Origin: Eutreptiella sp. 'Long Island Sound 2002'
Taxonomy: Eukaryota; Protista; Euglenida
DNA: 64,000 bases
NCBI GenBank assembly: GCA_964036045.1
Contig: OZ038379.1
Coordinates: forward strand, 48,298,001-48,362,000
Direction: 5' to 3'
Part shown: positions 1 to 64,000 of the stretch, piece by piece
Layout of the letters: each line of letters starts with the position of its first letter
Numbering within the stretch: the stretch's first letter is position 1
The notes under the pieces: model-generated
The model's input: the letters and a program-made list of their open reading frames with translations, nothing else
What the model was told of the DNA's origin: nothing
The model's database searches: none
Position numbers and translations under genes: made by a program

Positions 1-118
1 TATTGAGCCAATGTACCCACTTGCATGCTATTACTATTCTTGTCTCGCGCTTTGAAAGGTTGGAGACCCCCAACGCAGCAGGGGTCATATACCCCAGCTG
101 CCCACTTGTGGGGGACTA
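1..118 (-). repeat. ~85-bp satellite, degenerate unit in reverse orientation
   Basis: Contains cagctgcccacttgtggg and ttggagacccc, reverse complements of the satellite core seen at 2090-5840. Confidence 0.7.
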
Positions 119-1693
119 CACATGTCGCTCAATGGCTTTGCTTCGTATCTCCAAATCGACGGAGATATTTTGTCCAAAATGCCTAGGGCGATGCTCAAAG
201 AAGCCTAGGTGAACCAACCATGCTTGGGGATTTCCCGAGCGGGCACTAGAGAAATCCCGAGCGTTTTTTGAAGAGCCCATGGAAAAATTCGCCCGCAACG
301 CGCACTATGTACGGTGCACCCCAAAACCTCCAAAAACCCCTAGAATGTGCAAAAAACACACGCGTCGGGCAACTCTGAACAGTTGGATATGTGGCCTAGG
401 TGCTGAAGTCCGACATTTGCTGGTACGATCTTGGGTGGTTGGGTGGAGTAAGACGACGCAGAGACTTGAGGTGGCATGGATGTAGGTGTGGGTGGCGAGC
501 CGGAGAACCGTGGTGGGGAAATATGGCTGCGTGGGAGGGAATAGCGTGGCCGTGACAGAGGTGTGGGAGGGGGGGTCAAAGTGGGTGGCGGGGAAGCTAG
601 TTCCGAAAGCGGTTTATCAGTGTCGTTGTCGCATGGAAAGGGAGGGGCATAACCCAAGACGTGCAGCTCGGGCACCTCCCACTCTGACACCCAGTCGGGA
701 TCTAAAACACAAGACATGGCGGAACTAACAAACAGAAGGGGGTGGGGGGAAGAAGAGACCAACAAGGGATGCACAATGAAAAATAGCAAAGGGGGGCGCC
801 AACCTTCATCTACTTGGAGCTGCCATAGGGGGCAGCCTCACACATGTCACAGGAGTCGTGTGTTTGCGGGGCTTGCATGGCCCATTCCCATGCGGCCCCG
901 CGGATGGGGATAGGTATTCCGGGGGTTCGCATGGGGCAGGTCCGGTGTACTGAAACCTGACCTTCTCCGGTGCGTGCCCATCAAGACGTGACATCTATTC
1001 AAAATTTGGCACCTTGGAACGCAACATGGGGCACAAAAAGAGGCAAAGGATTGAAAGTGCACATGTATTGGGCAAAGTACTTTCCCGAAATGCCTTGCTT
1101 GCACGAGCGCGCACAGCAAGACATGCACAAAGCCAAGCACAAAAAAAGGGGGGAGGCAATCGACTCAAGGTGGAGTACATCCCACGCCGCCACCAACCAC
1201 AAATACGCACATTGTACACTCTCCGCCAGCCGGTTCGGGCGGACAGGGGACAAAGAGGTGCATGTAAGTGATCAATGGTACCAAATGTGTCCATGGTCCC
1301 CCATCCCTCCAGTGCTGTACCAATAGGCACCTTCATCGGACCCGGCCGGCACTTAAGGGGCTCTCGGGTCAACAAGAGATGCGTGGAAGAAGAGGATGGT
1401 GGTGGGAAGGGCACAGTGGGCAAGTCCTGTGGGGGGGGGTTTAATGGTTTTGGGGTGAGCTGAGAACAGGTAGATATGTAACTTTTCCCAAGAACCCCGG
1501 GGATTACGCAAGGGAGGATCCCGAGCGGGCACCGGATAACACCCGAGCGTTTTTTTTTCGGACAAAACTTGTCCACCGCATTTCGGCAGCAACGGTTCCA
1601 AAACGCAACCGCTTTCGCCGGCAGTCTGGAAAAAACCCCATGGGAAATCCCCAGGGATTTTGACATACGAAGCAAAGCTATATGCGACATGTG
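119..1693. mobile_element. Non-autonomous TIR DNA element with CAC...GTG termini, inserted in the 85-bp satellite
   Basis: Left end cacatgtcgctcaatggctttgcttcgtatctccaaatc matches the reverse complement of the right end, cacatgtcgcatatagctttgcttcgtatgtcaaaatc. A subterminal direct repeat cccgagcgggcac...cccgagcgtttttt occurs at 234-269 and 1520-1558. Satellite lies on both flanks; no TSD seen. Confidence 0.6.
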
Positions 1694-2078
1694 ACATGCG
1701 TCGAAGCATTGGGGACCTCCCTAGGCAACCGGAGTTCCCTAGGAAACCGGGGTTATGCAGCCAATGAGCAAGCTTGTGGGCCAATGTAGATTTTGCCCCC
1801 CTCCTCCTAAGCATTAGAAACCCCAAACAATAGGTATTATGTAGCCAAGCCGCCCCCTTGTGCGCCACTGCTCATTTCGTTCCCCGCTTTCAAGTGTTGG
1901 TGACTCCCATATGGCAGGGACTATGTAGTGAATTTGCCCATGTGTGGGCCAACGCTGATTTTGTCCCCCTTTGAAGCGTTGGTGACCCCCCAGACGGCGG
2001 GCGTTATGTAGCCAAGCTGCTGACTTGCTGGCCAGTGCTATTTTTTTCCCCTCCTTTGGGGCGCTGGCGACCCCACGT
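1694..2078 (-). repeat. ~85-bp satellite, reverse-orientation block
   Basis: Units read as the reverse complement of the consensus (ggggttatgtagccaagctgc, gctgattttgtcccc). Confidence 0.8.
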
Positions 2079-5000
2079 GACAATATTAGCAGTGGCCCAC
2101 AATTGGGGAGCTTGGTTACATAACGCCAGCCATCTAGGGGTCCCCGACGATTCGGAAAGGGAACCAAATCAGTAGTGGCCCACACGTGAGGAGATTGGTG
2201 ACATAACCCCTACCGTCTAGGGGGTCCCCAACGCTTCAAAGCGGGGGACAAAACCAGCAGTGGCCCACAGTTGGGTGGATTGGCTACATAATCCCCGCCG
2301 TCTGTGTGGGGGGTCCCAAACACTTTAGAGCTTTAGAGCGGGGGATAATAGCAGCAGTGGCCAACAATGCGGCAAATTAGCGACACAACCCAAACTATGT
2401 GTGTGGGGGGGTCCCGAAAGCTTCATAGCGGGGAACAACATTAGCACTGGCTGCATAGTCCTTGCTATCTAAGGGGTCCCCAACGCTTGAAAGTGGGGTC
2501 AAAATCAACAGTGGCCTGCAAGTGATCAGAATGGCTACATAGTGCCTGCTTTATGTGGGTCCCGGGCGCTTTACACCGGGTACAAAATCAACAGTGGCCC
2601 GCAAATGGGCAGATGGGCTAAATAACCTCTGCCGCTTGGGGGGTCCCTTGGGCTTCAAGGTGGTGGAAAAAATCAGCAATGGCCTGCAAGTGGGTAGCTT
2701 GGCTACAAAATCACTAACGTCCCGGGTGTCCCGAAAACATCAAAGCAATCAAAGCAAAGCTTCAAGGTGGTGGTCAAAATAAATAGTGGCCAGCAAGTGG
2801 GCACCTTGTGCTGTCTAGAGGGTCCTAAAAGCTTAGAGCGGGCGACAAAATTAGTAGTGGCCCACAAGTGGGCAAAATGGCTACATAATCCCTAGCTGTC
2901 TAGCGGTACCAAAAGCTATAGAGTGTCAAAGCAAGGGATAAAATCAAGAGTGGCCAACAAGTAGGCAACCTGGATGCATAAATTGTACCGTCTAGGGGCT
3001 GCCCAAAGCTTAAGAGCAGGGGACAAAATCTGCAGTGGCTTGCAAGTGCGCGGCTTGACAGCATAACCCTTGCCGTCTTGAGGGGTCTCCAACACATTAG
3101 AGCGGGTCCAAAAGTAGCCGTGGCATTCAAAGGGGCTGATTGCGAACAAAACCCCTTTTGTCTGGTGGGTGGCGGACGCTTCGAAGCCGGTGACAAAACC
3201 CACAATGGTCCGCAAGTGGGCATTTTCGTTACATAACCCCCACCGTCCGGGGGGGCACCAATGCTTCATAGAGGGGGATAAAATCAGCCGTGGCCTGCAA
3301 GCAGGCAGATTGGCTACATAGGCCTTGGCATTGCGGGGGTTCGCAACACCTCAGAACGGGAGACGAAGTTCGCAGTGGCCCACAAGTGGGTAGACTGACT
3401 ACATAGCCCTTGCAGTTGGGGGATCTTGAACGCTTCAATGTGGGGGACATAAACAGCAGTGGCCCGGAAGTGGGCATATTGGCGACATAACCCCCGCCGT
3501 TTGAGAGTCCCCAACGCTTTAGAGCGGGGGACAAAATCAGCACTGGCTTGCAAGCGGGGAGATTGACTACATAATTTTGCCCTCTGTGGGGTTGCCAACA
3601 CCTCAGAAAGCGGGGGACAAACAACAGCACTAGCCCACAAGTGGGCAGCTTAGCTACATAACCCCTACCGTCTAAGGAGGTTTTTCAACGCTTTAGAGAC
3701 GGGGACAAAATCACCACAGGCCCACAAGTGGTCATCTGGGCTACATAACCCCTGCCGTCTGGGGGAATTGCAATGCCTCGGAGCGGGGGACTAAATCAGC
3801 AGCGGCCCTGGAGTGGGCTGCTTGGCTACATAACCCCTACCGTGAGGGGGGGGGGGGGGGGTAGCCACGCCGTCAAAGCAGGGGACAAAATCAGCAATGG
3901 CCCACGAGTGGGCACATTGGCTACATAATCCTTGTTGTCGTGGGGGTCCCCCAAGGTTCAAAGCATGGGACAAAATCAGCAGTCGCCTTTAAGTGGGCAG
4001 ATTGGTTACAAAACAGCTGCCGTTTGGGGGAACCCCAACGCCTCATAGCGAGCGCCAAAGTCAACAGTGGCTCACTGGTGGGCAGATTGGCAACACAAAC
4101 CCGACTGTTGGGGGGCGGACAAGTGGGCAGATGGGCTACATATCCCGTGTTATCTGGGGCATCGCCAACACTGCAAAGCTGGGAACAAAATTAGCAGTAG
4201 CCCTCAAGGGGTTGTTAACACTTCAGAGCGGGCGACAAAATTAGCATAGGCCCACCAGTGGGCAGCTTGGCTACATAATCCCTACCGTCAAGGGGGGTCA
4301 CCAACGCTTCAAAGCGGGGGACAAAATCAGTAGGGCCAGTAACTAAGCAACCTGGTTACATAACGCCGACCAATTTGGGGGGTCACAAAAGCCGACAAAA
4401 GGGCAAACGGGTTGCATGACCCCCACCGTCTAGGGGGTCCCTAACCCTTCAATGTGGGGGACAAAATCAGCAGTGGCCGACAAGTGGGCAACTTTGCTAC
4501 ATAATCCTTGCTATCTGGGGGTACGCCAATGCTTCAAAGCGGGGGATTGAATTAGCGCCGGTCTGCAAGTGGGCAGCTTGGCTACATAACCCCTACTGTT
4601 CTAGGGGGGTCAACGCTTCACAGCGGCGAACAAAAACAACAGTAGCCAACTAGTGGGCGGATTAGCTGGATAACGCCTATCAGCTGGCGGGTCACCAAAG
4701 CTTTAGAGCGCGTGGACAAAATGAGCAGTGGCTTGCAATGGAGCATAATGGTTGGAAAACCCCTACCGTCTTGGGGGTCCCAATACTTCATCGCAGTGGA
4801 CAAAATCAGCAGTGGTGCGTAACTAGGCAGCGTGGTTGCATGGCACCTAACTTTTGGAGGAGTCGCCAACACTTCAGAGCGGGGCGAAAAACTCAACAGT
4901 GGCCTGCAAATGGGCACACTGGTTACTGAACTCCTATCGTGTGGGGGGTCCCCAAAGCTTCGGAGCGGGGGACAAAATCAGCAGTGGCTCACAAGTGGGC

Positions 5001-5840
5001 AGCTTGGCTACATAAACCTTGCCTTGTGTGTGGTCGCAAACGCTGTAAAGCGGGTACAAAATCAGCATTGGACTAGGAGTGGGCAGCTTGGCTACATAAC
5101 CCCTATCGTCTAGGGGGTTCCCAACACTTCAAAGCGAGGGGACAGAATCAGCAGTGGCCTACAAGTGAGCCGACTGGGGACAGGACCTCTACCGCCTGGG
5201 GGGGTCCCCAACGCTTCAAGGAGGTCAAGAAAAATTAGCAGTGGCCCACAATTGGGCAGCTTGGCTACATAATCCGTGCCGTCTAGGGGGGGGGGCGGCC
5301 AACGCTTCAAAGCTGTACACAAAATCAGCACCGGCCCGCAATCGGGTAGATCGCCGAATAATCCCTGGCGTCTAGGAGGCTGGCCAACACCTCACAAAGG
5401 GGGACAAAATTAGCACTGGCCCACAAGATGGCACATTGCCTACACAGCCCCAACTATGCCAAGCTATGCCAAAGCAGAGTGGGGGACAAAATCCGCGGTG
5501 GCCCACAAGTGGGCAACTTTGCTACACAACCCCCGGCGTCTTGGGGGTCCCCAATGCTTCATTGCAAGGGACAGAATCAGTAGTGGCCCGGGAGTGGGCA
5601 GCTTGGCTACATAATCCTTGCCCTCTTTGGGGGGGTCCCAACACTTAAGAGCGGGGGAACAAAATGAGCAGTGGCCTGCGGGTGGGAAGACTAGTGACAG
5701 AACGTCTACCGCCTGGGGGGTCCCCAACGCTTCAAGGAGCTTGAGAAAAATTGGTAGCATCCCACCATTGGGCAGCTTGGCTATATAATCCTTGTTGTCT
5801 GGGGGGGGGGGGGGGGTTGGCCAATGCGTCAAACCGGCCG
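2079..5840 (+). repeat. ~85-bp tandem satellite array
   Basis: Approximate consensus gtgggcagcttggctacataacccctgccgtctagggggtccccaacgcttcagagcgggggacaaaatcagcagtggcccacaa. Spacing of the gtgggc core is 84-86 bp (4995, 5079, 5165). Confidence 0.95.
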
Positions 5841-6642
5841 TAGAGACCGACGTTAAAACCAAAATGGTTATTTTCAATTTTTAATATATTAAAGGGGGTA
5901 AAAGTGAACCTGCCAAATGTTAACACGTTAACCCAATTTTGGGTCGTTTGCACCGCTGTGCCTGTGCGCGTACCGTGCCCACTTGAAGTGTTTAGGTGGT
6001 CAAAGGGTGCCCCATGGGATGCTACAAGGGTTGCATAGTCCTATAGGTGGTTATGTAGCCCCACACATCCCTCTCCGGTCCCCCCCTTCACCTCACTCCC
6101 AACCTCCTTTTTCCCTTGTGTAGCACCTGTTATGCCTTGCTCTCGGGACACCCCTCTCGAGCTTAGTACGACGCTCACGCGTTTGAGTGGGGCCAAGAGT
6201 TTGCGGGACCCTTTGGCCCCCCAACTCCTTGGTGCGTGGGTGGCCTCATCCGCTTTGGCCAAGGCCCCGTGGTACGAGGCCAGCAAGGTTGCCCAACTTC
6301 CGCTCATCCGCAACAAGCCAATAGAGGCCGTGAAGCATTATGCCTCCGTCCTCTTCCCGGCGCCCTAAATGATCGGGTTACTTATGGACTTGAACGTCCC
6401 CAAGGGCGGCTTCCGGCATGTGTCGGAGTTCATGACCCGCTAGGGGGCCGCTTACACCGCCGCGACGGGCCTCCCATTCCCCCACCCCATCCCTTCATGT
6501 GACCGCTTCACGGACAGATGGAAGGAGTTGGTGAAGTAGGTTGCGCTAGATTGACCCGTGTCGCCGCCAAAAGGGTCAACTTTGGTTTACACATTCATTT
6601 TTGACCAAATATCAAAAATGTAGGTTCTAACATAGGTCTCTA
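5841..6642. mobile_element. 802-bp TIR element carrying a transposase-family exon fragment
   Basis: Left tagagaccgacgttaaaacc versus right (reverse complement) tagagacctatgttagaacc. It interrupts one satellite unit between ...tcaaaccgg and gggacacaaaacc. Termini can be read as TAGAGACC with no TSD, or GAGACC with a TA TSD. Confidence 0.75.
6124..6560 (+). pseudogene. Decayed exon homologous to the N-terminal part of the 51.6-kb transposase
   Basis: Reading through stops gives ELSTTLTRLSGAKSLRD...MIGLLMDLNVPKGGFRHVSEFMTR*GAAYTAATGLPFPHPIPSCDRFTDRWKEL. This aligns with ELNMMLVRLSGATALLD...LIGLLLELGAPRSGFRVLCEYITRQGDAYTARTGLPFPWPIATLDQFDATWRSL at 51.6-52.0 kb. It is preceded by a pyrimidine tract and AG at 6122-6123. 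Confidence 0.8.
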
Positions 6643-7890
6643 GGGGGGACACAAAACCAGCACTGGCCCGCAATTGGACAAATTGCTGAATAATCCTTGG
6701 CGTCTAGGGGGCTGGCCAACACCTCGCAAGGAGGGACAAAATCAGCACTGGCCCACAAAATGGCAGATTGCCTACATAACCCTTGCTATGCGGGGGGTCC
6801 CCACAGCAAAGTGGGGGACAAAATGAGCAGTGGTCCACAAATGGGTAGCTTTGCTACACAATTCCTGCTGGCCTGGGGGTCCCCAACGCTTCACAGCGGA
6901 GGGGGAAAATCAGCAGTGCCTCACAAGATGGCAGATTGCCTACATAACCCCGACCGTCTAGGGGGTTCCCAAAGCAGGGTGGGAGACAAAATTAGTAGTG
7001 GCTCACAAGTGGGCAGCTTTCCTACATAACCTCTACCGCCTAGGGGGTCCCCAACACTTGAAAGCGGGGAACAAGGTCAGTAGTGGCCTGCCAACGGGCA
7101 ACTTGGCTACATAATTGATGCCCTTTTGGGGGGGGGTCTTCAACACTTCAGAGCGGGGGGACAAAATCAGCAGTGGCCTACAAGTGGGCTGACTGGGGAC
7201 AGAACCTCTACCCCCTGGGGGGGTCCCCAACGCTTCAATGAGGTTAAGAAAAATTAGCAGTGGCCCACAATTGGGCAGCTTGGCTACATAATCCGTGCCG
7301 TCTAGGGGGGGGGGGGGTCCCAACGCTTCAAAGCGGCGGACGAAATCAGCAATGGCTTGCAAGTTGGCAGATTGGCTACATAACCCTTGCTGCCCGGTGG
7401 GTCTCCAAAGCTTGGGAGCAGGGGACAAAATCAGTACTGGCCCACAAGTGGGCAGCTTTGCTACATAATCCGTGCCGTCTAGGGGGATCGCCAGCGCTTC
7501 AAAGTGGGGGACAAAATCAGTAGTGGCCTACAAGTGGGAAGCTTGGCTACATAGACCCTGCTGCCCGGGGGGTCCCCAACGCTTCAGAGCGCGGGGACAA
7601 AATCAGCAGTGGCCAGCAAGTGGGCATGTTGGCTACATAACCCCTGCCATTTGGGGGGTCTTCAGAGCACAGGGACAAAATCAGCAGTGGCCCACAAGTG
7701 GGCAGCTTGGCTACATGGCCCCTACCGTTGGGGGGTCCCCGACACTTCAGAGAGGGGGACAAAATCAGCGTTGGGGGGTCCCCAACACTTCAGAGAGGGG
7801 GACAAAATCAGCAGTGGCCTGCAAGTGGGCAGCTTGGCTACATCATCCCAACTGTTTGGGGGGTCTCCAATGCTGCAGAGCAGGGACAGC
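6643..7890 (+). repeat. ~85-bp tandem satellite array, continuation
   Basis: Same consensus as 2079-5840, resuming immediately after the inserted element. Confidence 0.95.
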
Positions 7891-8220
7891 TTTTTTGTTT
7901 TTTTTTTTTGCAGTAAGCCGCGTACTGTTTTTACAAGCCTGAGTCGCATATTCTTTTTGAAAAGCGTAAGTTGAGTTTTTTTTTGGCGTTGGTTGCGTAA
8001 CGAAAAAAGCGTAAGTCGCGTGATTTTGTTTTACAAAGCGTAAATCTCATGTTTTTAAAAAGGTGTAAGTCGTGTAAGTTTTTTAAGGCGTTGGTCGTGT
8101 CACAAAAAAAAGAGTAAAATGTGTGCCATACATTTTCAAGTTTTTTTTTGCTACACTCAGCTTACACAAAAAAAACATGCGACCTACGCCAAAAAGAAAT
8201 GCAACTTGCGCCTGACACGC
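7890..8220. repeat. AT-rich segment with recurring (g)cgtaagt(c) motifs, possibly transposon subterminal repeats
   Basis: gcgtaagttg, gcgtaagtcg, gcgtaaatc, gtgtaagtcg and gtgtaagtt recur between T/A runs; cttacac and cctacgc occur in inverted orientation toward the end. Confidence 0.4.
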
Positions 8221-8269
8221 GCAGACACCTCTGAGAAAATATGATGCACTTTCGGATGGATATTTTGGC

Positions 8270-8532
8270 TGGTGCTGTGTTGTGTTGTGTCGTGTTGTGT
8301 CGTATCATGTTGCGTTGTGCTGTGCTGTGTTGTGTTGTGTTGTGTTGTGGTGTGGTGTGCTGCACATGCTGTGTGTGGCGTGGTGTTGAGGTTTTGTGGT
8401 GTTGTGGTGGTGTGGTGTTATGGTGTTGGTGTTGGTGTTAGTGTTGGTGTTGGTGTTTGTGTTTGTGTTTGTGTTTGCATTTGTGTTTGTGTTTCTGTTG
8501 TGTTGTGTTGTTTTGTGTTGTGTTGTGTTGTG
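8270..8532. repeat. Compound (TGTGT/TGTTG/GTGTTG)n microsatellite
   Basis: Read directly from the sequence. Confidence 0.95.
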
Positions 8533-8534
8533 TG

Positions 8535-9156
8535 GCTGCACCCCTCCGTTGGGACCCTCACACTGGAGGGCCCCTCTGCCTGGCCTCTGCCCAATGCAAA
8601 CGGACCTGAACTGCGCTCCTCCTTGCTGCCACTTGTGCGTTTTTCGGAACTCCTGCAGCTCAAAGTCGAGCTGCATATCCAACTCATCCATAACGCTATT
8701 GTCAGGAGACTCATAAATGGGCCGGCGGAACTGCATTGTGTACCGTGTCTTGGAGGTGTCCCAGGATGGAACACCAGTCAGAGTTGCCAAGCCACGCGAC
8801 CCGGGCTTCTTCGAGTTACCGGGACTTAAGGACGATACTGCTGTCATGATTGTGACTTCAAAGTGTGGTGTGTGGCAAACTGCAGACAACCGATGCACAA
8901 TCACTCTCTGTCCTCTATCCAGCCTCAGCCCACCCTTCTCAGCAAAGGCGTCAGAGTTACAGTGAAATTTGCTCAAAGAGGCACTAAATACAATACTAAA
9001 TACAATTTCAATGTTCACTGATGATGCCCAGGGTGCCGTTAGCAAAAAGGATTCGATGTTGGACCACAAGTGAACGCCCTTTTGCTGTTTGTGGTCCATA
9101 TTCATCAACATGTCCTCCCATTCCTTGACATAAAGCAGAAGCACATTGCGCTCCAA
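8535..9156 (-). pseudogene. Open frame of unknown function, probable decayed TE or gene exon
   Basis: About 200 stop-free codons of normal complexity (…YTMQFRRPIYESPDNSVMDELDMQLDFELQEFRKTHKW…) before the frame runs into the microsatellite. No family recognised. Confidence 0.3.
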
Positions 9157-10273
9157 ATTCCGGTCATCATGCTATTTTTTTCTTGTGTTCTGGCGCTAGG
9201 CGTGTGCAGCAGCCCCTCAAAGGGTCCACAGCCACCAGCATGCATGGACATTGGGTCCAGAACCATGTACAGCCTCTATCTTCGGACCTGTAGTTTCACA
9301 CGGGTGAGGTGTGTCCAAGAAGGACACCACAGGGCAAGACTTGGGTGTAGACTGTCACATCTATGTAGCCGCGGCTACCACGACCCCGGTTGAACAACCT
9401 GGATCAACACTACTTTCACGAGAGTCTGTTGCCTACTTGCAACTGTTTTGTGTGTCATCACTGCTGTCACCAGGACACCTGCCATACGGAATTTCGAGGG
9501 TCGATTTCTCGTCTCGCCAGGTGTTTTGCCGGGCGGTTTTTTCAAAAATGTTGTGTCAAAAGTTGCTCAAGAAAGTAGATGGAAGCGTGTTTCCCAAAAA
9601 GATGATGTTTGAGTTCTTTGAAAATTACTTAGGTGGCCGATTACGCACCACCTTTAAAAATGCCAACCCCGCCCCAAAAAAATTGATAAAAAGAGGCTAT
9701 TTTTCACCCCCCACAGCGGGGAAATCTTTTTCCTGAGTTTTGACCAATGGTTCTGCCATTTTCTAAATACCTGGTTCATGCACACCTCTCAAACAGGGAT
9801 GAGACGAAACAAAAATCGAGGCATCACAGGTATGTGCATAAGGTATCATGTCTCATGTCTGATGTGGCATGTTGTGTTTGCAGTGTATCCAAGAGGAAGT
9901 TTGATGTCAAATGTGGGTGTGAAGCTTGGGGGAGGGGGGGCTGGGGAGAAAATGGGCCCAAATCTGCCCCCCGCCCCCCCATAAAAAAAGAAAACAAATA
10001 AAGGGGTCATGAAAACTCGGCCATGAGAAAAACCAAGGAGGAAAAAAAATTCAGCAACCAGAATAAAAAACAGAAACAAAAACAGGTTTGTGAAAATGAG
10101 CTATGCCAAAAGAGGGGAAAATGGGGAAAATGGGAGAGCTTGGAAAATGCAGAAATTGAAAAACCACCAAAAATCAATGGGGATCCATGGGGAGACAGCT
10201 TGGAAAACAAGAAACATGGTAATTGCAAAAACCAAAAAAAAACATGTGCAATGGCAAAACAAAGGGGGGCCCG

Positions 10274-12303
10274 TGAAACCATGTCTGGATGCCCAACGGT
10301 GATATGTAACATGATGGACAAGGTGTAGGATGTCACCGCAGCCCCCGAAGCCATGCCTCCATGCCTAGCGGTGATATGTAACATGATGATAACACCGCAA
10401 TCCCTGTAACCATGTCTCCTTGAGCAGCACGGGTATGTAACATGATGTACAAGGTGTAGGACATCACTACACCCCCTGAAACGATGTCTCCATGGGCATC
10501 AGAGATGTGTAAAATGATGTACAAGGTGTAGGATATCGCCACAACCACTGAAACCACATCTCCATGCCCAACGGTGATATGTAACATGATGTACAAGGTG
10601 TAGGGTATCACCACGGCCCCTAAAACCATGTCTCCATGCCGAGCGGTCATATGTAACATGATGTACAACGCATGGGATATCACCGCAACCCCTGACACGG
10701 TGCCTCCATGCCCAGCGGTGATATGTAATAGGATGTACAAGGTGTAAGATATCACCGCAAACCCTGAAACGATGCCTCCATGCGAAGCGGTGATATGTAA
10801 CATGATGTAAAAGGCATGGGATATCACTGTAGCCCTTGAAACCATGCCTCCATGCCTAGCGGTGATATGTAACATGACAATATCACCGGAGCCCATGAAA
10901 CCATGTCTGCATGCCGAGCAGTGATATGTAACATGATGCACAAGGTGTGGGATATCGCCACAACCCCTGAAACCATGTCTCCATGGGCAGCAACGATGGG
11001 TAACATGATGTACAAGGTGTAGGATATTACCGTAGCCGCTGAAAACATGCCCCTATGCCCGCCGGTGATATGCAACATGATGTATAAGGTGTGGGAAGTC
11101 GCCACAGCCCTAAAAACCATGTCACCATGGGCGGCAGGGGTAGGTAACATGATGCACAAGGTGTAGGATATTACCGTAGCCGCTGAAAACATGCCCCCGT
11201 GCCTGGCGGTGATACACAACATGATGGACAAGGGATATTACCGTAGCCCCTGAACGCAGGCCTCCATATAGAGCGGTGATATGTAACAAGATGTGCAAAG
11301 GGTATGATATCACTGCAGCCCTTGAAGCCATGCCGAGCGGTGATATGTACATGATGATATCACCACAGCCCTTGAAACCATGTCTCCATGCCCGGCGTGG
11401 ATATGTAACATGATGGACAAGGTGTAGGATATTACGACAGCTGCTCAAACCATAGTTCCATGCCCAACGGTGATATGTAACATGATGTACAAGGTGTAGG
11501 ACATTACCACAACCCCTCAAACAATGCCACCATGCCCGAAGCTGATATGCAAGATGATGTACTAGGTGCAGGATATCACTGCAACCCCTGAAACCATACC
11601 TCCATGCCCAACGGTGATATGTAACATGATGTACAAGGCATGGGATATCACCGCAGCCCTTAAAACCATGTCTCCATGGGCGGTAGTGATATGTCACATG
11701 ATGTACACGGTGCAGGATGTCAGTGCAGCCCTTGAAACGATGTCTCCATGCCCAACAGTGATATGTAACATGATGTACAAGGCATGGGATATCACAACAA
11801 CGCCTGAAATCATGTCTCCGTGCCCAGCAAAGATACGTAACAAGATGTGCAAGGTGTAGGATATTACCGAAGCCGCTGAAACCATGCCCCCATGCCGAGC
11901 GGTGATATGTAACATGATGTACCAGGTGTAGGATATCACCACGGCCCCTAAAAGCATGCCTCCTTGCCGAATGGTGATATATAACATGATGTATAAGGTG
12001 TAGGACATCACCGCAACCCTTGAAACCATGCCTCCATGCCCATGAGTGATATGTAACATGATGCACAAGGTGTAGGATCCCAGTGCAGCCCCTGAAACCA
12101 TGCATTCATGGGCAACAGTGATATGTAACATGGTGTACAAGGTGTAGGATATTACGGCGGCCCCTGAAAGCATGCCTCCATACCTAGCAGTGATACGCAA
12201 TATGATGTCCAAGGCATGGGATATTAATGGAGCCCCTGATACCATGTCTCCATGCCCTCCGGTGATACGTAACATGATGTACAAGGTGTAGGATATCACC
12301 GCA
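10274..12303. repeat. 72-bp tandem minisatellite
   Basis: Consensus gcggtgatatgtaacatgatgtacaaggtgtaggatatcaccgcagcccctgaaaccatgtctccatgccca (72 nt). The minus-strand ORFs show a matching 24-aa periodicity. Confidence 0.95.
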
Positions 12304-13500
12304 GAGGAGGTTGGGGGTCATGAGGGAGGGGCCAAGCTTGAGCGACCAATTGGCGTCCAATGCACTTGGTTGTATGTGGGTTGTCCCTTGGCCTGTGCTC
12401 CCCCAGTGCAAGCTGAAGCCCAGCGGCACAGTGTGATGTATGGCACGTGTAGCGACACAGGTCGGTTTTTTGCTGGCGGCAGTCACACAGGACGGCCAAG
12501 TTCCATGCCGTTTCCAGGATCTGGCAAACTGCTTGGACAATGTGAGTGGAGGAGGAGTCGGGGTAGTGAGTGGCAATCATGATATTATCCCGAAATTGGC
12601 AGAGTGCAACAACGCCGTGGGCATTACGCCAGAATGGAAACCCTTCGGGGGACATACACAACTCGCCCAGGGCATATAAGAGGCGGCGGGAGGTGAAGAC
12701 TGACCAAAGGCTATGGAGGTCCGATGCCTGTGTTGAAAACGAGCGCTCCATGGGTATGCATCCCTGTCTGCACCACAGCTATCCTGTTGCATGGACAAAA
12801 ATGTTATGCTCCATTTCAAATTCGATGGTGTCCATCATTTGTGCATGGGTAATGAACCAAAATTTTGTAGAGTTTGCTCTGCCCGCCCCGTCCAATTTGT
12901 CCGAGTCCCTGCTAACAAACAAGATGACTTCACTCATCCGCCAATGTTTTCTCTTCGACGGCCACTCACTGGCCGTTGTTGAATTCATCTTTATAATCTA
13001 TTTCCCTCAAGAACACGCAACCTACTAAATGCAGCCAATGGTACCATTTTGAAACCTCATAACCTCATGACCACATACACACGTGCTGCCTTTGGGCAGC
13101 TCTGTTGGCGGATTCTGTCCAGGGCTTCCCAGTCGTCGTTCCATACCACTTCATATACCCGAAGGTCCGCACAGCCTAGTGGTGTCCGGGACGTGTATTT
13201 GTGCCCTTCCAAATAAGCCCATTTGCGCAGCCAATCTTGTAAACCTTAATTGCGAGACACTTTCTAGTTGGTAATAAATATGAGGCTGCGTGCACTGCTT
13301 TGATTGTTGCCTGAAGGAAGTGCGGTTCCCCTGCAAAGGCTCTGCGCAGCGCCCGAGGCATCGCCCTCATGCTGCCCGCCCGTCCGTAGCCAGACAGGAG
13401 CACTGTCTGCAGCCAAGCGAGCGCGCTGAGGATTTGCCCCACCCACGTTCCGACCCACGGCCTCCCGTTCGCAAGCGCCCCCGTAAAAATTCCGCTCAAA
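12304..13500 (-). mobile_element. Penelope-like retroelement reverse transcriptase remnant, copy 1
   Basis: RT-like motifs occur in order across stops and frameshifts: SYLLPTRK; FLREIDYKDEFNN (motif A-like); EHNIFVHATG*LWCRQGCIPMERSFSTQASDLHSLW (motif B-like); LCQFRDNIMIAT (YxDD-like, 12584-12598); then LGPSLMTP. Confidence 0.7.
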
Positions 13501-14090
13501 TACTACCCTTTATACCAGTGCTTTAGCATCATTAGTGAGGGGCCAAGGCGCAACGTCCAATCGTCTTTTATTGCAGCAAGCTTAATATGGTTGAGACCTC
13601 CCCGACCGCCCCCCAAAGCAATGCAGAACCCCATACATCGCACAACGGGCCCCAGGCACAATCCTTGACAGCTACCATGCTTATCAGCACATGAACACTC
13701 CACCGGCTAGTGCCATGTGGTATCCAAAACCGTTTTGACTAATAAAACCAGTTCTCCGTAGTCAGAGGGGTCAGCATCTGTTGCTACCAGAAGGTTGTCC
13801 CTGAACTGGCACAAAACGCGATTTTCTAGCGCCTTGTCCAAAATATGTACTCCTTCGGAGAAACGTTCAGCGTCCCGAGGCGCCGAAACTCCTGTCTTCC
13901 CTTGTATGGACCCCAGATGGAATGTAGGTCCGCACTTTGTGCGGAAAAACTGCCTCCCATCAAATCAAAGCAGTCTCTACCCCACAACTGTCCCACCGCC
14001 CAACATTTATTGTTTTGTTGTGCTCAAAAGAGACATACCTCACCAACTCTTCGTGGGCCAGGTACCGAAATGGTTTGCTGGTACCTAGCC
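13501..14090 (-). mobile_element. Penelope-like RT remnant, copy 2 (diverged, tandem)
   Basis: MGGSFSAQSADLHSIW (~13915-13960), VLCQFRDNLLVAT (QFRDN at 13794-13808) and WTLRLGPSLMM parallel copy 1. Confidence 0.7.
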
Positions 14091-16155
14091 TTGGCCTATC
14101 CAACGCTGAGATAGAGTGGTATACTCCATATGACATCTTTCATGCGCCACCACCTCCGTTTTATCAAAAAAACCAATTTCCTCGGACATGTGGTTGTCGA
14201 TCCTGCCTGGCTGAATCTTGTAGAAGTGCTCTTTGCAGTCCACCTCCGTAATGGACCTCATGCCCCGTTGATTCACACACACAAACACACATATATTACT
14301 ATTATCATTATTATATATCATTATCATAATATAACCCGGTCTGAGATCAACTAGTTTGATGTCTCGGAGCCCCCATCCCTGTGGTTCCGGGAGCATATGG
14401 CAGCTGTGCGCCTGTGGAGATCATTGCATCACAACACAAGAGATACACCTTTAAATATGGTTAGTATTAGGAGAGATTTGTACAATTTGACCCTGTTTTT
14501 GCATGATGTTGCCAATTTGTGTACGCATTTGGCCACTCTAGTGCAACAAGCCTAGAGAACCACACCCATTGATAGTTTCACCATATGAAAAGACTATCTT
14601 TGGTCCAAAACATATTTCGGTCCTGCCTTCCAACTCGCAATAGACTGGGAGCTATGTGCGTGGCAAAATCGCGATTTTGACTTGTGTGCCTTGTTTGGAG
14701 ACCTACCATTCCGAGAACCGGAGGGAGTTGAAAGACGCCCTTCGAGTAAGTTGGACATTGAGCTCCGGGCTATGATGTATCAACACCACGGCCTCCGGTA
14801 TGGCATATGCTTAGAGCATGAGCTCTCACTTTCTGGTCAGTTTTGGGTGTTTTTGGCACTTGTGCTTGTTATGCCAATTTTACCCCATTCTTGTACCATA
14901 TTGACGCCTCCGATACCGACTCTTAACCCAGTGCAGCGGACTTCCCATGGCATGTTGCATATGCACCAAGGTCCCAACTCCGAAGTTGCATGTTGGTTGG
15001 CCATGACTCCATAGGCATGGGGCACCACACCATTCCTGGTATGTGCCTTTTCGTCCTTTTTGCCCCGTGCACCATATTGGTTCGGTCGGTGCACTACGAC
15101 CGACGGGAGTCAGGGAGGCACAGCTATGTGGGGGCGCAAGTTGAGGTCCCAAGACCTCATATCTAGAATATGGGAGTCGATCCTCAACTCACTAGGCACA
15201 TATGAGACTATTGGTGAGGGGATATCGGACCAGTTTTGGATACCACACCAGAGGGGTGCATATAGGGTCAATTTTACCCATATGTGGGATCACACTTTGA
15301 AGCCATTTCTCCAAACCCATTCGACCCCAATATGATCTGAAATTTGGGTGATGCAGGGCATGTTCCTGAGTGCGCCCTATGACCACAAGAGCTCACCTCT
15401 CCAATGGGTAGGGAATTAGGGATTCATCACTGCCCACAATTTTGGTAGTTTTTGACATGTGTGATGTGACCTGTGGATAGTACCATGTGCCCGTATCATG
15501 GGACCCGGACCACAGCCATGCCTTGGCTGGATCGGGGAAGGTCCCAAGACCTATGAATCCTGTGCATCTGATGCAGATTGCTTATGTTTCCCTATCTCCC
15601 CACACCTTCTCTGAGTTCCGTTTTGTATTGATTTCAGGGTTTCATCTTGGACTCTATTGTGCACTATGAGTTCTGAGTGACCCGCCCACGCCGTCCACTA
15701 CAGTCGAAGTACCTTCTATTGCCTCTGGACCAAATGTGGACGCAGGTGGACCTGGCTCTCTTCGAGTAGCCGGCTGGCCCAGGACTACCTGCGGCATCAG
15801 TGGATTGTGATTTTATTGGTTTTCATTGCCTTACGGGATACCAAGGGTTGTATTTGCAGGTTTTTTTGGATTTTCCGAAACATGCAGGCATGGATCAGGT
15901 CCAAGTCACTAGGGGTCACCGGAAGAAGGAAAAAGGGTTGAAAGGCGGTAGAGCGCACACAATAGCAGGGGGCGGTCCTGTGGACCTTCTTTCTGCGTAA
16001 ACCAATCATGAGACAACGAAGGATTGACTGGGCAAACAGTCAGTTGGGTTCAAAAAGATTTTTCTTCCTGGGTCAAAATAATAAGAAATCAACCGGAAGC
16101 TGCCTACATCGTATGCGACATGGGACAGCGGCGAGATATGAAGAGCTTGCTGCAT

Positions 16156-16345
16156 TGGGGAGGCCGGGTTTTCGTTTCCGGGGGGGGGGGGGGGTCGATA
16201 GAGCCCTCCGGTCGGACCCCCCCCAAAAAGGCTCAATTGACAGGACCCCAAAAATCCTACCGAGACTGACCCCCGGGCCTCGGAGGTGACCCAGACCCAA
16301 AAATCGGGAAAAAAAGAAAATGGGATTTTTCGAATCAGCGCCCCA
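16156..16345 (+). repeat. Dispersed repeat block (ggggaggccgggttttcgtttccgg...aaaatcctaccgag...gaatcagcg)
   Basis: Near-identical block at ~26068-26258 and a partial copy at ~48757-48830. Confidence 0.8.
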
Positions 16346-16859
16346 GGGGGACAATGGGCCATACGCCGACTCCTTCCCGCTTTGGTGCCACTTTCACGGC
16401 GGGGGGGGGGGGGGGGGGGGGCTGGGTCTGGGGGGTGGGGGGGGGGGGGAGCAGCTAGAGGGGGCGGCTCCAGACCCGTACATATATGGCGTGAAATGGC
16501 CGCCTCATTCGGTGATCACTTTGAGGTAAGGATGTAGGAGCAAAAAAAAATTGCAACAGGGGGGGGGGGGGCATGGTGGGTGGTACTTTTGTTTAAGGGC
16601 ATAGCACCCCCGAGTCAATTCCCCGCCACTATTGCTAGTGGCGCCCCACCCTGGCATCCCCAAACGAAGGGGGACAAAATCAGAATTGGCTGCTTGAGCC
16701 CTGCCTTCTGGGGGCCCACAAGTGGGCGGAAATGCTACATAACCCCTGCATTCTCGGGGATCCCCAACAAAGGGGACAACATCAAAGCACAAGGAAAAAC
16801 AAAAAAAACAAAAAAAATTTCCCCTCTTGTCCTTGGCCCTGTCTGTGGTCCCACACATT

Positions 16860-16930
16860 CCCCCCACCGGGGGTTGAACCCATGACCTTACAGTTGCAGA
16901 GGCAGTGCTTTACCCACTAGGGTATGGGCC
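16860..16930 (-). other. tRNA-derived sequence (tRNA pseudogene or SINE head)
   Basis: Minus strand reads GGCCCATACCCTAGTGGGTAAAGCACTGCCTCTGCAACTGTAAGGTCATGGGTTCAACCCCCGGTGGGGG, with A-box-like TAGTGGGTAAAGC and B-box-like GGTTCAACCCC at tRNA spacing. The anticodon stem is degenerate. Confidence 0.5.
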
Positions 16931-17172
16931 ATCTCTGACATACCATTGCACAGGGGTGGTATTGATATTGGGTCCAAACCCGGGGGGGCGACTACAACCG
17001 GTCCTGATGCGACCCACCCCCCAGCTATCTGTCAAAACTCGGGAGGGGGGGGGGGGGGGGGGGCAGAGTTGGGGGGGGTCCGGCCAGGGGTCGGGGGGGT
17101 GGTCAAGCCGGGGGTCGGGGGGGGGTCTGGCCAGGGGTCAGGGGGGCGTCGGATGGGGTGAGGGGGGGGGGG

Positions 17173-17202
17173 TTAGGGTTAGGGTTAGGGTTAAGGTTAG
17201 GG
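17173..17202 (+). repeat. Interstitial telomeric (TTAGGG)n tract 1
   Basis: ttagggttagggttagggttaaggttaggg. Confidence 0.95.
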
Positions 17203-18352
17203 TCACCGAGCTGGTGGAACCAGTCTTGGTTTTATAACCCTTTTTAGTGTCTAGGGTGGACCTACCAGGTTTAGCAGCAGCAGCAGCAAGCAGCAGCAAG
17301 CAGCAGCAGCAAGCAGCAAGCAAGCAGCAGCACGCGCGAAATGGGGAAAAATCAGATTTCCGTCGTGGTGCTTCAGATTCGGGTGAAATTTTGGTGGATG
17401 ATACCTATGGGTGTGAAGTACAATCACACAAAGTTTGAGCAAGAAACTCAACGGTGGCGGCCGGGAACGGGATTCGCAAGTGGCGGACCTCAGTTTCAGA
17501 AACTGCAGTTTAGGGCCAAAAACAGCCATTTTAGGGCCAAAAATGCCCTGGAACACATTCAAAACGGCCGAACCAAGGGAAACGGTGGGTACACTCCACG
17601 TGCGGCTTGACTTCCCCGTGTCAACGAGCTCTTTGCGGCCCTCTAACTCCATGATATGCCGCGGAAGCGGCCCAAAAAGGCCCCCAGAAGCTCCAACTGC
17701 CGACAGCCACAAACCAAGAACAGGCCATATCTTTGGCTACATGGCTCAAAATGCGATTCCGAGGGCACCTACTCCACCCGCAACCCCCCACGTTTTGTGG
17801 TTTCCACCCCTCAGAATTGCCCAAACGGACGCCTAGACCCCAATAACTAGGCCCACTAGGCTGTGGCAAGCTGCAAGCTCAAGCCCAAACAGGTGGGTAC
17901 CCAAATGGGTCAACAGGGTCCGAAAGGGGTAAAAATATGACGTTCCGCAAAAATGATCCTAGACCATGTGCGACGCTAAAACAAGTGTTTTTGGACTGTT
18001 TTGAGCTTGTGGTGGCCCATTTGGGTCCTCCAAAAATCCCAAAATGCCTTGAAAATGGGCTGTTTTGGGACCAAAAATGGGTCAAAAATGGGTCAAAAAC
18101 ACATTTTCCAAAACTCATCGTAGACCATTTGGGGTGCACAAAAGGGTGAAATGAGCCCATTTTGAGCCCATTTTGGGGCATTTTGGCCCCTGAGAAGTCC
18201 AAAAAGCCTTGAAAGTGGGCCTCGTGGTGATGGGGTTCAGGTAGATTTCACTTTGTCAAGAGCCATCAATGTGTGAATCATTCTTGATGTCCCTCACCAT
18301 TCATATCTAATGTTCCCTCCCCCACCAGCTCGGTCCCAATATTCAGTCTTGA
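17203..18352 (+). mobile_element. ~1.14-kb element with asymmetric TIRs, copy 1 (Helitron2/Helentron-like, non-autonomous)
   Basis: accgagctggtgg at 17205-17217 and its reverse complement ccaccagctcggt at 18322-18334, 18 nt before the 3' end. Internal (AGC/AGCA)n microsatellite; TTAGGG on both flanks. Confidence 0.7.
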
Positions 18353-18430
18353 TTAGCCCTAGGGTTAGGGTTAGCCCTAGGGTTAGGGTTAGGGTTAGGG
18401 TTAGGGTTAGGGTTAGGGGTAGGGCCAGGG
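18353..18430 (+). repeat. Interstitial telomeric tract 2, with TTAGCCC and other variants
   Basis: ttagccctagggttagggttagccctagggttagggttaggg... Confidence 0.95.
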
Positions 18431-19565
18431 TCACCGAGCTGGTGGAACCAGTCTTGGTTTTATAACCCTTTTTAGTGTCTAGGGTGGACCTACCAGGTTT
18501 AGCAGCAAGCAGCAGCAAGCAGCAAGCAAGCAGCAGCACGCGCGAAATGGGGAAAAATCACAACTCCGTCGTGGTGCTTTGGATTTGGTTGAAATTTTGG
18601 TGGATGATACCTATGGGTGTGAAGTACAATCACACAAAGTTTGAGCAAGAAACTCAACGGTGGCGGCCGGGAACGGGATTCGCAAGTGGCGGACCTCAGT
18701 TTTAAAAACTGCAGTTTAGGGCCAAAAACAGCCATTTTTGGGCCAAAAAAGCCCTGGAGCACATTCAAAACGGCCGAACCAAGGGAAACGGTGGGTACAC
18801 TCCACGTGCGGCTTGACTTCCGTGTGTCAACGAGCTCTTTGCGGCCCTCTAACTCCATGATATGTCCCGGAAACGGCCCAAAAAGGCCCCCAGAAGCTCC
18901 AAATGCCGACAGCCACAAACCAAGAACAGGCCATATCTTTGGCTACATGGCTCAAAATGCAATTCCGAGGGCACCTACTCCACCTGCAACCCCCCACGTT
19001 TTGTGGTTTCCACCCCTCAGAATTGCCCAAACAGACACCTAGACCCCAATACCTAGGCCCACTAGGCTGCGGCAAGCTGCAAGCTCAAGCCCAAACAGGT
19101 GGGTGCCCAAATGGGTCAACAAGGTCCGGTAGGGGCAAAAAGATGACTTTTCTCAAAAATGATCCTACACCATGTGCGACGCTAAAACAAGTGTTTTTGG
19201 ACTGTTTTGAGCTTGTGGTGGCCCAGTTTGGTCCTCTGAAAATCCCAAAATGCCTTGAAAATGGGCTGTTTTGGGATCAAAAATGGGTCAAAAATGGGTC
19301 AAAAACGCATTTTTCCAAACCTCATCCTAGACCATTTGGGGTGCACCAAAGGGTGAAATGAGCCCAGTTTGAGCCCATTTTGGGGCATTTTGGCCCCTCA
19401 GAAGTCCAAAAAGCCTTGAAAGTGGGCCTTGTGGTGATGGGGTTCACGTGCAAGCTGATTTCACTTTGTCAAGAGCCATCAATGTGTGAATCATTCTTGA
19501 TGTCCCTCAGCAGTCATAGCTGATGTTCCCTCCCCCACCAGCTCGGTCCCAATATTCAGTCTTGA
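18431..19565 (+). mobile_element. ~1.14-kb asymmetric-TIR element, copy 2
   Basis: TIRs at 18433-18445 and 19535-19547; collinear with copy 1. Confidence 0.7.
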
Positions 19566-19577
19566 TTAGGGTTAGGG

Positions 19578-20721
19578 TTACCGAGCTGGTGGAACCAGTC
19601 TTGGTTTTATAACCCTTTTTAGTGTCTAGGGTGGACCTACTAGGTTTAGCAGCAGCAGCAGCAGCAGCAAGCAAGCAGCAGCAGCAAGCAAGCAAGCAGC
19701 ACGCGCGAAATGGGTAAAAATCAGAATTCTGTCGTGGTGCTTCAAATTCGGCTGAAATTTTGGTGGATGATACCTATGGGTGTGAAGTAAAATCACACAA
19801 AGTTTGAGCCAGAAACTCAACAGTGGCGGCCGGGAACGGGATTCCCAAGTCGCGGACCTCAATTTCAAAAACTGCAGTTTAGGGCCAAAAATAGCCAATT
19901 TTGGACTAAAAAAGCCCTGGAACACATTCAAAACGGCCAAACGAAGGGAAACGGTGGGTACACTCCACGTGCGGCTTGACTTCCCCGTGTCAACGAGCTC
20001 TTTGCGGCCCTCTAACTCCATGATATGTCCCCGAAACGGCCCAAAAAGGCCCCAGAAGCTCCAAATGCCGACAGCCACAAACCAAGAACAGGCCATATCT
20101 TTGGCTACATGGCTCAAAATGCAATTCCGAGGGCACCTACTCCACCAACAACCCCCCACTTTTTGTGGTTTCCACCCCTTAGAATTACCCAAACGGACGC
20201 CTAGACCCCAATACCTAGGCCCACTAGGCTGCGGCAAGCTGCAAGCTCAAGCCCAAACAGGTGGGTACCCAAATGGGTCAACAAGGTCCAGTAGGGGCAA
20301 AAAGATGACTTTTCTAAAAAATGGTCCTAGACCATGTGCAACGCTAAAACAAGTGTTTTTGGACCGTTTTGAGCTTGTGGCGGCCCAGTTTGGTCCTCCG
20401 AAAATCCCAAAATGCCTTGACAGTGGGCTGTGACCAAAAATGGGTCAAAAATGGCTCAAAAACGCATTTTTCCAAACCTCATCCTAGACCATTTGGGGTG
20501 CACAAACGGGTGAAATGAGCCCATTTTGAGCCCATTTTGGGGCATTTTGGCCCCTTAGAAGTCCAAAAAGCCTTCAAAGTGGGCCTTGTGGTGATGGGGT
20601 TCACTTGCAGGCTGATTTCACTTTGTCAAGAGCCATCAAGTGTAAATCATTCTTGATGTCCCTCACTAGTCATAGCTGATGTTCCCTCCCCCACCAGCTC
20701 GGTCCCAATATTCAGTCTTGA
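19578..20721 (+). mobile_element. ~1.14-kb asymmetric-TIR element, copy 3
   Basis: TIRs at 19580-19592 and 20691-20703; separated from copy 2 by ttagggttaggg. Confidence 0.7.
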
Positions 20722-20770
20722 TTAGGGTTAGGGTTAGGGCCAGGGTTAGGGTTAGGGTTAGGGCTAGGGT
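20722..20770 (+). repeat. Interstitial telomeric tract 4
   Basis: ttagggttagggttagggccagggttagggttagggttagggctaggg. Confidence 0.95.
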
Positions 20771-20789
20771 TGCTGTTAGGGCCTGCAGC

Positions 20790-21400
20790 CCTCTTGTAGC
20801 CCAAATATGAATTCTCTACAAAATTTTGAGCATTTTGAGTATAAACACATGGTATGAAAAAAAAAATTGGCGCCTTTGGCGCCGGACAGTTTTCTCTAGG
20901 GACACTTGCTGGTGGCCGACCCGGCACCACTATCTTTCAAAACCCGGGGGGGGGGGGGGGGGGCTGGGGGGGGTCGCATACAAGGACCGGGCCCGGCCGC
21001 CCCCCCGGGGGTCCAAATTGGTTTTCATCCATCATTGGGTTCTCCTGAAAAAACTGAGTATTTTGAGCATAGAAGCAAATTTGCCTAAGGGCGCCTTTGG
21101 CGCCAATGGTCCGGCACTTCGGTGCCAATTTCCAGGGTGGGGGGGGGGGGGGAGTCGGCGTAAAGGACCCGCCCCCCCCCCCCCCGGGATCAGCGCGTCG
21201 AGGGGGTTCAGAAAAGTCATCATTTGCCATATATTTGATGAAAAAAAAATGGACCAATTTTAATGCTCAAAAAATTTTCGGTGCCTTCGGCGCCAGACTT
21301 CATAATGACTGATTAATGGTGCCTGTCAATTGAGCCCTTTTCCCAAACCCCCCCCCCCCAGTTTTCGGGGGCTCTATTGACCCCCCCCCCCCCCAGAAAT
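20790..21400. repeat. Dispersed repeat with ggcgcc(tt/cttc)ggcgcc mini-hairpins and G/C runs
   Basis: The 21195-21385 block (gcgtcgagggggttcagaaaagtcatcatttgc...ggcgccagacttcata...gggggctctattgaccc) recurs at ~26258-26445. Related ggcgcc-hairpin pieces occur at ~32.3, 40.0 and 47.8 kb. Confidence 0.75.
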
Positions 21401-21519
21401 GAAAACCCGATATGCCTTGTGCTCTCGGAAATGGTCCATTGAACCCCTCAAGCACCTTGAGCATGAAAGGGGGCAAGGGCTTGGATCCCTATGGAGAACA
21501 TCCAAAAGAACCACCCACC

Positions 21520-24500
21520 CCCCCCCCACCCCAGTGGCCTTCATCCGGGGTGTGATGGTCAGAAATCGCAATGCGTTTGTTCTGTCAAAACCAGCCCTGA
21601 CATCTTGGTATCAAGGGCTATTCGCTGAAAGCCTTCAATGTGACCACTTGGTGGGTTCTAAGAGCAGTGGCGTAGCTGTACAACTGTGGTGTGCGGCTGC
21701 AGCATGCGCGCTCGAATGAAGTCACGGGCTCCACCCTTCACACGCCAGACAGGGCTGCAACGTTGACTTAACCTCTGCACCATGCCTATTTAAGGAAGTA
21801 CTGCACAGGGGGTATAGCCAACTTGGTGTCAACCCTGTGAAGCATTGGTGTGGATGCAGGTTCAGGCATGGCAAGCACAACAGCCTACCCAGAGGCCGCG
21901 AATTCGTGCCCCAATTTGATATTGGGGGTCCCTTGGGCAACAAGAGCGCCCCCGCTGGCCTTCCTAATGCACGAAGTGCTGCGATGGGGAGGCAAACCAA
22001 ACCAAACGGGCAGAGTTTTTGCGAGCACCCAATCCAATGTGTGACGACAACTGCAGCCCCAGACATTTCGGGGGGCTAACAGGAGGTTGAGGATTGGGAA
22101 ATGGGGATTCATGGGTCGGAGAAGCCTGTAGCTCAAACTGATCACCACTGAATTTGTGGAAGCATGTACTGTGGGAATGGCAAAAATAGTTTCTCTGGAC
22201 CTCAAGGGAATGCACAACGGTGTGCGGATCTGCACACATCTGCAACAAAATGGAACATCACATGAAGCAATGTGTTGATAGGAAACAGTCATATGGGCCT
22301 CCTGTCCGAATGCAGAGTCACCACAGCCCCAGAGGGCAAAAAAGGTTCGAGAGGGGTGGAGGAAATGCCTGCACTGAAGGCACCCGAATATTTCTGTGCT
22401 GGAACCCACACTTATTGTTGCAGAAAGCAGTTGGTCCATGTCACCCAAAACAAGCCCCTATTCCCACAATGCCCCCTCCCTGCCGCCCCCCCATAGCTAA
22501 CCCTGGTCATGAGAGTTCCAAACAGAGGGCGGGGGTTACATACACAGGACTGTGTGGTCAACATTTTCAGTGCCGTTCAGGCAGTCAGAGTGCAGGAGAA
22601 TAGGAAAGGGGAAGCAGGGAAACTGGAGGAGGAGGGGGTGGAACGGAAAACAGCAGCTGCAGAAGCTGGCCAAAGTTCCGGCGACACCGTGATAAAGCCA
22701 AGTTGGGTGATTGCGGTGGTGTTCTGGGGGCTACTCCAGCTCCAAGTTTACATATTCCTGCATTGGAGTGCGAATGAGGGTGGCCACAATCGTGCTGTGG
22801 ACAATATCGGCGCCGGGCGGGGACTGCATCCCCCACTTTTCCTTTGTCCTCTGGTGACAAGTCCCTTCCTCCTGCTCTCGACCCCCGCAATCCCTTCCCC
22901 TGTCGCTGTCCCTCCTACTCATTCTCGCTCATCCCGCATCCTACAACTGTCCTCGAGAGCGAGGCCACAGGGCATCCTCCCTCGGTACTAGACCGCGAAA
23001 GTGGAGGAGGGCCGCGGGGCCTCCTTAGTCGCCTGCAGGTTCTGTGGTGATGTGGTCCTGCTGCTGCGGTCCGTTGGGATGGGGGTGGGAAGCATAGTGC
23101 CCCTGGGGATGTGGACAGGGAGGGCGTGAGCCAAAGGAGCCAGGCAGTCGTGAACAGCATGTTGGGGGGGGGGGGGGGCACAGAGCAGTGAAACAAGGAC
23201 AGTCTGGGGGCTCCGTTGGCACAACCAAGGGAAAGGAAGGGTGAGTAGGGAGGTAAGGGTAAGCCAGGCAGGGAGAGGGAGGGCACGAGGTGGTGAGAGG
23301 CTGATGGGAGCCGCCAGCTGCAGACAGCAATACAACCAGGTGTCATGCCAACCCCGGGTCGGAGAGCATCGCCGTTGGCCTGGTGCATCCAAGTGGACAC
23401 TCCATGCCAGCGGTGAGGGAACCCTCCCCAACGGCGGCTTTTGGGCCCCAGGATGTCCACTTGCAGGGTCAACGTCGTTTGGGGGAGGAGGGGGGGTTCA
23501 ACGAAAGGCTTCACGCCCCCCAGAGGTCTGAGCCCCCGGGGGCCACTAAGCGCCCATGGGGAGTAGGTCCGACCAGATCTATGCCCAGCACCCCCTGCAC
23601 CGAAGCTGGGGGGAAGAGGTTGGGAGGGTTCAGCCGCCAGCCCAAGGGAAGGGTGGCGGTGGCTAGTGTTTGGGCGGCAGGGGGGGGATGAGAGCCACCA
23701 GACAGGCTGTGCGATATGCTAAGAAATGACCCCAACCATGACACTTACAGGACGGTGTTCAAAGATGTGTTGTTCTCCTTTGTGAATGTACTTTGCGCAT
23801 GACTTATGATATTTTCGGCACAAAAGGAAGACTGTGCAGGGCAACCCAACTACGCCCTGATCTGAGCACCAAAGACTGAAATGTAGCATAGGCTGTCTGT
23901 TTGTGACGAATGAGCAAGGTTCGCATTTCCAGCAGGGAGGTGGGTGTTCCATAAAGGCTGGCTGGGCACAGTGTCGTACAAACGGTGTTCAGTGCCATGT
24001 CTCTTGTACAGCCTGCTGCCTGGTGGCGTCAGTTCCCGGGAGCAGTTCCGCGGTGGGGCGGGGGGCAGGGTGGGGTGTATGTCACAAAGGCAGGACGGTA
24101 CAGAAAAACTTGGTGCAAAATCCCCCAATTGTGGTATGACACGAACCATGGACCCCCCCCCCTAGCAGTCCTTGTACCAAGCATGGCACTGCTACACAAA
24201 TATGGTGATGAATTCAGCGCTTTCGGAATGTTTGATGGATGCCATGGTGAGGCAAGAGCACCAAGAGCCGTGTGTGACCATTGCTCGGACACATCGGTGG
24301 CTCACAGTGGGTAGCCCCCCCAACCCCCCCCAGCCCCCCCTTGCAGGGGGTCAAAAAGCTCAAGGGGTGTTGTTGTCAAAGGCTGCACCTAGGTGCCCCC
24401 CCCCCCATGTTCAGCTCATCACAAATCCCCTGCATGTCACCCACCCCCCCCAACAGGCACCTCCCTCTTTTCACCCCCAATGCAACCAATGCGTCTCATA

Positions 24501-25110
24501 ATCATCTCCACTCATCTTGGTTCTTGTAAACCTTGCTACACACAAAGTGGCAGGTACACGCTGGCCTAAGGGGTTAGCATACAACAACTCCACTCTTGCT
24601 CGTCACCAATTTCATGGTGGTTGTAGCCGCCCACACCCCCTGCTGGGGGGGGGGGTTGACAATTAAAAAGACCTCTTTGGCATGGCCCAACACCAAATAG
24701 GGCGCCCCACAGAGGGTGCCCAAGCTTGTGAGGCAACCATTTTAGATGTTTTGTGTTTCATATCACAATCTCTTGGGGTGGCCATTTCATATTGTTTCAT
24801 GTTTCGCACCTACTCCTATGTGTGTGTGTCTTGGCAGCCTTTTGAGCCTCTACTGGTTGGCCGATGGTGTTCCTTGGCACTGCCTTTGCCACGGGCTGAA
24901 CGCTGTGTTGTTTGCTACGAAGAGTGTCCCCCTGTGGTCCCGCATCCGAGGCACTCTCGGAAGGGTAATACTCTGATGTAGTGGTGCCGGAGTTGCTGTT
25001 GCCTTGCTGTTGTTGCTATGGCTAATGTTGTTGCTTCAACCGCCACCAAACGCACTTGTGGGGGCCACTAGAGGAGCTAAGGGTTGTGGTGCCTTGAAGT
25101 GCGGACTAGA
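21520..25110. mobile_element. Heavily decayed, rearranged element remnants, possibly retroelement-derived
   Basis: Fragmentary Cys/His-rich frames. 24550-24800 (+) is homologous to 30290-30570 (-), and 24990-25110 (+) is homologous to 31270-31450 (+). Confidence 0.35.
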
Positions 25111-25919
25111 AGCATCCGTTGGCTTGTTTTTCTGGGTTCAAACTCGGCGGCCGAGAATACAAACACCACCTCCTCACTGTGGGGGTGGGAATCCCCGATG
25201 TGACGTTCAATGACATACGTACATAGCCACCTACGGCGTTACAACAGGGCACCGCACAAAGACATTCGTCCCAACGCTCCACACCAATGAGGGTTTTTTT
25301 AAGCATATTCAATCAAATTCATCATAAAAACCTAGGCATTTTGAGCATAAATACAGGGGGCATTGCGGGCGCCTAAACACAAGGTGTAATCCTTGACCCC
25401 GACACCCTTAAAGATTTTGGCCCCTTGAAGGGAGGGGGGTGGTGGGAGGTATGGGTATGGGTATGGATAGAGCCCCGAGTACCAAGCAAGCACCACCACG
25501 TACACCACTAGTTGTATTATGGTTGCCTCTTCGGGCTCGTGAGGCATCTGGGGGCCACCACTGCCGTAGCCACGGGCCATGTAGACGGGTGAAACGGGTG
25601 TGCAGTGCTGTGTGTTGTGTACTCTCACGGCGGCTGTTACCGGGGGGGGGGGGGGGTCTCCACGAGTAACCGCCCGGCTGGATGCCTTGCACGGAGGATG
25701 TTGACAGGGCGGCCCATGCATTGGGCTAGTCTCACTGTAGATCCTAACACGGTGAGGCATGGACATTGCCTGGTCCATGCTCTCCCGAGCCAATGGTTGA
25801 GAGTCACAAGCCCCCATTGGTTAGGGTCCCTTGCTACCCTCTTGGAGGACCGACCTATGAGGGTGAACCATACTTAGGCAGCTGGATTTGCATGTGGGTA
25901 AAATGGCGTAGATCCCAAA

Positions 25920-26470
25920 TGGGTACCACTTGAAATGGGTGGTAAAAAAGCACTTTCAAAAAAAATGCACTTTTGTGCTTTACAACATTCCCCCTAAAAC
26001 AACATCTTTTGTCACATGCAGTCGATAGCAGGGCCTGCTGCAATACATAGTAAAAATCCATGAACCCTGGGGAGGCCGGGTTTTCGTTTCCGGGGGGGGG
26101 GGGGTGTCGATAGAGCCCTCCGGCCGGATCCCCCCCTCCCCCAAAAAGGGTTCAATTGACAGGACCCCCAAAATCCTACCGAGTCTGGACCCCAGGCCTT
26201 GGAGGTGACCCAGACCCAAAAATCGGGAAAAAAAGAAAATGGGAATTTTGGAATCAGCGTGTCGAGGGGGTTCAGAAAAGTCATCATTTGCTTTATATTT
26301 GGTGAAAAAATCGACCAATTTTAGTGCTGAAAAAAATTATCGGCGCCTTGGGCGCCAGACTTCATACTGACTAATTAATGGTGCCTATCAATTGAGTCCT
26401 TTTCCCGAACCCCCTCGCCCAGTTTTCGGGGGCTCTATTGACCCTCCACCCCCCCCGGAAGTGAAAACCC
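25920..26470 (+). repeat. Dispersed repeat joining the 16.2-kb and 21.2-kb blocks
   Basis: 26068-26258 matches 16156-16345, and 26258-26445 matches 21195-21385. Confidence 0.8.
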
Positions 26471-27368
26471 GACATGCCCTGTTGATTTTTGGGAGCTGAG
26501 GCCCAAACTGAGTGAAAACCAAAATTGCAATGATATCACAGGGCTAATTTCAAACCCCTTGTCAGAATCCAACCTGAAAAATGAAGCAGGGACGCAGACG
26601 GGCAAACACATGCAAAAAGCGAATTTCATTTTTTGCTCGTCAGCTGCTGATGCACTGAGCCTCGGAGTACATGGGATGTCATCACATGATACTTAGCAAT
26701 TGTAGCTGAGGAGCCCTTGACTAATCCTGCCTAGAAAAATGAAGCAAACATGAGGGCCACACCAAAGCTGCTACTGACAGGCATAAATAATGGCGAATCG
26801 ATCATTTTGAGAGCTGCAACTCCCAAAAAACTGCAAGACAAGAAAAATAACACCTGTTTGTGGTACTGTGTGACGCAGTGTGCAGCACAATATTCCATCA
26901 TGCAAAACAAACAAGAGATAGACGGTCGTGACGGCCCAAACAAGCCTACTTCTTCTTGGGGGGGGGGGGGGTTCTTGCCCTTGGCTGCTGCCACCTTACC
27001 ATGTAAAGTGCTGAGGGGTTCCTTGACCTTAGCCTTTTTTGATGGTTTGTTCAAGCCCTCGTCCTCATTGTCCCCGAGGTCTGAAGTCGCTTCTGTGAGG
27101 GTGTGGCCTTCTTCTTCATGTCAACCCCCCCCAACACCTGCTCGACTTCATCATCTGAGTGATCAACGTTCACTTCCTCCTCCCCCTCCTCCTCCTCGTT
27201 CCTTGGCTTTTAGACACCTAGAGAGCAATAGGCCCTAATCCTTGGGAGCCAGGCATCCGAATTGACGAGGTACACATAGTCCATCTCCTCCAAATAGGCT
27301 GCCAGCTGCTCACACAACTCTCCAAGCAAAACCTCACGACTAGCGAAACAAGCTGCAATGCAAGGGCT

Positions 27369-29550
27369 CTAAGGCAAGCGTGATAGAAGCTGTGTTGGCA
27401 AAATCGCGGAAAATGTGAGAAGGAGCAACCACACTTCATCCTCATACTCGCAGTCATGCCATGGAATGACCCCAAGGACACACAGTACCCACCGAGCCGC
27501 TCCCAGACCAAAGGTGCTATTGTATGCACCCTGATCACAAATAAAGGTGTTCGGGACTTTAACTCTGAATTTATCCGGCACACAGAAACAAGTGGTCCTC
27601 CCCTCAAACTGATAAACCGGGCGTTCAATCCCCTGATCATAAAATGAGGTCGTAATATATTGCCAGCCCCCACACTCCTCAGAGTCGTGCAACTAATTCA
27701 CCACAAACTTAACATCGGCTGCCATTCCTCCAATTGCAATAGGGACCAGCTTGACAGCGACCTTCAGGACTAATGGGGGGGTATCCTCAAACTGTTCTTT
27801 CATACACTCAATGAAGACCCGGTGCAAAAAGCATGATTTTTGACAAATGGGACCTGCAGCTCCTAAAGTGTTCGACCTTGCATGTTTGTGACCATTTGAT
27901 ACATGTTGCATACACACCATTTTGCACCCCTTCAATGCAATTGGGTACGGAATTGCCTTGCCATTGATCAACGGAATCGCCTCAACCCTTGCCTCGTGCC
28001 CATCCGCACCATTCTACGTCTTGTTCAACCAGATCGTTGTTACCCTCTCGCCATCAGATGTCGTAACGGCCGTTCCTTGAGTCAACACGCTAATGCGATG
28101 CGCAAGTCCACCCACTCCTCATTTGCCCACAAGGGGGCCTTCAGCACCGTCTCCCACTGAGGCATAGTATTTTGAATACGCTAGGTCGACTATCCTAGCG
28201 CCAATTTGGATGCCCTTGGTGGCTTGGCAAGCATCTTGCGAATCCGCATCTTGTGGACATTCACTGGTGAGACAAAGCACTGCTGGTACCATGGGTAACG
28301 GTGCAATCGGACGATTGTCTCTTCGGAGGGGGGGGGGGGAGTCAAGTGGCCAAGGGACAGGACCTTGCGTCTGAATCGATGTACCAATGAAGTCTACGGA
28401 TGAAGGAACAACATTTCGTAGAGTCTGTTGCTTGAGCATTCTTGCCTTAGCATACAATCCACGGATCGTTGCCTCCTCTCCAGCCATGTACAACAAGATT
28501 TTGTCCATCTGGTCACCATGGAGAGCCGTCAACGGGCGCAGGGTGTACAGATTGATGAATGCAGTGCGAAAAATGGGGTAAGCCTCAATTTGGGAGATGT
28601 GGCTCCCATAACAACAGAAAGCGGCGATATTGAGCCTGTTGTAGCATGTATGAGGCATCCATACCTTCCCCAGAGTTTTTCTCAAAAATGTCAATACATT
28701 TCGTCACTCCGCCATCGGATGTTTGCCACAGCTGCACCAGAGGTCTCCAACTTTTCCACACAATGTCCTACATAGAGCACATATGCAAACAAGCCACATA
28801 AAAATCATGCAATTCCAACATTTGCTCTATTGGTGTGCACTACACACCATGGATGACTTCTCGCCTAGTCTCCCAGACTTTCTCCGGGCCACAAATAGCA
28901 TTTCCTTCGGTTTCCCTTTTTGAATCTCTATCCAGATATGTGCCACCACTTGACCGATGCCCAGCTTGGTCACTAAGTGTTGAATTCCGTTGTGATCCCC
29001 TCCAATAATTTCTCCGATGTCGATGGGGCACTCATGTCTAATTTCCTCTCAAAACACATGACTCAGCCAATCCGGTAGGGCGCGTGAATTAGTAGACTAC
29101 TGCCGGTGAAGGCTTTGGAGAGCACTAAGGATATGGGCACAACCAAGGCAGTAGGGAACTTTTGCTGAGAAAACACGGTAACACATATGTGCCCAAATGT
29201 TTGTAAATATGAACGGGTGGGAGCTGCAAATCCCAAATCAACGGAGTTGTGGACGATAAGTGTAGGCACATACGTTCATCGTGCCAAATGAGAATAGCCG
29301 AGATTGGTATGCAAGGAGGATTTGGTCTGGAGGTTGGCCTGCCGCTGCAACACTGCACCCTCATCCCTTTCTCTTGCCTGGCTTCTGGACAAATCTGTAT
29401 CAAATTTGATATTCATAATCCGGACCTTGGATAGCTCCTTCTTGACCCATGTTGTCCTGAAGGTCTCAGAAGCCTTGTGCCCCAATGATCACCTCTCTGA
29501 TGGCTGCCCGACTATGTCCTCGCTCTCTTTCCGTTGTGTGGACGGCTTGT
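27369..29550 (-). pseudogene. Long decayed ORF of unknown family
   Basis: Track ORFs 28119-28694, 27693-27971 and 27369-27692 share one frame, separated only by isolated stops (~440 codons). ORFs 29276-29485 and 29063-29269 share another frame upstream. Confidence 0.5.
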
Positions 29551-30099
29551 GATGAAGTCTTTTCTTCAACCCCATCCGATACTTCCCCACTCAAAGGCAT
29601 AATCTAGAAGAGTGGCTGACAAAGGGTCAGAGGAAAGACGCAAATAAGGGAATGGGTTGCAAAACGTCTAATGAGATGCTTCTAATTTTGATCTCTGCTC
29701 TAAGCACTGAATGATTGAACTAGGATGGCGGAGATAACATCAATGTCTGATGCATGTGGCAAAAAACGGGGTTTAGTTCATACAGCTCCGATAATATAGC
29801 CATAGGGGCTTCGGAGTTGTCACTGCGGACAAACACGGCTTCACGAGGGGGGGGGGTCCATCGCCGTGACCATCATCACCTCAAAATCGGCAGCGCGCAC
29901 ACATGGATGGACAATTGCAGCAAAAGAAAGGGGGGGTGGGTCATCACTGTTAGGCCAGATACCTACTTCATAATTGTGTTTCAAAATTTTGGGAGCTGCA
30001 ACTCCCAAAAATTAAAGCCCTAAGTTTTCAGGGGAACATGTCGGGGACTATAGGTGCACCCCACATGACTAGGTGTGACACAACATGATGAAACGGATG

Positions 30100-31560
30100 T
30101 CTCGTTTACCGATAGAGTATCGCCTGTTTGAGAGTGCTTCGGATGCAGTTGCGTGAGTGGTCACCCTGGCGGCCAACAAACCCCATTAAATGCGCAAGCA
30201 GGAAACCCTAGCCCGCCACAGCCATAAAGGACTCCCAAGTTGCGTCGGCCAACGGGTTGAGGCTCGACAGGCCGCCACACATTCGAGAAGATGGGAAACG
30301 CAAAACAATGCAAAACAACCCCCTCACGGGATGGGGCACCACATGAGATGGTGATACCAAATGCAAAATGGTCCAAACTGCCTCATAGGCTTGGGCACCC
30401 TATGGGGCACCCTCTTTGGTGCGGACAGTGCCAAAGAGGTCTCTTTACCGTCACCCCCCCCCATCAGGCAGGGGGTGTGAACGGCTACAACCACCACGAC
30501 ATTGGTGAGGAGGTAGAGTGGAGACCTCTGTTGTCGTATGCTAACCCCTTAGGCCACTGTGCCACTACCGCTTTGTTCATAGCAAGGTTTATGAGAAATG
30601 ACATAAGTGGACATCATTATGAGATGACCAACAAGGTTGCCTAGGGCATGAATAGACTGGGACCTGGCTACATGGGGTGCGTACATGTGAATATTGCCTG
30701 GACACCATGGTGGTTCACAGAACGGGGTGGTCTTTGGTCCTATCCGCCCCCCCCTCCACAACCCCAAGTCAGATGGGGTTGAACAAGGGGCCTCGTCCAC
30801 CAGGGCACACCACCTCATGGGGAAGGTGCTATCTGGATGGGACAGCCCTACAACTGCCAAAACCAATTAGGAGAAATAGGGGATGCCACTTATGGTCTCC
30901 AGCACATCCCGATTTCCACACGGTGAGTGGGGATCTCATGCACGCTCACCTCGGTGTCCCCTAGGTAAAAGTGGCTAGGAGCCCGGTGTTTTAGCTCACT
31001 GAACTGTGGCTATACATGAGTAGGACGTGTCCATGCCACAAGAGGACTTGTGGCCACCAAGTCGGTCCCACGGATTGTCCATGGGCTTCACAGCCACGAG
31101 ACGTTTTGTGGACTGGCAGGGTTTGACCCTTAGGGTGTTTTGAATGGCCCGGATGCTCATGAGGGGTCCATGGCCTATGGCTTAGGCGGTTGGATTTGCA
31201 CGGGGATTTGACAGCGAAAATGTACATTTTGTGCCAATTTCAACATCCACTTTTTGACCCCTCAGAGATGTTGCTGCTATGCGTGTTATTGTTGTTGTTG
31301 TTGTTGTTGTTGTTGATGTTGCTGCTAGCTTTGTTGTTGCTACTATTTCTGTTGTTGTTGCTCCAACTACAGCAGCCACTTCTTGGAGCCACAGCAAAAG
31401 CCAATGGAGGAGGTAGGGGTTGTGGGGCCTTCAATAGTGCATCCATGCACCAGTACCAACGGCCGACAAGGACAGTTTCGAATGGGAAGCGAATATAGCG
31501 CAAATATGAGTGCACAAACCTAACGTCTTGGCCGGAAAAACCTTCTTTCATAGGGGTGGG
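30100..31560. mobile_element. Decayed element remnant related to 21.5-25.1 kb
   Basis: Shared blocks as listed for 21520-25110. (GTT)n tract at 31288-31315, with a GC*NWHKMY...C.H segment on the minus strand. Confidence 0.35.
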
Positions 31561-32879
31561 TTGGTAGCAATATTCTTAGTAATTCTAAAAAAAAATCTGG
31601 GTGCTTGCGAAAAGAAAGGGCCTTTCATTGACACGCCAGGGTGGCACGGTACCCCACAACATCCACTATTCACACCGTACAAGTCGCTTGTGGTTGCGGC
31701 GACGTTGCAAACACGTATGTTCGCAATAATTGCGCGATGTTCGCGCGAGTTGGACGCTACCATTTGCCATATGCGCGCACACGTTCACTGTGGCATGCAC
31801 CACATCAAGGAACAAGTGCAAACAAAAACCATGGTGGTATCCGCCTGTCCTACGAGGTTGATGGTGGGGTAGACATTGCAAGGGCTAGACTTCATTATCC
31901 CCACCCCATGGGTTGTGAGGACGGCCAACAATGAGTCAACCATCTTCGGGGACGGGATAAGGCGGAGAGCCCGCAAGTTGGGGAGGGCCAGGTGGAGCTC
32001 TCGCTAGGCGGGAAGAAAATTGCTCTGCGGGGGGGGGGGGGTGACACGGAAGCCCATTTTTCCAACCCCCCCCCTCCCTCCTTGGCCACGATAACGGAGG
32101 GGGGGTTCAAGGCGGGGGCGCCCGACCTGCCGTGCCGGGGAGGGGGGGGGGCAACCCAACATCTACGGCTCAAAATGATACCCACGTCGCGCTGATCATT
32201 TTGACTACTCAAATGTGGGGAGGGAAATTATTCGTTCAAAAAACTGTTTCGGGACAAATTTTGTGTTCCTTTGCCTTTGGCGCCAACATCTATTCTTAAA
32301 CAAAGCAAAGGGCCCGACACGGAACCCCATTTCTCCAACCCCCCCCCTCCTTCGGCGGGCGTCCATGTCACCCCCCCCCCCCCGCAGAGCAATTTTCAGG
32401 TTGCCCTACAAGTGTGTGGCCCATGGCTTCTTGCAGAGTGTACCCGCCCGCTCGGGATCCCTCATGCCCATGTGTATGAGGGTTGGGGGGGGGGGGTCCA
32501 AACCCTTTGCCCCGTCCACGACCTCCCCCACAAGCGGGCCCTTGTGTAGTTAGGTGGCCTCATCGAGGGTGTGCAGGTGGAGCGGGAGGGATTGGTAGTG
32601 GCCGAGGGTGTCGGCGGACAGGTTGGGGAGGCGACCGATTTGGAACAAAGCCATTTGGGACATTGCGTAAGAACCCGGAGCTGGAAAAAGGAACAAAAGC
32701 ATGGGTTTTGGAAAAAGGCAGCGTGCATTCGTGCTAAAAACGCGCCATGCTGACTTGAATATGAATGCAAATCCCAGTCGCGAACGACACTGCAAGCGAC
32801 GATGCGCATATTAGCGCAAATTTAGCGACTTTTGGCAAATGTAGCTTGTGATGCAAGGGATTCAAATTAAATCTTGCGA

Positions 32880-33923
32880 GTTTAGACTTTTTTTTAACTT
32901 TGGGTGAAGTAACCGCTTGGTATCAAAAAGATGATAAAAGTGTGAAAAAAGCGCACATGTCGAATGTGGGCCCGGCATTCAGAGGCAATCCCCCACGGGC
33001 CGATCCATGAGAGTAGAGGTATGCTAGTGTCGAATAGGGGTCCGTATTTCAATAATTCCATCAACCCAAATTGACCCACATTGGCAAAAACTAAAATCGA
33101 AACACACGGCTGTGCCTTTGTCGGCAGCTTCACCACAGTCGTCAAGCATTACGGTAGTGTGATACAGAAGGGTCGCGTGTTGTTCCTGTTGATTTTGAAG
33201 CCTATCCAAAAGCAGTCACGTTTGCTCTGAAGTAGTGGAAGAGAATTTGGTGAACGCCTGCAAGACGGCGTCTAACCGTGAGCGGGCAATCTTGTTTGAC
33301 GTTGTATCCCTGAAATACCAAACATGCGCTAGGGGTCTCCAAGTTTTGCATCTCAAACTCCTGTTTGTGTTTTTGGGCAACATCGTAGACATGCTTACCC
33401 GCCAAAAGTACCCGGCTACAGACAAATGGGGTGCAGAAAGTTATCACACAGCCAATAGAAAAGTGGAGACGACGAGGAACATCACTACGGTTGACATACG
33501 AGTCACTGTATAGAAAACGAGGTCCTCGATAAAATCCACACGCAGTGCGGCCTTCGGATCATGATACCAACGATGTACCGTATCATCAGATAGGCTGCGC
33601 ACTTGGCCAAAACTTGATAGTCTGCGCAACTGGCCAAAACGTTTGCCATGGTCAATAGCAAACTGATCCCAGCGTACTTGTATTTTGTTCGTCAAGGTGA
33701 CCCAATCAGATACGTTGAGTGCCGCCATTGCATTTTTCATGGCTGGTCCCTTCTGCTTCTTTTGAAGGCCTTGTGCAGCTGGTGTGCTCTCCTCACATTG
33801 CTGTGACTCTTGTGTCTGCCCATTTTGAGAAATAGTGTCAACCGGGGACCACACTCTCCATTGTAACATGAGCCATAAAAAATTGGACTGCATGAGGCAA
33901 AGCAAGAAGTGTGCACCCGACAA
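32880..33923 (-). pseudogene. Decayed ~350-codon ORF of unknown family, possibly TE-encoded
   Basis: Track ORFs 33444-33923, 33216-33425 and 33024-33209 are in the same frame with a few intervening stops. Confidence 0.45.
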
Positions 33924-34592
33924 AATGGGTCATAGAGTGCATCATTTTGTGTAAAATAGCCGAAGTTTGCAGTCTTCAACGATTGTTGGTATAGTCTGGC
34001 AGAGATTTCAGCTCGACCGCTACTAGGCACATATTCATTGTTCAAAACTAGCTGGTCGAAGAATTGGCCTCAATTTGGCCTGGGAAAGGCTGTACACTGT
34101 GAACAAAATTTACTGTTGTGGGCGAAATTTCAGCCACCTTTAAGACTAAAGGTTGTGGAGGCACAGCAAGACATCACAACAATGCGTAGCAGACCCCATA
34201 GCACACAAACATCAGTTAGTTCAAGACACACATCCGTGTGAGTCCTGTGTATAAACACCAATGTGCTGAGCCTCATCCAAGGGTTCTAACGATGCAACAC
34301 TCTCGGCATCAGCATCAATCTGTGGGTCACTATCACAAGAGGCAACAACGATGGGTCATTGTCACAGGGGGTTGAAAAAGGACGTACCCGGTGTTGTACC
34401 TTACAGGGTGCTCTTGCACGGGGCTTTATGCAGGTCGGTTCTGATTTGCCTCGCAAGGCAAAGGTTATTACATGGAAAAGACACCACTTAGTCTTTTGCT
34501 TTCCACGCCTTTCAATAGGGCTAGGCTAGAGGAGCCGTGTCCACTTTGTTGGGCACCCATCAGGATTGAAATACCCTTCGGCATAAGGGTCT

Positions 34593-35831
34593 ATGTATGC
34601 TGCTCGCCCTGAAGGGGCTATTGTAAATGTATTGTCCGGCCGTCTTAACTATTGGGACCCCAATGCGAGAATGCAATTGGGCGGGCCGGGGGCTGGTTCT
34701 AGGACCATTGCTAAGGGGACATTGGAAATGTCACTATTGGTTTTGCTGAACGTCTCCAAGCTAGATGAGCGGTTAACCAAGGAGTATGTGAAGACCACTG
34801 CTACTGCCCTCCTGTTTTTGGGGTTAGTGGCATTTCTCCTCCCCAGGCAACATGCAGTTTGAGGAGCTAGGTGAGTGACGTTTTAGTCGGTTCTAACGCC
34901 ACCATCGTTGTAACATTGCCTGTACGAGTATCAAACAATCATCCGATTTGTTTTTGACACTTCCACTTGTACAACCTGGAGAGAAAGTGTTACGCCGTGT
35001 GCTCACTGAGCGGTCTATCAATCAACCGTTTTACCACAAATGTGAAAGAGTTCACTCCAACAGCCCATACATAGGCCATCGACAAATGTTTTCCGATTGT
35101 GGATTATAAAACCGAGGTGAAGCGATTGGATACTGTTGAGGATGTCTCGTTCCCTCGAAGTACATTCAGGACAAAAGTCACCACCAACTGCCCGAAAGTT
35201 GTTTTGGTGAACGTGCTTAAAAGCCTTAACTCCGCTACGTTGGTGCCAGAAGGTTTTGAGGGTTTTCCACAGGCCAATCTCCTCGCTCGCACAGTTGTCC
35301 AACATTGAGTTTTGCCGTGTGCACATGCTTCCATTCGTGCTGCCAACCGTGCCGCCCCTAATGGGAACACCCTACCTATAACGCCCCGTGTTCCGGGAAA
35401 TTCATGAAGGGTAGGAAGGCCCGATAAATCAGCTCAACAGAATACTTGTAACTGTGTTGGATGCCCTATATGAGGGGCAACCCCAAAAGCGATTGCGGTA
35501 CGTTTCAGGGGACATAGACTGCACCGTAACAAAGCTTCAACGGTGCAAAGTGTATTTTCATGCCTACAAGTAGTGGTACGCTAGTGCGGTGTTCAACACA
35601 TGTAAGGTCAACTACAATTTGCAACAGCTCCTTTTGTGTGCCACACCGCAACTCCAAAAAGAAAAAGAGACTCCAATTCATGGAAAGTACATTGCGACAT
35701 GCAATATCCAAAGGGGCACGACCCCACACTCTTTGCGGGCCTCGGTTGGTGACATCCATACGATCAAAAAGTACGGAAATAGATCAAAAGATGTCATCTG
35801 CGACCTTTGGAAGACCCGAGTAGCAGGGTAA
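34593..35831 (+). pseudogene. Tyrosine recombinase remnant (DIRS/Ngaro or Crypton type)
   Basis: C-terminal GTTPHSLRASVGDIHTIKKYGNRSKDVI resembles box II (HSLR...I...GRWxSD). Upstream TATALLFLGLVAFLLPRQ weakly resembles the box I helix. Confidence 0.5.
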
Positions 35832-36280
35832 ATCAGTAGCGTGCAATACTGCAACTGCAGTGCAATTCAAGCTTAGGTCGGGTGCGTGGGGATCAACACG
35901 AGACCTAAATGCCTCAAATTGTCAAACCAAATACAAACTGTGCGCAGCATAGAGTCCCACAAGATCTACGCTACATGTCTAGCACGCAGGTGAACACAAC
36001 CCTCCTTGGTGTTGCACTGGCCAAGGGCTCATACTTTGCGTCCTTGCCAGCCGGACGTAATCCCCCAATTATACATTGAGCCAATGTTAAGATAGTTGTG
36101 GGTGTTGGGTCCCAGGTGGTAGTAGGCGGTAGTTGGGCTTCGGGGGGTGGGCTATCGTTTAGCCTACAGGCTCTGTTTGGCGGTGGCAGGCACGTTTTCG
36201 GGAAACTGAAAAAAAAACCCTTCCCCTGTAACCATAGGATTGGCATGCACTGCTACGAGCTTTTTGGGCACTTGGGAGGT

Positions 36281-37724
36281 TGGTGCAGCAACATCCTCCT
36301 GGGCGCTCGGTGGTGTCAAACCCCCCCTTTGTGGCATGCAAAAGCCGGTGGGGGTGAAGAAAAAAAATTTTGATACTGGGTGGGATATTTTTTTTCGGGG
36401 GTGACCCCCCCTAGGGGGAGGGGGTACGAAAAAAAGAGGGTCCTATAGAAAAAAAATTTTCTTCCAATGTCGCACGTACTACACATAATCACGGTGTTCC
36501 CACCACATAACATGCCTCTGCTACTCCTTGGCATTCCTCTGTGTGGCTATTTCGGGTACTAGCCCATGTCCAACATGCCATTTGCAACATGAAGCCGTCG
36601 GTGGCCCCTTCTCCATGGCATGCTTCGCAGCACAATGGCAGGAACCAGCAAACAACATCCCCGGGTACCTATCCGAAACATAATGACGTTAAAAAAAGAA
36701 ACATTCAATGTTGAAACTTCATCAAAAAGCAAATGCGCGCGGTTGGTGGAGGAGGGGTGGTTGCAAGGCGGAGCAAAGTTTCCTTGGCTTTATCCCAAGG
36801 AATCCATTCCGTGTCTTCAAAGGAGGTGAAATGCAACAACTTCAGGACTTGCAATGATGTACAAGTGCAACTAGCACGCAACCCGCCACCTCGTGTGATC
36901 CAAGTAGTTTCCGCCCCAATAGCAACACAAATGGCCTCTAGGAGGGTGTACCCCATGACCGGCATAGATGTTGAGGACTTGTATGAGGTAGTGGCGCCCC
37001 AAAACAAGAAGGTCCAGCACGCTAAATGGGCTCACAACGCTACTACATTGCACCCCACCAATGTCCAACAAGCCCACATTGGGGTTCAACATTGCTTGTG
37101 CAGAAAAACCAGTTGAAACGTTACCAATTCAACTGGGGTCGTAAAAAAACCTGCAACAAGGGAACGGTATGAAGCAGTATGGCATGCAAAGGAGGGATCC
37201 CCTCACCTCACCCTCACCTGTGCCACACCTACTTTGCTACCTGTGCTATTACCGAACCCTCACCTATGCCACACCTAGTTTGCTACCTGTGCTATTGCTA
37301 CTATTCCTGGAAAAACTGGAAGGTCATTTTGACCAATTGTACCCCAAGCCAAAACTCTTGGGGCCCCACGGCCAGCACCCTCGCTTTGTGGTGGCTGAAA
37401 TTTGGGCCGACAGGGATATGTAGGGGTACCAAATTTGTGCCGGCAAAATAGGGAATGTTTGGGGTCCTCAAAGCATCACGTAGGCTACGCTTACACAATA
37501 TGAAAAAGCAACTAGTGGTGTTCTTTAGAAAAAAATTGGGGTTCCGAAACTTTTTTTACACATAGGGGTGGGATATTTTTTTCGGGCCGTACACCCCCAA
37601 GGGGGGAGGGGTACGAAAAAACGGTGATACCGCGAATTTTTTTTGCGCCCCCCCCCCCTGGTGCAGCAACATCCTCCTGGGCGCTCGGTGGTGTCAAACC
37701 CCCCCTTTGCGGCATGCAAAAGCC
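36281..37724 (+). repeat. Segment bounded by a 66-bp near-identical direct repeat
   Basis: tggtgcagcaacatcctcctgggcgctcggtggtgtcaaacccccccttt g(t/c)ggcatgcaaaagcc at 36281-36346 and 37659-37724, with one mismatch. Confidence 0.9.
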
Positions 37725-38659
37725 AAAGGCAGCTAAGCCCCTTTCCACGCATCATTAAAATGCTCAGAAAATAGAGACATGCAATTGGGCTATTGGTCAC
37801 TGTCACTGTCACTGTCACTATCGCAGCTCCTGTGTTGTCGATCATCGGCTTCCATGTCAGCAATCTTGAGTGCATACACAGGACAGAGCGTCAGCCGACA
37901 CCGTGTCTCATCTCTACGTTGCGCATTCACACTGCATGGGGGACATTGCATGGAAATCACATCCTCACATGCAACTCCATCATTGAGCTACTACTCAAAA
38001 AAGCATGAAAAAAGCGGCAGAAAAAGTGCCAAAAAAAGCGCCCCGGAATTGAACCGCCGACTTTTCAATTACTACCCTCTACATTTACCACAACGGTACA
38101 ACAGATTTCTGCACATAAGGCAGTCTGGGGGCATAGAGCTTGTTCCTTCCCAAAAAAGTTTGACATATTGTGGGTTTCCAAATTTTTGGGGACAACCCAT
38201 CTCCATACCCGTGGCCCCCCTCCCCCCGGGTAGTATATTTTGCCCACTAACCATTAGCCTAGATTCCGCACTAGGTACCGAAATTTTTGAAAACTATCTT
38301 AACACTGCCTTGAGCCGCAGCTAGACAAGGGGATGTCCAACGGCGTAGGAGACAGTATAAGGCATGGAACTGCTGCCAAAAATTTGGGGCCCTTCCTAGT
38401 GGGTTCTACTGTTCAGAAATTGAGTGACGCGACGTACGAATCTTCCTCAATGTGAGCAAGATTGCAAAAGCTTCTGCAAATTTCCGCCACACAAAGCATT
38501 TCTAGCCAGCCCTTTGGCTCTCGACAGAAAAGCTCCATCAACTGGAGCATAGACGACATTAATAGTAAGAGGTGAGACAATAAGAAGTGTACATAACAAG
38601 AAAGGAGCATTGTGGGATAGTACGGATAATGACAACCTTCAAACACACTAACACACCAA

Positions 38660-38960
38660 ACCTAGGAGAAGTTTCGGCTAGATGCATTGGACACAAGAAA
38701 AAAAAATAGCAATATTTGGGGGAAGTAGAAAAGCTGGGAGAAATTTCGACCACACCTAAAGAAATAAGAAAGAACAATACGCAACAGGTAGGGAACAACA
38801 AAAAATGGGAGAAATTTCGCCCAGCCTTCAGAGAATTGTAAATAGGTAAGCCTATTTGAAATGAAACTAAAAAGGCTGGCAGACTTTTCAGCCAGACCGA
38901 ATGAAATTGAACGTATTGTCATGGTAACACAAAAGCTAGGAGAAATTTTGGCTAGCTTCG
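38660..38960 (+). repeat. Spaced copies of a ggagaaattt(c/t)g motif
   Basis: taggagaagtttcggc, tgggagaaatttcgac, tgggagaaatttcgcc and taggagaaattttggc in an AT-rich context. Confidence 0.6.
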
Positions 38961-40700
38961 AAAAAACCTCGAATATGGTACCCCAAACGATATTCACAGT
39001 TAATGTGACCACAATATACGCTATTTCAATCCATATCTCACAAGGTTGGTAACAACGTTGCTAAGATATGTGAAAGAGCATGCAGAAAATAGACAACTCT
39101 TTCACTCTGATTTTGTGCCTATATGGCGTTACAGAAGGCGGGCAGTTTGTGACGCCTAAGCATTGCACGAATGGCAACTGTTTCAATACAACCCTCAAAA
39201 CAGCAGGACAATGCGCTTTGCCCGGCGCCAATATCCAATGCTAGGGCTGGGGACATGGGAAGGGGCCTCCTATGGAATGTTCAAAATGCTCTTTGGCAGG
39301 TCCGTGCCCAACAATCATTGTGTTGGAGCCTCAAGCTGTTGTGCGGTCACTCACCAAAGGCTACGCCCCGTAGCCTCCGGCTTAACCACGTGGGTACAGG
39401 TGGCTAGGATATTGTACTTCATCATCATCGTCTTTCCCGCCCAATGCAAAACTTGTGATGCCACTAGTAAGTCAAATGGCAAGTACTATGCACGGACCGT
39501 TGCCACACTACCTTGCATCTCACTTACCCCCGTGTTAACAAACTCTCCCTTTATGCGTAACATCAGATATGTTAAAAAAAGCAGAGGTATGCACGGTTGT
39601 TTTTGTGGTTGCAAAATGCAACCACAGTGTCTTACAGCTGCACATAGTCTACCTCGTGCCGGGGCTAAGCTTCGAGGGCGGGATCTTCAATGAACAGCAA
39701 ACAACATCAGTATAGCGCCTTCCGGGGGGTGCCCAAACAAGGGGGACAAACCAACATTGGCTACAAAAGCCATGCCTTCTTGGGTCCCCATGCTGAGGGA
39801 AGATCAATGTGGCTACGTCACCCCTTGCTGCTTTAGGTCCCATAGGGGGAAAGGATCAACATGGCTACATCAGCCCGACCTTCCCCGGTGGAGACGGGTC
39901 AAAGTGGCTCCATAACCCCTGCCTTCTCGGGGGTCCCCATGGTGGGGAAGGATCAATCTGGCTACAAAATACATAAATGGGGATCTCCAATAGGGGGGAA
40001 ATGTTTTAAAGGTCCCGGCCATAGTACAAGCTAATATGGCCAAATTGGCTGGCGCCATAGGCGCCAGACAATTTTGGTGTGTCATTTGAAGGGGCTAGTA
40101 AGACATGTCACCGCACGTATTTACACTAAAAATGCTCAGTTTTTTTTTTGGGGGGGGGGGGCTTTCTCTGGCCCCCAAGAAGGCAACATTGGTGCCGCCA
40201 CTTCTGATTTTGTGGCCCCCTAGAGGGGGGGTTGGTGGGGTCAACGACTGCACTTGGGCACCCACCGTGATGGGGGGGGGGGGCTGTCAAGGGCTACAAC
40301 TGCCCCCCCCCCCATGGAGCTGAACATGGATGGCGTTTGTGCAAATCAAGCTTGTAGGGCATATTTTGGGTTGTTTCCGAGGTTAAGCGCAAAATGTGCC
40401 AGTGGTGTGCATTCGTGCTGCCGCAGGGTCCCAACTTCATACTCCCCCTGCGGGCATTCCCCGGAACACGTGTCCATGTTTTCTTGAGCCTTCCATGAGA
40501 TGTCTCGGTGTCTGCCTTCGAGCGGTCCACAACCACATGCGCTTGCATCACCGCAGGACCTTGTGTTCTTTCCTAGAATCCCCTGCTATTGAGGGATTCG
40601 GACAGGCCCAGGACTATTTGTTGCCACGCCGTGATATTGGGACGAGCTTGGCCACCTTGGGCCCCGAAAGATGTAATAGTTTCTGAAATGTGCCGCTACA

Positions 40701-42321
40701 ATGCTGTGCCCCACTTCGTACTTCAATTCAGTGGCGCTACTATGGTACATTCGGGCACTTGTGTATGCTTTTTGTTTGGTTTGGGAGGTAGACTCCGTGC
40801 TTGCGAGAAACAAAACTAGTGCGGCCGCTGCTTTTGGCACGGCCACCTCAAACACCAAGTCGGTGAATTTACCCACGGCGGAGTCAAATTATATTGCTTT
40901 GGGTGGCAATGATGATGATGGTGCTGTAGAATATGAAGAAATCGATTTACTAGATGATGAAATGTCAATTTTTTTCCCTTACTGATTTTTGGAAGCTTGG
41001 AACTGTTCACGGGACCCGGATTTTGATCGGTTGAATATTAAGAAGACAATGGAGAATAACCCATATGTGGCCAAAATTTTTCATAAGGCTCAGGATAACA
41101 GTCGGAATCAAGATAGCAAACAATATTTAGATAAAACGGTGAAGGAATGGCAACAAAAATTGCTACATGCATTCCGAATGTTAGGCAATCTTTCTAGCTC
41201 GGATGGCTCCAATCACTTACACACGCTTGTTTTGCAAATTTTTCATGTGTTGGCAGATCTTGAGGAATCAATGTATACCTTTCAGAAAACACAAAGCATT
41301 AAAGGTTCGGTAGCCCATTCTACTCAACTTTTCAACTAGGAGGGCCTTGCAAAAGCTGCATTAGCCGCAAAGATTAACACGTTGAGCCGTGCATCCGGTT
41401 TTGAGGGCGGCGAGGGGCACAAGGGCGGACGTGGGTGGGGATCCGTGTTTTGATCCTTTGGTAAGGGGGGTTACAGCCACACCTATGGTCAAGGTTTCGA
41501 GAACCCCGGCAAGCCCTTCTCGCCTCCCGACACCACCGGCCCGCCACCTTAGGGATGTCAATGACTCCCAAGAGCCCTTGTACATGCAACTGTGTCGCCG
41601 TTTCACTTCGCGGCAAGCAAAAACACGCAAAACCCAAGGTGCCAATTTGGCTTCTTCGCACGTTGAGTGCAGCTGTTTCGTTGCAAAAGAAAACTTCACG
41701 AGCGCTCCGCTGAAGACGAAAATATGCTTTGCATATGATAGAGGAATACCTTGCGATCTCCACGGTTCGAGTGTTGTTTCATGTTCCCAAGAACCTAATT
41801 CCATGGCTCGTCGTCTATCATCCAAAACCACGTTTAATTTCAAATCGCCATCAATGATCGTTTGGAGCCGCTGTCGTATTTCAAACTTCCCAATGGGACC
41901 AATGTTTTCCATTTTTCGTGCCATGGTCTCTAATGATGGATTTAAAACACGCCTATGTTTTTTCGGCGCTTTGGCAGGAACTCCAAGACCTTTTCACTTT
42001 TGGTATCGGCCACCAATACTTTCAATGCTGCAGCGCTTGCTTTGGCCTGCATCACATCCCATACCTTTAGAGCGAGCTCGTGAACTTTTGTTTCAGAAAG
42101 TGGCGGCGTAGCGAATCATCGCATTGATCTGTTTGGATGACATCATCATCTTATGTCCAACCAAAAAGTTTGTTTTGTCTGAGCGACGGACCAGTGTTCA
42201 AGACATATTGGATTCAAATCTCACTACTGGGGCATATCGTTGGACGCTAGATCCTTCTGAACCTCTCTCTGATACATTTGAACCCCAAATCAACCTAGCA
42301 GAGCAAACACGAGGGACATAA
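40701..42321 (+). mobile_element. DIRS/Ngaro-like retrotransposon remnant: gag-like ORF followed by RT
   Basis: ORFs 40701-40985 and 40989-41339 share a frame (gag-like). RT motifs follow across frameshifts: IPWLVVYHPKPRLIS, YFKLPN, MMDLKHAY (~41933-41956), FTFGIGHQYFQC...FGLHHIP and ALICLDDIIIL (LDD at 42133-42141). Confidence 0.75.
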
Positions 42322-42368
42322 ACCAGCAATAGAGGTTCTACTGGAGTCCAATAGAGTGTGAAACCAAT

Positions 42369-42520
42369 TAAGGATTGTAACCGGTTCTAGCGATTAACCG
42401 ATTAATCGATTAATCGCCGATTATCGTCCATAAGATTATAAAAATTGCATCGAATCGGTTATTCTCTTAAAAACAATCGCTATCGCATCGATTTTCTAAT
42501 CGGAAACTTATTTAATCAGA
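42369..42520 (+). mobile_element. hAT-like transposon terminus with CGATTAATCG subterminal repeats
   Basis: taaggattgtaaccggttctagcgattaaccgattaatcgattaatcgccgattatcg fits the (T/C)A(A/G)NG start plus short subterminal repeats. Partner end not found. Confidence 0.45.
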
Positions 42521-42670
42521 AATGCCGCCACGTTCCAGGCTTGCAGCGTGCCACGTTCGAGGATTGCAGCCAGCCACCTTCCAGAATTGTAGCGCGCCAC
42601 GTCCCAGGCTTGCAGCGCGCCACGTTCAAGGATTGCACCGCGCGACGTTCCGAGCTTGCGCAGCGCCATC
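42515..42670 (+). repeat. ~23-bp minisatellite (gccacgttccaggcttgcagcgc), about 6 copies
   Basis: Direct reading of the recurring gccacgtt / ttgcag pattern. Confidence 0.85.
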
Positions 42671-44359
42671 CGGGGTCCTCTGCGGCGATGCCTTTCTCTG
42701 CACTTGCATGCTAGCAGGCCTGGTCTGCACAACTGTTCGTCCCTTTGTCTGAAGTGTTGCGATTGTTGGGCTCACGGCTTCTGTAGGGTGTTTGGTAGTG
42801 CTTGCATCTCGGTGATTTAACTCGGTGAATCTGAAATCTGGCTGTGACGCCCATGTCTCGGCCAGCCCTGAAGCTTTGAACAGGGCTTTGTAGTGCTCTG
42901 CTGAGGTGCAAGTTTGTTTTGGTTGTCCCTTTTGAGCTGTTGTACCCCTTCAATGGATGGTCAGGCTGAGCGCTTTAGCAGACTTTGTCGAACTGTGTCT
43001 TAAGTCTGTCCTTAGGGCCCTCAGTTTCTCAGCGCCCCGTTACATGGATACTTATTGGTTTTTTTTGTCACAAAACACAAGTATCTTACTGTTTTCTTTG
43101 TGCAAAGCTTGCCAGAGTTAGCGTTATCTCTAAAAGGCTTTGTGGTTTGTTTATAATTTTTTCTTCGCAAAACTTGTTTCTGGCCAATGGATCAAAGTCC
43201 GTTGAGTTGAAATCCAAATGTTTCAAGTATCAGTGAATAGTAAACCCAATTCCTTTGTGTACTCACTTAGGTTGAAGGGGAGCCCCCAAAAGCCAGGTTC
43301 AACAATCGTTGACACCCAGGGTTAAAGCCTGGGGTTGAAGACCGTTGTAGCAAGCAAGCCTTGGAGTGAAGGGGAAGGAGACGTGTGGTGCCTGGTGCCA
43401 CCCTTCCTCCACGGCCCGTGCCAAAAAGCCTCACCTTTGGTGCAAGATTGGAGGCAATGTCATGCGGCCACAATCCAGGGGCCCAAACATGTCAAGAGTG
43501 GGGTCAGTGCACGGGTATTTCATAAAGCTTAGTACCGGACAAAGGAAAAACTTAGTAAAATGTGGTGAAACTTGATACAAACGATGTAAAACGAGGGGAA
43601 ACATGTCATTTTCATTGAGTTGCACCACACACTCCTTTTCACAATGTAACTTGTTGCAACCACTGAGCAGTTGCGTGTGGCGCAACCTTGCACATACCTT
43701 CAACGCACAAAAATTGGAAGCATGGAGGGCGTAACGAGCACAAAGACATTAAAGGCGCGGTGTGTAGAGCATGCCATCACAAAATCCACATGACACGGGG
43801 GGGGGGGGGGGGTTTTGGGTGTGGGGTGTCACCAACCCACAACCCAATGCTTTGTCGTGCACTGGAACCGCTGGAACCACTGGAACCACTGTAGTGCACA
43901 GCAACCTGTGCCATTTCACACAACAACCACAATCCATCTTGTGGTAGTTGCATCTTGCCATTGACAACAAGCCTAGATGAGGCACAATGCAACATCAAAA
44001 GACATGTTGGATGGCAACGCACACCATCATCTTGCTGGATGAAGGGGGAATACAAGGGTGCAATTGCAAAAGCAAGACTACCAAAACCACCCAAAAACTT
44101 CAGAGACACTTCTTAGGCTGTTGTGGTTGACTGCCTTCTTGCTCGGAAATCAAATCATAAACGGCCAACTCCTCCATGTTTGCATGTTTGCTGTCTTGAG
44201 CGCCCATGTGTGTGCAAAGTGGCGACACAACCTTTGCCGTCTGGGGGCTCCTGAAGCGCGGACGAAGCCAGAAGTGCCTACATAAGTCCCTCCTGTCTTG
44301 GGGCACCTAATGTGGGCAAAATGGCTACATAACCCCTACCATCTTGGGGGTCCCCAACA

Positions 44360-45570
44360 TGGAGAGGACACGGTAATTTCAATTTTCCGTAATTTAGTCA
44401 AAAATGTTTCACTGACTTTTTTACCCCGTCAAAAAAACTGGTAAGCTTTCTACTGGGTGGGAAAAATGTTCCGTTCTCCAAAACTTGTTCTGAGTAAAAT
44501 ACTTTTTCAATAAGTTTTGACAGTAGCAAAAACACAACCAAGATATGGCAAAACTTAGTAACAAAATATTTTTCACTCAGTTTCACAACTTGCTAAAAAT
44601 TCTTTTTGCAAAAAACTCTTTTGCTAAGTTTTCCCACATACCAATGGTTTGGGGTGGGCACTTGGGGCGGGGCCTGGCAAAGCAATACTTGGAGCGCAGA
44701 TAGGCCTCAAAGCCCTCTTCAAACGCTTGGCGTCCAATGTCATCAGGGCGCAACTTCATTTGCGGCGCATTGTCATTGGGGATCACAGTCGTGTTTACTT
44801 TCATGGTCTCACCACAGCGGAGGTCGAGGGTTTCCGATGCCGAGCCTGGGCAAATTGCGGGGGCGGGGGCTTGGGTACACATGAACCTCGGCAAACGCAG
44901 AGGTTGGAAGGCTCAGGGCACTGCGATTCTGAAGGCAGGCAATACACAGCGGCCCAAAGCTGAAAGCAAAGGTATGGGCTGTGGACGGAAATACAGCTGC
45001 AATTCATGTCGAGGGGGTACCGACACACATTGGGCAAACGCATGTCATGCACTGCGGTGTGTTGTGGTTTGTGGTTTGTTGCGGTGTGCATTGTGGCGTG
45101 CTGTGTATTGTGATATTGTGGTCTTCTGGTGTGTTGTGGTATGCTGCGGTAGTTTGTGGCCTGTGCACTGTCACCATACAAAGGAACTGCGCAAGCCCAG
45201 ACCCCAACTCTACATGTGTGCTTGTGCAGCAAAAAGTCAAATCAAATGCGTAATTGCAGGCAATACGTGTTGCATGCCGGCATAGTACCTGTGCAGCCAC
45301 CGCACCAGGAATGGTTGTCTGCTTGCAAATGGACATGCAACCAGATTGAAATGAATGAGTAACCAATGTGGCCGGCCCACCAAATTGTGTTCGCAGTACA
45401 GCGAACCTGGATTCAGGATTCTGGAGCTTCGCCATCATGTTCCCTTTTATGTCAGGAGATAAATTAAAAAATCGATTCTCATGGACCTTCGGAAACTTCC
45501 TGAACAATTGTTATAAATCGTAAGTGCCCAGAATGAATTAAATTACTCCAATTACACAACAACTCTAATC
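44360..45570. mobile_element. Possible hAT-type remnant
   Basis: gtaatt-rich inverted ends (cacggtaatttcaattttccgtaattt versus the reverse complement of aaattactccaattacac). Minus-strand VIPNDNAPQMK weakly resembles the hAT TDNAxNM motif. Confidence 0.25.
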
Positions 45571-45634
45571 GTAGAGCCCAAGGCACAGCCCGCTGTTGCC
45601 TGGAGGGCGGGGGGGCTCTGTTAGGGGCACATGT

Positions 45635-46385
45635 ACATGAAGACACATATGCACATGCATGCATGCATGTATGTACAAATGGAATGCATGCACAGATGTA
45701 CATACGTATGCATCTATGTATGTACATACGTAGGTACGTATGTCATATGCATGCACTTGCTCGTTGCTATGCAGCTGCAATGCTCTGTCTTGCCCCTACA
45801 CCCACAGCGGTCCAGTGAGCCAGCCGGTCGTGGCCAATGCTAATGCAACTAACGCTCTGCAGCTGCCACTGCCCCCAAAGCCTGGTTGGCTGGTATCCCC
45901 GCTTCTCTGGGTTCTCTGTCATGCTGTGGGCCACCTCCGGCAGCCCTGGCAGCCCTGGGACCCACGGGATCAAGCAAGGTAGGAACCACCTGCCTGTGCG
46001 GGATGCCCGGTAACTCTAGTAGACAGCATGATAAGTGATTATGACTATGACTATGACTATGTCATGCATGTATGTATGTACACGTATGGAAATATGTATC
46101 TGTGTATGCATGCATGCATGCATGCATGTATGTATATATGTATGTATGTATGTACGTACGTGTGCACATGCGTACGTATGTATGCATGCGCGGACCACCT
46201 GCCTGTGCATGATGCCCGGTAACTCTAGTGGAAGGCATGATAAGTGACTATGAATATGACTGTGACTATGTATGCATGCATGTATGTTTGTTTGTATGTG
46301 TGTATGCATGCATGCATGCATGCATGCATGTACGCGAACGTACGTACGTACGTACGTATGCATGCATGCATGCGTATATGTATCT
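45635..46385. repeat. (CATG/TACG/TATG)n microsatellites within a ~210-bp tandem duplication
   Basis: accacctgcctgtgc..gatgcccggtaactctagt...atgataagtga.tatga occurs at ~45986 and ~46195, each copy followed by gcatgcatgc/acgtacgt tracts. Confidence 0.9.
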
Positions 46386-47359
46386 ATTTTTTTTCGATGT
46401 CTTGCAGCAACCGGCGATGGACACCCCACGGCGACCTAACGCCGCGGGGGCACAGCAAAACCCTGGCCGGGGGCCGCCGGGGCTACCTAGAGGCACACAC
46501 CCTGCAGCATGTGAGGCGGCCGCTGGCAGCAAGGGCTCCCGCAGGTGCCCTAGCTGTCATGGGTCGGTGCGCGCCCTGTGTGCAGTGCTTAATGTATGCC
46601 GAGTGCACGGCGGGAAAGGGAGCCACGGGACACGGGGAGAAGCGAGAGGTGAGCCCTGAAAGGAGAAAGGTGAAGACGAGGGTAGGGGACCAGGTGCAAG
46701 GGGTGGAGGGTAGGAGGGGTGCCGCTATGAATGCCGTGCTAAGTGCTCACTAAGTGCATGCCGGTGGGGATGGGGACCAAGGCGCAAGAGCAGGGTGGCA
46801 GGGTTTGACACAACAAGAATGGGGGTGCGAGGGGCGGAGGGTGGGAAGCGTGCTGCGCACAGTGCCCTGCTAAGTGCTCGCTAAGTGCGTGCGTGCCACA
46901 GGGGCGTGGGCCGGGGTGGATTTGAGCCTAAAAAGGAGGCAGTGTGTTGCTCACACTCGGACCCTAAGAAGTGTTGTAAAACCTCGACAGGGTAAACACA
47001 ACTCGGTAATCAAGACTTATAGTAGGACCAAGTTGGGCCCTAGTTTTGTGGACAGCACACCAAAATTCATGATCCTTTCGGACTCTTGTTGTGCAGCTTG
47101 ACCACGCTTATTGCCTTGAGGTAATTTTGGAAATTGGAAAAGGGGGAAAACGAGAAAATGTATGGTTCTGATGTCGGGATACAACCTATAAGGTCGCAAT
47201 GACCGAACTTTCCTCCCCCGACTAGAGTAAATACCCGGTCTTAGGTGCTACCCTGCTCTGAAGGGTAGTTTGTATACTGGTGGATGCGCTTCCCAACGGC
47301 CGAAAGCGTAGCACCCGTTGCCCCCCACGATTGTGGCATGGGCACAACATTTATCTCTT

Positions 47360-47640
47360 GGTTGGCAAAACCAAACCACACCCACAAGATTGCAAGTTAC
47401 TGGGCAGGACCAAACCACACCCATGATAATGTGACATTGATGAACTTCCAGTCTTGCCACTTGTGTCTTGATGGGTAGGACTTGCTGCCCCACACGATGG
47501 ATTTGTTTGTTCATGAGAAGGACCAAACCACACTCACAAGATTGTAACGAACTAGGCAGGACCAAACCCCATGCATCACCTTGATGAGCTTGTTGCTTTA
47601 CCAATGGTGTCTTGACGGGCAGGACCAAGGTGCCAAATGA
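47360..47640 (+). repeat. Short dispersed repeats of caggaccaaaccacac
   Basis: The motif recurs about 5 times; twice it continues as cacaagattg. Confidence 0.7.
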
Positions 47641-48984
47641 TGACCTTGGACACTTGACCGAGTTTTTGTTGATGGGTGGCACCAAATGATGCCTATTGCT
47701 TTGAAACTCTTTGGGATGAAACATGATGGTTGCGCTGATGATGATAGGCTGAGGGTTGGGGGTGGGTGTTAGAGTCAAGGTTGGGTTTAAGGATAGTGTT
47801 GGGGTGCAAATTGGACAAAATTTTCCTTAGGGCACCTTTGGTGTTCATGTAGCATCCGGCGCCTTAGGCACCCATGGACACCTGAGGGCAACATCTTTGG
47901 CAACTAACTGTTGGCCGAAGGCCCCTAGGGGGGGGGAGGGGGGGGCAGGAGTAGTTGGCGTCCCAGGACCCCTGGAGTCGCCCCCCCCCCCCCCCCCCCC
48001 CGTGCAAATCCCCCATCTTTTCCCGTGCCACTGCCATAGGACTCCATGGGCCACCATCGCGCTCGGAGGTGGCAGCGGCCTAGGGGACGAGGGTGCACAG
48101 CGGCTTTGTAGCCGCCACTATTCAGTGGCTAACACCGTGGCACCGGTGTTAGTTCCTCGGTAGTGGAAACACAGGCCCCACGGATAGGACACGTTGCCCC
48201 CCCCCCCCCCCTCACTGGTAGTTAGGTGCCGAAACAGGGGCCCTCCCCTCGTCCAAGGCGGTGGATGGCGCAATAAGCCTTCGAGGCGTACGGTAAGTCC
48301 TCCCCCGCCCACACCTCTTTATCAGCCTCACCACCTAGGTACGTATCTCATCTTGTAAGTACGGGCACAGGAGGGACAGGCACGGGTCACTGTCGACGAC
48401 GCCGAGACAAGGTGACTACCGCCAAGGAATTGTGGTGGGTAGCACGCTTAGCAGCGTCTGCAGGCCGCTAGGGCCAACAAATCTGTACCCGACCTACCCC
48501 CGTATATTTTTGGCCCTTATCAATGCCGATCCCTTACCCATTGGTAATTCTTGCCCTTGCTTCGCATACTGCCATGTAGAGGGGAACACGGGGCGAAGGC
48601 ATCGCATAAACACCCAAGGAGGGCCTGTGCTTTGCAGATTATCGTGCGAGGGGAAGAAGCAAGGGAGAGCGGCAGGGGCAAAGGCCGCAAGGGAGTGACC
48701 AGAGGCCACGGGACCACATACTGCCTTGCAGAGTGCCTTGCACAGTGTCAAACGAAGGGGAGGCCGGGTTTTCGTTTTCGGGGCTCAATTGATGGGACCC
48801 CCCAAATACCCGAAAACCGACCCAGGGCATCCGTGGTTCCAATGTCGGTGGCACTTTTGTTTAAGGACACAAGGCCCCCGGTTAATTATGGCTGCATGTA
48901 TGCAGCGCCCCACCATGGCCTCCTATTTGAAACAACTGGAGTTAGTCAGATCTAGAGTAGCCAGTAGAGTCACAGTCAGAGTCA

Positions 48985-49115
48985 GTGACAGGGGCCACAC
49001 AACAAAGCGTGGATTGCGAGTCCCTAACCCCGACCCACACAACAAAGCGTGAATTGAGAGTCCCTAACCCCAACTCAAGGAGCCACGCAACAAAGCGTGC
49101 ATTGAGAGTCCCTAA
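48985..49115 (+). repeat. ~39-45-bp repeat x3 containing CCCTAA
   Basis: acaacaaagcgtg(g/a/c)attg(c/a)gagtccctaa(cccc) three times. Confidence 0.85.
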
Positions 49116-49460
49116 GGGTGCGTGCCTCCCATCCACGCTCCACCACACGGGCAGAGAGGCACGTGAGCAAGGATGGGTGCCTCACATCCACGCTGCAGCG
49201 CATGGGCAGAGGAGCACGTGAGCAAGGGTGGTGCCTCCCATCCACGCTCCATCGCATGGGCAGAGAAGCACGTGAGCAAGGGTGGGTGCCCCGCATCCAC
49301 GCTGCAGCGCATGGGCAAAGAGGCACGTGAGCAAGGGTGTGTGCCTCCCAGCCACGCTCCAACGTGTGGGCCGAGAGGCACATGACCAAGGGTGGGTGCC
49401 TCCCATTAAAACGCTCCAGCGCATGGGCAGAGAGGCACGTGAGCAAGGGTGGGTGCAAAG
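49116..49460 (+). repeat. ~55-bp minisatellite, 6-7 copies
   Basis: gggtgcctcccatccacgct(g/c)cagcgcatgggcagagaggcacgtgagcaagggt. Confidence 0.9.
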
Positions 49461-49559
49461 GGGACAAAGTTTTCAAAAGAAACTCCCGAAAAACGTGTAC
49501 CTTGGCCTTTTCTTCCTAGGAAGATCCTCGTGTCGGAGCAACGTCCCCAGTGAAAGGAG

Positions 49560-50800
49560 CAAACCTCGCACACGGTCAGCCCTCGCTGACAGGGGGTGAC
49601 TTGAACGTCTGCCTGGGGTCCCCGGATCTCCCCACCAGGAAGAGGTTCGTCGCGCTGTGGGAGCGGTCTAGGTTCCTTAGGCCCGGGCACTCGGTGGGGG
49701 AGACCGCCAACCAACACGCGATTGCCGCCAATTGGACTCCTTCTTGCTCAATGCGCCACTGGTCCTTGGGTAATGAGTGAACGCCCGTACCTTGCACGAG
49801 GGAGGCTTGCTACGGCGCCAAGATGTGACCATGGCCCGGTAGTCCTGTGTATCCCGCCGGCGGTGGCTAGGATCACTAGCATGGCCCACTTGCACGCTCA
49901 AGGCCGGCTGCACACCATGCGCTTGGACTCGCTTGGGGTTGGAAAGGTGGCTGACGTGCTGCAAAGGGCCTGCGATGACCCAACCCTAAAGGTGTGGATA
50001 TCGTCGTATTGAAATACAGCCACCATGGACACACCAACGGTGGAGGCTGTCTTCGACCTGCTCCACGCCTTCTGTGACAATGTGTGACGAGTCATGGGGC
50101 TGTCAATGCCGTCCGGGGTTGACCCGCAGTACCCCTTTGAATAGGCGGAGACAGAAGCATCTTTGTCCCACGTCGTTACGGATCAGAAGGCCCTCTCGTG
50201 GCGTGCCACGGAGCCGTGGAAGAGGGACGCGGGTGCGGAAGGTGGCGCCTCTCGGGAAGCTACCTGAGGCGGGTAGACCCGAGCTTGTCCCCTGCCACAA
50301 TGGATGATGTGCGGGAGGCTCTGGATTAGCATCTTCAGCGGCTTGACCATCGAGTGGAGGAGTTGTGTGGTGTCCTTCGATGAAACCACCGTAGGTCCAT
50401 CAAGGACTACCGGAGGGGCAGGGTTCGAGATCTGCAGCTGCGGTGGGTGGCAATCCGGGGAGCCATCAACGTGGTCAGCTACGCCCCTTCCAGCTTGTGG
50501 TCGGTGCGGGTCCGAGAGTCGGAAAAGCTCCTCATGGAGGCCTTGGAAGTTATCAGGCAAGTCCAAGGGTACTGGAAGTGTTGTACACCAAGCGACCCGT
50601 GAACCTCCCAGGCCTTAAGAGGCCGGTCCAAGCACACATCCCTTGCGGAGTGCCTGATGAGTGGAGGTTAGTGCATGATTGCTGCTTGCAGGCACTCCGA
50701 GATCCCGTAAACTATGCGGTGGCTGAGGGCAGGGCGCCGGGGTCCAACAGGGTCACGGCGGCCCTCATCGAGGAGTTGCTTGTGTGGTGTCCCCTAGAAG
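49560..50800 (-). mobile_element. Possible retroelement RT remnant
   Basis: VAVFQYDDIHTF in track ORF 49898-50095 resembles FQY(L)DDI. Other motifs were not convincingly found. Confidence 0.3.
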
Positions 50801-51526
50801 GGGGTGCAGGAACCCCCCCCCAAAAAAATAGGGTGCCGCCCCCCCCCCCTCCCCGAGCCCTCTAATTGGTGCACTGGGTACCTGGGGTCGTTCGGGTAAT
50901 AGAATCATCGGACGGCCGCGTCAGGGTTTCTCCAAAGTCTCCATGGGCATTTTTCCATTTAGGTTCGTGACCACTTCCTGGGTACTTCTTGACTACTTCC
51001 TCATTTACTTCCTGATCCGAAAGGGGATCCTGAATATACATCCTGACCACACTTCCTGATCAGAAAGTACTTGCTGAATCGAATTTCCTATGACACTTCC
51101 CGATTGTGCATTGTGTTTTGCTTCGCGTAGGTCGGTTGTGGTTTGGGTCACAAATCAAACGAACACCAAGTTATGCGGTGGAACTTGCAATCATTGTTCG
51201 GTATTCATTCACACACAACAATCTTCCTTTCCCCTCAAACCTCCCTTCTCTTCTCTTCTTCAACATGTCCACCGTCCCCCCCGTCGTTTCACGGTGGCTC
51301 TCCGCCACCGCAGAGTGCGTCGGCACGCGGACCATATCGCCCGCGCAAGGGGATTAGGAAGACTGACTTTTCAACCGGCCATTACTGTGGGGAGGATCTT
51401 CGCAAGGCGGTCAGTGGTCACAGATGTCACGCCCGGACTCATATCGGACTTCGTAGTCCGTGTGTTCCATCACAATGCGGAGTTGCGTACGGTGGTGGTG
51501 CGCTTCAACAATACGGATATCCCTAG

Positions 51527-51635
51527 GTACTTGTATGAAAAGTAGTATTGTTCATTGTTCATTTTTGATACATGAACGATTCATATATGAAACATGAACT
51601 ATAAACAGCTTTTATGAACGCTTGTTTGTCCACAG
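51527..51635 (+). other. Fold-back GT-AG intron 1 (109 nt)
   Basis: gtactt...gtccacag; gttcat x2 followed by atgaac x3. The acceptor position and phase match the homolog at 6123. Confidence 0.65.
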
Positions 51636-52364
51636 ATTTTGTTACGTCTTACCCTTACTCCGTCTTCACGGAGCTGAACATGATGCTTGTTCGGCTCAGT
51701 GGTGCCACCGCTCTTCTGGACAGCAAGTGTTCCAACCTGTTGGCACAATGGATGTCATCGTCCCCCCTCATCCGGGCCCGTTTCACGGAGGCAATGGACC
51801 ACGTTCCCCTCCCGGCGGTCCACAAAACCAAGGTGCGGGCCATCCGTACGTATGCGGCACCCTTTCTCGCACCCTATCTGATAGGGCTCCTTTTGGAGTT
51901 GGGTGCACCCCGGTCCGGCTTCCGTGTATTGTGTGAGTACATCACCCGCCAGGGCGATGCCTACACCGCCCGCACCGGGCTGCCCTTCCCATGGCCCATC
52001 GCCACACTTGACCAATTTGACGCAACGTGGAGGTCATTGACCGCTCCGCTTGCGTTGTCCCCCCCCGGTGGAATGTGCCGACCCCCCGTCGTCGGGTCGC
52101 TGCTAGCCACTACGGTCTTGGACACAATCCGTGCAATTCTGGCCAGCCCTGCGCCAGTCTATTGATTGGACCCGCCCCCTCACCTTTGTGGTGCGGGGTG
52201 ACGGGTATCCTTGGGCCGGTGGAAGTTGGTCGCAGCTATCCGTGGGGCTATTGAGCCATGGGGTAAAGGCGCGAACACGTGCCTTCCTATGGGGCATCGG
52301 CATGGCCCTCACGGGGGACAAGGATATGGTTGCCCTCGGCCAAATTTGGGCTTAGGTGCTTCAG

Positions 52365-52523
52365 GTTTGTAGTCTGCATTTTCGTGTTCATATGTTGTTC
52401 ATAATTCGCGGGTTCATAATTCGAAAACCGCCGTCATAAAACGCCGTGCTGCCAATTGATGAATTATGAACGTGCTTTATGAACACGAATTATGAACACG
52501 TGTTATGAACATACGTCCTACAG
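52365..52523 (+). other. Fold-back GT-AG intron 2 (159 nt)
   Basis: cag|gtttgt...gtcctacag; gttcataattcg pairs with cgaattatgaac (12 bp), and cgtgttcata pairs with tatgaacacg. Confidence 0.75.
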
Positions 52524-52884
52524 TCCATTGTCGGCTGCAAAAAAAATTTACTGGTGCAACAGCTGGGTGCCGGCAGCGGTCCTCCTTGGTGGGCACCAGC
52601 CGTGGCGCCGGAGGGTGCTGGGCGTCACCATGGCTCCCCAAGTGGGGAGCATTTTCAATGAGGCCGTGCGGGACAGCACGGCCAAGCGGTGGAACACTGC
52701 TTCGGGGAGCCGGGGTCGCACTATTTGGTGTTCCTCGCCGCTTCACTTCTAAGCACCACCCCCCAAGCACCCTCCACCCAAGCGCCCTCTGCGACCCACC
52801 TTTATTACTCTTCGCCCATCCATGGACGACGCCGAGCTGAGGAAGCTGCTGGAGGAGGGTCAAAAGGCCACCCTCCCCCTGGTG

Positions 52885-53051
52885 GTATGTTGTCTGTCTG
52901 ATGTTGTTTGCCTTCATATTGCGTTCATAATTCGGCGTTCATAAAACCGAATCTGCCGTCATAAATGAATTATAAACCGATTTATGAACTCATGAATTAT
53001 GAACCGGTTTTATGAACGATATATGAATAGCTTCCCCCGCGTCCACAAGAG
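52885..53051 (+). other. Fold-back GT-AG intron 3 (167 nt)
   Basis: gtg|gtatgt...gtccacaagag|cag; cgttcataaaaccg pairs with cggttttatgaacg (14 bp). Removal is phase 0 and frame-preserving. Confidence 0.75.
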
Positions 53052-54115
53052 CAGCGGCTGGCAGCCCAAGGTCCAGCTCAAGCTCAAGCTCAAGCTCAAG
53101 CTCAAGCTCCACCCCCAACTCCACCTCAAGCGCCTCCGCCCCCTCAAGCCTACTCCTCCGGGCGACCCCCTGCCGCTCACCCCGCCTCCCCACCCGCCGG
53201 CGACTCCTCGAGTGAGGAGTCGTTGGACTCGTTGGAGCAGGAGAGGAAGAGGAGGAAGAAGGAGAGGAAGAAGGAGGAGACGAAGAGGAAGAAGGAGAAG
53301 AAGAAGGAGGAAAAGAGGAAGAAGAAGGAGGAAGCGGGGGGGAGGGGGGTGAAGGAGGAGGAGGCCGCGACCGACATCGAGGAGGTGAAGGCCGAGATGG
53401 AGGATGTGGCAGTGGAGGGGGACGCAGGGGGTGCAGGGGGGGAGGGGGTTTTGGTTGTGACCCCGTGGTTGAGGGGGGAAGCCGGCGATGCACGGGGCCT
53501 GGACCAGGCCAACCAGCGCAACGTGCTGACCCTCCCCTGGGTGCAGGGAGCGCTGGACAGTGGGTACGCCCCCGATGCCCCCCCTTTTTGGAGCACCGAG
53601 GTGACATACATCACCCTGCGCTAGGCATTTCACTGCCTTTTGCGGCACCGCATCCGCAAAAAGGGTGCGGGGGGGGGCCTGGCGGCACACAGGGGGGGCA
53701 TGGGCATGGAAACCCGAACCGGGAAAGCCCCTGTCCCCCATCTCCGAACCAATTGGTGCCGGGGATTCGACGCAGGCCAAAGTTTTTAGGGCATTGGGAA
53801 CTGTGCTTCCTCCACTGGGAGGAAAGGGGGTGGGTGAAGCCGCAGCGCTCCGGGCGCAAGTTGGAGTGTATCCCCTAGTGGGTATCCATTTTGGGGGGGG
53901 GGGTGTATGACCCGGGGCAGGAAGCCTCGTAGGAGGGGGGCGTTGACGGCCTCACCATCACCCGCCCCATCAAGCCCCTTGGCCGGGCAGCCCCAGCCAC
54001 CAACAGCACCACGTCCCCTACGGGCCCCCCCCAGGGCACCCCTCCCAGTGCAGCTACGCATTTCCGGACCGCCCTGGGCGCAGTGGGCACCGTCGGACCA
54101 GAGCCGGATTTCAAG

Positions 54116-54244
54116 GTATCTGCTTTCATAATTGGTTCGAAATTCACTCATAATTCGGCGTTCATAATTCACCGACCCTGCACTGCCCGCTTTTGAACCA
54201 TGAATGTGTTTTATGAACGCGTTTTATGAACGGCACTGTCACAG
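54116..54244 (+). other. Fold-back GT-AG intron 4 (129 nt)
   Basis: aag|gtatct...gtcacag|gtc; cgttcataa pairs with ttatgaacg (two copies). Phase 0 on both sides. Confidence 0.8.
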
Positions 54245-55954
54245 GTCAGGGACGTGGAAGCGAACCCGGCGGACGTCGCGGGGGTTCGCATCCGCTACCG
54301 GCTGGGCACCGCCGAGTTCAGCATCGCCCTGTCTGCCCTGTACCAGCTGCTGCCCCTCAACCCGCAACGGGGGTGCTCTATCCTGTCCGGGTTGCGGGAG
54401 TGGGAACGGTCCCGCCGCCTAACGGACACTTGGGTGGCGAATACGCGTGCTGGGCTAGCCTGGTTGAGTTGGGGTGGAAGGGCTGTGCTGACGAGGAGAT
54501 CCTGCTGTCCAGTTGTGGGTTGAACCCCCCCCGCAGCCGCACCGCCTCCCCAGCAAAGCCCCCCCGCTCGCCGAGAAACCCAACCCCCGCCCTACCCCCC
54601 CCCCCAAAACCCACCAAACCCAAAAAGCCCCCCACGCACAAGAGCAAGTCCTTCGAATCGAGCAGCAGCTCATCGTCGGACCAGGCACTCCCCCGTGGAG
54701 GTGGATGTCATCGTAGAGGTCTTACAGGACTACGGGTGGCAAATGCTGACACGGGCCAGACTGCAACTGCAGGCGGTGCGGTGGTCCAGACTGCTTGAAT
54801 GCCTCTCAAGTGGCCACGGTGGACAGCCTGTCCTGACCCCGGCGATGTCCTGGGACCAAGCGCTGCGGAGTCGACATAGCAGTGCCACTGTTCGTGCCTT
54901 GGTGAATGCGCTGCACAATTGCCACAAGGCCACTAGGGACGTCTGATGGGACCTGTGGTCTCAACGCTATGAAGGTGACCCTGTCCCCTCCTGGTCGGTG
55001 CTTCCGCTTCTCTGCCATGGGTGCGGCGTCATTGCGCCAGTGTGGGTGCACCAATGCGCCTCTATCCCGCTGTGTGAGTCTTGCCGCGAGTGAGCTTGCC
55101 GGGGGTGGCCCAACGTGAGGTGGGCACTAGAGCACTCACGGCGGATGTCCTCGATTGGGTGGCAAGTGATTCGTGACTCAGAGGACATACAGGTCGATGG
55201 CTTGCACAGCCTGGATGTGCCCACCTTTGACCTTCCCATGCTCCTATGGCGGGCAACGCTGGATGGTGACTCTCGGATCCTCTGTTTTGGCATCGGAGGG
55301 GAGATCAAGCGACGCACTGAGGGAGTGGGCGACTGCAGATATGGCGTGGTGCGTTCGCATGGGCAGTCGCCTACTAGGCGTCATGCTCGGGGTTCTGCAT
55401 GCTGGCGGGATGGGATGACGGGATGGACGTGGCTTCGTCCAGACGTGTGTGTGCGGTAATGGCGGATGTGATATTACAACCATCGCGACGAGCAGGTCGT
55501 GCCGGCCCGATAGTGTGCAATACCGGCGCCGCACGGACAGCTGGGACGACGTATAGCTACTCCCGTCTACCCCGGGTCGCGAATTGAAACAGTGTGGTGT
55601 CATGGGTCGTCCCGACCGGGCTAATAAGGCCCAAACCCCTGTAGGGTATTCCTATGGCACCGGGGTCTATACTAGCGGCTTGGCTACGGCAGATACGGGG
55701 GTTTCATCCTTGGGTTACTCCGGGGGAAGAAGTGACGGGGCGCACGTCGACACACTGCACCGCCGGCATTGGCCGTGCGCTGTGGGTTGCGACCATGTGA
55801 ACCCAGCAGCTAGAGCAGCATGGTGTGCTACAATTGGGTTGATGAAATGGTTTGCGTCGCCGGTGAGTAGAGGGATGCGGATGTTGCAAACTTGGGGTCC
55901 TCGTGCGGTGTCCATGGGGGCTAAGGGGCGTATGTGTATGGACTGAGGGAGTAA

Positions 55955-56245
55955 CAACGGCGTTATTGGGGTGTCCCTTGACCCCAAGATCAACTCAAGG
56001 AGGTATCGGGGCTTCGCGCGGGCCCCAAGAGAAACTTCGTGGCGGTATTGGGGTGTCCCTTGTCCCAAGGAACAAACCTGGGAGGTACGGGGGCCTCCCA
56101 CGGGCCCTAGGGGAAAATCAATGGCAGTATCGGGGTGCCCCATGATCCCAGAAACAACTCATGCAGGTACTAGGGCGTCCCTCTGACCCGAGACACAACC
56201 TAGGGGGGGTTTTGGGGCATCCCCTGACCCAGAAAGAGAACTAGC
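55955..56245 (+). repeat. ~41-bp degenerate tandem repeats, possibly right-end subterminal repeats
   Basis: g(c/a)ggtat(t/c)ggggtgtccc(t)tg(a/t)cccaag... recurs about 7 times, with alternating variants. Confidence 0.7.
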
Positions 56246-56336
56246 GGGACCTTGCCAGCAAAAAGATTGTGTATAAAGTCTTCTTTCTGATGTGGCATGT
56301 TGCTTTTGCAGTGTACACAACAAGAGGTGTGATATG

Positions 56337-56340
<4 letters not shown>

Positions 56341-56392
<52 letters not shown>
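56341..56392. repeat. (AT)26 microsatellite
   Basis: Direct reading. Confidence 0.98.
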
Positions 56393-56394
<2 letters not shown>

Positions 56395-56464
56395 TATGCT
56401 TGGAGGAAGGGGCGCGGGGGGGTTGGTGTCACAATGGGTGTGCAAAACGTTGAGGCCCCCCACC

Positions 56465-57060
56465 CCATAGGTCGCCATAGGCCCTAATAGTTCCCCGTAG
56501 GTGCCAATGGGTCCCCGAAGGGCCCCATAGGTCCCCATAGGTCCCCATGGGACCCCATAGGTCCCCATAGGCCCCCATAGGTCCCCACAAGCCCGCGTAG
56601 GTCCCCATAGGTCCCCGTAGGTCCCCATAGGCCCCCATAGGCCACCATAAATCCCCATAGGCCCCCATAGGCCCCAATAGGTCCCCATAGGTCGCCATCG
56701 ATGCCAATCAGTCCCCATGGGGGACGTATTGGGGCCTATGGGGACCTATGCGGGCCTATGGGGACCTATGGGGGCCCATGGCAACCTATGGAGACCTATG
56801 GGCACCTTTGGGGACCTACGGGGGCTTGTGGGGGCCTATGGGGGCTTGTGGGGCCAACGGTGCCCATAGGTCCCCAAAGGTCCCCATAGGTCCCCAAAGG
56901 TGCCCATAGGTGCCCATAGGGCCCCATAGGTGCCCATAGGTCCCTAAAGGTCCCCAAAGGTGCCCATAGGTCCCCATAGGTCCCCAAAAGGTGCCCATAG
57001 ATCCCCATAGGTCCCCATAGGCCCCCATGGGTCCCCAGAGGCCCCCAAAGGTGCACCAAG
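56465..57060. repeat. 10-bp satellite (gtccccatag)n with an inverted central block
   Basis: Forward at ~56465-56700, reverse (ctatggggac)n at ~56715-56860, forward again at ~56865-57060. Confidence 0.9.
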
Positions 57061-60000
57061 GTGTAGACCCCCAAAATAATTGGCGCGACCCCATGCGCCA
57101 ATTCCTCTGGGGGTCTAGACCCCCAAAATAGTTGGCGCGACCCTATGGGCCAATACCTAGGGGAGTCTAGACCCCCAAAATAATTGGCGCGACCCTATGC
57201 ACCTATTCCTATGGGGGTCTAGACCGCCAAAATCATTGGCGCGACGCTATGCACCAATACCTATGCGGGTCTAGACCCCCAAAATTTTTGGTGTGACCCT
57301 ATACACCAATTCGTATGGGGGTCTAGACACCCAAAATAATTGGCGCGACCCTATGCCCAGATTCGTATGGGGGTCTAGACCCCCAAAATAATTGGCGCGA
57401 CCCTATGCGCCAATACGTAGGGGGGTCTAGACCCCAAAAGAATTGGCGCGACCCTATACACCAATTCCCATGGGGGTCTAGACCCCCAAAATAATTGGCA
57501 CGACGCTATACACTGATTCCTATGGGGGTCTAGACCCCCAAAATAATTGGCGCGACCCTGTGCGCCAATTCTTATGGGGGTCTAGACCCCCAAAATAATT
57601 GGCGCGACCCTACGCGCCAGTTCCTATGGGGGTCTAGACGCCCAAAATAATTGGCGCGACCCTACGCGCCAATTCGTATGGGGGTCTTGACCCCCAAAAT
57701 AATTGGCACGACGCTATGTGCCAATTCCTATGGGGGTCTAAACCCCCAAAATAATTGGCACGACCCTGTGCGCCAATTCCTATGGGGATCTAGACCCCCA
57801 AAATAATTGGCGCGACCCTATGCGCCAATTCCTATGGGGGTCTTGACCCCCAAAATAATTGGCACGACGCTATGTGCCAATTCCTATGGGGGTCTAGACC
57901 CCAAAAATAATTGGCAGGACCCTATGCGCCTATTCCTATGGGGGTCTAGACCCCCAAAATAATTGGCGCGACCCTACGCGCCAATTCCTATGGGGGTCTA
58001 GACCCCCAAAAGAATTGGCGCGACCCTGCGCGCCAATTACTATGGGGGTCTAGACCCCCAAAATAATTGGCGTGCCCCTATGCTCCAATTCCTATGGGGG
58101 TCTAGACCCCCAAAATAATTGGCGCGACCCTACGCGCCAATTCCTATGGGGGTGTAGACCCGCAAAAGAATTGGCGCGACCCTACGCGCCAATTACTATG
58201 GGGGTCTAGACCCCCAAAATAATTGGCGTGCCCCTATGCGCCAATTCCTATGGGGGTCTCGACCCCCAAAATATGTGGCGCGACCCTATGCGCCAATTCC
58301 TAGGGGGGTCTAGGGGCCCAGAATAATTGTCGCGATGCTATGCGCCAATACCTATGCGGGTCTGGACCCCCAAAATAATTGGTGCGACCCTACACACCAA
58401 TTCCTATGGGGGTCTAGACCCCCAAAATAATTGGCGCGACCCTATGCCCCGGTTCGTATGGGCGTCTAGACCCCAAAAATAATTGGCGCGACCCTATGCG
58501 CCAATACCTAGGGGGGTCTAGACCCCAAAATAATTGGCGCGACCCTATACACCGATTCCCATGGGGGTCTAGACCCGCAAAATAATTGGCGCGACCCTAT
58601 ACACCGATTCCCATGGGGGTCTAGACCCGCAAAATAATTGGCACGACGCTATACACTGATTCCTATGGGGGTCTAGACCCCCAAAATAATTGGCGCGACC
58701 TTGTGCGCCAATTCTTATGGGGGTCTAGACCCCCAAAATAATTGGCACGACCCTACGCGCCAATTCCTATGGGGGTCTAGACGCCCAAAAAGATTGGCGC
58801 GACCCTACGCGCCAATTCGTATGGGGGTCTTGACCCCCAAAATAATAGGCACGACGCTATGTGCCAATTCCTATGGGGGTCTAGACGCCCAAAAAAATTG
58901 GCACGACCCTATGCGCCAATTCCTATGGGGGTCTAGACCCCCAAAATAATTGGCACGACCCTGTGCGCCAATTCCTATGGGGGTCTAGACGCCCAAAAAA
59001 ATTGGCACGACCCTATGCGCCAATTCCTATGGGGGTCTAGACCCCCAAAATAATTGGCACGACCCTGTGCGCAATTTCCTATGGGGGTCTAGACCCCCAA
59101 AAAAATTGATGCGCCCCTATGCGCCAATTCCTATGGGGGTCTAGACCCCCAAAATAATTGGCGCGACCCTACGCGCCAATTCCTATGGGGGTCTAAACCC
59201 ACAAAATAATTGGCGCGACCTTATGCACCGATTCCTATGGGCGTCTAGACCCCGAGAATAATTGGCGCGACCATATGCGCCAATGCGTAGGGGGGTCTAG
59301 ACCCCAAAATACTTGGCGCGACCCTATACACCAATTCCCATGGGGGTCTAGACCCCCAAAAAAATTGGCACGACGCTATACACTGATTCCTATGGGGGTC
59401 TAGACCCCCAAAATGATTGACCGCGACCCTGTGCGCCAATTCTTATGGGGGTCTAGACCCCCAAAAAAATTGATGCGCCCCTATGCGCCAATTCCTATGG
59501 GGGTCTAGACCCCCAAAAGAATTGGCGCGACCCTACGCGCCAATTCCTATGGGGGTCTAGACCCCCAAAAGAATTGGCGCGACCCTACGCGCCAATTACT
59601 ATGGGGGTCTAGACCCCCAGAATAATTGGCGCGCCCCTATGCGCCCGTTCCTATGGGGGTCTCGACCCCCAAAAAATGTGGCGCGACCCTATGCGCCAAT
59701 TCCTAGGGGGGTCTAGGGCCCCAAAATAATTGAGGCGACCCTACGCGCCAATTCCTAGGGGGGTCTAGACCCCCAAAATAATTCGCGCAACCCTATGCGC
59801 CAATTCCTAGGGGGGTCTAAACCCCAAAAATAATTGGCGCGAGCCTGTGCACCAGCTCCTATGGGGATCTAGACCCCCAAAAGAATTGGCGCGAACCTAC
59901 GCGCCAATTCCTATGGGGGTCTAGACCGCCAAAATAATTGGCGCGCCCCTATGCGCCAATTCCTATGGGGGTCTGGACCCCCAAAAAAATTGGTGCGACC

Positions 60001-62964
60001 CTCTACACCAATTCCTATGCAGGTCTAGACCCCCAAAATGATTGGCACGACCCTATGCAATGATTCCTATGGGGGTCTAGACCCCCAAAATAATTGGCGC
60101 GATCGTATACACCAATTCCTATGGGGGTCTAGACCCCCAAAATAATTGGTGCAACCCCATACACAAATTCCTATGGGGGTCTAGACCCCCAAAATAATTG
60201 GGACGACCCTATGCACAGATTCCTATGGGGGTCTAGACCCCCAAAATAATTGGTGCAACCCTATACACCAATTCCTATGGGGGTCTAGACCCCCAAAATA
60301 ATTGGCACGCCCCTATACACTGATTCCTATGGGGGTCTAGACCCCCAAAATAATTGGCGCGACCCTGTGCGCCCATACGTAGGGGGATCTAGACCCCAAA
60401 AAAATTGGCGTGACCCTATGCGCCAATTCCTAGGGGGGTCTAGACCCCCAAAAAAAATGGCGTGACCCTGTGCACCAATTTCTATGGGGATCTAGACCCC
60501 CAAAAGAATTGGCGCGACCCTCTGCGCCAATTCCCATGGGGGTCTAGACCGCCAAAATAATTGACGCGCCCCTATGCGCCAATTCCTATGGGGGTCTAGA
60601 CCCCCAAAATAATTGGTGCGAGCCTATGCGCCAATTCCTACGGGGGTCTAGACCCCCAAAATGATTGGCACGACCCTATGCAATGATTCCTATGGGGGTC
60701 TAGACCCCCAAAATAATTGGCGCGACCCTATACACCAATTCCTATGGGGGTCTAGACCCCCTAAATAATTGGTGCAACCCTATGCGCCCATACGTAGGGG
60801 GGTCTAGACCCCAAAATAATTTGCGTGACCCTATACACCAATTCCTATGGGGGTCTAGACCCCCAAGATAATTGGCGCGACCCTATGCAACGATTCCCAT
60901 GGGGGTCTAGACCACCAAAATAATTGGCGCGACCCTACGCACCGATTCTTATGGGGGTCTAGACCCCAAAAATAATTGGCGTGACCCCACACGCCAATAC
61001 CTAGGGGGGTCTAGACCCCCAAAATAATTGGCGCGACCCTATACACCAATTCCTATGGGGGTCTAGACCCCCAAAATAATTGGTGCAACCCTATGCGCCC
61101 ATACGTAGGGGGGTCTAGACCCCAAAATAATTTGCGTGACCCTATACACCAATTCCTATGGGGGTCTAGACCGCCAAAATAATTGACGCGCCCCTATGCG
61201 CCAATTCCTATGGGGGTCTAGACCCCCAAAAAAATTGGTGCGACCCTATGCGCCAATTCCTATGGGGGTCTAGACCCCCAAAATAATTGGCGCGACCCTA
61301 TACACAAATTCCTATGGGGTCTAGACCCCCAAAATAATTGGCACCACCCTATGCACCGATTCCTTTGGGGGTCTAGACCCCCAAAAAAATTCGCGCGACC
61401 CTATGCGCCCATACGTAGGGGGGTCTAGACCCCAAAATAATTGGCGTGACCCTATACGCCAATTCCTATGGGGGTCTAGACCCCCAAAATAATTGGCACG
61501 ACCCTATGCAATGATTCCTATGGGGGTCTGGACCCCCAAATTAATTGCCACGACCCTATGCGCCAACTCCTATGGGGGTCTAGACCCCCAAAATAATTGG
61601 TGCGACCCTATGCGCCAATTCCTGTGGGGGTCTAGACCCCAAAATAATTGGCACGACCCTATGCGCCAATTCCTATGGGGGTCTAGACCCCCAAAATAAT
61701 TGGCGCGACCCCAAGCGCCAATACCTAGGGGGGTCTAGACCCCGAAAATAAGTGGCGCGACCCCAGGCGCCAATACTTGGGGGAGTTCAGACCGCCAAAA
61801 TAGTTGGCACGACCCTATGCGCCAATTCCTATGGGGGTCTAGACCCCAAAATAATTGGCACAACCCTATGCGCCAGTTCCTATGGGGGTCTAGACCCCCA
61901 AAATAATTGGCACGACCCTATGCCCCAATTCCCATGGGGGTCTAGACCCCCAAAATAATTGGCGCGACCCCAAGCGCCAATACCTAGGGGGGTCTAGACC
62001 CCCAAAATAATTGGCGCGACCCTATGCAACGATTCCCATGGGGGTCTAGACCCCCAAAATAATTGGCGCGACCCTATGCACCGATTCTTATGGGGGTCTA
62101 GACCCCCAAAATAATTGGCGTGACCCCACACGCCAATACCTAGGGGGGTCTAGACCCCCAAAATAATTGGCGCGACCCTATACACCAATTCCTATGGGAG
62201 TCTAGACCCCCAAAATGATTGGCGCGACCCTATGCGCCTCTTCCTATGGGGGTCTAGACCCCCAAAATAATTGGCACGACCCTATGCGCCTATTCCTATG
62301 GGGGTCTAGACCCCCAAAAGAATTGGTGCGACCCTATGCGCCAATTCCTATGGGGGTCTAGACCCCCAAAATAATTGGCGCGACCCTATGCGCCTCTTCC
62401 TATGAAGGTCTAGACCCCCAAAATAATTGGCACGACCCTTTGCGTCAATTCCCATGGGGGTCTAGACCCCCAAAATAATTGGCGCGACCCTATGCGCCCA
62501 TTCCTATGGGGGTCTAGATCCCCAAAATAATTGGCGCGACGCTGTGCACCAATTCCTTTGGGGGTCTAGACCCCCAAAATAATTGGCGCGACCCTCTGCG
62601 CCAATTCCTATGGGGGTCTAGACCGCCAAAATAATTGACGCGCCCCTATGCGCCAATTCCTATGGGGGTCTACACCCCCAAAATAATTGGTGCGACCCTA
62701 TGCGCCAATTCCTATGGGGGTCTAGACCCCCAAAAAAATTTGGCACGACCCTATGCAATGATTCCTATGGGGGTCTAGACCCCCAAAATAATTGGCGCAA
62801 CCCTATACACCAATTCCTATGGGGGTCTAGACCCCCAAAATAATTGGTGCAACCCTATGCGCCCATACGTAGGGGGGTCTAGACCCCAAAATAATTTGCG
62901 TGACCCTATACACCAATTCCTATGGGGGTCTAGACCGCCAAAATAATTGACGCGCCCCTATGCG
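57061..62964. repeat. 52-bp tandem satellite, about 113 copies
   Basis: Consensus tatgggggtctagacccccaaaataattggcgcgaccctatgcgccaattcc. Confidence 0.98.
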
Positions 62965-63871
62965 ATAGTATGCACGAAGTCGCCCCCCCCTACCTCCCCC
63001 CCCTACCTACCCCCCCCCTACCCCCCCCTACCCCCCCTACCCCCCTCTACCCCCCCCCAACCCCCCCCTACCTCCCCCCCTACCTCCCCCCCCCTACCTC
63101 CCCCCCTACCTTCGGCTCGCTTCGCTCGACAGACGGCTCGCTTCGCTCGACGAGGGGGCCAGCCCCCGCACCCCCCTTAAATAACATGACTCCTGCAGTG
63201 GCCACAGACCGCCTTTTGTGTGCACCGCCTTGTGTGTACACCGCCTTTTGTGTGTACCGCCTTGCCTGTGGCCCCTTAAATAACAAGACTCCTGCGGTGG
63301 CTACAGACCGCCTTTTGTGTGTTCCGCCTTGTGTGTGCACCGCCTTCTGTGTGTACCGCCTTTCCTGTGGCCCCTTAAATAACAAGACTCCTGCGGTGGC
63401 TACAGACCGCCTTTTGTGTGTTCCGCCTTTTGTGTGTCCGCCTTGTGTGTGCACCGCCTTCCTGTGTGTACCGCCTTGCCTGTGGCCCCTTAAATAACAA
63501 GACTCCTGCGGTGGCCACAGACCGCCTTTTGTGTGTTCCGCCTTCTGTGTGCACCGCCTTGCCTGTGGGCCCTTAAATAACAAGACTCCTGCGGTGGCCA
63601 CAGGCCGCCTTTTGTGTGTTCCGCCTTGTGTGTGCACCGCCATCCCCCCCCATACCCCCCCCTACCTTCACGACCCCCCCCTACCTCCCCCCCCTACCCC
63701 CCCCTACCTCCCCCCCCTACCCCCCCCTACCCCCCCCCTGACCCCCCCTACCCCCCCAACCCCCCCCTAGCCCCCCCCCCCCCCCCCCCTACCCCCCACC
63801 AACCCCCCCCAACCCCCCCCCTACCCCCCCATATCTCCAAGGTAGGGGGGGGCGACTTCGTGCGATATATG
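62965..63871. mobile_element. 907-bp non-autonomous TIR element with an 8-bp TSD (hAT-like)
   Basis: gcacgaagtcgcccccccctacc (from 62972) is inverted as ggtaggggggggcgacttcgtgc (63841-63863). cctatgcg is duplicated at 62957-62964 and 63872-63879. Interior holds (cccccctac)n tracts, ggctcgcttcgctcg x2 and ~4 copies of a ~90-100-bp repeat. Confidence 0.9.
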
Positions 63872-64000
63872 CCTATGCGCCAATTCCTATGGGGGTCTAG
63901 ACCCCAAAAAAAAATTGGTGCGACCCTATGCGCCAATTCCTATGGGGGTCTAGACCCCCAAAATAATTGGCGCGACCCTATACACAAATTCCTATGGGGG
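63872..64000. repeat. 52-bp satellite, continuation
   Basis: Same consensus resumes at the TSD. Confidence 0.97.

Follow-up and report, generated by a model that had tools for sequence, protein, structure and literature searches.

The three co-linear units found in the 64,000-nucleotide stretch of Eutreptiella DNA analysed here (the window) are most probably separate insertions of one non-coding, non-autonomous Helitron2-type element, each made in one polarity and at a fixed position of the telomere-repeat hexamer. The same genome harbours a rolling-circle (Helitron-type) transposon to whose non-coding parts the core of the unit is related in sequence, and this kinship would place the unit among DNA transposons of a rare sort, those homing to telomere repeats. 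The unit family is therefore classed as a target-specific variant of Helitron2-type non-autonomous elements; telomere-targeting Helitrons are already known from Paramecium (2026, PMC13085455).

The trio lies in TTAGGG-type repeats that belong to a host repeat, designated B, and its units share 94–95.5% identity (pairwise values 95.5, 93.9 and 94.9%). Each unit opens with the motif [C/T]ACCGAGCTGGTGG, the first base of unit 3 being T and not C, and carries the exact reverse complement, CCACCAGCTCGGT, which stops 18 nt short of the terminal CAGTCTTGA end in all three. The 13-nt repeat is exact in three of three window units, lies 1–2 nt from the 5' end, and is kept in 46 units. The first-pass annotation, made from the letters of the window, had described three collinear units of ~1.14 kb with a 5'-terminal motif, its inverted copy 18 nt before the 3' end, a variable (AGC/AGCA)n tract, and separation by telomere repeats on the strand of the units, all of which is borne out by the following features:

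17040..17172, + strand: left arm of host repeat B, G-rich, with ..GGCC.GGGGTCAGGGGGGCGTCGGATGGGGTGAGGGGG.. upstream of the tract; this arm also precedes the tract in empty and in filled copies elsewhere.
17173..17203, + strand: left part of the host tract, (TTAGGG)3 TTAAGG TTAGGG T; TTAAGG is also present in other copies of host repeat B.
17204..18352, + strand: unit 1, 1149 nt; inverted repeats at 17205-17217 (5') and 18322-18334 (3'), (AGC/AGCA)n at 17273-17332, and an 18-nt tail finishing in CAGTCTTGA.
18353..18431, + strand: spacer 1, 79 nt of host tract with two TTAGCCCTAGGG variants; length 6n+1.
18432..19565, + strand: unit 2, 1134 nt; inverted repeats at 18433-18445 and 19535-19547, 5' hairpin at 18433-18458, microsatellite (AGC/AGCA)n at 18501-18538.
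19566..19578, + strand: spacer 2, TTAGGGTTAGGGT, 13 nt; length 6n+1.
19579..20721, + strand: unit 3, 1143 nt; inverted repeats at 19580-19592 and 20691-20703, microsatellite (AGC/AGCA)n at 19648-19701.
20722..20766, + strand: right part of the host tract, with CCAGGG and CTAGGG variants in the order seen at loci L044, L048 and L054.
20767..21010, + strand: right arm of host repeat B, beginning GGGTTGCTGTTAGGGCCTGCAGCC; repeat matches at 95-98% identity.

All runs of at least (TTAGGG)2 within the 64-kb window fall in the region of the trio, and the association between the units and the telomere repeats is therefore not due to chance. The nearest sampled relative of unit 1 lies on another contig (97.3% identity), and its insertion site is empty in the host-repeat copies L092, L093 and L123; similarly, the TTAGCCCTAGGG variants of spacer 1 recur in the empty copies L091, L092, L104 and L123. 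Unit 2, which is 99–99.2% identical to a copy at C24:1123834-1124965 with unrelated outer flanks, is the youngest of the trio, and unit 3, the nearest sampled relative of which is only 94.8% identical, is the oldest.

Insertion is scarless and oriented at GGG(T)^(T)TAGGG, because the same site is recovered from restored and empty tracts, from insertions of one unit into another, and from one insertion in non-telomeric DNA. Excision of the three window units, with one T each, restores an in-register tract that is co-linear with the empty tracts of L092, L104 and L123, these empty sites being paralogous copies of one repeat and not alleles. For instance, the empty copies L092 and L093 share an idiosyncratic tract with the filled copy L015, and the sole difference is a T plus the unit. 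Compared with the empty sites, each window unit adds one extra T, so that the junction reads either GGG^[TC...TTGA]^TTAGGG or GGGT^[C...TTGAT]^TAGGG; the junctions ggg/unit/ttaggg without target-site duplication, proposed in the annotation, are thereby confirmed with the refinement of that extra T. The comparison of empty with filled sites reveals neither a TTA duplication, nor any other target duplication beyond the ambiguous single T, nor a symmetric inverted repeat, and hence neither of the Harbinger-like traits that the annotation had named as evidence against its reading. The right arm of host repeat B has 426 exact starts genome-wide, and in a positional sample of 20 copies of this repeat, 14 are occupied by units at varied positions of the tract and 5–6 are empty. 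Moreover, in L062/L077 and L064/L078 a complete unit is nested inside a second one, at a single internal TTTTTAGGGTCTAGGG that offers only one or two hexamers, and a further copy (L008) sits in non-telomeric DNA at ..TGTT^..^TAGG.. with its exact ends unchanged; long tracts are therefore not needed for insertion.

The unit family comprises at least 8,406 exact 5' ends across all large contigs of the 2.3-Gb genome, and this number, together with the 99% identity of unit 2 to a copy in unrelated outer flanks, excludes a one-off segmental duplication. A genome-wide tabulation of the flanks, as the annotation had advised, places G-T before the 5' junction in 7,996 of these ends (95%) and the exact TAGGGT before 6,325 (75%), and CCCTAACCCTAA, which would mark the opposite polarity, occurs within 12 nt upstream of none of the 8,406. 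The 5' junctions with a base other than G at -3 are mostly tract variants, internal deletions and 5' fragments, and the few informative ones are nested insertions. Exact (TTAGGG)3 starts not preceded by G number 1,036, of which 593 abut the 3' end of a unit; the tract starts without a preceding unit belong to other tract-carrying host repeats, and no second telomere-flanked multi-copy element was evident among them. The copies are distributed along the contigs (on C1 from 0.59 to 200 Mb) and are not concentrated at their ends, contrary to the enrichment at chromosome ends that had been suggested as a check. Units with exactly identical ends occur in at least four unrelated flank contexts, and the first 50 nt and the last ~32 nt are the most conserved parts of the unit. 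The unit has neither a poly(A) tail nor coding capacity, and its open reading frames match no significant Pfam family. The 5' end forms a 26-nt hairpin (z -2.7), inside which lies an invariant ..TAACCCT.. motif complementary to the telomeric target; a small inverted repeat is nested inside the 5' repeat, and the 3' end has no significant hairpin (z -1.1). A 1.6-kb variant of the unit, with ~110 copies, carries a 583-bp insert in place of positions 1004-1098, and this insert has no similarity to the Rep/helicase element described below.

The putative rolling-circle affiliation of the unit family is supported by homology as well as by shape, for positions ~205-1003 of the unit are 75–78% identical to the modules flanking a 2,631-aa open reading frame in which Pfam recognizes Helitron_like_N (PF14214), a PIF1 helicase (PF05970) and, in the C-terminal part, a SAP domain and a borderline J domain. 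A Helentron is defined by a transposase with a C-terminal apurinic-type endonuclease; no endonuclease family is found in the 2,631-aa frame at E <= 0.01 (Pfam), so that the type is Helitron2-like rather than Helentron. The annotation had named Helitron2 and Helentron together, and its Helentron part is corrected accordingly. The frame belongs to a 12-kb element (family 2; C13:10433271-10445240) with 15-bp asymmetric inverted repeats and a 5' microsatellite, embedded in (AT)n, and the modules matched by the unit core are non-coding parts of this element. Its junction between 5' module and open reading frame is conserved at 95–98% in at least 11 loci, and it is accompanied by high-copy passengers of ~1.2 kb with identical ends.

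Family 2 and the unit family thus have in common the 75–78% identical core, embedding in simple repeats, a tendency to cluster, and a layout of terminal inverted repeat, microsatellite, 1-kb core, subterminal inverted repeat and short tail. Their inverted repeats are entirely different (CTACACCCCTCTCCC in family 2 and ACCGAGCTGGTGG in the unit family), and family 2 is flanked by (AT)n in both orientations, as is expected because (AT)n is self-complementary, whereas the unit family has one polarity in TTAGGG. An enzyme-bearing copy is known for family 2; the autonomous copy with the unit family's own inverted repeats, which the annotation had proposed to look for, was not found, a result of little weight either way since the filters were insensitive: they kept the terminal repeat and forbade family sequence further in, gave singletons only, and demanded 10 simultaneous mismatches, which only ~6% of unrelated sequences pass. 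A laxer filter after core position 1003 returned the 1.6-kb variant mentioned above and an unrelated repeat that shares a 14-mer anchor by chance. Among other Helitrons of the genome, a 1,924-aa family was rejected as a partner, since a GC hairpin, ..CTAG|TC.. ends and copies in head-to-tail tandem identify it as a canonical Helitron, and the ~22-kb Helitron ends sampled gave only a family-2 end, in (AT)n. Cross-mobilization of the unit by the enzyme of the 12-kb element is unproven, because the terminal repeats of that element are quite unlike those of the unit and its setting is (AT)n.

The arrays are not rolling-circle concatemers and are probably stacked separate insertions, because no direct 3'-5' junction exists genome-wide and neighbours are rarely closest relatives. 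Among 38 sampled junctions, every pair of units is separated by at least one hexamer, and 35 of the spacers measure 6n+1 nt (the shortest, TTAGGGT, is 7 nt long). With the exact-end pattern, the 3' end of one unit is nowhere in the genome followed by the 5' end of the next at 0–5 nt. The closest relative lies within the same array for only 4 of 31 units of multi-unit loci, a count biased by the choice of the 30 sampled loci for their similarity to unit 2. Near-identical neighbours (98–99%) are present in some arrays (L012, L016 and L026), and a composite of unit and host arm forms a tandem array of ~1.56-kb period at C3:97.17-97.19 Mb, so that local duplication adds to the copy number as well.

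These observations bear on four alternative explanations. That the arrays are concatemers, formed when the 3' end is read through or a circular intermediate is replicated, as the annotation had implied in noting tandem arrays of Helitron2/Helentron derivatives, finds a precedent in the directly joined head-to-tail copies (..CTAG|TC..) of the canonical Helitron family of the same genome, but it is exceedingly improbable: it is refuted for the exact-end pattern by the missing 0–5 nt junctions, and both the hexamer retained at all 38 sampled junctions and the distant relationship of most neighbours speak against it. It is very improbable, too, that the unit has no mobility of its own and that the trio and the other arrays are due solely to local duplication in tandem or to unequal exchange between the tracts on either side, together with amplification of the larger composite of host repeat B plus units. 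As the sole cause this is largely refuted, although a unit with identical tract variants is present on 10 of the 12 right arms that match best, and although the ~1.56-kb composite array and the 98–99% identical neighbours speak for it; the window units are 4.5–6% apart, a copy in different flanks shares 99% identity with unit 2, exactly identical ends recur in unrelated flank contexts, empty and filled copies of one host repeat coexist, the positions of units within the tract vary, and insertions are nested.

An amplicon resembling yeast Y', in which the unit travels with its telomere repeats and spreads by homologous recombination without a transposase (for example, as a circle excised between flanking tracts and re-integrated in any other TTAGGG tract), would equally predict a single polarity, insertion without target duplication, tandem arrays and spacers of 6n+1 nt, and it would suit the finding that a unit borders the majority of interstitial (TTAGGG)3 tracts genome-wide and that the same tract variants recur beside units. 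Such an amplicon is nonetheless quite improbable, since complete, exact-ended units are inserted at an internal site where only one or two hexamers are on offer and also at the non-telomeric ..TT^TAGG.. of L008, the recurring variants belong to host repeat B and are present in its empty copies too, the termini are the most conserved parts and follow the asymmetric inverted-repeat plan of the core-homologous Rep/helicase element, and the copies lie along contigs instead of at their ends. Of the two readings left by the annotation, an amplifying unit like Y' and a DNA element that targets TTAGGG, it is the latter that agrees with the empty and filled host repeats, the nested insertions and the non-telomeric insertion. 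About equally improbable is a mobile and target-specific unit served by a different enzyme, for example a PIF/Harbinger-type transposase or a site-specific recombinase of the tyrosine or serine class working on a circular form, with a coincidental resemblance to Helitron2 ends. Scarless, oriented and sequence-specific integration is the typical product of a site-specific recombinase, and the insensitive filters yielded no Rep/helicase copy bearing the termini of the unit family; against this, the core is homologous to conserved modules of a Rep/helicase element of common architecture, and neither a duplication of TTA or other bases nor a symmetric inverted repeat is present.

The preferred reading, a Helitron2-type element with a specific target, can be set beside known systems. 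Canonical Helitrons have the form 5'-TC ... CTRR-3' with a GC-rich hairpin before CTRR and insert between A and T; the canonical family of the same genome does have the hairpin and CTAG|TC, and the unit, whose last bases are ..TCTTGA and whose site is GGG(T)^(T)TAGGG, is not one of them. Miniature elements of the PIF/Harbinger type have a TTA/TAA target duplication and symmetric terminal inverted repeats, from which the unit departs in its asymmetric repeats and in the lack of duplication beyond the single ambiguous T. TRAS and SART are poly(A) non-LTR retrotransposons encoding reverse transcriptase and endonuclease; like them, the unit inserts sequence-specifically and in one orientation into telomeric repeats, but it has no poly(A), no coding capacity, and a relationship to a DNA-transposon module. 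The Y' elements of yeast are subtelomeric, helicase-encoding and spread by recombination, and they share with the unit the tandem arrangement with telomere repeats in between; the unit differs in being interstitial and non-coding and in inserting at single hexamers.

In Helitron2 elements, whose terminal inverted repeats are asymmetric, integration takes place at T^(T/C) and duplicates no target bases (PMC13085455, PMC5148889). These elements, FoHeli of Fusarium (PMC5148889) among them, agree with the unit in the shortness and asymmetry of the repeats, in the lack of target duplication, and in a related enzyme with Rep and helicase and no endonuclease. Of the hairpins expected near the termini, the unit has that at the 5' end. 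The junction is compatible with T^(T/C) through GGGT^TAGGG, the other reading being GGG^TTAGGG. The differences are that the target of the unit family is a specific phase of a hexamer and not a dinucleotide, that its 3' hairpin is not significant, and that the related enzyme has SAP and J-like tails; as for the termini, only the unit core (75–78%) is common to the Rep/helicase element, whose termini differ. In HINE/DINE-1 elements the inverted repeats are subterminal and 12–15 bp long, microsatellites are present and the target is TT (Thomas et al. 2014, PMC4067079); these elements correspond to the unit in its 13-bp subterminal inverted repeat 1–2 nt from the 5' end, the small inverted repeat nested therein, the internal microsatellite, T at the junctions, and the very high copy number of a non-coding derivative. 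Their 3' repeat lies 38–60 bp from the end and is followed by a palindrome (PMC4067079), whereas that of the unit lies 18 nt from the end, with no clear palindrome. The statement of the annotation that known telomere-specific elements are retrotransposons is outdated by the telomere-capping Helitrons of Paramecium aurelia (BMC Biol 2026, PMC13085455), the only published parallel found in the literature searched. These are likewise Helitron-like, with derivatives lacking open reading frames, telomeric repeats of one polarity on both sides, an absolute orientation bias read as strand-specific insertion into telomere repeats, and many internal satellites (PMC13085455). They are confined to the ends of germline chromosomes, have a distinct Rep/helicase clade, and are co-linear in their top strand with the C-rich repeat (C4A2) (PMC13085455); the Eutreptiella units, in contrast, occupy short interstitial tracts carried by other repeats and spread along contigs, their top strand reads the G-rich TTAGGG, and their ends are asymmetric inverted repeats.

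A mechanism consistent with these comparisons would begin with a Rep (HUH nuclease)/PIF1-helicase transposase supplied in trans, the candidate source being the 12-kb Rep/helicase element on C13 or a sibling of it. After nicking the 5' end, the transposase would displace the top strand and join its ends, and the circularized strand would then be pasted into single-stranded G-strand DNA. On the preferred reading, integration proceeds without target duplication at GGG(T)^(T)TAGGG, with the top strand of the element co-linear with the G-rich strand, and the target in the window was an interstitial telomere-like tract carried by the older dispersed repeat B. As TTAGGG remains on both sides after each insertion, the tract stays a target, leading to head-to-tail stacking with spacers of 6n+1 nt. 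By analogy with the guide sequences of IS200/IS605, it is conceivable, if rather unlikely, that the insertion site is read by the terminal DNA of the element and not by protein alone; the idea is prompted by the sister families, which combine a 75–78% identical core with different termini, tails and simple-repeat targets, and by the complementarity of the invariant ..TAACCCT.. to the target.

Sequence-specific DNA transposons are rare, and target choice by Helitron-like elements is poorly understood. The unit family offers ~8,400 insertions at one phase of a 6-nt repeat, with absolute strand polarity, visible empty sites and no scar, and the sister family, with another simple-repeat target and an intact-looking Rep/helicase gene, makes target choice testable. 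The unit family also explains most interstitial telomere-repeat tracts in the assembly, which matters wherever such tracts are read as relics of chromosome fusion or are used to judge the ends of assemblies. Should targeting by terminal DNA prove true, the exchange of a few terminal bases would suffice to reprogramme Helitron-type integration.

The trio in the window consists of three non-coding elements (units 1-3) that belong to a genome-wide family, family 1, and are carried by the telomere-like tract of an older dispersed repeat, host repeat B.

Units of the trio and their host, in window coordinates
17204-18352: unit 1, 1149 nt, co-linear with units 2 and 3
18432-19565: unit 2, 1134 nt, co-linear with units 1 and 3
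19579-20721: unit 3, 1143 nt, co-linear with units 1 and 2
17040-17203 and 20722-21010: host repeat B (further copies among the comparison loci L087-L106)

Every window unit starts with [C/T]ACCGAGCTGGTGG, and in all three the exact reverse complement of this motif stops 18 nt short of the terminal CAGTCTTGA; the termini are conserved, with a hairpin at the 5' end, and no Pfam family significantly matches the unit's ORFs. An (AGC/AGCA)n tract lies ~70 nt inside each unit, TTAGGG-type repeats surround each on one strand throughout, and pairwise identities are 95.5, 93.9 and 94.9%. The first-pass annotation had described the trio accurately, as its coordinates, the inverted copy 18 nt from the 3' end, the microsatellite and the TTAGGG embedding are all confirmed. 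Within the 64-kb window, runs of two or more TTAGGG are confined to the trio region. Several large tandem arrays occupy 57060-62964, 10388-12304 and 2088-7812; the arrays comprise a 52-bp unit in 114 copies, a 72-bp unit in ~27 copies and several blocks of an 85-bp unit. Long homopolymer runs of G and of C are common across the whole window, and a tRNA-like stretch on the minus strand at 16860-16930 (..GGTTGAACCCATGACC..), adjoining long G runs, possibly represents a short interspersed element of tRNA origin.

In host repeat B, a G-rich left arm and a 246-bp right arm flank a degenerate telomere-like tract, in which the variants TTAAGG, TTAGCCCTAGGG, CCAGGG and CTAGGG are characteristic; the exact start of the right arm occurs 426 times genome-wide. 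Among 20 right arms sampled by position rather than by similarity, a unit is present in the tract, at varied positions, in 14 (~70%), and in five or six both arms and the tract are present but unoccupied. The empty copies L092 and L093 share an idiosyncratic tract with the filled copy L015, from which they differ solely by the unit and one T. Similarly, removal of each window unit together with one T leaves an unbroken in-register tract, and L092, L104 and L123, all of them empty, are co-linear with the tract thus restored, down to the two TTAGCCCTAGGG variants that now constitute spacer 1. The repeats are therefore part of the host, into which the unit inserts at GGG(T)^(T)TAGGG without leaving a scar; the extra T can be assigned to either side.

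Right arms of host repeat B stand in inverted arrangement at L087, and the repeat may be part of a larger transposon. On contig C3, the match coordinates show at least 15 right-arm starts spaced ~1,560 bp apart (C3:97170631-97192907), which suggests a composite of unit and host arm turned satellite-like array. Two other multi-copy sequences abut a TTAGGG tract, at L112/L114 (..CGCCACACTTGG|TTAGGG..) and at L119/L120 (..CCACCATCGG|TTAGG..); they could represent additional tract-bearing hosts, or else more telomere-associated elements.

The same target preference extends across the 2.28-Gb assembly, of which the window is C2:48298001-48362000; an exhaustive pattern search for exact matches returned 8,406 family-1 5' ends. 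The first base is preceded by G-T in 7,996 (95%) and by exact TAGGGT in 6,325 (75%), and CCCTAACCCTAA occurs within 12 nt upstream of none (0), so the polarity of the unit relative to the telomere repeat is absolute. Exact (TTAGGG)3 starts lacking a preceding G number only 1,036 genome-wide, and 593 of these adjoin the 3' end of a unit. Along contig C1, units and tracts are scattered from 0.59 to 200 Mb, with no concentration at the ends of that contig.

Against spread by homologous recombination, in the manner of a Y'-like amplicon, speak two whole units that interrupt another unit internally, at a TTTTTAGGGTCTAGGG site (L062/L077 and L064/L078) beyond which the interrupted unit resumes, and a copy in non-telomeric DNA at L008 (..TGTT^..^TAGG..) with its exact ends unchanged. 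Long telomere-repeat tracts are thus unnecessary for insertion. The main reading of the first-pass annotation, a DNA element that targets TTAGGG, is supported by the empty and filled host copies and by the nested and non-telomeric insertions, with the corrections that the arrays are stacked separate insertions and that the type is Helitron2-like rather than Helentron.

Arrays such as the trio could also have arisen as rolling-circle concatemers or by local duplication only. The former is ruled out, since nowhere in the genome does an exact 3' end lie within 0-5 nt of the 5' end that follows it; inter-unit spacers measure 6n+1 nt in 35 of 38 junctions, the shortest being TTAGGGT. As to the latter, nearest relatives were compared across 30 loci with 46 full units, a sample biased by its selection for similarity to unit 2, and only 4 of the 31 units from multi-unit loci had their closest relative inside their own array. 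A copy on contig C24, its outer flanks unrelated, matches unit 2 at 99.2% identity, and the nearest relatives of units 1 and 3 in the sample reach 97.3% and 94.8%; these differing identities suggest that the trio represents three insertions of differing ages. Local duplication also contributes somewhat to arrays: a few have neighbours that are 98-99% identical, and on C3 unit and host arm apparently repeat together in tandem, with a ~1.56-kb period.

Helitron Rep domains are numerous in the genome (863 candidates), and two enzyme-bearing families were considered. The first, encoding 1,924 aa, was rejected as a partner of family 1, being a canonical Helitron whose 3' hairpin is GC-rich and whose ends are joined head to tail as ..CTAG|TC... 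Its 3' hairpin, GCCCGCGC..GCGCGGGC, is seen at positions 960-1010 of L107 (C2:71502300-71507900, on the contig of the window); tandem copies are spaced 13.8-14.7 kb apart, and a 145-bp piece recurs with a period of ~840 bp downstream of the ORF. The second lies in C13:10430000-10449999, where a 2,631-aa ORF carries Helitron_like_N, PIF1 helicase and SAP domains and a borderline J domain (a DnaJ-like stretch at the C-terminus that scores 27.5 bits, just below the 27.8 cut-off), and where no endonuclease domain was matched.

Rep/helicase element and insert-bearing units
C13:10433271-10445240, minus strand: 12-kb Helitron-like element encoding the 2,631-aa protein (L108 and L109)
C1:3131174-3132549: 1.6-kb unit subfamily, example (L056, L085, L076)
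C17:32355416-32358776: 1.6-kb unit subfamily, example (L054, L086)

The C13 element is bounded by (AT)n, has a microsatellite just inside its 5' end and a 15-bp asymmetric inverted repeat (3-4 nt from the 5' end, ~12 nt from the 3' end), and holds two core copies, one before and one after the ORF. These flanking ~1-kb modules share 75-78% identity with unit positions ~205-1003, and the joint between 5' module, unique segment and ORF recurs at no fewer than 11 loci, where it is 95-98% conserved. Passengers of ~1.2 kb with the same ends (together with the element, family 2) are very abundant, with ~9,000 first-look candidates, and were set in (AT)n at all five independent loci; in the C13 cluster they occur in both orientations. 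About nine passenger copies of ~1.2 kb surround the element, alternating in orientation, with (AT)n between each pair. By sequence comparison, the shared core and same plan make the window unit a sister of this documented pairing, in which a passenger accompanies its Rep/helicase element. No Rep/helicase copy ending in family-1 termini was found, the first three pattern filters being too strict and hence poor evidence; a laxer filter brought up an unrelated repeat and the 1.6-kb insert variant, and nothing else. In this subfamily (~110 copies by that filter), positions 1004-1098 are replaced by a 583-bp non-coding insert.

Family 1 is Helitron2-like by published criteria, namely asymmetric terminal inverted repeats, a T^(T/C) target and no endonuclease (PMC13085455, PMC5148889); it agrees with the Helentron/HINE criteria (PMC4067079) only in part. 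Target phase, polarity, scarless junction and independent stacking are read directly from the copies, and the steps of movement are modelled on Helitron biochemistry as summarised in papers. A Rep/helicase would nick the 5' end of the unit, the top strand would then be unwound and its freed ends joined, and the single strand would be inserted into the G-rich strand of the telomere repeat. The polarity of its target accounts for the uniform orientation of family 1, and the self-complementarity of (AT)n accounts for the occurrence of family 2 in both orientations.

The published parallel to family 1 comes from Paramecium, whose Helitrons insert into C4A2 repeats at the ends of chromosomes (PMC13085455); in the literature searched, such elements are described neither in euglenids nor in TTAGGG tracts. 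Family 1 is real and abundant, and it constitutes a new target-specific variant of a transposon type that is already known.

Follow-up and report, generated by a model that had tools for sequence, protein, structure and literature searches.

Several DNA transposons carry short repeated motifs inside their termini, among them the TnpA 12-bp motifs of En/Spm-CACTA elements, the AAACGG motif of Ac/Ds, the THAP sites of the P element and the subterminal repeats of piggyBat. Sites in the interior of an element are also known: the IAS of phage Mu and the HDR enhancer of SB are bound by the transposase and help or regulate the assembly of the transpososome. In maize, Ds and dSpm insertions are spliced from the host pre-mRNA by means of splice sites in their termini. 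Euglenids possess non-conventional introns, whose borders are not GT-AG and which are defined by a stem that pairs the intron ends. The motifs of subterminal arrays in cut-and-paste transposons are bound by the element's own protein, and this binding can restrain or promote transposition (PMC11707139, PMC7776569). Introners, described in Micromonas, Aureococcus, dinoflagellates and fungi, are short related units of the TIR type that often form hairpins and are removed as spliceosomal introns, and transposon ends are linked in them to splice signals (PMC12130899, PMC7789003).

The locus analyzed here lies in a window of 64 kb, by which we mean the whole stretch of DNA that was analyzed, and it resembles each of several of these systems in part. 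Like an element with subterminal arrays, it has a short motif in both orientations just inside its TIRs; known arrays are located at the ends, whereas here complete fold-back arrays are present also in three or more introns and co-vary with the family. Like introners, its units are short, related, often hairpin-forming and apparently removed as introns, but they are confined to the transposon's own genes instead of being spread through host genes, their borders have no element TIR or TSD, they occupy orthologous positions in sister families, and they consist of arrays of the subterminal motif. The sites of phage Mu and SB may be functional analogues of these intronic arrays, although those systems are unrelated and their sites are neither intronic nor arranged as fold-back arrays.

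Results

Identity of the element

The region holds a single decayed copy of a cut-and-paste DNA transposon of high copy number; this copy has an internal deletion and is truncated at its 3' end. The full-length element measures about 5-5.6 kb and exists in hundreds of copies, and one assembly contains more than 200 ORFs paralogous to those of the window copy. The summed read depth over the element was about 5,000-20,000, compared with about 30-45 for the contigs matching it perfectly. The copies are dispersed and some of them are internal-deletion derivatives. Nine copies have a common 5' boundary, and the flanks upstream of it are unrelated in all nine. The TIR is about 35 bp long and starts with CCCTWGG; it was found at the 5' end of nine copies and at the 3' end of five, and in the full-length copies L001, L002, L006, L007 and L011 the TIR of the 5' end recurs inverted at the 3' end. 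Identical dinucleotides (GA, AG, TG and AT) stand directly outside the TIRs in four of the five two-ended copies, giving a TSD of 2 bp, and the single exception is a rearranged copy. The divergence at the three codon positions was 0.124, 0.105 and 0.155. Since the third positions are the most diverged, selection was acting on the protein during the spread of the family. We also considered L011, whose protein is 54% identical, as an old subfamily; it turned out to be an ordinary rearranged copy with about 79% nucleotide identity. A scan of JGI metagenomes with the TIR pattern gave 0 matches.

All features of the window copy lie on the plus strand. The left copy of the TSD (AT) is at 51519-51520; the right copy is absent, this copy of the element being 3'-truncated. 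The 5' TIR, CCCTAGGTACTTGTATGAAAAGTAGTATTGTTCAT, occupies 51521-51555 and matches in inverted form the 3' end of the full-length copies. The family match ends after 54697, within exon D (54245-54697, ..VRDVEANPADVAGVRIRYRLGTAEF..), and the reads give a loose-end consensus at 54699 with an agreement of 0.9. The 3' TIR was sought within the window and was not found. Full-length copies possess a fifth motif array and a 3' terminus, and because the window copy departs from the family after 54697, both are missing from it.

Motif arrays and predicted folding

The original prediction described fold-back arrays in four short islands, seeing none elsewhere in the window, and this observation was confirmed. 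All 15 exact matches to GTTCATAA/TTATGAAC in the window, counted on both strands, fall inside the islands at 51527-51635, 52365-52523, 52885-53051 and 54116-54244. The chance expectation is 1.55 matches per window, and none of 100 shuffles reached 15. In a wider census, 128 matches were found in 32.7 kb of element sequence versus one in 146 kb outside. The four islands are AT-rich and bounded by GT and AG, with plus-strand copies of the motif in their 5' halves and minus-strand copies in their 3' halves.

Perfect stems had been proposed and were also found, with 13 nt in island 2 (52396-52408 paired with 52486-52498) and 14 nt in island 3 (52936-52949 with 53005-53018). When the predicted folding was compared with dinucleotide shuffles, islands 2 and 3 were clearly more stable (z -3.7 and -3.3), and islands 1 and 4 of the window copy were not (z -0.8 and -1.35). 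Island 4 of a better copy gave z -6.1 against mononucleotide shuffles.

The islands had been described as sharing motif and architecture without collinear sequence. This was wrong: they are 68-78% identical over 90-130 nt and have a non-motif core in common. As judged from these alignments, the islands are paralogs of one fold-back unit, with islands 2-4 measuring about 130-165 nt each.

In the main family, the 8-nt motif GTTCATAA is the element's own subterminal repeat, located just inside both TIRs and in opposite orientation at the two ends. Comparison of 4-7 copies, which are related and non-independent, gave a mean pairwise identity of 0.90 for the motif columns versus 0.80 for the spacers and 0.79 for the flanking exons; after removal of CpG columns the values for motif and spacers were 0.904 and 0.808 (p = 2.5e-4). 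That is, the motif columns evolve about two times more slowly than the spacers, and as slowly as second codon positions.

Islands 2-4 as introns

Intron I2 (island 2) extends over 159 nt at 52365-52523, bounded by GT and AG. It contains three GTTCATA(A) copies and, downstream of them, four TTATGAAC copies, and a strong hairpin is predicted for it. It separates exon A from exon B. Exon A (51636-52364) encodes the N-terminal part of the transposase up to ..GDGYPWAGGSW..QIWA.VLQ and is degenerate in the window copy: the family start codon is changed to ACG at 51644-51646, a 1-nt frameshift lies near 52059, where the reads show one base missing in half of the copies, and stop codons are present at 52163-52165 and 52353-52355. 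The segment at 52524-52884 holds, by comparison with L002, L003 and L006, the remnant of exon B, which encodes the transposase core, and then the start of a second reading frame (ATG at 52822-52824, MDDAELRKLL..). Inside exon B about 775 bp have been lost between 52694 and 52736, and loose ends of reads were seen at 52691 and 52736.

Intron I3 (island 3) has a length of 164 nt at 52885-53048, with two GTTCATAA copies, then three TTATGAAC copies and additional degenerate ones. The end of this island had been placed at 53051; the family acceptor, ..TGTCCACAG followed by GAG, puts the end of the intron at 53048. In the window copy this acceptor is mutated from CACAG to CACAA, so that the intron reads GT..AA, and 53051 is reached in the same frame 3 nt further on. 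The second gene continues with exon C (53049-54115), which is broken into several frames in the window copy and forms a single 2-kb ORF in the sister family L012. Intron I4 (island 4), 129 nt from GT to AG at 54116-54244, contains TTCATAA-type copies and then TTATGAAC copies.

The GT and AG borders and the acceptor context are conserved across 4-7 copies, I2 being represented in seven. The borders of I4 are invariant in four copies, among which its length differs by whole 13-nt motif units. The length differences between copies are not multiples of three. I2 contains in-frame stops and interrupts the predicted helix 86-109 of the transposase model. The uninterrupted homolog P0169 bridges this site: the last 61 amino acids of exon A correspond to its residues 40-100 and the first residue of exon B to its residue 105, so the two exon pieces abut within four residues and removal of I2 yields a continuous protein. 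We considered whether the contig carrying P0169 (L008) might be a spliced mRNA and rejected this idea. It is another element, with its own motif arrays on both sides of the ORF, and thus counts as an uninterrupted homolog and not as a transcript. For I3 and I4, continuity is supported by orthologous exon starts and by phase-0 joins, which were borne out as predicted.

Contigs assembled from DNA reads span the islands, and among the 15 of 47 joints listed, none matches an intron. Besides DNA runs, the search of sequencing runs gave only very small ones of the same species that are presumably RNA, and the one of these that was compared with the region had nothing matching it. A search for homologs bridging island 4 returned only genomic copies from the same assembly. 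On these features of borders, joins and orthologous introns, islands 2-4 behave as the GT-AG introns of the transposon's own genes that had been predicted, and they are very probably true spliceosomal introns of its two reading frames.

The 5' terminal region

Island 1 had been interpreted as an intron preceded by a transposase exon. This interpretation was not supported. Position 51521 is the first base of the TIR, the flanks differ in 9 of 9 copies, and the read depth rises about 20-fold in the bin that includes 51521, where it reaches about 14,600 as compared with about 460-930 before it. Thus, the segment 51265-51526 belongs to the flanking DNA. Position 7 of the TIR supplies the GT at 51527, and the only conserved-looking border of island 1 is the acceptor at 51635.

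The 5' terminal and subterminal region (51521-51635) consists of the TIR and GTTCAT/ATGAAC subterminal repeats and ends in this conserved acceptor, ..TTTGTCCACAG, which stands 8 nt before the family start codon. Because of this position, the region is probably removed from the leader. A polypyrimidine tract with a CAG acceptor 8-13 nt upstream of the start codon is seen also in families L010, L012 and L013. The 3' half of island 1 is paralogous to that of island 3, with about 22 nt plus the acceptor in common. From these sequences, the 5' terminal region is probably a terminus doubling as a leader intron or outron, with no upstream exon inside the element. Its resemblance to maize Ds and dSpm lies in termini with usable splice sites, here the GT at positions 7-8 of the 5' TIR and the acceptor closing the terminal region; the maize elements are insertions in host genes, whereas here the element's own leader and introns are concerned.

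Predicted structure of the transposase

The model of the transposase core (pTM 0.73) has the fold of the RAG1 catalytic core. In Foldseek the top 39 matches were all RAG1, with E values down to 4e-5. Alignment to RAG1 with VIA-align gave Z 14.7 and an rmsd of 4.0 over about 300 residues, compared with Z 8.9 for HzTransib, the next-best structural match, and at most 5.4 for unrelated chains. The protein also has CxxH-like and ..ESxN.. motifs, which it shares with Transib and RAG1 (PDB 6dbj, 3jbw, 6pqn).

In other respects the element differs from this group. Pfam searches with 8 + 6 + 10 + 3 protein pieces gave nothing meaningful and no RAG1 or Transib profile, and a sequence search of the PDB with the element proteins gave no match; an atlas feature match of 0.93 was the only lead to RAG1/Transib from the sequence side. 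The TSD measures 2 bp and not 5 bp, the TIR begins with CCCTWGG and has no CACGGTG-like heptamer, and the genes are rich in introns. The second gene encodes a low-complexity protein rich in P, Q, K and E, without a known domain.

Sister families

L012, which comes from a different assembly, is about 41% identical to the main family at the protein level. L012 has canonical introns (GT, polypyrimidine tract, CAG) in phase at all three sites orthologous to I2, I3 and I4. Exon A aligns without gaps to the corresponding L012 exon, with 42% identity, and the two remain aligned up to the residue that directly precedes the donor in each. The L012 intron at the I3 site precedes a K/E-rich exon, and that at the I4 site precedes ..EIEVNPQDYRGVRI. 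L013 has an orthologous intron at the I2 site, again with a polypyrimidine tract and CAG. L008 and L010 have no intron at the I2 site and carry islands elsewhere.

The five related families have five different motifs, all of the GTT type: GTTCATAA, GTTATAGCG, GTTTCTAG, GTTTGAAYC and GTTCTAC. The counts of each motif inside and outside the islands of its own family were, in the same order, 31/1, 22/3, 4/1, 13/2 and 14/0. The polarity and the fold-back layout of the arrays are the same in all five. The predicted hairpins of L012 reached z -7.7 and -12, the latter being the most extreme value seen, and island B of L010 was no more stable than its shuffles. Identity between intron motif and subterminal repeat was seen directly in the main family only and is plausible in L010; the contigs of L008, L012 and L013 do not include ends. 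Judging from the orthologous positions in a sister family and the family-specific motifs, the arrangement of arrays in introns is old and has been maintained.

Discussion

We consider it likely that islands 2-4 are intron-resident arrays of putative binding sites for the element's own protein, within a transposon whose transposase is predicted to have the RAG1 fold. Among the options offered by the original prediction, that of binding-site arrays fits best: the motif is the subterminal repeat, it is conserved above the spacers, and it co-varies with the family in five families. We read it as a binding site because it adjoins both TIRs, and it is there that the sites bound by a transposon's own protein are usually located. 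Such arrays would be tolerated inside genes because splicing removes them from the mRNA. At the DNA level they may enhance the assembly of the transposase, or else serve as a decoy or an autoregulator. Owing to the fold-back layout, stable hairpins could also form in the pre-mRNA and draw its splice sites close to each other. The anatomy of the element, the identity of the motif with the termini, the positions of the introns and their conservation, the constraint on the motif and its co-variation among families are seen directly in the sequences, and from these we infer splicing itself, the binding of a protein and a regulatory role. Comparable patterns would arise from a role of the hairpins in RNA, or from passive homogenization with the termini by gene conversion.

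If the function lay wholly in RNA, the hairpins would join the splice sites of the pre-mRNA, or would be diced into small RNAs that target the element ends in self-limitation or host silencing, and the identity with the terminal motif would reflect origin only. The very stable hairpins predicted in the window copy and in L012 agree with this explanation, as do the layout and polarity conserved in five of five families and the hairpin-forming inverted repeats at the intron ends of Amoebophrya introners (PMC7789003). A hairpin, however, needs complementarity only, yet the exact motif that is conserved is that of the DNA repeats beside the TIRs; island 1, island 4 of the window copy and island B of L010 fold no better than shuffles, and an Rfam search of the region matched no family. 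We regard this explanation as rather unlikely. An origin of the islands by MITE insertion is possible but unsupported. It enters the view that they are functionless relics, namely miniature elements, derived from its two ends, which integrated into their parent, happened to be spliceable, and kept their motif similarity through gene conversion or recent origin. Their descent from one unit with a shared non-motif core, the stretch that the 5' terminal region shares with island 3, the gains and losses evident in L008 and L010, and the varying number of motif units between copies would all suit such relics. We nevertheless find it improbable, since the borders show no element TIR or recognizable 2-bp TSD and the motif columns change as slowly as second codon positions. 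In addition, three orthologous positions across families about 41% identical and from different assemblies, each island having its own family's motif, would need sustained concerted change.

It had also been suggested that the islands belong to an introner-like family, that is, a small mobile intron-creating element of the host genome that landed in the transposon as well. The islands are indeed short, similar, GT-AG-bounded fold-back units in several places, and most introners are non-autonomous TIR elements (PMC12130899). The non-element DNA, a small sample of the genome at 146 kb, held a single motif match and no solo unit, however; the island borders have neither TIR nor TSD; the positions do not vary among the copies, and sister families whose motifs are different have orthologous ones; and the JGI metagenome scan found nothing. 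We give this suggestion very little credence. The further suggestion of a relation to euglenid non-conventional introns does not agree with borders that are canonical GT..AG in all copies and families, or with the polypyrimidine tracts of the sister family. The islands might instead be no introns at all, and represent binding arrays between genes or ORFs, or debris in dead copies, with the ORF pieces as separate genes or fragments of pseudogenes. Stops and frameshifts abound in the window copy, and the second gene is of low complexity and without a known domain, as such a view would expect. Island 2, however, splits a single RAG1-like core inside a predicted helix where homologs are continuous, and each island of the sister family begins with a canonical donor and ends, in phase, with a polypyrimidine tract and a CAG acceptor. 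Moreover, hundreds of copies were amplified with their islands, so that a functional protein must have come from the master copies. It is thus highly improbable that the islands are not introns.

Returning to the reading of islands 2-4 as intron-resident arrays, the present comparisons point to hairpin motif arrays in a transposon's own introns as a conserved and previously undescribed placement of end-like sites. We further speculate, only tentatively, that the elements form an undescribed RAG1-fold group with a 2-bp TSD. Their fold-back intronic "mini-ends", bearing the end-recognition motif as a repeated analogue of the nonamer type, might be kept in order to tune transposition, either as a decoy or as an enhancer inside the element, and the motif of introns and termini might co-evolve with the DNA-binding specificity of each family.

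In annotation, one may take AT-rich fold-back islands of this kind for MITEs or introners, and transposon termini for introns. The predicted RAG1 fold of transposases whose ends are unusual (a TSD of 2 bp, a TIR without heptamer) bears on the diversity of the relatives of the V(D)J recombinase, and the family-specific GTT-type motifs offer a natural series for the study of how end-recognition specificity changes. Should the arrays be functional, introns would allow a transposon to keep cis-acting DNA sites within its own coding regions without cost to its protein, and this would be an undescribed layer of self-regulation or of transpososome assembly.

The islands as motif arrays

The original prediction described four fold-back introns, at 51527-51635, 52365-52523, 52885-53051 and 54116-54244, here called islands 1 to 4. 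The GC content of the islands in the window is 30-43% against a background of 55-60%. All 15 exact matches to GTTCATAA on both strands of the 64-kb window fell within the four islands, where 1.55 were expected; that is, the arrays are confined to them, as had been claimed. Within the islands, the 5' halves contain the plus-strand copies and the 3' halves their complements. The perfect stems were found as well, the longest being 13 nt in island 2 and 14 nt in island 3. These two islands folded more stably than dinucleotide shuffles (z = -3.7 and -3.3), but islands 1 and 4 of the window copy showed no clear excess (z = -0.8 and -1.35). Contrary to the view that the islands are not collinear, islands 2 and 3 of the window share 68% identity across 126 nt. 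The corresponding figures from other copies were 72-75% between islands 2 and 3, 73% between islands 2 and 4, and 73-78% between a fifth array and the reverse complement of island 4. The islands also have a common non-motif core resembling GAGAACTGCCGTCATAAA. On these alignments, we regard the islands as collinear paralogs.

The transposon carrying the islands

The copy number of the element containing the islands is very high. In the depth data, the runs containing the stretch being DNA contigs, summed depth over the element was 5,000-20,000 versus 30-45 for perfectly matching contigs, and it climbed sharply near 51521. For the 175-aa exon that follows island 1, over 200 paralogs of 70-88% identity were found, all from one ENA assembly. 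We compared the window copy with eight further copies (L001-L007 and L011). All copies have the equivalent of 51521 as their first base, and the upstream flanks are unrelated. The element is full-length in L002 (5908-11537), L006 (6908-11856) and L007, and L001 is an internal-deletion derivative. An inverted repeat of about 35 bp, CCCTWGGYRCCTGTATGAAARGTAGTWTTGTTCAT, stands at both ends, and an identical dinucleotide (GA, AG, TG or AT) directly adjoins both repeats in four of five two-ended copies, the fifth being rearranged. These features indicate a cut-and-paste DNA transposon with a 2-bp target site duplication (TSD).

In the window copy, some 775 bp are missing between 52694 and 52736, and there are several stops and a frameshift at 52059, which is absent from half of the family. 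Beyond 54697 the copy departs from the family, so that the fifth array and the 3' terminal inverted repeat (TIR) are both missing from it. Long homopolymer runs of C and G occur at 50810-50850 of the window and at many sites in the element, and the 1-nt length polymorphism of the family at 52059 falls within a C run.

Several other repeats were observed. In L002, alone among the compared copies, an AT-rich insertion of about 740 bp (9350-10090), probably a nested unrelated element, directly follows island 4. About 3.8 kb of unrelated DNA with zero motif copies, probably also a nested insertion, separates exon C from island 4 in the L004 copy (10064-13869). A piggyBac-type DDE_Tnp_1_7 ORF (4778-5407) adjoins the L006 element, and in the contigs with related families a Ty3-type integrase with chromodomain (L010, 16197-16921) lies near the element and a short CCCTAA telomere-type repeat (L008, 1759-1775) lies just 3' of the element's 3' array. 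At 5841-6642 the window contains a small element bounded by the inverted repeat GTAGAGACC / GGTCTCTAG, in which a diverged transposase exon A (69% over 146 nt versus 51869-52013) follows a pyrimidine tract and a TAG acceptor. This element seems to belong to a sister family as a non-autonomous member. The window also has a degenerate tandem array of about 900 bp with minus-strand GDLWGPMGTYG-like units and internal inverted similarity (56200-57100), and a simple CATGCA/TACATA-type repeat block that yields long spurious ORFs on both strands (46000-46750).

The transposase and the second gene

Sequence searches of the protein pieces against Pfam and PDB gave zero matches, and an exhaustive HMMER search found 364 relatives with identity down to about 30%. 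The conserved transposase blocks are GGDxPW, C(I/V)LHCxMAxGRL, SPDGEET and D(V/I)VESxNRxLK..HSxRGGG. P0169, an uninterrupted homolog encoded on the L008 contig, was modelled with AlphaFold from a 42-sequence alignment (pLDDT 75, pTM 0.73). The best 39 Foldseek matches of the model were RAG1 cores (E down to 4e-5), and VIA-align against RAG1 gave Z 14.7 with an rmsd of about 4 Å over ~300 residues, compared with 8.9 for HzTransib, 7.9 for the P element and at most 5.4 for unrelated chains. Thus, the transposase fold, as modelled, is RAG1-like. Neither the TIR sequence nor a TSD of 2 bp fits Transib.

In L012, the sister family's second gene (3415-5475) is one ORF of 687 aa, almost wholly low-complexity (P/Q/S/E/K-rich), in which no known domain was found. 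Its counterpart in the window (53049-54115) is split among several frames.

Island 1 as the element terminus

The predicted first intron proved to be the 5' terminal region of the element. The 5' TIR occupies 51521-51555, with GTTCAT/ATGAAC repeats in the subterminal stretch behind it. The GT at 51527 falls on TIR position 7-8, and the sequence taken for an exon upstream (51265-51526) belongs to the flanking DNA, whose copy number is about 20-fold lower. The inner edge of island 1 reads TTTGTCCACAG/ATTTTGTT, and the family ATG that comes next is mutated to ACG in the window copy (51644-51646). A pyrimidine-rich tract and CAG 8-13 nt before the homologous start codon also occur in L010, L012 and L013, and the terminal region is paralogous to the 3' half of island 3, acceptor included. 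From this acceptor-like edge in four families and the paralogy, the terminal region is probably spliced out of the leader. Candidate sources of the donor are the TIR-internal GT, a host exon upstream of the element and trans-splicing, and removal would also dispose of several upstream ATGs made by the ATGAAC motifs.

The element ends in L006 (6908-6913 and 11840-11856, equivalent to 51521-51528 of the window) bear splice-like signals, with CCCTTG/GTACCT in the 5' terminus and TTTCATACAG/GCGCCAAGGG in the 3' terminus. If splicing joined the two, the remnant would be 18 nt in frame (6 + 10 nt and the 2 bp of the TSD). The GT is kept in the 5' TIR, and three of four 3' TIRs have GC there. These signals may be due to chance.

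Islands 2-4 as probable introns

The borders are conserved in 4-7 copies: CAG/GTTTGT..CCTGCAG/TCC for island 2, GTG/GTATG..TGTCCACAG/GAG for island 3 and GAG/GTAT..TGTCACAG/GTC for island 4. The acceptor of island 3 is mutated in the window, so that the family acceptor is 53048 rather than the predicted 53051, which keeps the same frame. Island 2 (159 nt, with in-frame stops) splits a predicted helix of the transposase core. When the exons were searched singly, the last 61 residues of exon A aligned without gaps to P0169 40-100 (E 8e-6), and the first residue of exon B aligned to P0169 105 (E 2e-11).

L012, from another assembly (63% GC, about 41% identical to the main family), has GTACAY..polypyrimidine..CAG introns at all three orthologous sites. 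Its exon A matches that of the main family without gaps (42% over 231 aa), both ending on the last aligned residue, and its spliced junction FQ/ALQKIIDTG matches the continuous ..SAIQAIIDG of P0169 without gaps. Its second intron lies directly before the K/E-rich exon, and its third is followed by EIEVNPQDYRGVRI, the homolog of the VDVEVNPADVAGVRI found behind island 4. L013 also has an intron at the island 2 site; L008 and L010 have none there and carry islands at other places. Length differences of the islands between copies are not multiples of three and are often one 13-nt motif unit. Substitutions between copies were 0.124, 0.105 and 0.155 at the three codon positions, and the third-position excess indicates that the family spread under protein selection with the islands in place. 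Taken together, the conserved borders, the bridging by P0169, the sister-family introns, and the length and codon patterns make the splicing of islands 2-4 very likely at the sequence level, against the alternative that the islands are not introns.

Motif constraint and the proposed role of the arrays

Mean pairwise identity in the main family was 0.90 in motif columns, 0.80 in island spacers and 0.79 in flanking exons; without CpG columns and stratified by base class, motif conservation still exceeded that of spacers (0.904 vs 0.808, p = 2.5e-4). Each of five related families fills its islands with its own motif: GTTCATAA in the main family (31 matches in islands, 1 outside), GTTATAGCG in L012 (22 and 3), GTTTCTAG in L013 (4 and 1), GTTTGAAYC in L010 (13 and 2) and GTTCTAC in L008 (14 and 0). 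All five motifs start with GTT, and the GTT-strand copies sit in the 5' half of nearly all islands; in L010, the presumed 5' terminus also contains plus-oriented copies of the motif, and the presumed 3' terminus minus-oriented ones.

The arrays might be passive homogenised relics, and the paralogy of the islands agrees with homogenisation. However, orthologous introns hold different motifs in different families, meaning that array content changed in concert with the family, which favours a constraint linked to the recognition system of the element itself over the relic reading. The introner-like family of the original prediction has a parallel in the hairpin introners of Amoebophrya (PMC7789003). 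Introners are mostly non-autonomous and located in host genes (PMC12130899); here, 128 motif occurrences were counted in element sequence (32.7 kb) and one in other sequence (146 kb), and neither the TIR nor the TSD of the element stands at the island borders. On this sample of sequence, we rejected this reading. Action of the arrays at the RNA level is another alternative, to which the stability of islands 2 and 3 is relevant, as is the lack of a clear excess in islands 1 and 4.

Regulation by subterminal repeats is known for piggyBat and the P element (PMC11707139, PMC7776569). In the literature on introners and on such regulation, we found no transposon with introns made up of arrays of its own terminal motif. 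The comparisons establish the anatomy of the element, the conservation of the motif and its co-variation with family. We consider it most likely that the arrays are internal binding sites for the element's own protein, and that their intronic placement spares the coding sequence. The fold-back layout would mimic two paired ends without cleavage sites and would also yield stable pre-mRNA hairpins. Such arrays may act as a decoy or autoregulator of the transposon, or as an assembly enhancer.
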